This document shows positions 1 to 19,454 of a DNA stretch of 19,454 nucleotides, piece by piece; the stretch's first letter is position 1, and each line of letters begins with the position of its first letter. Both the position numbers and the translations under genes were made by a program. Under the pieces are notes generated by a model. The model made no database searches, had not been told where the DNA came from, and saw only the letters and a list, made by a program, of their open reading frames with translations. This stretch comes from a virus (lineage: Duplodnaviria > Heunggongvirae > Uroviricota > Caudoviricetes): positions 1-19,454 of IMG/VR virus record IMGVR_UViG_2563366840_000007, one strand, 5' to 3'.

Positions 1-492
1 GCGGCACAGTTCAAAAATCTGCCGGAGGTCGGAAAGCTGAGACTCCCGGCGGCGTATGTGGTACCGGGTGATGACTCTCCGGGAGAAAACAAAAGCCAGA
101 CCGACTACTGGCAGGAGCTGAAAGAGGGCTTCTCCGTGGTTGTCATACTGAGTAACGGGCGTGATGAGCGCGGTCAGTTTGCTTCGTATGATGTGGTGGA
201 CGATGTCCGGCAGATGCTCTTTAAGGCCTTGCTGGGCTGGAACCCGGAAGCGTGCGGTAACCCGATTACCTATGACGGCGGCACGCTGCTGGATCTGAAT
301 CGTCATGAGCTGATTTATCAGTTCGATTTTTCGGTCATCAGCGAGCTGACCGAAGACGATACCCGCCAGCAGGATGACCTGAACAGTCTGGATGAACTGC
401 AAACGCTGGCGATTGATGTTGATTATCTCGATCCCGGTAACGGGCCTGACGGCGATATCGAACATCACACCGAAATAACCCTTCCTTCCTGA
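1..492 (+). CDS. Mu gp37-like tail/virion morphogenesis protein, 5'-partial (reading frame open from window start)
   Basis: Frame is open from position 1 with no stop before the track ORF at 58; it ends TGA 490-492 immediately before the next RBS; position just upstream of the sheath gene matches Mu-like late operons. Family assignment is from recall of the translated sequence. Confidence 0.5.
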   Translation, partial: AAQFKNLPEVGKLRLPAAYVVPGDDSPGENKSQTDYWQELKEGFSVVVILSNGRDERGQFASYDVVDDVRQMLFKALLGWNPEACGNPITYDGGTLLDLNRHELIYQFDFSVISELTEDDTRQQDDLNSLDELQTLAIDVDYLDPGNGPDGDIEHHTEITLPS

Positions 493-500
493 GGATCATC

Positions 501-611
501 ATGTTTGTCAAACCTGTTAAAGGGCGGTCAGTGCCTGACCCTGCCCGCGGCGACCTTTTGCCCGCCGAAGGGCGAAATGTTGACGAGAACAACTACTGGC
601 TGCGCCGTGAA
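501..611 (+). CDS. Small phage ORF upstream of sheath, apparently frameshifted (sense continues in the +1 frame to 672)
   Basis: ATG at 501 is preceded by GAGGA at 491-495. Frame 0 stops at 609-611 after 36 codons, but the +1 frame continues as ...LRREAAGDIRRVNKKVNTDDDKL to a TAA at 670-672, overlapping the sheath start. Too short for the ORF track. Confidence 0.35.
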
Positions 612-654
612 GCAGCGGGTGATATCCGGCGCGTGAATAAAAAGGTGAATACCG

Positions 655-2151
655 ATGACGATAAGCTTTAACACCATTCCGTCGAATACGCTGGTTCCGT
701 TGTTTTATGCGGAAATGGATAACCAGGCGGCGAATACTGCACAGGACAGCGGAGCATCGCTGCTGATTGGTCATGCCAATAACGGCGCAGAGATTGTTGC
801 CAACAGTCTGGTACTGATGCCGTCGGCAGACTATGCACGCCAGATTTGTGGTGCGGGAAGTCAGCTGGCGCGTATGGTCGAGGCTTATCGCCAGACCGAT
901 CCGTTTGGCGAGCTGTATGTGATTGCCGTTCCTGAATCCACAGGCGCGGCGGCAACAGTTACGCTGACGGTGACCGGGGCAGCAACCGAAACCGGCACGG
1001 TGAATGTTTATGTGGGACGTACCCGCGTGCAGGCACCGGTGACCAACGGCGATAACGTCGCGACGATTGCCAGCAGTATCCAGGATGCCATCAATGCCGT
1101 TCCGGCCCTGCCGTTTACGGCCTCATCTTCGGCTGGTGTGGTTACATTGACCGCTCGCCATAAGGGGCTTTGCGGGAATGAAATTCCTGTCAGCCTCAAT
1201 TACTACGGCTTCGGTGGGGGCGAAGTGCTGCCAGCGGGCGTACAGATTGCCGTGGCGACGGGGACCGCCGGAACGGGCGCTCCGGTTCTCACCGGCGCGG
1301 TGGCTGCAATGGCGGATGAGCCGTTTGATTATATCGGTCTGCCGTTCAACGACACGGCCTCTGTTAACACGCTGGTGACCGAGATGAACGATACCAGCGG
1401 TCGCTGGAGCTATGCGCGTCAGCTGTATGGTCATGTGTATACGGCAAAGGCCGGCACACTGTCAGAACTGGTGAACGCAGGTGACCAGTTTAACCAGCAG
1501 CACATTACCCTGGCGGGATACGAAAAAGAGACCCAGACGCCTGCCGACGAGCTGGCGGCAAGCCGTACCGCCCGCGCAGCGGTGTTTATCCGCAACGATC
1601 CGGCACGTCCCACGCAGACCGGTGAGCTGGTGGGTATGCTGCCTGCGCCGAAGGGGAAACGGTTCACGATGACCGAACAACAGACCCTGCTGTCTCATGG
1701 CGTGGCAACGGCGTATGTCGAAAGCGGGGTGCTGCGCATTCAGCGTGATGTCACCACGTACAGGAAAAACGCTTACGGTGTTGCGGATAACAGCTACCTC
1801 GACAGCGAGACGCTGCATACCAGCGCGTATGTGCTGCGCAAACTGAAATCCGTCATTACCAGTAAGTACGGGCGTCACAAGCTTGCCAGCGACGGTACCC
1901 GCTTTGGTCCCGGTCAGGCGATTGTCACACCGGCGGTGATCAAAGGGGAACTGCTGGCAACCTACCGTCAGCTTGAGCGTGCGGGGATCGTGGAAAACTA
2001 CGAACTGTTTAAGCAGTACCTGGTTGTGGAGCGTGATGCCAGCGATCCGAACCGCCTGAACACGCTGTTCCCGCCTGACTATGTTAACCAGTTGCGTGTC
2101 TTTGCCGTGGTTAACCAGTTCCGTCTTCAGTATTCAGAGGAGTCTGCATAA
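655..2151 (+). CDS. Contractile tail sheath protein (Mu gpL-like)
   Basis: 498-aa ORF; AAGGTG RBS at 644-649 precedes ATG 655; size and position (directly before tube gene) are typical of sheath; translated sequence recognised as sheath family. Confidence 0.9.
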   Translation: MTISFNTIPSNTLVPLFYAEMDNQAANTAQDSGASLLIGHANNGAEIVANSLVLMPSADYARQICGAGSQLARMVEAYRQTDPFGELYVIAVPESTGAAATVTLTVTGAATETGTVNVYVGRTRVQAPVTNGDNVATIASSIQDAINAVPALPFTASSSAGVVTLTARHKGLCGNEIPVSLNYYGFGGGEVLPAGVQIAVATGTAGTGAPVLTGAVAAMADEPFDYIGLPFNDTASVNTLVTEMNDTSGRWSYARQLYGHVYTAKAGTLSELVNAGDQFNQQHITLAGYEKETQTPADELAASRTARAAVFIRNDPARPTQTGELVGMLPAPKGKRFTMTEQQTLLSHGVATAYVESGVLRIQRDVTTYRKNAYGVADNSYLDSETLHTSAYVLRKLKSVITSKYGRHKLASDGTRFGPGQAIVTPAVIKGELLATYRQLERAGIVENYELFKQYLVVERDASDPNRLNTLFPPDYVNQLRVFAVVNQFRLQYSEESA

Positions 2152-2507
2152 TGGCCCGTATCGGGGGAACCTGTTATTTCAAAATTGACGGTCAGCAGCT
2201 ATCGCTGACCGGCGGCATTGAGGTGCCCATGAACAGGACGGTCAATGATGACATCATCGGCCTGGACGGTTCAGTGGACCGCAAGGAAACTCACCGTGCG
2301 CCCTATGTCAAAGGGACCTTCAAGGTGCCGAAGAATTTTCCGGTGAGCAAAATCACCTCGTCTGATGAGATGACCATCACTGCCGAGCTGGCGAACGGTC
2401 AGGTCTATGTACTGTCGTCTGCCTGGCTGCACGGCGAAGCGAACCATAATGCCGAAGAAGGCACGGTTGATCTTGAGTTCCACGGTGAAGAAGGGGATTA
2501 CCAGTGA
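2151..2507 (+). CDS. Tail tube protein (Mu gpM-like)
   Basis: 118-aa ORF; ATG overlaps the sheath stop (TAATG); GAGGAG RBS upstream; sheath-tube order. Confidence 0.85.
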   Translation: MARIGGTCYFKIDGQQLSLTGGIEVPMNRTVNDDIIGLDGSVDRKETHRAPYVKGTFKVPKNFPVSKITSSDEMTITAELANGQVYVLSSAWLHGEANHNAEEGTVDLEFHGEEGDYQ

Positions 2508-2827
2508 TTGAGCTTGTACTTAAAAAACCGATCATCGCCCACAAAGAAACACTGCATGTGCTGGAAATACGTGAGCCTACGTATGACGAGATTGAGGCGC
2601 TGGGGTTCCCTTTCTCTGTTTCACCTGATGGTGGTATGAAAATGGACAGTCAGGTAGCGCTGAAATATATCCCGCTTCTGGCCGGGATCCCGCGCTCGTC
2701 TGCAGCGCAGATGACGAAGCTGGATATTTTCAAGGCAGGCATGATTGTAATGCGTTTTTTTACCGGCTTGGAGACGGAAGAGACCTCCGGAAGCGATTCT
2801 ACAATGTCGCGTGGTTCTGGAAATTAA
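2504..2827 (+). CDS. Tail assembly chaperone (G-like); probable -1 frameshift extension to 2919
   Basis: GTG start overlaps tube stop (GTGA); 107-aa ORF located between tube and tape measure genes, the conserved chaperone position. Confidence 0.7.
   Translation: MIELVLKKPIIAHKETLHVLEIREPTYDEIEALGFPFSVSPDGGMKMDSQVALKYIPLLAGIPRSSAAQMTKLDIFKAGMIVMRFFTGLETEETSGSDSTMSRGSGN
2755..2761 (+). other. Candidate -1 programmed frameshift slippery heptamer T_TTT_TTT
   Basis: Seven consecutive T in the X_XXY_YYZ register of the chaperone frame; the -1 frame is open from 2761 to a TGA at 2917-2919, overlapping the tape measure start. Confidence 0.4.
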
Positions 2828-2911
2828 ACCCCCTTGAACTTCGCCGGACGGCTATTTCCCACTTTGCTGATCTGGAGGCAGAGGCCGTCCGTATAAATGA
2901 GGAGATGAAGC

Positions 2912-4819
2912 ATGGCTGATAATTTTCAGCTGAAAGCCATCATCACCGCCGTTGACAGGCTGTCCGGCCCGCTTAAAGGTATGCAGCGTCAGCTTAAGGG
3001 GTTTCAGAAAGAAGTCTCCAGCCTTGCTCTGGGCGCTGCCGGGGCGGGTACTGCAATAATGGGGGCACTGGCACTCCCTGTAAAATCAGCCATCACCCTT
3101 GAATCGAAGATGGCTGATGTCCGCAAAGTGGTAGACGGTCTGGATACGCCGGATGCGTTTAAGGCCATGACGGAGCAGGTACGCGCTTTGTCTACTGAGC
3201 TTCCCATGTCTGCAGACGGGATCGCGGAAATTGTGGCGGCTGGCGGTCAGGCCGGGATTGCACGTGATGAACTGATGCAGTTTGCCACTGATGCGGTGAA
3301 GATGGGCGTGGCCTTTGATACCACGGCTGAAGAGTCCGGGCAGATGATGGCCCAGTGGCGTACTGCGTTTAATATGACGCAGGATGAAGTGGCCGGGCTG
3401 GCTGACAAAATCAACTACCTTGGTAATACCGGCCCGGCGAATGCGAAGAAAATCTCCGATATTGTTACGCGTATTGGTCCTTTAGGTGGTGTTGCAGGTG
3501 TGGCTTCCGGCGAAATCGCGGCAATGGGGGCAACCATTGCCGGGATGGGCGTGGAGTCAGAAATTGCCGCCACAGGGATCAAGAACTTCATGCTTTCCCT
3601 GACCGCGGGAAATTCCGCGACAAAATCGCAGAAACAGGCATTACGTTTTCTGCGGATCAATCCGAAGAAATTAGCTGCTGATATGCAGAAAGATGCCCGG
3701 GGAACCATGCTGTCTGTACTGGATGCGATGGCTAAAGTGCCCAAAGAAAAACAGGCAGCTGTGCTGAATGCCCTGTTCGGGAAAGAGTCTCTGGGCGCGA
3801 TAGCACCTCTGCTGACTAACCTTGATTTGTTGCGTACCAACTTCAGGCGGGTTGCGGATTCCCAGCAGTATGGCAGTTCGATGCAGAAGGAATATGCTTC
3901 GAGGGCAGCGACGACGGAAAACCAGCTTTTACTTCTGCAAAATCAACTTGATGCCATTTCTTCCACGCTGGGGGAAACGTTTCTTCCTGAGGTTAATGAT
4001 GGTCTTGAAGCGGTAAAACCGCTCCTTGAGGAAGTGAGAACGTTTGTCCGTGAAAACCCGGAGCTCGTTAAGACCATTGCTAAAATCGGTCTGGCCTTAC
4101 TGACGGTGGGAGCCGCTGCAGGCTCTTTGTCCAGAATTATGAAAGTTCTCGGCGGTGTGATGAATATGACGCCTGCTAAGGGGCTGATTGCTCTTCTGGT
4201 TGGTGGCGCTTACCTCATTATTGATAACTGGGAAACCGTAGGTCCTGTCATAAAAAAAGTCTGGCACGTGGTGGATGAAACGGCGCAGGCGATGGGGGGA
4301 TGGGAAACTGTTCTGAAAGCGATTGCCCTGTTTATGGCAACCAAATGGGTTGCTGACGTTACCAAATCCATTACCGCAGTGACCAGAGAGATGCGTACGC
4401 TGGGGAAGGTATCGGCAGAAACGGGATTGATGGGGAAAGGCCGCGGCTTTATCGGGAAGGCCGGGGTATATGGTTTTCTGGGAACCCTGATGTATGAGCC
4501 GGTTAAAGATACTCTGGAAAGTGTTGTTCCTGAAGATACGGTTAACTGGCTGGATAATAAAGGGCTGTTTCTGGCTTCAGACTGGACGCCTTTTTTTGAT
4601 CGTAAAGAGTACGAGCAGTATCAGGCCAGCCTGAGTCAGTACAAACCCAATGTTCCGCTGTTGAATCCATCTTCTTCCATGACACAGCACAGCGAGCTGA
4701 AAGTCACGTTCGAGAATGCTCCGCCAGGTATGAAGATAATTGATGTACCGGGCAAAGCCGATCCCCTGATGAAAATCACGCACGATGTGGGGTATTCCCC
4801 TTTTCGTTTTCCACGATAA
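2912..4819 (+). CDS. Tail tape measure protein
   Basis: 635-aa ORF, Ala/Gly-rich and predicted helical N-terminal half, hydrophobic segment mid-protein; follows the chaperone pair; GAGGAG RBS upstream. Confidence 0.85.
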   Translation: MADNFQLKAIITAVDRLSGPLKGMQRQLKGFQKEVSSLALGAAGAGTAIMGALALPVKSAITLESKMADVRKVVDGLDTPDAFKAMTEQVRALSTELPMSADGIAEIVAAGGQAGIARDELMQFATDAVKMGVAFDTTAEESGQMMAQWRTAFNMTQDEVAGLADKINYLGNTGPANAKKISDIVTRIGPLGGVAGVASGEIAAMGATIAGMGVESEIAATGIKNFMLSLTAGNSATKSQKQALRFLRINPKKLAADMQKDARGTMLSVLDAMAKVPKEKQAAVLNALFGKESLGAIAPLLTNLDLLRTNFRRVADSQQYGSSMQKEYASRAATTENQLLLLQNQLDAISSTLGETFLPEVNDGLEAVKPLLEEVRTFVRENPELVKTIAKIGLALLTVGAAAGSLSRIMKVLGGVMNMTPAKGLIALLVGGAYLIIDNWETVGPVIKKVWHVVDETAQAMGGWETVLKAIALFMATKWVADVTKSITAVTREMRTLGKVSAETGLMGKGRGFIGKAGVYGFLGTLMYEPVKDTLESVVPEDTVNWLDNKGLFLASDWTPFFDRKEYEQYQASLSQYKPNVPLLNPSSSMTQHSELKVTFENAPPGMKIIDVPGKADPLMKITHDVGYSPFRFPR

Positions 4820-4843
4820 CGCAGTCCTTTTTGAGGTCAGTCT

Positions 4844-6220
4844 ATGGATTTATCCTCATTTCCCACCCGACCTTCATTACTTTCGTCGTCTTCAGGCTGG
4901 CGTGACAGACTTCAGGACGCGTCATTTCGCGGCGTGCCGTTTAAGGTTGAAGAAGAAAGTGCGGGAACCGGTCGCCGTGTGGAAACACATGAATACCCGA
5001 ACCGCGACAAGCCCTATACCGAAGATCTGGGAAAAGTCACTTTCCGCCCGTCCATCACAGCTTATGTGGTGGGAGATGACTGCTTTGACCAGCGCGATCG
5101 CCTGATTGAAGCGCTGAATAAACCCGGTCCCGGCAAGCTTGTCCACCCGACATATGGTGAGCTGAAAGTCTGTGTTGACGGGGAAGTTCGGGTCAGCACA
5201 TCGAAAAGTGAAGGGCGTATTGTCCGCTTTGACCTGAAGTTTGTCGAAGCAGGAGAACTCTCTTACCCCACATCAGGTGCGGCGACGGCGCAGACGCTGA
5301 TGTCATCCTGTTCTGCACTGGATGACTGCATCAGTGACAGTTTCAGTGGTTTCAGTATCGATGGCGTGGCGGATTTTGTGCAGAACGACGTCGTCGGTAA
5401 TGCCAGCACAATGCTTGGGTATGTTTCTGATGCGATGAAAGTGGTGGATTCTGCCGTATCGGATGCCGCCAGACTGTTGCAGGGGGATATCTCGGTACTT
5501 CTGCCGCCGCCATCGTCAGGCAAAAATTTCGTTGAGCAGGTGCAGAAAATGTGGCGTACCGGGAAGCGCCTTTATGGTAACGCCAGCGACCTGGTCACCA
5601 TGATCAAAACGCTTTCCGGTGTCAGCCTCGGCAGCGATCTGCAACCGCGCGGCGTCTGGAAAACGGACAGTAAAACCACCGCCACGGCGACGCAGCAGCG
5701 TAACGTGGTTGCCAGCACCCTTCGTACGACCGCAATCAGCGAAGCGGCGTATGCCGTCACCCGATTGCCTGCGCCAACAACTTCCGCGGTGATGCAGAAT
5801 TCCGCAGTGGGGCAGGCAACAACACCCGCGCAGAGCACTGGCTGGCCTTCCGTCACGCATCCGGCACTGAACAATGCACCGGCGGTGAAAAACACGGTTG
5901 ACCTGCCGACGTGGGAAGAACTGACTGACATTCGCGACACACTGAATACGGCAATTGATAAGGAGTTGTCCCGTACAACCAGCGATGCGCTGTTTCTGGC
6001 GCTGCGCCGGGTGAAAGCAGATCTGAATGCGGATATCAACACGCGCCTTGAACAGTCTGCACGGATCATTCAGCGCACACCGGATGAGGTTTTACCCGCG
6101 CTGGTGCTGGCGGCGACCTGGTTTGATAACGCGGCGCGTGACGCGGACATTATCCGGCGTAATGCCATTACGCATCCCGGCTTTGTGCCGGTGATCCCTC
6201 TGAAGGTGCCAGTGCAATGA
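4844..6220 (+). CDS. DNA circulation protein (Mu N / gp43-like)
   Basis: 458-aa ORF immediately after tape measure; GAGG RBS; position and size match Mu N homologues. Confidence 0.75.
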   Translation: MDLSSFPTRPSLLSSSSGWRDRLQDASFRGVPFKVEEESAGTGRRVETHEYPNRDKPYTEDLGKVTFRPSITAYVVGDDCFDQRDRLIEALNKPGPGKLVHPTYGELKVCVDGEVRVSTSKSEGRIVRFDLKFVEAGELSYPTSGAATAQTLMSSCSALDDCISDSFSGFSIDGVADFVQNDVVGNASTMLGYVSDAMKVVDSAVSDAARLLQGDISVLLPPPSSGKNFVEQVQKMWRTGKRLYGNASDLVTMIKTLSGVSLGSDLQPRGVWKTDSKTTATATQQRNVVASTLRTTAISEAAYAVTRLPAPTTSAVMQNSAVGQATTPAQSTGWPSVTHPALNNAPAVKNTVDLPTWEELTDIRDTLNTAIDKELSRTTSDALFLALRRVKADLNADINTRLEQSARIIQRTPDEVLPALVLAATWFDNAARDADIIRRNAITHPGFVPVIPLKVPVQ

Positions 6221-7296
6221 ACGACAATGTCACGCTACGGGTAAATGGCCGGGAGTGGAATGGCTGGACATCGGTGCGCATCGGTGCCGGTGTTGAACGG
6301 CTGGCGCGGGATTTCAGTGTGGAGATCACTCGCCAGTGGCCGGGAGATGAGGGTATCACCACGCTTCAGCCGCGCATTAGAAACGGTTCAAAAGTGGAAG
6401 TGCTGATTGGTGATGAGCTGGTGATCACCGGCTGGGTGGAGGCGACTCCCGTTCGTTACGATGCCCGTTCGGTCAGCACCGGTATTGCCGGACGTAGTCT
6501 GACGGCTGACCTGATTGACTGTGCAGCCGAACCGACACAGTTTAACGGACGCTCGCTGGTGCAGATTGCGCAGGCGCTTGCTGCGCCTTTCGGCATTGAG
6601 GTGGTGAACAGCGGTGCGCCGTCGGGTGTTATTCCTGATGTTCAGCCTGATCACGGTGAAACGGTGATTGAGGTAATCAACAAAATACTCGGTCAGCAGC
6701 AGGCACTGGCTTACGACGACCCGCACGGCAGGCTGGTGATTGGCGGTATTGGCTCAACGCGGGCACATACCGCGCTGGTACTCGGGGAAAACATCCTTTC
6801 CTGCGATACGGAGAAGAGTATCCGGGAGCGATTTTCTGTTTACCAGGTGGCGGGGCAGCGTGCCGGGAACGACGATGATTTCGGTGAGGCCACCACCACC
6901 GCGCTGCGGGCCCGCACAGAGGACGCATTTATTGCCCGTTACCGTCCGATGTATATCAGGCAGACAGGGCAGGCTACGGGGGCAGGTTGTATTGCCCGTG
7001 CGGACTTTGAAGCCCGACAACGGGCGGCGCGGACGGATGAAACCACCTATGTGGTGCAGGGCTGGCGACAGGGTAACGGTACGCTGTGGCAGCCCAACCA
7101 GCGGGTGATTGTCTTCGATCCGGTCTGTGGTTTCGACAATACCGAACTGCTTGTCTCGGAAGTCACGTTTACTCAGGACCAGAACGGCACCCTGACGGAA
7201 ATCCGTGTCGGCCCACCTGATGCTTATCTGCCTGAACCCGAAGCCCCCGGCGCGCGGAAAAAGAAAAAAGCCAGAGTACAGGAGGACCCGTTCTGA
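6217..7296 (+). CDS. Baseplate hub / tail protein (Mu P / gp44-like)
   Basis: 359-aa ORF; ATGA start/stop overlap with the upstream gene; conserved order N-P-spike. Confidence 0.75.
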   Translation: MNDNVTLRVNGREWNGWTSVRIGAGVERLARDFSVEITRQWPGDEGITTLQPRIRNGSKVEVLIGDELVITGWVEATPVRYDARSVSTGIAGRSLTADLIDCAAEPTQFNGRSLVQIAQALAAPFGIEVVNSGAPSGVIPDVQPDHGETVIEVINKILGQQQALAYDDPHGRLVIGGIGSTRAHTALVLGENILSCDTEKSIRERFSVYQVAGQRAGNDDDFGEATTTALRARTEDAFIARYRPMYIRQTGQATGAGCIARADFEARQRAARTDETTYVVQGWRQGNGTLWQPNQRVIVFDPVCGFDNTELLVSEVTFTQDQNGTLTEIRVGPPDAYLPEPEAPGARKKKKARVQEDPF

Positions 7297-7844
7297 TGAG
7301 GACGATTGAAGCCATGCAGCGACAACTTCTCGGCCTGATTGGGCGGGCAGTGGTGAAAAGCATCAGTGCCGCCACGAAATGTCAGACCGTGGATGTGTCC
7401 CTGATTGCCGGTGAACCCAAAGCCGGGGTTGAACATCTTGAACCCTACGGTTTTACCGCAAGGGCAAACAGCGGTGCGGAAGCGGTGGTGTTGTTTCCGG
7501 ATGGCGACCGTTCTCATGCGGTGGTTGTTACGGTGTCGGACCGGCGCTACCGCCTGAAAGGGCTGCAGACGGGTGAGGTGGCGGTCTATGACGATCAGGG
7601 GCAGTCCGTGACGCTGACCCGGGAGGGGATCGTGGTGGACGGTGCAGGTAAAACGATCACGTTTCGCAATTCACCTAAAGCACGTTTTGAAATGGACCTG
7701 GAAGTGACCGGACAGGTGAAAGACCTGTGCGACTCCACCGGCACCACCATGTCAGCGATGCGGCTTGCCTATAACGGGCATCGTCACAGAGAGAACGGTC
7801 AGGGCAGTAACACCGACAAACCTGATAAAGCGATGGAGGCATGA
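7296..7844 (+). CDS. Baseplate assembly protein V / spike (Mu gp45-like)
   Basis: 182-aa ORF; TGATG overlap with upstream gene; gpV-like size and position. Confidence 0.8.
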   Translation: MRTIEAMQRQLLGLIGRAVVKSISAATKCQTVDVSLIAGEPKAGVEHLEPYGFTARANSGAEAVVLFPDGDRSHAVVVTVSDRRYRLKGLQTGEVAVYDDQGQSVTLTREGIVVDGAGKTITFRNSPKARFEMDLEVTGQVKDLCDSTGTTMSAMRLAYNGHRHRENGQGSNTDKPDKAMEA

Positions 7845-8269
7845 TGGAACTGTGGCTGACGGTGAACGGTAAACGCACCTGCGCCAGCGCACCGCTGGAT
7901 CCGCTGACCCGCGCCGTGGTGATTTCCCTGTTTACCTGGCGGCGGGCGGAGCCTGATGACAACGCCGGCGTCCCGATGGGATGGTGGGGGGATACCTGGC
8001 CTGCGGTACAGAATGACCGTTACGGCTCCCGACTGTGGCTGCTTCAGCGCAGCAAACTGACCAATCAGCTGGTGCAGACGGTAAGGGGGTATATCCGCGA
8101 ATGCCTGCAATGGATGATTGATGACGGCGTGGTGTCCCGTATTGATCTGGATATCCGCCGCACCGGGATTAATGAACTGGGTAACAGTATCACTCTCTGG
8201 CGTCGTGACGGACCGGTAATGATTTCTTTTGATGATCTGTGGAGTGCGATAACGCATGGCGGACAGTGA
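7841..8269 (+). CDS. Baseplate protein, GP46 family (Mu gp46-like)
   Basis: 142-aa ORF coupled to neighbours; conserved position between spike and J-like wedge. Confidence 0.75.
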   Translation: MMELWLTVNGKRTCASAPLDPLTRAVVISLFTWRRAEPDDNAGVPMGWWGDTWPAVQNDRYGSRLWLLQRSKLTNQLVQTVRGYIRECLQWMIDDGVVSRIDLDIRRTGINELGNSITLWRRDGPVMISFDDLWSAITHGGQ

Positions 8270-9314
8270 ATTTCAGCGCCCGACGCTGGCAGAAAATATC
8301 AGTATGCTCCGTAACGATTTATTCGCCAGGCTGGACGTCAGCGACACGCTCCGGCGCATGGATGAAGACGTGCGGGCAAAGGTGTATGCGGCGGCGCTGC
8401 ATACGGTTTACGGTTACATCGATTATCTGGCAATGAACATGCTGCCTGACCTGTGCGATGTGTCCTGGCTGGCGCGACATGCTGCGATGAAACGGTGTCC
8501 GCGCAAGGGGGCCACGTCTGCCAGCGGGTATATGCGCTGGGAAGGTGTCAGCGATGGCCTGAAGGTGACCGCCGGGAGTGTTATTCAGCGCGATGACCTG
8601 GTTCAGTACACGGCAACTTCTGATGCAACCAGCTCCGGTGGTGTCCTGCGCGTGCCGATCGCCTGCTCAACTGCAGGCGCGGTCGGTAACGCTGACGACG
8701 GTATGGCATTAATCCTGGTCACGCCGGTGAATGGTCTGCCGTCTTCCGGTGTGGCAGATACCCTGACTGGCGGATTCGATACTGAAGATCTGGAAACGTG
8801 GCGCGCCCGCGTCATTGAGCGGTATTACTGGACGCCGCAGGGCGGGGCTGACGGGGACTATGTCGTCTGGGCTAAAGAAGTGCCCGGCATTACCCGCGCA
8901 TGGACATACCGTCACTGGATGGGAACGGGAACTGTCGGTGTGATGATTGCCAGCAGTGACCTGATTAATCCCATTCCGGAAGAATCAACGGAAACGGCGG
9001 CAAGGCAACATATCGGGCCACTGGCCCCGGTGGCAGGCTCTGATTTGTATGTGTTCAGGCCGGTGGCGCATAAAGTGGATTTTCATATCCACGTGACGCC
9101 GGACACACCGGAAATACGGGCTGCCATCACCGCGGAGTTGCGTTCATTCCTGCTGCGTGATGGTTATCCGCAGGGAGAGCTGAAGGTATCGCGTATCAGT
9201 GAAGCGATTTCCGGTGCGAACGGGGAATACAGCCATCAGTTGCTTGCCCCGGCGGACAATATCACCATTGCGAAAAATGAACTGGCGGTTCTGGGGACGA
9301 TTTCATGGACGTGA
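8256..9314 (+). CDS. Baseplate wedge J-like protein (Mu gp47-like)
   Basis: 352-aa ORF; overlaps neighbours on both sides; J-like size and position. Confidence 0.8.
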
Positions 9315-9889
9315 CAAACGATGATTACATCCGTCTGTTGTCGGCACTGCTGCCCCCTGGTCCGGCGTGGTCAGCCAGCGATCCGGCGATTGCCGGTGCA
9401 GCACCGTCATTAACCCGCGTTCATCTGCGTGCAGATGCCCTGATGCGGGAGCTGGATCCGCGCACCACCACCGAACTGATAAATCGCTGGGAGCGTCTGT
9501 GCGGCCTGCCGGATGAATGTATTCCCGCAGGGACACAGACCCTTCGCCAGCGTCAGCAACGGCTGGATGCGAAGGTTAATCTGGCGGGCGGCATCAATGA
9601 GGATTTTTACCTTGCACAGCTTGCTGCCCTGGGCAGACCAGACGCCACCATCACGCGATACGATAAAAGCACGTTCACCTGCTCATCGGCCTGTACTGAT
9701 GCAGTGAATGCGCCGGAATGGCGGTATTACTGGCAGGTCAACATGCCAGCCGCCACCAACACCACCTGGATGACATGTGGCGATCCCTGTGATTCCGCAC
9801 TGCGTATCTGGGGGGACACCGTTGTCGAGTGCGTGCTTAACAAACTCTGCCCGTCGCATACCTACGTAATTTTTAAATATCCGGAGTAA
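9305..9889 (+). CDS. Tail protein Mu gp48-like (DUF2313/YmfQ-like)
   Basis: 194-aa ORF directly upstream of the tail fibre gene, as in Mu and e14 (ymfQ position). Confidence 0.75.
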
Positions 9890-9892
9890 TCC

Positions 9893-10660
9893 ATGCATCG
9901 TATAGACACGAAAACCGCGCAGAAGGATAAGTTCGGCGCGGGTAAAAACGGTTTTACCCGTGGTAACCCCCAGACTGGCACGCCTGCCACCGATCTGGAT
10001 GATGACTACTTTGACATGTTGCAGGAGGAGCTTTGCAGCGTTGTAGAGGCATCCGGTGCCAGTCTCGAGAAGGCGCGGCACGACCAGCTGCTTACCGCGC
10101 TTCGTGCGCTGCTGTTAAGCCGCAAGAATCCGTTTGGTGATATCAAATCGGACGGCACAGTACCAACGGCTCTCGAAAACCTTGGTTTGGGAGAAGGTTC
10201 GGCATTACCCGTTGGCGTGCCTGTTCCGTGGCCTTCAGCCACTCCGCCAACAGGCTGGCTGAAATGCAATGGTGCACCTTTTTCTGCCGAAGAGTATCCG
10301 GAACTGGCAAAAGTTTATCCGACAAATAAATTGCCAGATTTACGTGGTGAGTTTATTCGTGGCTGGGATGACGGGCGTGGGGTCGATTCAGGGCGAGCGC
10401 TGCTGTCCGCACAAGGTGATGCTATAAGGGACATATCAGGGAAGCTCTTGGGACTTATGACCACTGCGGGAAGCCAGAGGACAGCAGACGAGTGGGTAAC
10501 AGGGCCATTTAATGCTGTATACGAAGGCGGCGCTGGTCAAACAACCTCATCGCCCGGTAATAGGTATGACGTAGGTTTTTCCGCCGCCAGAGTTGTACCA
10601 ACTGCGGAAGAAAACCGACCACGTAACATTGCATTTAACTACATTGTAAGGGCATCATGA
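9893..10660 (+). CDS. Tail fibre protein: constant N-terminal ~97 aa fused to the currently expressed variable C-terminus (158 aa)
   Basis: 255-aa ORF with GGAG RBS; C-terminal region resembles tail-collar/fibre tips; contains the left inversion crossover site at codons ~94-101 (ALENLGLGE). Confidence 0.85.
10170..10195. other. Invertase crossover site, left (gix/pix/hix-like)
   Basis: CTCTCGAAAACCTTGGTTTGGGAGAA: imperfect palindrome around a central TT; 14 bp from the centre outward are identical to the reverse complement of the right site. Confidence 0.7.
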
Positions 10661-11268
10661 TGACCACAAAAAAAATCACTTTGGATGAAAACGGATTTGC
10701 CACGGAAGCTGGCTTTATTACCGTTTACAACTACAACGGAGAAACGCGGGAATATATTTCTACATCAACTGAATATCTCGCTGTCGGCGTCGGTATTCCG
10801 GCGTATTCCTGTTTAGATGCTCCTGGTACATATAAGGCTGGTTATACTATCTGCCGTTCAGCAGATTTAAAATCATGGGAATATATGCCAGACCATCGCG
10901 GTGAAATCGTTTTTAGCACCGAAACAGGGGAATCAAAAGAAATCACAGCTCCGGGTGATTACCCTGATAATACAACCACTATCGCCCCGTTAACCCCATA
11001 CGATAAATGGGATGGTGAGAAATGGGTGACGGATACCGAGGCACAGCACGGCGCAGCAGTAGATGCAGCAGAAGCACAGCGCCAGTCGCTGATTGATACT
11101 GCAATGGCCTCCATCAGTCTGATTCAGCTGAAATTGCAGGCCGGACGTAAACTGACGCAGGCAGAAACAACCCGCCTTAACGCTGTGCTGGATTACATTG
11201 ACGCGGTGACGGCAACAGATACCAGCACCGCGCCGGATGTCATCTGGCCTGAACTGCCGGAGGCGTAG
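10657..11268 (+). CDS. Tail fibre assembly protein (expressed orientation)
   Basis: 203-aa ORF, ATGA-coupled to the fibre gene; C-terminus (...[26 protein letters not shown]) is the conserved assembly-protein tail, also mirrored in the alternate cassette. Confidence 0.85.
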
Positions 11269-11680
11269 GCCATTCAATATCTGGCGCACCGGAAGTATCA
11301 ACCAGCTCCAGTGCATCCAGATAATCCAGCCACAAATTATATTGCGCCAGTTCCTCACCATTCAGACGACCAATAGCGGCTTTACCGGGCCATTGCTTAC
11401 TGTTCATGTATTCGTTGGCCTGATTAATCAGTTGCTGCTTTTCCAGTTCGGCTGCAGCAATCTGTTCCTCATGTGTTGGTGGTGGAATTTCAGACCATGC
11501 AGGAAAACCATTTTCTCCAGCGATACGGATTTTTCCTTTCGGCGGTAATCCGGAAAACTCAATATACACTTGCTCATCAACTTCAACAGCATCATCTGGC
11601 CATGAGTCAGCTTGAGTGTAATCCTCTTTCATCTCCAGCGGATAGAAAGAGTTTGTAGTCGCGGAATATATGTAATTCAT
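11240..11680 (-). CDS. Tail fibre assembly protein, alternate cassette (silent in this orientation)
   Basis: 146-aa ORF on - strand with GGAG RBS; C-terminus (...[24 protein letters not shown]) is parallel to the + strand assembly protein; convergent overlap with it at 11240-11268. Confidence 0.8.
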   Translation of the reverse strand: MNYIYSATTNSFYPLEMKEDYTQADSWPDDAVEVDEQVYIEFSGLPPKGKIRIAGENGFPAWSEIPPPTHEEQIAAAELEKQQLINQANEYMNSKQWPGKAAIGRLNGEELAQYNLWLDYLDALELVDTSGAPDIEWPTPPAVQAR

Positions 11681-11701
11681 TTTTCACTCCATATAGCTAA
11701 A

Positions 11702-12054
11702 TTAACAGCCTAACGCTAAAAATGAAGCGCCGAGGCCAGGAGTACTGGCTCTGGATATAAATTTAACCGGGTCGGGACTAAAACCTGCACAGGCAATATA
11801 ACCAACATCCCCGCTACCTGGTGTATAGTCTTGTGAGACCAAAACACGCAGACATCTGTTTGGAAATGCAATCGGGAAATGGGTTACTACATCCTGTGCA
11901 ATGCCTGGAGCGCCGATTGAGCCCCACTGAAGAATAAAACCTGATGGTAATTTTTGATATCCAGTATCTGAAACAGAAAGCGTGAAGCTACCCATATCAG
12001 GTATCTGATTCGCCCCTGTCCCTACATTCCTTTTAGCCGCTTCTCCCAAACCAA
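11702..12054 (-). CDS. Alternate tail-fibre variable C-terminal segment (promoterless; fused to the constant region after inversion)
   Basis: - strand frame reads [10 protein letters not shown]... beginning exactly at the right crossover site, in the register that joins ...ENL of the constant region; the track ORF's extra N-terminal codons run into the invertase promoter region and are not a real start. Confidence 0.75.
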
Positions 12055-12066
12055 CGTTTATAAAAA
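12041..12066. other. Invertase crossover site, right
   Basis: TTCTCCCAAACCAACGTTTATAAAAA; its reverse complement TTTTTATAAACGTTGGTTTGGGAGAA shares TTGGTTTGGGAGAA with the left site; lies 55 bp upstream of the invertase ATG. Confidence 0.7.
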
Positions 12067-12120
12067 TGCATAAATAACGAGCAAATGGCATCATTCCTGC
12101 TTTTGTCAGGGAGATCTACC

Positions 12121-12675
12121 ATGCTTATTGGCTATGTACGCGTATCAACAAATGATCAGAACACAGATCTACAACGTAATGCGCTGAACTGTGCAGGATG
12201 CGAGCTGATTTTTGAAGACAAGATAAGCGGCACAAAGTCCGAAAGGCCGGGACTGAAAAAACTGCTCAGGACATTATCGGCAGGTGACACTCTGGTTGTC
12301 TGGAAGCTGGATCGGCTGGGGCGTAGTATGCGGCATCTTGTCGTGCTGGTGGAGGAGTTGCGCGAACGAGGCATCAACTTTCGTAGTCTGACGGATTCAA
12401 TTGATACCAGCACACCAATGGGACGCTTTTTCTTTCATGTGATGGGTGCCCTGGCTGAAATGGAGCGTGAACTGATTGTTGAACGAACAAAAGCTGGACT
12501 GGAAGCTGCTCGCGCACAGGGACGAATTGGTGGACGTCGTCCCAAACTTACACCAGAACAATGGGCGCAGGCCGGGCGATTAATTGCATCAGGCGTTCCT
12601 CGCCAAAAGGTGGCGATCATCTATGATGTTGGTATATCGACACTGTATAAGAAGTTTCCGGTCGGAGATAAATGA
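12121..12675 (+). CDS. pin: Serine DNA invertase (Pin/Gin/Hin/Cin family)
   Basis: Begins MLIGYVRVSTNDQ (catalytic Ser motif of the resolvase/invertase family); 184 aa; GGGAGA RBS; C-terminal HTH region; sits directly beside the invertible fibre segment. The track's upstream ATG at 12085 lacks an RBS and overlaps the crossover region. Confidence 0.9.
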   Translation: MLIGYVRVSTNDQNTDLQRNALNCAGCELIFEDKISGTKSERPGLKKLLRTLSAGDTLVVWKLDRLGRSMRHLVVLVEELRERGINFRSLTDSIDTSTPMGRFFFHVMGALAEMERELIVERTKAGLEAARAQGRIGGRRPKLTPEQWAQAGRLIASGVPRQKVAIIYDVGISTLYKKFPVGDK

Positions 12676-12722
12676 AACCGTAGCACGTCGTATGCAAGAA
12701 GATCGTGCTGCGGTTTATGCTT
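12676..12722. terminator. Bidirectional hairpin between convergent invertase and GIY-YIG genes
   Basis: AACCGTAGCACG ... CGTGCTGCGGTT forms a 12-bp stem (one G:U) with a 16-nt loop, flanked by T-rich sequence on both strands. Confidence 0.4.
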
Positions 12723-12735
12723 ATCACTTAAAGAC

Positions 12736-13605
<870 letters not shown>

Positions 13606-13683
13606 CTAAGCCTTTGAATTTACAAGTACAAAAAGATACTTTTCCTCATAATGTGAATTAATTTTATGTTTCGTTTGATGATT

Positions 13684-13749
13684 GGACCGGTCTCGAAAAC
13701 CGGAGTAGGGGCAACTCTACCGGGGGGGCAAATCCCCCTCTCTCCGCCA
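13684..13749 (+). other. Class II tRNA 3' fragment (tRNA-Ser, anticodon CGA), degenerate; probable relic att site
   Basis: CCGGT-CTCGAAA-ACCGG anticodon stem-loop with CGA anticodon, long variable arm, G-run/CAAAT/CCCCC T-arm lacking the canonical TTC, acceptor 3' strand ending GCCA; no 5' half (D-arm, acceptor 5' strand) is present upstream. Confidence 0.6.
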
Positions 13750-14332
13750 CTTTATCAATGACTTATCTCCCGACTTCCCGCCTTGCTTTTCCTAAACAGA
13801 ACAATCGTAGAATATTCTTGAAGGGTTAGATCGTCACTGTTTTCTGTTCGATACTGTGACATTCAGCACTTGATTCGCTATGGATCTGACAGGAAGGTTT
13901 CGAGCGAAAATCTGCAGTTATTCAGTCGTTTTCTTATCGGTCACCATTATTCTTTTAGACATTGATCCTACAAAGCTGCCGCAAAGTTGGTGGTGGGAAC
14001 TGAAGTTGCGTAGAGAAGGGGTCAATACCCGGAGGCAAACATGGGCTGGCAAAAGTGTAGCGGTATTAGGCGCAGCTATTTAGCCTAGTTATGTTTTATG
14101 AAAACTTGATATCATATAAGTGTCTTACTTATTGGCTGTAAATAAGGTTTTCTAAGGAATTGTTTCTTTAGTATCATTTGTAACTGTAACGGAATTTATA
14201 ATCCTTTACTTTATTTTTACGGTATTTTTTATCACACCCTATTTTTTATGTGGTTTTTTATACTGAAGTTTGGCAAAGTGAACTTTATATGCATATACTT
14301 CATCCTGGTTTCAGTTAAATTGGGTGGATGAT

Positions 14333-15076
14333 ATGGCAACTACATGTTCAGTTATATTGATTTTGGAGTCCTTTGATGTTTATTTCGGAAAAGAGAGTGT
14401 GTTTCTGGATAGAGGTTTATCTGTACTTGTCGACTCTAGCTATAGAGATTTTTTCCTGACATATCCTGAAAGAGTGATAGTGGCGGATTTTGGCGCTGAG
14501 TTTATTAGTCGCTATTTGAAAGCTAATAACTTAAGGGATATTTCTGATTGTAGGGAATATCCATCTTATTTAAAAATAAACTTTGCTGACTTCAGTTTAA
14601 TTAAAGGATTAATTAGTTGGGCTAATCACTGTGCTGAATATATAGAAATTTTTGATGAGTCTATTGCTTTTACATGTCTCTCTGCATTTTCTTCTGAAAA
14701 ACAATTTGGAGTATTTCTGTTTGGATGTTTGAAAAGCACAGGGGCTAAAGTTAAAACGATTATTCATACGGATTTATCTGCACCATGGCATCTTAAGGAT
14801 ATATCATCAAGATTATATCTCAGCGAAAGTTTACTAAAGAGGAAATTGAAAGAAGAGGGGGTATCATTCAGTAAGATCCTACTTGATGAGAGGATGCAAA
14901 TGGCTGAATATTTACTCAGCACTCGTTGTTATCCTATTAGTAAAGTAGCTAAGGTCTGTGGTTATGCCAGTGTCTCATACTTTACTTATGTATTTAGACG
15001 TTATTTTGGTGTTTCTCCAAGTCAATACTCTCAGAGGAGTTCAGAAAGTAAAATTCTTACTCACCAGGGAATCTAA
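14333..15076 (+). CDS. AraC/XylS-family transcriptional regulator (AppY/Rns-like class)
   Basis: 247 aa from ATG 14333 (GGTGG RBS); C-terminal dual helix-turn-helix region (...KVAKVCGYASVSYFTYVFRRYFGVSPSQY); gene and upstream 250 bp are visibly AT-rich with repeated T-tracts. Confidence 0.8.
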   Translation: MATTCSVILILESFDVYFGKESVFLDRGLSVLVDSSYRDFFLTYPERVIVADFGAEFISRYLKANNLRDISDCREYPSYLKINFADFSLIKGLISWANHCAEYIEIFDESIAFTCLSAFSSEKQFGVFLFGCLKSTGAKVKTIIHTDLSAPWHLKDISSRLYLSESLLKRKLKEEGVSFSKILLDERMQMAEYLLSTRCYPISKVAKVCGYASVSYFTYVFRRYFGVSPSQYSQRSSESKILTHQGI

Positions 15077-15082
15077 TCATTG

Positions 15083-15345
15083 TTCTTGCCCCCTTATTTC
15101 CAGACAGGGGGTGTATCTTAAGTTAACGTTACCCGCTGACGTCGATATTCTCGCGGAGAGCGATAACCCAACGTACTGTGCGGATGGTTTTCATTGTAAT
15201 GTTCGATCGCCACTGCAAGATTATGCAATGCCGTTCTTATATTCGGTTTCGGCATGAACGCGATGTAGTCTTCCTTCATCGTTTTCACGAACCTTTCTGC
15301 CATTCCATTACTCTGAGGACTGCTGATTACCCATGAGGAGTACAA
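15083..15345 (-). mobile_element. Truncated IS2-like (IS3 family) element: terminal inverted repeat plus 3' end of the transposase gene
   Basis: - strand reads ...CCCCCTGTCTGGAAATAAGGGGGCAAG, resembling the IS2 terminal repeat; adjacent ORF encodes ...[16 protein letters not shown]...[19 protein letters not shown], the C-terminal integrase-core tail of IS2 OrfB; the upstream two-thirds of the element is absent. Confidence 0.6.
15118..15345 (-). pseudogene. IS3-family transposase OrfB C-terminal fragment
   Basis: Only about 64 C-terminal residues of an rve-domain transposase; the first ~10 codons of the track ORF do not match the family. Confidence 0.6.
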
Positions 15346-15565
15346 TTAAACGGGTTAATCAGTTTCTCCATTTGAAAGAAAAAAGACTTCTGTACTGTTT
15401 GATATCACCGCTATTTTCTTATTTTCTGTGCAGGTCGTAGTGGGACAAAACTGAGACACATAAGGCCTCACAATGGCTTGCAAGGCTTTACATGTTTTGA
15501 TGTGGTGGGACGTGTGAGCGCAGTGTTGATGGGGTAATACTTTGAATTAGAAGCGGATTCTTATG

Positions 15566-15611
15566 ATTCGTAATGCGAAGGTCGTAGGTTCGACTCCTAT
15601 TATCGGCACCA
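15566..15611 (+). other. tRNA-Thr 3' fragment (thrW-like 46-nt att core); probable prophage attR
   Basis: ATTCGTAATGCGAAGGTCGTAGGTTCGACTCCTATTATCGGCACCA contains half an anticodon stem-loop, a canonical GGTTCGACTCC T-arm and an acceptor strand ending CCA; no 5' half upstream; P22/SfV-type phages use a 46-bp core identical to the thrW 3' end. Confidence 0.7.
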
Positions 15612-15890
15612 TTAAAATCAAATTGTTACGTAAGATCTTATCATTCTCCCACCAAAAAATTATCTTAATGTAACAGCTGGTGTAAGTAAATTCTATCAAC
15701 GAAGATCAATCTTATCTACTGACCAAAAAGGCCTGATAGGGCTTCGCTCACTATACATCCTTGGCTGCAGGTTTAGTTGTACACCACTCCTAAATTTAAT
15801 GTGTTGGCAATGTGTTCAATAAAGCTCGAACAAATTAGCTCATTATGATCGGTTAATACTTCAACTTCTGGTTGCATGATTGTTTGTCCG

Positions 15891-15927
15891 TAAAAAGATA
15901 ACGCGCCTGCCGGGTAGTAGCAGGCGC
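15891..15927 (-). terminator. Rho-independent terminator downstream of the toxin gene
   Basis: GCGCCTGC-CGGGTAGTA-GCAGGCGC perfect 8-bp stem followed on the - strand by a TTATCTTTTTAC run. Confidence 0.45.
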
Positions 15928-15992
15928 ATTACGCAATAGGTAAACAAGGGAGGAAGTTCAGAAATGTAAATCGGGAAGGTTGTACGCAATGT

Positions 15993-16672
<680 letters not shown>

Positions 16673-16690
16673 TACAGTTCTCCACTATTG

Positions 16691-16912
16691 TCAGTTCAGG
16701 GTGATGCTCATCAGGCAGGTATAGGGCCCATTGCGGTCCTGGCGGCGTTCGGCGTATACCGCGAGGACTCCGGCGATATCCGGAACGTCCCTGTCGGTGT
16801 AATGACAGACGCTACCGTGCCACTGGTATTTGCCGGTGCAGTAGCGAAAGATTCGGGACTCAGGATGCTGGCGGTATATCGTCATTGCCCTGCGTTTACT
16901 GATAATTTTCAT
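16691..16912 (-). CDS. ykfH: DUF987-family protein (YkfH/YeeT/YfjY type)
   Basis: 73 aa from ATG 16912 (GAGG RBS); the track's upstream start would overlap the RadC-like gene. Confidence 0.65.
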   Translation of the reverse strand: MKIISKRRAMTIYRQHPESRIFRYCTGKYQWHGSVCHYTDRDVPDIAGVLAVYAERRQDRNGPYTCLMSITLN

Positions 16913-16920
16913 GTAATACC

Positions 16921-17397
16921 TCAAAGCAGACCGTGTTCTGCGAACGAATAGATTTGCCTGCCACCGACAATCAGATGGTCAGGGACACGGATATCCACCA
17001 GCTGAAGCACCTGAACCAGTCGCTGCGTGAGGGTTTTGTCGGCCTGGCTAGGTGTCGTCTCGCCGGAAGGATGGTTATGCGCGAGTATCACCGCCGCCGC
17101 GTTGAAGTGCAGAGCACGTTTGACCACCTCCCGGGGATGCACCTCGGTGCGGTTAATCGTGCCGGTGAAGAGCGTTTCATGGGCAATCAACTGATTCTGG
17201 TTGTCCAGATACAACACCCGGAACTCTTCCCGTTCAAGCGCGGCCATATGCAGTCGCAGCCATTCACGTACGGCGTGGGTAGAGGTGAAGGCTACGCCGG
17301 GCTCATGCAGGTGGCGGTCCAGAGCCCTGAGCGCCCGCTGAATGAGACGCCGGTCCTGTGGCGTCATCTCGCCGGGTAAAAAGGAAAGCTGTTTCAT
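16921..17397 (-). CDS. ykfG: RadC-like JAB-domain protein
   Basis: 158 aa; contains the HNHPSG...S..D metalloprotease motif typical of RadC/JAB proteins. Confidence 0.8.
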   Translation of the reverse strand: MKQLSFLPGEMTPQDRRLIQRALRALDRHLHEPGVAFTSTHAVREWLRLHMAALEREEFRVLYLDNQNQLIAHETLFTGTINRTEVHPREVVKRALHFNAAAVILAHNHPSGETTPSQADKTLTQRLVQVLQLVDIRVPDHLIVGGRQIYSFAEHGLL

Positions 17398-17412
17398 CTG
17401 TTGCTCCTTCGG

Positions 17413-17871
17413 TCAGTCGATAATACGCAGAATGGCGTGAGCCTCTGGATGTTGCATGGCATACTCCCGCAGGCGGTAATAGTGTGCGGTCATCGCGTCA
17501 CATTCTGTACGGCAGGCATGGTGGCTATACGCAATCAGGCAGACAGCAATACCTGCTGCTTCTGCACTCATTTGGGCATCGTTACCGTTCAGGCAGTTAA
17601 ACAGACGCCATGTCTCATCGTTGTCAGGCTCGGGGGACATAAATGCGCCGCCATTGCTGAGGGTGTAGAACGACCAGATACCACCGCTGTAGCCCTCACA
17701 GAAGCGGTCCATCCAGGCGAAGATATGCGGCTCCAGGAGTAGCCACTGCGGGATAGCGCCAAAGTACTGTGGCCAGAAATCGATACGCTGTTCATCGGGG
17801 ACCGGCGTGACGGTCAGTTCAAATTCGGGTTGGTTAGCGGGTGCGAGGTCGTGCTGCGTCTGTGTTGTCAT
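17413..17871 (-). CDS. yafX: Putative antirestriction protein (YafX/YfjX family)
   Basis: 152 aa from ATG 17871 with GGAGA RBS 9 nt upstream; the track's longer N-terminal extension lacks an RBS. Confidence 0.7.
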   Translation of the reverse strand: MTTQTQHDLAPANQPEFELTVTPVPDEQRIDFWPQYFGAIPQWLLLEPHIFAWMDRFCEGYSGGIWSFYTLSNGGAFMSPEPDNDETWRLFNCLNGNDAQMSAEAAGIAVCLIAYSHHACRTECDAMTAHYYRLREYAMQHPEAHAILRIID

Positions 17872-17968
17872 GGGTATGTCTCCGTCAATAAAAACGCCAG
17901 CGGCGATGGCTGGCGTATGGGGATATAAAGTGTGTTCGGGGAGGTGAATGCGGGTAAATGCTTCGCGA

Positions 17969-18208
17969 TCAGCGGGTGGCCGTGTCTGTACGGATGCCTG
18001 AGGTGCGGATATAGCGGTTAAGACCTTCACCGGCATCCGGCTCAAAGTTCCATGCCCGCCAGACCATCCGGCCTTCAGTATCACGAACCACCAGACGGAA
18101 GTGACTGCCCTGGTCGTCTTCGAGTGTGATATTGCTGTACGTGGTAGTGACCGCTTGCGCTTGTCTCCGGGTGAAAGGCCCCGGTGGCAGCAACACGGAT
18201 TGGGTCAT
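17969..18208 (-). CDS. ykfF: DUF905-family small protein
   Basis: 79 aa from ATG 18208 with GGAG RBS; the 150-aa track ORF is an artificial N-terminal extension across the intergenic region. Confidence 0.6.
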
Positions 18209-18284
18209 TTTCGGGCTCCTGATAAAAGAAAACCCCGGCAGCCTGCTAGCTGTCGGGGTGGATTTGCTGGGGAAGATACTACTA

Positions 18285-18752
18285 TCAGTCGTTGCTGCAG
18301 TCTCCGAGAGTGGACAGAACTTTCTCAGTGTTCTTCCGGTCCGCAGTGAAGGTCCCTGCTTTGTGGTCATTGACGTAGACGTCGAACTGCCCGGCCTCAG
18401 AGATATTGCTGATGAAGTCAAACCAGGCGTTATCGCCGTTACGCCAGCCCAGGCTGGACGGAATAATGTACTGCTGGTGATCCATCACTACGGTGATAGT
18501 AGTGTCGTCATCGTGCGAACTGACCATCTTGTCATCGGCAAGGGTAAGAAAGACTGAATGCTGATAGAAACCATTCTGGTCCGGGTTCCCTGTGCAGTTG
18601 ATGGTAAACGTCTTTCCGCTGGCTTCGGTCACGCTGTATTCCGTATTGCCCTGACCGTAACCCTGCTGCCAGAACCCCGGGATAGCAGAGGCATTAAAGC
18701 TCGCGAGCAGTACACCCGCCAGCATAAACCGACTTAGTGAAAGTATTGTCAT
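18285..18752 (-). CDS. ykfB: Secreted protein of unknown function (signal peptide)
   Basis: 155 aa; N-terminal hydrophobic stretch ending ...FNASA|IPG consistent with a signal peptidase I site. Confidence 0.55.
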
Positions 18753-18774
18753 TCTTGTCTCCTTTGTCGTTGTT

Positions 18775-19218
18775 TTATTCCTGATTGTCAGGGTTCGAGG
18801 GTATCAGTAGCTGCCCCATCAGTTTGCCGTCATGGGCGTACTCAAAGTATTTTTCTTTGGTATACGGGTCCGTCACCTCCTGGTATTCCAGTTTGATGTT
18901 ATCGGCAATACACAGCGCATTCATCAGCGGCTGGATGGTTTTTTCCTGCATATCCACGAGGTAGTAGTAACTACCGCCCTCGCAGCCATCGGGCGACTCA
19001 CGGGTACGTAAGACCTGCAGGGTGAGACCTGATGAAAAGCCAACCTGTGACCATTCTTCGCTGACATCATCCTGCCGACTGACCACATCGCTGAAGCGCG
19101 GAGGCGTGAGGTCCTTAAATTTACTGATAGCTTTCAGGTCATCACTCCTGTCATCGCAGGCGCTCAGAAACAGAGTGGTGGCAACCATCGCCAGCAGAGG
19201 TAGTGTTTTACATTTCAT
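18775..19218 (-). CDS. yafY: Lipoprotein of unknown function
   Basis: 147 aa; signal peptide with lipobox LSAC (MKCKTLPLLAMVATTLFLSAC); start codon overlaps the upstream gene's stop (TAATG). Confidence 0.6.
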   Translation of the reverse strand: MKCKTLPLLAMVATTLFLSACDDRSDDLKAISKFKDLTPPRFSDVVSRQDDVSEEWSQVGFSSGLTLQVLRTRESPDGCEGGSYYYLVDMQEKTIQPLMNALCIADNIKLEYQEVTDPYTKEKYFEYAHDGKLMGQLLIPSNPDNQE

Positions 19219-19454
19219 TATTTTTTCCCTGAAATCAGACGTACCACTTTGGCAAAGACATAAATGCCGACGAAAATACCCACCGGCACGCCGACGAACG
19301 GTGTCAGCGCGACACTGGCAGCACCGGCTGCGCCACCTCCCGTCAGCAGTGCGGCAACAGTGGCAAGGGTCAGGGCCGCGAGACTGTCGGACACCCCGGT
19401 TTTGTTCAGAATGATGACGATGACAACAATGGCGATAATGGCAATAACGGGCAT
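19218..19454 (-). CDS. Small hydrophobic membrane protein, possibly 5'-partial at window end
   Basis: 78 codons, strongly hydrophobic with Gly/Ala-rich predicted transmembrane segments; ORF reaches the window edge. Confidence 0.4.
   Translation of the reverse strand: MPVIAIIAIVVIVIILNKTGVSDSLAALTLATVAALLTGGGAAGAASVALTPFVGVPVGIFVGIYVFAKVVRLISGKK

Follow-up and report, generated by a model that had tools for sequence, protein, structure and literature searches.

The window analysed here, a stretch of 19,454 nt from a caudoviral genome, is part of an SfV/SfIV-like prophage with a Mu-type contractile tail, and the locus considered in this work lies at the end of its tail operon. The tail-fibre gene at this position comes after baseplate genes of the Mu gp47/gp48 type. 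A scan of the window for tRNA genes found none. The features of the locus, in order of position, are as follows:

9893-10660, + strand: tail-fibre gene as sequenced (255 aa; from the list of open reading frames), with its constant N-terminal part at 9893-10181
10170-10195, + strand: left crossover site (26 bp; CTCTCGAAAACCTTGGTTTGGGAGAA; central dinucleotide TT at 10182-10183), identical to the e14 left site
Crossover to 10660, + strand: variable tip A, with a Collar domain (Pfam Collar, residues 108-155, E 6e-15)
10184-12052, no strand assigned: predicted invertible segment, 1869 bp between the central dinucleotides
10657-11268, + strand: tip A assembly protein (chaperone, TfaA; 203 aa; Pfam Caudo_TAP, E 6e-33; 87% identity to e14 TfaE)
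11240-11680, - strand: tip B assembly protein (TfaB; 146 aa; Pfam Caudo_TAP, E 4e-38)
11702-12055, - strand: parked tip B cassette (117 aa; Pfam Gp53-like_C, E 2e-15)
12041-12066, - strand: right crossover site (26 bp; reverse complement TTTTTATAAACGTTGGTTTGGGAGAA; central dinucleotide at 12053-12054), matching the e14 right site at 25/26 positions
12121-12675, + strand: DNA invertase, Pin (184 aa; Pfam Resolvase, E 1.5e-51, and HTH_7, E 5e-13)
12139-12210, + strand: recombinational enhancer homologue, aligning with nt 19-90 of P1 cin, the annotated enhancer in the P1 record

The closest well-studied relative of these genes is found in the e14 element of E. coli K-12. The first 105 residues of the fibre are 96% identical to residues 1-105 of e14 StfP, and tip A shows 63% identity to e14 StfE. 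The gene for the tip A assembly protein begins by overlapping the stop codon of the fibre gene (ATGA) and ends in a 29-nt overlap with the convergent gene for TfaB, the C-terminal 96 residues of which are 61% identical to e14 TfaP. One Caudo_TAP chaperone gene is thus found behind each tip, two in total. Tip B itself shows merely 31% identity to the tip of e14 StfP. On the - strand, its open reading frame runs beyond the segment to an in-frame ATG at 12094, forming a complete 130-aa frame with a 13-aa leader that is encoded outside the segment, and PGAP calls the equivalent of this frame in relatives. The pipeline-called 130-aa “gp53-like domain-containing protein” is the parked cassette. The original prediction had described this tip as promoterless, a label that the ATG at 12094 leaves unproven.

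The original prediction, made from the letters of the DNA, had placed two inverted 26-bp sites at 10170-10195 and 12041-12066; both lie exactly there, in inverted orientation and with matching central dinucleotides (TT/AA). The 14-bp half that they were said to have in common, TTGGTTTGGGAGAA, has two copies in the 19.4-kb window and no more, one per strand; the perfect inverted repeat between the sites is 15 nt long, and the extended one spans 20 nt at 95% (10177-10196 / 12040-12059). Of 300 shuffled versions of the 3-kb region, 4 contained a perfect inverted repeat of at least 14 nt, so that the length of the repeat is by itself just moderately unusual; at the sequence level it is the match to e14 that is decisive. 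All bases of the left site agree with those of its counterpart in the P segment of e14 (E. coli K-12). The right site departs from that of e14 at one base, a G -> A change at 12062 that puts a T where e14 carries C, position 5 in the outer half-site, and a second change is seen 5 nt beyond the site (12071 T). Both sites of the window share an AAACC-NN-GGTTT core with the gix sites of Mu, whose centres coincide with the annotated boundaries of the G segment. The change in the right site is probably tolerated because a functional outer half-site of Mu gix also has a T at the aligned position. No further crossover-like sites were found within the invertible segment, and the system therefore has only two states; a shufflon-like system with multiple sites is ruled out on the same grounds.

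As had been proposed, the left site falls within the fibre gene, with codons 93-101 (of 9893-10660) reading ALENLGLGE across it, and the right site is in frame, with the - strand reading NVGLGE in the same codon phase. Inverting the segment computationally yields an uninterrupted fibre of 213 aa, versus 255 aa as sequenced. The 5' part of the gene, which stays outside the segment, is constant, and either of the two alternative 3' parts within the segment can follow it in frame. The sizes predicted for the alternatives were also right (tips of 158 versus 117 aa and assembly proteins of 203 versus 146 aa), and all of the proposed components, namely, the invertase, the two sites, the split fibre gene, and the two tip cassettes with their chaperones, are present and intact.

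The invertase is 96.7% identical to PinE and 79% identical to Mu Gin, and its residues 1-181 match the Gin structures 3uj3 and 4m6f with E values of 1e-93 or better. It has the N-terminal catalytic domain with a serine nucleophile and the C-terminal HTH typical of the small serine recombinases, and carries Ser9, the DRLGR motif (D64-R65-L66-G67-R68), and the wild-type Met114. The basic residues of helix B, K46, K47, and R50, are likewise present (K47, K/R48, and K/R51 in Hin; Pin numbering is that of Hin minus 1); these residues contact the enhancer and are specific to the Fis-dependent invertases (PMC3798978). By these sequence features, the recombinase is assigned to the Din family. The protein is of full length, with every catalytic motif kept. 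The gene does start just outside the right site, as had been noted, although the distance of 55 bp given for it needs correction: the ATG at 12121 is 54 nt past the end of the site. An alternative start at 12085, giving a 196-aa frame, is probably not real. The start at 12121 is preferred because GGAG stands seven nt upstream of it and the resulting N terminus is an exact match to those of PinE, Gin, and Cin.

The 5' end of the invertase gene also includes a stretch homologous to the recombinational enhancers of related systems, with identities of 57/72 to P1, 54/72 to Mu, and 71/72 to e14. Two candidate Fis cores in this stretch (12143-12157 and 12191-12205), 48 bp apart from centre to centre, are conserved in all four genes, and the centre of the nearer core is 96 bp from that of the site. 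By homology, then, the region has the predicted layout of an enhancer, with two putative Fis sites about 48 bp apart located about 100 bp from the nearer site and within the 5' end of the invertase gene, and Fis would be expected to bind at these cores. The candidate promoter-proximal core has a synonymous C -> T change at 12156, where P1 has an A. Conservation at synonymous sites over the enhancer among pin, gin, and cin rises but slightly for the window and P1 (0.54 against about 0.45), with no rise for the window and Mu. As this comparison of few genes is uninformative, the enhancer was called on its homology to the annotated enhancer of P1. This stretch and the natural examples of both orientations described below are additions to what the original prediction had observed.

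Natural examples of both states are seen among relatives. Over 8780 bp, the E. coli genomes ECONIH1 and WP4-S18-ESBL-09 agree at every base apart from the 1840 bp lying between these repeats, which in one genome are the exact reverse complement of those in the other; the element in these two chromosomes has 94.6% identity to that of the window. A census of complete E. coli genomes counted 26 with a match to 80% or more of the query as the window has it, and 15 with a match to the version flipped by computation. The 1869-bp segment itself is 100% identical in four loci (L023, L024, L026, and L029) and 99.8% identical in a fifth (L021). The fully identical copies lie in P2-like and other SfV-like prophages, with both states present; the similarity around them stops at the sites, and their outer half-sites vary widely. 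The 99.8% copy belongs to a second prophage of the same genome as the window, at about 1.53 Mb, where it is in the flipped state and accompanied by a second Din-family invertase. Experimental evidence comes from e14, whose repeats TTGGTTTGGGAGAAGG / CCTTCTCCCAAACCAA have been inverted by PinE and PinQ (PMC12529663), and from K-12 cultures, in which both orientations coexist (PMC4272514).

Taken together, these observations make it highly probable (roughly 0.88) that the locus is a two-state tail-fibre switch driven by an invertase of the Pin/Gin/Cin type. The system is an already known one: it is structurally complete and near-identical to the e14 switch of E. coli K-12, and thus real but ordinary. 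By the mechanism of this family, Pin dimers would bind the two 26-bp sites, host Fis would bind the enhancer inside the 5' end of pin, and the two sites and the enhancer would join into an invertasome. Ser9 would then cut each site at its central dinucleotide, after which rotation of the subunits would invert the 1869-bp segment. As sequenced, the constant 96-97 N-terminal residues would be made with the 158-aa Collar tip and co-expressed with the 203-aa assembly protein; after inversion, the same N terminus would be continued in frame into the 117-aa gp53-like tip, co-expressed with the 146-aa assembly protein. We infer that the copy in the window inverts in its own strain and that inversion here would require Fis. 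The two tips presumably recognize different receptors, and the unrelated nature of their predicted domains (Collar versus gp53-like_C) is consistent with this, rather than proof of it. A lysogen population would accordingly be expected to release phage of two receptor specificities.

Several other readings were weighed against such a switch. That the sites are a chance inverted repeat, or a conserved fibre motif with no role in recombination, has a negligible probability. The shuffles do produce repeats of this length now and then, and ALENLGLGE also occurs in fibres whose listed matches show no invertase, such as that of HK106. However, the sites match the characterised crossover sites of e14, an intact invertase lies 54 nt away, and the exact natural inversion between the same repeats in E. 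coli isolates refutes this reading in practice. A different possibility is that the anatomy is complete but the switch is frozen, with substitutions in the right site and the enhancer having reduced inversion below any useful rate and locked the locus in the Collar-tip state. Consistent with this, the variant of the right site (12062 A, 12071 T) is seen only in the source genome and only in the orientation of the window, exact-pattern scans for its flank across a collection of one genome per species returned no match, and the other loci encoding an identical invertase protein all have the e14-type right site. Against it stand the intact invertase, the T in the functional Mu gix half-site, and the wide variation of outer half-sites around the 100%-identical segment in relatives. 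The genome also has its second Din-family invertase (that of L021), and the e14 sites can be inverted in trans by PinQ and PinR in addition to PinE (PMC12529663). We therefore consider a frozen switch very unlikely.

The remaining readings concern what the switch is for. The parked-tip frame (11702-12094) could be expressed in the lysogen and block the adsorption of other phages, besides or instead of the switching of host range, as was reported in 2025 for StfE2 of e14 (PMC12529663). In support of such a defensive toggle, the frame has its in-frame ATG outside the segment and is built like StfE2, with a leader of the form MPFA.Y..IFIN followed by a gp53-like domain (PMC12529663). The window as sequenced is also in the state termed inverted in that study (PMC12529663), and the next gene downstream of the invertase is the defence gene PD-T4-3. 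On the other hand, the divergence of tip B from the e14 StfP tip (31% identity) tells against an equivalent function. The sole match to a promoter consensus on the - strand is about 180 nt upstream, within pin, and scans of 9700-12900 for promoters and terminators gave no more matches than did shuffles, with nothing usable for pin or the parked frame. The AGGA element is too near the ATG to make a good ribosome-binding site; in the P2-like flanks of the identical segment, which have no called gene at this place, the leader is broken or not in frame; and the effect on adsorption in e14 was seen with over-production from a plasmid in one study. A defensive role of this kind is hence quite unlikely. 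Unlikely, too, is the broader view of a dual-purpose locus in an intact SfV-like prophage, in which host-range switching would be combined with an adsorption-blocking leader/parked-tip protein and, together with PD-T4-3, would constitute a defence locus, or the related reading that the segment is a mobile cassette. In the latter, the 1.87-kb segment itself may be exchanged between co-resident prophages through recombination by the invertase at the sites. It is favoured by the 100%-identical copies in unrelated backbones, where the similarity breaks off precisely at the sites, and by the 99.8% copy in the second prophage of the same genome.

The two-state host-range switch, our preferred reading, has some practical consequences, mainly in annotation. 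One invertible unit should take the place of five independent genes for the fibre, the parked tip, and both chaperones, and breaks in assemblies, or differences between them, can have a biological cause at this locus. In phage work, it should be kept in mind that the SfV-like prophage of the window probably releases two types of virion. The locus opens no new question; the only mildly forward-looking points are the possible role of the parked-tip frame in defence and the signs that the segment travels as a unit between unrelated phages.

Comparison with known systems places the locus alongside the P segment of e14 and its invertase PinE. Both have the gene order ymfQ-like gene, fibre, tfa, tfa', tip', and pin, the 29-nt overlap of convergent tfa genes, and a cargo gene directly after pin. 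They differ in the identity of that cargo, which is mcrA in e14 and PD-T4-3 in the window; in the backbone, which is a full and intact SfV/SfIV-type set of tail genes in the window and a remnant in e14; and in the tip of the fibre as sequenced, which is Collar in the window and gp53-like in the K-12 reference. The G segment of Mu with its invertase Gin has the same plan: the left site divides the fibre gene, the chaperones are of the U/U' type, an S' cassette is parked, and the invertase stands just beyond the right site, with an enhancer in the 5' end of its gene. However, the G segment measures about 3 kb against 1.87 kb here, and of the 504 aa of the Mu fibre about 170 are constant, as opposed to about 96 of the 255 or 213 aa in the window. 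The C segment and Cin of P1 belong to the same family, as is apparent from the 57/72 identity of the cin enhancer to 12139-12210, yet the C segment is 4.2 kb long and cixL is located at the 3' end of cin rather than upstream of it. With the H segment and Hin of Salmonella, the locus shares the recombinase subfamily, the invertasome built on Fis and the enhancer, and the basic residues of helix B (PMC3798978). There, a promoter is flipped and hin lies inside the segment, whereas in the window the flip concerns a fusion of coding sequences and the invertase is outside. Finally, in multi-site systems such as Min of p15B and the four-variant locus of a P2-like prophage (PMC4272514), an invertase of the Din family likewise shuffles fibre tips; in contrast to these, the locus in the window achieves its variation with two sites and two states only.

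Both crossover sites lie where the original prediction had placed them. Read from the window, the left site (10170-10195) is CTCTCGAAAACCTTGGTTTGGGAGAA and the right site (12041-12066) is TTCTCCCAAACCAACGTTTATAAAAA, with the reverse complement TTTTTATAAACGTTGGTTTGGGAGAA; the two 26-bp sites are inverted and share an identical 14-bp half. This half, TTGGTTTGGGAGAA, has exactly two copies in the 19.4-kb window, one per strand, and a repeat finder reports an inverted repeat of 20 nt at 95%, with a perfect stretch of 15 nt. When the 3-kb region was shuffled 300 times, perfect inverted repeats of at least 14 nt arose in 4 cases; the length by itself is only moderately unusual, and the case therefore rests on the matches of the sites and on their positions among the surrounding genes.

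Genes of the switch and its upstream neighbors, with Pfam domains
8256-9314, + strand: Baseplate_J
9305-9889, + strand: Phage_Mu_Gp48
9893-10660, + strand: fibre, Collar domain
10657-11268, + strand: assembly protein, Caudo_TAP
11240-11680, - strand: assembly protein, Caudo_TAP
11702-12094, - strand: Gp53-like_C
12121-12675, + strand: invertase, Resolvase and HTH_7

The fibre ORF (9893-10660) codes for A-L-E-N-L-G-L-G-E over the left site; over the right site, the - strand codes for N-V-G-L-G-E, with the codon phase unchanged. When the segment is inverted in silico at the central dinucleotide, a fibre ORF of 213 aa stays open, in keeping with the predicted in-frame junction to an alternate tip, and the predicted sizes of tips and assembly proteins are likewise correct. 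The prediction stands, as observation and as interpretation, save for small details: the invertase, put at 55 bp outside the right site, has its ATG at 12121, 54 nt past the site (an ORF start at 12085 is unlikely to be the true one). The parked tip is not simply start-less, as it belongs to a 130-aa ORF whose in-frame ATG (12094) lies outside the segment. The backbone represents a prophage tail module of the SfV/SfIV type, 98% identical to phages SfIV and vB_EcoM-720R4 up to 10196, one base beyond the end of the left site.

When complete E. coli genomes were queried with the window orientation and with a computationally flipped version, full-length matches (at least 80% coverage) were obtained in 26 genomes for the former and 15 for the latter, with equal top scores. 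The top pair, ECONIH1 and WP4-S18-ESBL-09, have the same RefSeq proteins throughout, and every base of 8780 bp is equal save for the 1840 bp between the repeats, which are the exact reverse complement. By analogy with these relatives, we infer that the segment inverts in the window's own strain. The induced-phage record of vB_EcoM-720R4 (ON470603.1) is in the flipped state, with a 213-aa YfdL-like fibre; hence the end of its match to the window at 10196. This record starts inside the invertible segment, and that of the induced phage vB_EcoM-689R6 (ON470584.1) at the start of the invertase gene; such contig ends at the switch locus may stem from a sequenced stock that contained phages in both orientations.

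The invertase, Pin, matches crystal structures of Mu Gin over residues 1-181 (E about 1e-93 or better), with 79% identity to Gin and 96.7% to e14 PinE, and has Ser9, DRLGR at 64-68 and a wild-type Met114. Also present are K46, K47 and R50, the counterparts of Hin residues 47, 48 and 51, whose conservation is specific to Fis/enhancer-dependent invertases (PMC3798978). The enhancer annotated at nt 19-90 of cin in the P1 record aligns with 12139-12210, which is identical at 57/72 positions to P1, 54/72 to Mu and 71/72 to e14. By a crude Fis-core score, two candidate 15-mers (12143-12157 and 12191-12205), 48 bp apart and one at each end of this stretch, are kept in all four genes; the promoter-proximal one contains a synonymous change at 12156. 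The center of the nearer candidate lies 96 bp from the right site, in agreement with the Hin enhancer, which is ~100 bp from the closest hix site (PMC3798978). Fis is predicted to bind here.

The right site has A for G at 12062, so that position 5 of the outer half-site, C in e14, is T here; in its flank, G is replaced by T at 12071. At every other locus coding for the identical invertase protein, the right site is of the e14 type, without these changes, and in those loci and in pattern scans the variant was found only in the window's genome and in one orientation. Such confinement might point to a frozen switch that no longer inverts here, which we consider very unlikely: T also stands at the aligned position of the outer half-site in Mu gix, and outer half-sites beside the identical segment vary widely in nature, so that the 12062 change is judged tolerable. 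In an e14 remnant beside icd (L010, GCA_019584195.1, 3906-3946), the inner half-site TTCTCCCAAACCAAC occurs twice in tandem and the left site lacks its outer half, as if aberrant recombination or a deletion at the crossover site had left a scar. In phage SfIV (L007, 2012-4736), the fibre, tfa and a convergent second tfa are directly followed by an IS element, with parked tip and invertase absent from this locus; it looks like an invertible segment shortened by IS insertion.

The parked tip might alternatively, or in addition, serve to block adsorption. Inversion of the e14 P segment is reported to create StfE2, an stfE leader joined to the gp53-like StfP tip, which blocks T2 adsorption when over-produced (PMC12529663, 2025). 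The 130-aa ORF at 11702-12094 (-), called as a separate gene by annotation pipelines, is built alike, with a 13-aa leader conserved with e14 stfE (MPFA.Y..IFIN; ATG outside the segment) before its gp53-like domain, and the window is in the state termed inverted in that study. However, this tip is just 31% identical to the StfP tip, a promoter scan gave no outstanding signal, and the leader is broken in the P2-like flanks of the identical segment, where annotation shows no gene; we thus regard such a role as unlikely.

An exact look-up of TfaA, the assembly protein of the Collar tip, recovered the window's 1869-bp segment at 100% identity from three P2-like phages and one dusA-integrated SfV-like prophage, with the Collar tip on the fibre in some copies and the gp53-like tip in others. 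Around the identical segment (L023, L024, L026, L029), flanks and outer half-sites differ, the invertases are 52-88% identical to Pin, and similarity breaks off at the crossover sites. The interval 10171-10196 likewise bounds the matches to HK106, a P2-like O157 phage, Citrobacter phage Omnitron and vB_EcoM-720R4, which start or end there. In these comparisons, the invertible segment appears to be exchanged horizontally as a unit, a known property of Mu G and P1 C. A second prophage with a Mu-type tail lies on the same scaffold (KB732923.1, GCA_000351905.1, which begins with the 19,454 nt of the window) at about 1,528,693-1,536,304 (~1.53 Mb). Its copy, 99.8% identical (4 differences in 1869 nt), is in the flipped state and adjoins a 186-aa invertase with just 52% identity to Pin. 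The two copies, ~1.5 Mb apart in inverted orientation, could be acted on by an invertase in trans or recombine in a large chromosomal inversion.

Directly after pin, a gene at 12736-13560 (-) is a PADLOC match (E 2.7e-140) to PD-T4-3, an anti-phage system of one gene, and its product has a LEM-3-like GIY-YIG nuclease domain (Pfam). Several loci encoding the identical invertase also carry it. In e14, the corresponding place behind pinE belongs to mcrA, so that the position next to the invertase looks like a site for defence cargo. The stretch 13688-19218 is past the prophage end; after its AraC-family regulator it matches records in which an AraC-family regulator and a transposase are annotated, and then follows a CP4-type island segment on the - strand. 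A tRNA scan found no tRNA gene in the window.

Features past the prophage end (all but the first in the CP4-type island)
14324-15076: AraC-family regulator
15993-16397, - strand: CbtA toxin
16355-16672, - strand: CbeA antitoxin
16921-17397, - strand: RadC
17413-18084, - strand: antirestriction protein
within 13688-19218, - strand: DUF905 and YfjS/YafY lipoprotein

The closest comparison is with e14 of E. coli K-12, which has CTCTCGAAAACCTTGGTTTGGGAGAA within stfP and TTCTCCCAAACCAACGTTTATGAAAA next to pinE; the left site of the window is identical and the right differs by 1 base. With Mu gix, which centers on the annotated G-segment boundaries, the core AAACC-NN-GGTTT is common. PinE and PinQ invert the P segment at these e14 repeats experimentally (PMC12529663), and K-12 cultures hold both orientations together (PMC4272514). 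Identity is 96% between the constant part of the fibre and StfP residues 1-105 and 87% between TfaA and TfaE, whereas the tips have diverged (63% to StfE for the Collar tip, 31% to the StfP tip for the parked one); the second assembly protein, TfaB, is 61% identical to TfaP. The arrangement is already known, carried by many E. coli genomes and routinely annotated (pinE, tfaE, gp53-like domain protein). The system, which resides in an SfV-like prophage, is the e14/Pin member of the Hin-Gin-Cin-Pin family with another pair of tip cassettes.

Follow-up and report, generated by a model that had tools for sequence, protein, structure and literature searches.

We conclude that the 66-nt tRNA-like fragment at 13684-13749 of the window (the whole 19,454-nt stretch of DNA that was analysed) is very probably a dead attR scar of a phage that formerly occupied serU, carried together with 278 bp of host flank into a prophage at thrW. 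The features on which this reading draws are collected in Table 1.

Table 1. Coordinates of the phage, host and mobile-element features of the window.
Feature	Position	Strand	Evidence
Late region of SfV/e14-like prophage: tail sheath, tube, tape measure, baseplate, tail fibre, invertible fibre segment, pin	1..12675	+	
pin invertase	12085-12675	+	Pfam Resolvase + HTH_7
LEM-3-like GIY-YIG nuclease gene, last gene at phage right end	12736..13509	-	Pfam PF22945, E=2.4e-14
Phage-side arm (P arm) of serU attachment site	13561..13683	+	MB15 attR arm; present in 20/28 IMG/VR copies
Last 66 nt of serU tRNA-Ser(CGA), probable displaced attR copy of the 66-bp att core	13684..13749	+	serU alignment, MB15 direct repeat
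serU fragment, anticodon arm	13687-13703	+	anticodon CGA at 13694-13696
serU fragment, long variable arm	13704-13721	+	
serU fragment, T arm	13722-13738	+	
serU fragment, acceptor 3' strand	13739-13745	+	
serU fragment, discriminator G and CCA	13746-13749	+	
278 bp of host chromosome, normally between serU and yodB (B' arm)	13750..14027	+	native serU match
Last 56 bp of IS630-family element, remainder deleted	14028..14083	+	52/56 to IS630-family copy 3' end, plasmid pESC818
AraC-family (YdeO/GadX-like) regulator	14333..15076	+	Pfam HTH_AraC/HTH_18; best NCBIfam YdeO, below cut-off
IS2 (IS3-family) transposase gene 3' end, truncated	15118..15345	-	Pfam rve_3; NCBIfam IS2 TnpB residues 224-290
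Phage-side arm of thrW attachment site, Sf-phage type	15373..15565	+	similarity to O157 Sp1 and to the attP/int-proximal region of phi458 and Shigella phages SfI, SfII, SfIV
Last 46 nt of thrW, in-situ attR and left boundary of CP4-6-like island	15566..15611	+	exact match to thrW 31-76
CP4-6-like island: ykfI toxin/antitoxin, DUF987, JAB/RadC, antirestriction, ykfF, ykfB, yafY-like	15612..19454	-	MLI104K1 annotation

The fragment, read on the + strand as GGACCGGTCTCGAAAACCGGAGTAGGGGCAACTCTACCGGGGGGGCAAATCCCCCTCTCTCCGCCA, gives a gap-free alignment with positions 25-90 of serU, the 90-nt tRNA-Ser(CGA) gene of E. coli K-12, with 64 of 66 positions identical. The original prediction had described a degenerate 3' fragment of tRNA-Ser(CGA) with class II arms and had proposed a serU alignment as a check; the alignment bears the description out. 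The 5' part is missing as predicted (the first 24 nt of the tRNA are absent, and the DNA upstream of 13684 has no similarity to the serU 5' end or to the rest of the gene), and the predicted T-loop GG lies at 13727-13728, where it replaces T54/T55 (T54/Psi55), breaks the conserved T54-Psi55-C56 and constitutes the sole difference from K-12 serU. Re-reading of the upstream sequence, where a complete gene would have refuted the prediction, gave no complete tRNA: ARAGORN called 0 tRNA genes and Rfam at gathering thresholds called no tRNA in the window, and a permissive Rfam search (E<=10) returned a tRNA-Sec-like match of 21.5 bits against a 47-bit threshold. Neither ARAGORN nor Rfam at either threshold thus gave any usable sign of a complete or cryptic tRNA at the fragment. 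The fragment does not form the full cloverleaf, with acceptor stem and D arm, of a functional class II tRNA-Ser gene. When folded, the 66-mer keeps three hairpins with an unremarkable energy (z = -1.35). A promoter and terminator scan of 13400-14400 found nothing within the fragment, its sole match being a promoter-like site upstream of the regulator gene (patE, see below), and RefSeq records have no annotated feature under the fragment match. The best match of the permissive Rfam search was to the family RF04351 (Plastid-psbl-rps4 3'UTR), at 13695-13746 on the - strand and below gathering (31.8 bits, E=8e-4). This match is antisense to the tRNA-Ser fragment along its full length and looks like an artefact of a family that resembles the antisense of a tRNA-Ser 3' half; RF04351 may itself be largely a model of the tRNA-Ser 3' half in reverse complement.

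Homology to K-12 continues past the tRNA: the match is 344 bp long (97.1% identity), of which 66 nt belong to the tRNA and 278 bp to the region between serU and yodB. In a BLAST search with 13561-14323, 5,423 of 5,426 complete E. coli genomes were matched, nearly all of them by 13684-14027 at the native serU locus; the best native loci were 99.6% identical to a query composed of 501 nt of K-12 mtfA-serU followed by the 344 nt of the window. The fragment is not a chance match, because the homology runs on for 278 bp into the serU downstream flank, and a tRNA 3' end joined to its natural downstream flank therefore marks the piece as E. coli chromosomal DNA. Judged from its sequence, the fragment with its flank has the structure of an attR junction, as opposed to a free-standing att repeat or a phage tRNA. 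The thrW region, in which the piece now lies, is presumably ~1.75 Mb from the serU locus on the K-12 map.

The phage side of the junction was traced with a chimeric query, in which the window's GIY-YIG arm, fragment and flank were joined to K-12 sequence extending into yodB. The predicted arrangement was found at native serU in 4 genomes. MB15 carries a complete SfV/e14-like prophage of ~40 kb at native serU, in the order mtfA, intact serU, three cargo genes, integrase, early genes, cI/cro, lysis, terminase and head, followed by the tail series as in the window, pin, GIY-YIG, the serU fragment and yodB. Its direct repeat (attL in the intact serU, attR in the fragment) is 66 nt long and identical in extent to 13684-13749, and in the 45 nt upstream of the core the window differs from the MB15 attR arm at 2 positions. 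Like an attR, the window's fragment starts where the direct repeat starts and ends at the tRNA 3' end, is preceded by phage DNA and is followed by the 278 bp from between serU and yodB; the 66-nt piece is the att core of an MB15-type phage. The four bases 5' of the 62-nt core (13684-13687) are GGAC in the window and MB15, which extends the serU identity to 66 nt; O157-type copies (O157 Sp1 and 6 IMG/VR loci) have GGGT in their place. GGAC and GGGT mark two variants of one phage arm, and their core boundaries may differ. Phages and islands are documented to integrate at serU (PMC8190617, PMC2608844, PMC7545054). Elements that use it include Sp14 (Sakai), PP_SE11-6, PAI-serU and SerU-LTIIb, and in the SerU-LTIIb prophage (KU052038), which sits at native serU, the depositors marked a 62-nt pseudo-tRNA-Ser next to yodB.

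The late region of the window is a gene-for-gene match to the ORF series of annotated prophages in MLI104K1, MB15 and CH4794, and the GIY-YIG gene at its right end, annotated as WP_000355484.1 in the RefSeq records of G4/9, MB15, CH4794 and MLI104K1, could be extended to 13560 from an upstream TTG. Just upstream of pin, 20-nt inverted repeats at 10177-10196 and 12040-12059 (95% complementary, 1843 nt apart) flank oppositely oriented tail-fibre and tail-fibre-assembly ORFs; together with pin they look like a Gin/Cin/Pin-type invertible host-range segment. Just downstream of pin, 12653-12712 gave a partial, sub-threshold match to the Shigella sRNA CssrB (24.5 bits, E=0.067), which covers the terminal hairpin alone and is probably a shared terminator.

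The thrW fragment that had been predicted nearby on the same strand is present, 46 nt long and 1.88 kb downstream. In CH4794 the prophage lies between intact thrW and a 46-nt thrW fragment, and in both CH4794 and O157 the intact thrW and the integrase are at the prophage's other end. The cI-like, Cro and YmfL proteins of CH4794 and MB15 are identical, whereas the integrases differ: WP_001132557.1 abuts thrW in CH4794 and WP_044325874.1 lies at serU in MB15. O157:H7 CP-933H/Sp1 has the scar arranged as in the window, followed by the P4-like Sp2 (cf. PMC8190617). From these comparisons the thrW fragment is a genuine local junction in a tandem array of the prophage and a CP4-6-like island. The island genes are named after the MLI104K1 annotation, the locus of which is 98.8% identical to the window over 13842-16000; the island toxin-antitoxin is of the ykfI/yafW type. 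For the serU fragment, no second copy was found in the window, contrary to its proposed use as a delimiter to be paired with a partner repeat, and the other prophage end in the relatives has thrW and a thrW-type integrase, so it offers no cognate serU partner. Since the phage uses another integrase and att site (thrW), the serU piece bounds nothing at this locus. Its serU-locus flank and the arm of a native-serU phage likewise mean that it delimits no element here, and a search of the genome for a partner repeat would therefore define none. The original prediction had offered two origins for the region. Capture of an old attachment site is supported by the serU-locus flank and the MB15-type arm; successive integrations hold for the thrW fragment, with its tandem prophage and CP4-6-like island, but not for the serU piece. 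The two tRNA pieces have different histories.

Downstream of the host flank lies a short module centred on the AraC-family gene. The 56 bp that follow the flank are terminal IS bases, so the 14027/14028 boundary is a deletion joint and not an IS terminus; for the same reason, a flank ending at an IS630 insertion in a TA was ruled out. The window AraC protein is identical at 243 of 247 aa (98%) to the product of the sole AraC gene of O157:H7 CP-933H/Sp1. The CP-933H regulator Z0321 is PatE, which activates acid resistance and represses LEE genes (PMC2907692, PMC10877973), and which has been described as an RpoS-dependent activator of acid resistance. From its position and family, the AraC gene of the window is almost certainly the PatE (Z0321) ortholog. 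It is bracketed by the 56-bp IS630-family end and the truncated IS2 end, and the shared module ends at 15331, where homology to ev099, mEp332 and PEC1009 stops.

The module is found in isolated phages as well as in prophages. Positions 13688-15331 are 98% identical to the lambdoid phage genomes ev099, mEp332 and PhiR70_1. In the complete 47.2-kb genome of ev099 the module lies between tail-fibre assembly and the attP-integrase-excisionase segment, and in mEp332, a lambdoid phage of E. coli K-12 that was propagated on K-12 (PMC3442831), it follows the tail-fibre assembly gene. In PEC1009, a lambdoid prophage integrated at att-lambda has the module at its right end. The upstream arm in these carriers differs from that of the window and matches the right arm of SerU-LTIIb at native serU. 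The lambdoid carriers thus have the host flank contiguous with a hybrid att inside a complete isolated-phage genome, as expected of captured host DNA; no packaged SfV-like phage genome with the scar was found, that phage type having been seen as prophages only. In the IMG/VR set, 28 prophage contigs have the exact flank/IS630 joint, with the GIY-YIG arm in 20 of them and the lambdoid arm in 8. Where IMG/VR contigs are long enough, those with the GIY-YIG arm have the thrW arm on the other side, and those with the lambdoid arm have a right side of the ev099 type; the opposite combination occurs in no IMG/VR contig that reaches far enough. The flank/IS630 deletion joint is identical from copy to copy, which speaks for a single origin of the module. 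Among 5,426 complete E. coli genomes, 517 (9.5%) matched at least 80% of an arm-fragment-flank query, compared with the 4 genomes that have the GIY-YIG arm at native serU, i.e., the scar is ~100 times commoner. The exact flank/IS630 joint was found in none of 185,579 species-representative genomes, and a limited literature search found no paper on an ectopic serU scar.

Between 12500 and 15000, strain G4/9 matches the window with 100% identity; identity is limited to 12041-15629 and the flanks differ. The whole window is in no complete RefSeq E. coli genome. In G4/9 (NZ_CP060073.1 1820000-1869999) native serU is gone: shiA and a yedN fragment now flank an IS3-family copy, and the deletion spans yeeJ, asnT, mtfA, serU and yodB and runs onward through fliE-R. 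The prophage-borne 66-nt relic is the sole serU-derived DNA of that genome.

These data suggest the following sequence of events. Phages that integrate into serU have their own version of the gene's last 62-66 nt, and their integration displaces the chromosomal serU 3' copy to the right end of the prophage, still joined to serU-downstream DNA. Here the whole joint (right arm, 66-nt serU end, serU-yodB DNA) is now part of a phage genome, in the non-essential interval between the last late gene and att. In bio-type imprecise excision of phage lambda, attR and neighbouring host DNA are retained at the cost of int. We infer a similar excision from serU, in which attR was taken with adjacent host DNA and the old int end was lost; judged from the layout, such excision and capture is the most likely route into a phage genome, homologous recombination between IS copies being an alternative. 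Recombination with another phage may then have supplied the new attP-int module together with the IS-flanked patE gene, and an internal deletion would have trimmed the host flank to 278 bp. The module would then have passed from one phage family to the other, for which recombination inside the shared ~340 bp of serU core and flank is the simplest means. Capture of patE from the serU locus was also considered. A native serU locus followed by the IS630 end and patE was sought and found in none of the 5,426 complete E. coli genomes, and patE was therefore probably not captured there in the same event; it probably came from the accessory region of the partner phage rather than from the serU locus.

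A chromosomal rearrangement could in principle have produced the same joint. In that case a serU prophage and a thrW prophage would have recombined by inversion or translocation, with the flank trimmed later and without capture by a phage. Related prophages do occupy serU and thrW in E. coli (MB15, CH4794), O157:H7 has prophages at serU (Sp14) and thrW (Sp1/Sp2) (PMC8190617), and the flank does end at a deletion joint. However, the joint is present in the complete isolated-phage genomes ev099, mEp332 and PhiR70_1; carriers such as CH4794 gave two places in the search that included the fragment and flank, consistent with native serU having been kept (the second place is known from the search match alone); and the flank, just 278 bp long, does not vary among carriers, although these span two phage families and two sites (thrW, att-lambda). 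Because the joint occurs in isolated phages and is identical across families and sites, and native serU was apparently kept, we consider a rearrangement distinctly improbable.

Some retained role of the relic, which would be compatible with a scar origin, has to be weighed against the condition of the sequence itself. Among the 28 IMG/VR copies the T-arm state is TT in 17, GG in 8, GT in 1 and a one-G deletion, located in the T-stem G run, in 2. The GG is lineage-specific (the window, G4/9, CH4794 and the 8 IMG/VR copies), and TT is kept in O157, PEC1009 and MB15. The G run where T stem and loop meet is a hot spot of mutation across copies, and most changes make the homopolymer longer or shorter. 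Elsewhere the fragment region has been hit by IS insertions and, in MLI104K1, by an IS1-mediated replacement. In MLI104K1, 26184-29395 (corresponding to 13657-13841 of the window) is an IS1-corA-ysgD-IS1 composite that replaces the serU-fragment segment, and a duplicated or translocated chromosomal corA (Mg/Co transporter gene) has thus come to lie inside the prophage end. The serU fragment is an unconstrained, decaying relic, the GG being part of the decay, because there is no selection on it as a tRNA; its persistence is attributed to hitch-hiking with the linked and selected patE.

The candidate functions are those of a secondary attB, an integrase decoy or a ~340-bp handle for the pickup of patE, and that the relic has been kept for any of them we regard as very unlikely. 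In their favour, two unrelated arms, each with a counterpart at native serU, meet the scar and patE module exactly at the core, and scar carriers greatly outnumber the genomes with the GIY-YIG arm at native serU; but no element inserted at the pseudo-site was seen, the insertions there being IS insertions and the IS1 replacement, and the core accumulates mutations. A putative secondary att site or recombination handle, through which unrelated serU-resident phages would acquire and spread PatE, seems to us an unlikely proposition too, although it would explain both the occurrence of one scar-patE module on two arms and the ~100-fold excess over the live form.

Successive integrations in situ, in which a serU-specific element integrated here and the att repeat marks a second element, can be given very little weight. 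Tandem tRNA-site arrays are common and one exists here at thrW (prophage, thrW fragment, CP4-6-like island), but the thrW locus contains no serU target, the window contains no partner repeat, the DNA 3' of the fragment is serU-locus chromosome and its 5' side is occupied by the usual right end of the same prophage. A decayed phage-encoded cargo tRNA-Ser with a lost 5' end is next to inconceivable: tRNA genes are frequent in lambdoid phages (tRNA-Arg, Gly and Thr in SerU-LTIIb), but the truncation point coincides with the att core boundary and the 64/66 match to host serU continues into the host intergenic flank.

Taken as a displaced attR scar, the fragment represents ordinary phage mosaicism of a familiar kind, an att-site fossil with captured host DNA. 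Its correct label would be an ectopic serU attR relic and not a tRNA pseudogene marking an island border, and software that delimits prophages from tRNA direct repeats could be misled by it. The scar would also serve as a dated, directional marker, indicating that the CP-933H/Sp1-type right-end module with PatE passed through a serU lysogen, and isolated lambdoid phages carry with it a small piece of E. coli chromosomal DNA. Were serU-specific integrases or the native locus still able to recombine with the scar, it might provide a putative route for patE between phage families.

The nearest known counterparts of the scar are the attR pseudo-tRNA-Ser sequences at native serU (SerU-LTIIb, Sp14, PP_SE11-6, MB15), which comprise the last 62-66 nt of the gene in the same orientation and share the downstream host flank with the window; the upstream phage arm is shared with MB15. 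Those attRs sit at serU and bound their element, whereas the window copy is at the thrW locus, within the accessory region of another prophage, bounds nothing and has kept just 278 bp of the flank. Another class consists of tRNA att fragments that remain in situ, such as ptwF, the thrW fragment at the end of CP4-6, and the thrW fragment of the window. Like the serU piece, they are short 3' tRNA leftovers of site-specific integration and lie on the strand of the tRNA; unlike it, they are at their own tRNA locus and paired with an intact gene. The lambda bio phages have the same layout as the scar carriers, in which the last late or b-region gene is followed by a P-core-B' hybrid and host DNA in a packageable phage (ev099, mEp332). 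The scar differs in that its captured host DNA is tiny and non-coding and that a new attP-int has been acquired since; it would reflect an ancient, lineage-fixed event with an inferred excision, as compared with a laboratory variant. The AraC-family morons of prophages (PatE/Z0321, PsrA/PsrB, AppY) usually occupy an att-adjacent position (PMC10877973), which the window AraC gene shares; this likeness concerns the neighbour gene of the scar, and not the serU fragment.

What the first reader, a model, noticed from the sequence alone, without database searches (positions are those of the whole stretch)
13750..15565. AT-rich islet with an AraC/XylS-family regulator abutting a truncated IS2
Between the two tRNA fragments the composition shifts sharply to AT-rich. 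It holds one regulator gene of the AppY/Rns/PerA class, preceded by ~250 bp with repeated T-tracts (typical of H-NS-silenced promoters). An IS2-like terminal repeat begins only 7 bp after its stop codon. Such prophage-borne regulators often control chromosomal acid-resistance or virulence regulons; its targets here are unknown.
Basis: partly seen in the sequence, partly recalled or inferred. Interest (0 to 1): 0.45.

Follow-up and report, generated by a model that had tools for sequence, protein, structure and literature searches.

The report
Known prophage acid-resistance regulator PatE
The AT-rich gene is an intact copy of patE, a phage-carried AraC-type regulator already shown in E. coli O157:H7 to switch on acid-resistance genes, so the finding is real but ordinary.

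Summary
The window is the right end of a lambdoid E. coli prophage integrated at thrW.

The truly AT-rich core is 14084-15080: a 27.8% GC upstream region plus a 34.5% GC gene. It holds one intact 247-aa AraC/XylS regulator at 14333-15076.

That protein is 98% identical (242/247) to ECs_0287 of O157 Sakai, and its neighbourhood matches prophage Sp1/CP-933H. CP-933H has only one AraC gene, Z0321, which is PatE. PatE is a published, RpoS-dependent activator of gadE/gadBC/hdeAB and a repressor of LEE.

PatE is 27-37% identical to PsrA, YdeO, GadW, AppY and GadX. It resembles Rns/ToxT only in overall architecture.

The element abutting it is not IS2. It is a 248-bp remnant of an IS2-group IS3-family element, about 70% identical to IS2, starting 4 nt after the stop codon.

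Left of the core lie a 56-bp IS630-family remnant, 278 bp of chromosomal serU-yodB spacer and a 66-nt serU attR relic. These are fossils of earlier illegitimate recombination.

The same 1.65-kb mosaic occurs in about 12% of complete E. coli genomes, at thrW and at att-lambda, and in three phage genome records (ev099, mEp332, PhiR70_1).

H-NS silencing was not tested. Novelty: already known.

The parts
13684..13749 (+). Relic attR: the 3' 66 nt of tRNA-Ser serU, with TT->GG in the T-loop
   Evidence: It aligns to K-12 serU with 2 mismatches. The same fragment is annotated as a tRNA-Ser pseudogene at the right end of prophage SerU-LTIIb. ARAGORN finds no intact tRNA.
13750..14027 (+). 278 bp of E. 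coli chromosomal DNA, the serU-to-yodB intergenic spacer, captured in the phage arm
   Evidence: Window 13684-14027 is 97.1% identical to the K-12 serU downstream region and 97.4% to the SerU-LTIIb flank. Homology stops at 14027/14028.
14028..14083 (+). Right-terminal ~56 bp of an IS630-family element, truncated on its left side
   Evidence: It is 98% identical to the 3' end of an IS630-family element in Nissle 1917 and many other genomes. The match covers the end of the transposase CDS plus the terminus, and similarity ends at 14083.
14084..14332 (+). AT-rich (27.8% GC) patE upstream region with four T5-6 tracts (14214-14259) and a sigma70-like promoter TTGGCA-18-TATACT at 14270-14299
   Evidence: Composition and T-run counts are and the promoter scan (10 of 12 matches). 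The region is found only with patE loci. Promoter function was not tested.
14333..15076 (+). patE: intact 247-aa AraC/XylS-family regulator, ortholog of EHEC Z0321/ECs_0287
   Evidence: Supported by Pfam HTH_18/HTH_AraC hits and 242/247 identity to ECs_0287. The ATG start gives the MxxxCSVI N-terminus shared with YdeO, AppY, GadW and PsrA. The modelled DNA-binding domain superposes on the GadX domain (TM 0.87-0.89).
15081..15328 (-). 248-bp right-end remnant of an IS2-group (IS3-family) element: terminal inverted repeat plus the C-terminal ~70 codons of the transposase
   Evidence: The terminus aligns to the IS2 right inverted repeat. Pfam rve_3 and the NCBIfam IS2 TnpB model (positions 224-290 of 301) both match. 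Sakai annotates it 'ISEc48 Family: IS3 partial'. It is about 70% identical to IS2 at nucleotide level. The window lacks about 300 bp that Sakai and ev099 keep.
15329..15565 (+). Phage arm of the attachment site of thrW-integrating phages
   Evidence: Window 15326-15523 is 97.5% identical to phage PhiR29_1. Window 15441-15620 is 96-98% identical to SfI/SfII/SfIV/SfV regions, which the SfI and SfII (AF021347) records annotate as attP/integration site.
15566..15611 (+). Current attR core: the 3' 46 nt of tRNA-Thr thrW, which marks the end of the prophage
   Evidence: It is identical to thrW of Sakai. A CP4-6-like element (ykfI/yafW) follows it.

Best explanation
The gene at 14333-15076 is patE, a cargo ('moron') gene at the extreme right end of a lambdoid prophage integrated in thrW. 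It encodes a two-domain AraC/XylS activator.

By orthology with the EHEC protein, it is transcribed from its own AT-rich promoter, mainly in stationary phase and in an RpoS-dependent way. Its C-terminal double helix-turn-helix binds AT-rich sites upstream of hdeA (mapped to -132..-45 in EDL933). It raises gadE, gadBC and hdeAB expression, and so raises acid resistance. In LEE-positive hosts it also lowers type III secretion gene expression.

Shown here: the identity of the gene, its intactness, its domain make-up, its position, and its spread among prophages and phage genome records. Taken from the literature for the 98%-identical O157 allele: the targets, the RpoS dependence and the acid-resistance phenotype. 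Inferred and untested: that this allele, with five substitutions, does the same in this host, and that H-NS silences the promoter.

The islet is a mosaic. The 997-bp AT-rich core is bracketed by the outward-facing ends of two decayed insertion sequences. The left one is fused to 278 bp of chromosomal DNA and a serU attR relic. An ancestor prophage therefore sat at serU and acquired neighbouring DNA by illegitimate recombination. The resulting block now travels between lambdoid phages.
For: Identity and position:
- The window protein is 242/247 identical to Sakai ECs_0287.
- The gene order (pin invertase, GIY-YIG gene, serU relic, regulator, IS remnant, thrW core) is the same as in Sakai Sp1 and EDL933 CP-933H.
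- CP-933H contains a single AraC-family gene.
- Z0321 is the 'putative regulator (prophage CP-933H), O-island 8' (PMC2907692), and PatE is encoded by z0321 on OI-8 (PMC10877973).

Published function and expression:
- Targets and the acid-resistance phenotype come from the same review.
- The PLoS Genet AppY paper says PatE and PsrB regulate AR2-system genes, as AppY does (PMC10057817).
- Z0321 is 6-fold RpoS-dependent.
- ECs0287 rises 2.9 log2 in the interval just after the stationary-phase transition point.

Family placement and structure:
- The best NCBIfam hit is YdeO over the full length (148 bits), followed by GadX.
- The best solved-structure sequence hit is the GadX DNA-binding domain (E 2.4e-24).
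- In the model, the DNA-binding domain matches GadX at TM 0.87-0.89, and the full length matches Rns/CsvR/ToxT.

Intactness and spread:
- Eight of eight sampled alleles have intact ORFs.
- The protein clusters hold 134 and 1788 members.
- 645 of 5426 complete genomes carry the locus.
- Window 13688-15328 is 98.3-98.7% identical in phages PhiR70_1, ev099 and mEp332.
- The module also sits in prophages at att-lambda, next to ybhB/bioA.

Mosaic anatomy.
Against: - No experiment here or in the literature I could read used this allele. It differs from the O157 protein at D26E, L29S, Y37S, H153R and L183I.
- Among the eight alleles compared, 12 segregating codons change the amino acid and only 2 are silent. 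This hints at relaxed or diversifying selection rather than strong constraint, though the numbers are too small to test.
- Two phage alleles carry G131E and G137E at positions invariant in the family alignment.
- The primary PatE and PsrB papers (PMC3416394, PMC4288888) were not available, so the functional statements rest on reviews and on citing papers.
- The predicted promoter is only a consensus match. The region has fewer such matches than shuffled sequence (3 against a mean of 5.1).
Confidence: 0.9

Rival explanations
1. The gene is decaying cargo. It is still an open reading frame but no longer under selection for function in this lineage. On this view it is a passenger trapped between IS remnants that hitch-hikes with the prophage.
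For: There are 12 amino-acid-changing against 2 silent segregating codons among eight alleles. Two phage alleles have changes at family-invariant glycines. The surroundings are a junkyard of IS and att remnants. In other strains IS1 has inserted upstream, once between the predicted promoter and the start codon.
Against: All eight sampled copies are intact and 247 aa long. Thousands of database members are full length. The five substitutions in this allele fall at variable positions or restore residues seen in YdeO, GadW or AppY. The O157 allele has a demonstrated phenotype and is well expressed.
Confidence: 0.1
2. The regulator mainly controls phage functions, such as the adjacent invertible tail-fibre segment, lysogeny or superinfection exclusion, rather than host genes.
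For: It lies a few hundred bases from the pin-type invertase and tail-fibre assembly genes. It is kept in three phage genome records.
Against: It sits outside the phage's own regulatory and late operons. It is separated from the phage genes by a serU relic, host DNA and an IS remnant. It is also found next to different tail-fibre modules, in prophages with and without the pin/GIY-YIG genes. Its closest characterised relatives all act on host acid-resistance promoters.
Confidence: 0.04
3. It has the same fold but a different regulon. Because of its five substitutions and a LEE-negative commensal-type host, this allele may act on targets other than the GAD/hde system.
For: Relatives with 27-37% identity (YdeO, AppY, GadW, GadX, PsrA) have overlapping but distinct regulons. 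Two substitutions (H153R, L183I) lie at the start of, or inside, the DNA-binding domain.
Against: 98% identity is far closer than any pair of regulators known to differ in targets. PatE and PsrB are reported to share the hdeA binding region, and PatE is only 37% identical to PsrB's 90%-identical homolog PsrA.
Confidence: 0.06

Closest known systems
PatE (Z0321 / ECs_0287) of E. coli O157:H7 prophage CP-933H / Sp1
   Same: 247 aa, 98% identical. It occupies the same place at the right end of a thrW lambdoid prophage, between the GIY-YIG gene with the serU relic and the IS remnant. The upstream region is the same (97-98% nt identity).
   Different: There are five amino-acid substitutions. The IS remnant is about 300 bp shorter. 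The prophage here keeps a full set of tail genes, whereas Sp1 is a 10.6-kb remnant. The neighbour beyond thrW is a CP4-6-like element rather than P4-like Sp2.
PsrA / PsrB (prophage-encoded secretion regulators, EHEC)
   Same: Both are prophage-borne AraC-like activators of gadE and hdeA. They share the N-terminal xxxCSVI motif and the same domain order. PsrB is reported to bind the same hdeA region as PatE.
   Different: Only 37% identical to PsrA. psrA sits between the Q antiterminator and the tRNA/late region, not at the tail-fibre/attR end.
AppY of cryptic prophage DLP12 (E. coli K-12)
   Same: It is an AraC-like regulator placed after the tail-fibre assembly genes at the right end of a lambdoid prophage. 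It directly activates gadE and AR2 genes.
   Different: 28% identity. DLP12 is integrated elsewhere, and appY is followed by ompT rather than an IS remnant.
YdeO, GadW and GadX (chromosomal acid-resistance regulators)
   Same: These are the closest curated family models and the closest solved DNA-binding domain. YdeO aligns over the full length. All converge on gadE.
   Different: 27-34% identity. Scores are far below the curated equivalog cut-offs (148 against 348 bits for YdeO, 112 against 500 for GadX). They are chromosomal rather than phage-borne.
Rns / CsvR / ToxT class
   Same: Overall two-domain architecture. These give the best full-length structural matches to the model.
   Different: 17-21% identity in the Foldseek alignments, and sequence similarity is largely confined to the DNA-binding half. 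The model's N-terminal domain has low confidence, so the fatty-acid pocket could not be assessed.
IS2
   Same: The remnant has a similar terminal inverted repeat, including the TTTCCAGACA core, and the same C-terminal transposase segment.
   Different: Only about 70% nucleotide identity. Sakai annotates it as ISEc48 (IS3 family). A fuller relative, 93.6% identical, exists in strain EV36.

Membership tests
AraC/XylS transcription factors | C-terminal ~100-aa domain with two helix-turn-helix motifs | tested here: met
   Pfam HTH_18 scores 58.1 bits (cut-off 33.6) over residues 161-238. HTH_AraC scores 59.9 bits (cut-off 26.6) in two stretches. The modelled domain superposes on the GadX DNA-binding domain at TM 0.87-0.89, rmsd 1.8.
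PatE (Z0321/ECs_0287) orthologs | Near-identical full-length protein | tested here: met
   242/247 identical with no gaps. The window protein itself is the 100% hit P0001 (134 members), and a second cluster, P0002 (1788 members), is 98% identical.
PatE (Z0321/ECs_0287) orthologs | Same genomic position: right end of the thrW lambdoid prophage (CP-933H/Sp1), the only AraC gene there | tested here: met
   Window 13400-15331 aligns collinearly to Sakai Sp1 at 97.8% identity. Annotated maps of Sakai and EDL933 agree. The link from Z0321 to CP-933H and OI-8 comes from PMC2907692 and PMC10877973.
PatE (Z0321/ECs_0287) orthologs | Activates gadE/gadBC/hdeAB, binds the hdeA promoter and raises acid resistance | not testable with these tools
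   Known only from published work on EDL933, as summarised in PMC10877973. The primary paper was not available.
YdeO (NCBIfam NF007407 equivalog) | Score at or above the curated cut-off of 348 bits | tested here: not met
   148 bits, aligned over 1-235 of the protein and 1-233 of the 253-position model. 34% identity to K-12 YdeO.
GadX (NCBIfam NF007432 equivalog) | Score at or above the curated cut-off of 500 bits | tested here: not met
   112 bits, covering the C-terminal half only. 27% identity.
Rns/CfaD/AggR/PerA class | Close sequence relationship over both domains | tested here: not met
   phmmer E about 5e-16 to Rns and 3.4e-16 to CsvR, restricted to residues ~70/105-232. Identity is 17-21% in the structural alignments. 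PerA itself was not compared.
IS2 | Near-identity to IS2. By my own recollection, ISfinder treats above 90% nucleotide identity as the same element. | tested here: not met
   About 70% nucleotide identity to IS2 copies.
IS3 family, IS2 group | DDE transposase (rve) C-terminus and a terminal inverted repeat beginning with TG | tested here: met
   rve_3 scores 59.5 bits. The NCBIfam IS2 TnpB model matches positions 224-290 of 301. The terminus TGTTCTTGCCCCCTTATTTCCAGACA aligns to the IS2 right inverted repeat. Sakai annotates it 'ISEc48 Family: IS3 partial'.
H-NS-silenced (xenogeneic) promoter | AT-rich DNA with A/T tracts | tested here: met
   27.8% GC with four T5-6 tracts. The tracts are no more numerous than the composition predicts.
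H-NS-silenced (xenogeneic) promoter | H-NS occupancy, and derepression in an hns mutant | not testable with these tools
   I found no data in the searchable literature. Z0321 is well expressed in stationary-phase wild type (log2 12.4), so any silencing is not absolute.
Prophage attR at a tRNA gene | Direct copy of the tRNA 3' end at the prophage boundary, preceded by a phage attP arm | tested here: met
   The thrW 3' 46 nt are identical. The preceding 125-237 bp match attP regions of thrW-integrating phages.

The most novel reading that the evidence does not exclude
The patE block (serU attR relic, 278 bp of host spacer, IS630 stump, patE, IS2-like stump) may be a preserved record of how a phage 'moron' was made. 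On this reading a prophage once resident at serU picked up adjacent DNA by aberrant excision or illegitimate recombination. The resulting 1.65-kb cassette has since moved by recombination between lambdoid phages with different integrases (thrW, att-lambda) and remains in isolated phages. A smaller possibility is that recurrent IS1/IS421 insertions just upstream act as on-switches for an otherwise silenced regulator.
Probability: 0.45. Interest if true: 0.3.

Novelty: already known. Interest (0 to 1): 0.15.

Why it matters
PatE-type regulators let a prophage plug into the host's acid-resistance circuit. That circuit affects survival in the stomach, and in EHEC it also affects the timing of type III secretion. 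This window shows the gene is not specific to O157. About one in eight complete E. coli genomes carries it, including commensal-type strains, on prophages that look complete, and it is also present in three phage genome records. That point matters modestly for anyone studying acid tolerance across E. coli lineages. The gene, its family and its function are already described, so nothing here changes current understanding.

Tried and rejected
- Intact tRNAs. ARAGORN found none, and Rfam gave only sub-threshold hits to the serU fragment. The fragments had to be confirmed by direct alignment.
- A native chromosomal home for patE. Two scans of species-representative genomes, one with the single protein and one with a family alignment, returned only YdeO-like genes (35-37% identity) and one ~51% homolog in a MAG labelled Candidatus Nanosynbacter. 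I take that MAG hit to be E. coli contamination, which I did not check.
- An ancestral arrangement with patE between serU and yodB. A chimeric patE+yodB query found no complete genome with the two within ~1.3 kb of each other.
- patE as an IS passenger inside a composite transposon. Rejected, because both IS remnants have their outer ends facing patE, they belong to different families, and the 15-nt inverted match at 14133/15092 is at chance level.
- An Rns/AggR-type binding site (WWWWWWWTATC) as an autoregulation signal. There is one match upstream, at 14223, and four in the window against 0.84 expected. Its spacing to the -10 hexamer is wrong for that class. Not pursued.
- The 67-aa ORF at 13880-14083. 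It spans the host-DNA/IS630 junction and has no Pfam or PHROG hit, so I treat it as spurious.
- Primary papers. The PatE and PsrB papers could not be opened.
- Other dead ends. One literature search on the bare word 'PatE' was swamped by unrelated uses. RefSeq NC_002655 (the original EDL933 record with Z tags) is not in the collection.
Full report
**What is in the window.** The window is E. coli DNA. It matches strain 2EC1 at 99.8% over 13500-15900. In that genome the surrounding genes are lambdoid tail genes, a tail fibre and its assembly gene, a LEM-3-like GIY-YIG gene, an AraC-family regulator and a partial 'integrase core domain' (transposase) gene. The ykfI/yafW toxin-antitoxin pair of a CP4-6-like element follows. 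The finding therefore lies at the extreme right end of a lambdoid prophage.

**Checking the observation.**
- The lowest-GC kilobase of the window starts at 14051 (33.2%, against 51.9% overall).
- The 248 bp upstream of the gene are 27.8% GC and the gene itself is 34.5%.
- ARAGORN finds no intact tRNA. Direct alignment shows 13684-13749 is the 3' 66 nt of serU with two T-loop mismatches, and 15566-15611 is the 3' 46 nt of thrW with none.
- The ORF is intact. The ATG at 14333 gives an N-terminus (MATTCSVILI) that lines up with YdeO, AppY, GadW and PsrA, so I prefer it to the GTG at 14324.
- Four T5-6 tracts lie at 14214-14259. Just downstream is a sigma70-like TTGGCA-18-TATACT at 14270-14299.
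- The T-tract count is the highest in the window but equals what this base composition predicts. The promoter is only a consensus match.
- The IS terminus starts at 15081, 4 nt after the stop codon.

**Identity of the regulator.**
- Pfam places it in the AraC/XylS family.
- The best curated model is YdeO over the full length, but far below its cut-off (148 against 348 bits). GadX is next.
- The closest solved structure by sequence is the GadX DNA-binding domain (E 2.4e-24). Rns, CsvR and ToxT follow at about 1e-16 to 1e-13.
- In O157:H7 Sakai, prophage Sp1 at thrW has the same order: pinE, ECs_0285 (GIY-YIG), ECs_0287 ('transcription regulator', 744 nt), then an 'ISEc48 Family: IS3 partial' repeat.
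- The window protein is 242/247 identical to ECs_0287, and window 13400-15331 aligns to Sp1 at 97.8%.
- EDL933 has the identical arrangement, with a single AraC-family gene in that prophage.
- Z0321 is listed as 'putative regulator (prophage CP-933H), O-island 8' (PMC2907692), and PatE is encoded by z0321 on OI-8 (PMC10877973).
- The gene is therefore patE.

**What is known about PatE.** All of this comes from published work on EDL933.
- According to the review, PatE activates gadB, gadC, gadE and hdeAB, acts through a cis-element at -132..-45 of the hdeA promoter, and negatively regulates six LEE genes.
- Z0321 is 6-fold RpoS-dependent and well expressed in stationary phase.
- The AppY study groups PatE and PsrB with AppY as prophage AraC-type regulators that act on the AR2 system.
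- I could not open the primary PatE and PsrB papers.

**Family placement.**
- Identities to the window protein are PsrA 37%, YdeO 34%, GadW 33%, AppY 28%, GadX 27% and EnvY 26%.
- A PatE clade has variants at 79-82% identity. A sister clade of 243-aa proteins is about 50% identical.
- The sister clade is also prophage-borne but sits between the Q antiterminator and the lysis genes. psrA likewise lies downstream of Q, ahead of the tRNA genes.
- appY occupies the same kind of position as patE, after the tail-fibre assembly genes at the end of DLP12.
- PHROGs holds the family as phrog_1450, 'unknown function'.
- An AlphaFold model from 11 sequences is confident only for the DNA-binding domain (mean pLDDT 67.6). 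That domain matches GadX at TM 0.87-0.89. The full-length matches are Rns, CsvR and ToxT at 17-21% identity.
By sequence the gene belongs to the E. coli acid-resistance group.

**Anatomy of the islet.** The interval 13750-15565 is a mosaic.
- 13684-14027 is 97% identical to K-12 serU plus 278 bp of the serU-yodB spacer. It also matches the right junction of the serU prophage SerU-LTIIb.
- Homology ends at 14027.
- The next 56 bp (14028-14083) are 98% identical to the right terminus of an IS630-family element. In Nissle 1917 the same sequence spans the end of the transposase gene and the element's end.
- The AT-rich core runs from 14084 to 15080.
- At 15081 begins the right end of an IS2-group element, about 70% identical to IS2. 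Only 248 bp are kept here, whereas Sakai and ev099 keep about 300 bp more.
- 15329-15565 matches sequence next to, and including, the attP sites of thrW-integrating phages (PhiR29_1, SfI/II/IV/V).
- The thrW core follows.
- The patE core is therefore bracketed by the outer ends of two unrelated, decayed insertion sequences. The left one is fused to host DNA and an old attR.

**Origin.**
- A serU 3' fragment in the same orientation as the present attR, followed by serU-flanking host DNA, is what the right junction of a serU prophage looks like.
- Its presence inside a phage arm implies an illegitimate event that carried the junction and adjacent DNA into a phage genome.
- I cannot say whether patE was host or phage DNA at that time.
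- No complete genome has patE near yodB, and no PatE-clade gene turned up outside E. coli.
- The block 13688-15328 is shared at 98.3-98.7% by phages PhiR70_1, ev099 and mEp332, which have complete or full-length genome records. In ev099 it lies between the tail-fibre assembly gene and int/xis. It is also shared by prophages at att-lambda next to ybhB/bioA.
- A single assembly event followed by spread through recombination among lambdoid phages is the simplest reading.

**Distribution and state.**
- 645 of 5426 complete E. coli genomes carry at least 80% of the upstream region plus gene at 95% identity or better.
- All eight alleles I extracted are intact.
- Between them, 12 codons vary with an amino-acid change and 2 vary silently. 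This is too few to test but is not the signature of strong constraint.
- The window allele differs from the common one at five positions. These are variable in the family or match YdeO, GadW or AppY.
- Insertions upstream of patE recur in other strains: IS1 at 14127/8 and at 14317/8, and another IS1 and IS421 elsewhere at the locus.

**Verdict.** The gene is already named and characterised. The new details are the exact mosaic, the serU fossil and the presence of the block in phage genomes and at two attachment sites. These are descriptive. Interest is low.

Noticed in passing
window 13684-14027: A serU attR relic (66 nt) plus 278 bp of chromosomal serU-yodB spacer sit inside the arm of a prophage that is now integrated at thrW. 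This is a fossil of an earlier serU residence and of illegitimate capture of host DNA.
   Followed up: yes
window 14028-14083: A 56-bp right-end stump of an IS630-family element is fused at 14027/14028 to the serU spacer. Its outer end faces patE, next to a CTAG at 14085-14088. By my recollection CTAG is the preferred IS630 target.
   Followed up: yes
L013 (strain E06) and L014 (strain Res13-Lact-PER04-33); window equivalents 14127/8 and 14317/8: IS1 has inserted upstream of patE at two different points. In Res13 it lies between the predicted -10 hexamer and the start codon. Another IS1 and IS421 insertions at the locus appear in further strains. These could change patE expression.
   Followed up: partly
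window 15328/15329: The IS2-like remnant is about 300 bp shorter than in Sakai Sp1 and phage ev099. It joins directly to a PhiR29/Sf-type attP arm, so this is a separate recombination junction specific to this lineage.
   Followed up: partly
patE alleles in L008 (ev099) and L009 (mEp332): Both phage alleles carry G131E and G137E at positions invariant across the PatE family alignment. Across eight alleles, amino-acid-changing codons outnumber silent ones 12 to 2.
   Followed up: partly
L022 5665-6395 and L023 5664-6377 (other E. coli prophages): A sister clade of 243-aa AraC-like regulators, about 50% identical to PatE, sits between the Q antiterminator and the lysis genes. About 926 records match at 60-80% nucleotide identity. 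They are annotated only as 'helix-turn-helix domain-containing protein', and one copy is frameshifted.
   Followed up: partly
window 12736-13560 (-): A LEM-3-like GIY-YIG domain ORF (274 aa as listed; RefSeq annotates 257 aa) matches phrog_5356, 'unknown function'. It is conserved next to the patE block in thrW prophages but absent from the att-lambda prophages and from ev099/mEp332.
   Followed up: no
window 13880-14083 (+): A 67-aa ORF runs across the host-DNA/IS630 junction and has no family hit. It is almost certainly not a gene.
   Followed up: yes
window 15612-19454: Directly after the thrW core comes a CP4-6-like element (ykfI/yafW toxin-antitoxin, DUF987, JAB-domain gene, antirestriction gene). 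Two mobile elements therefore sit in tandem at thrW, as Sp1 and Sp2 do in Sakai.
   Followed up: no
window 14223-14233: TATTTTTTATC matches the AggR/Rns site consensus WWWWWWWTATC exactly, about 60 bp upstream of the predicted -10 hexamer. This is likely chance in DNA this AT-rich, and the spacing does not fit that class.
   Followed up: partly
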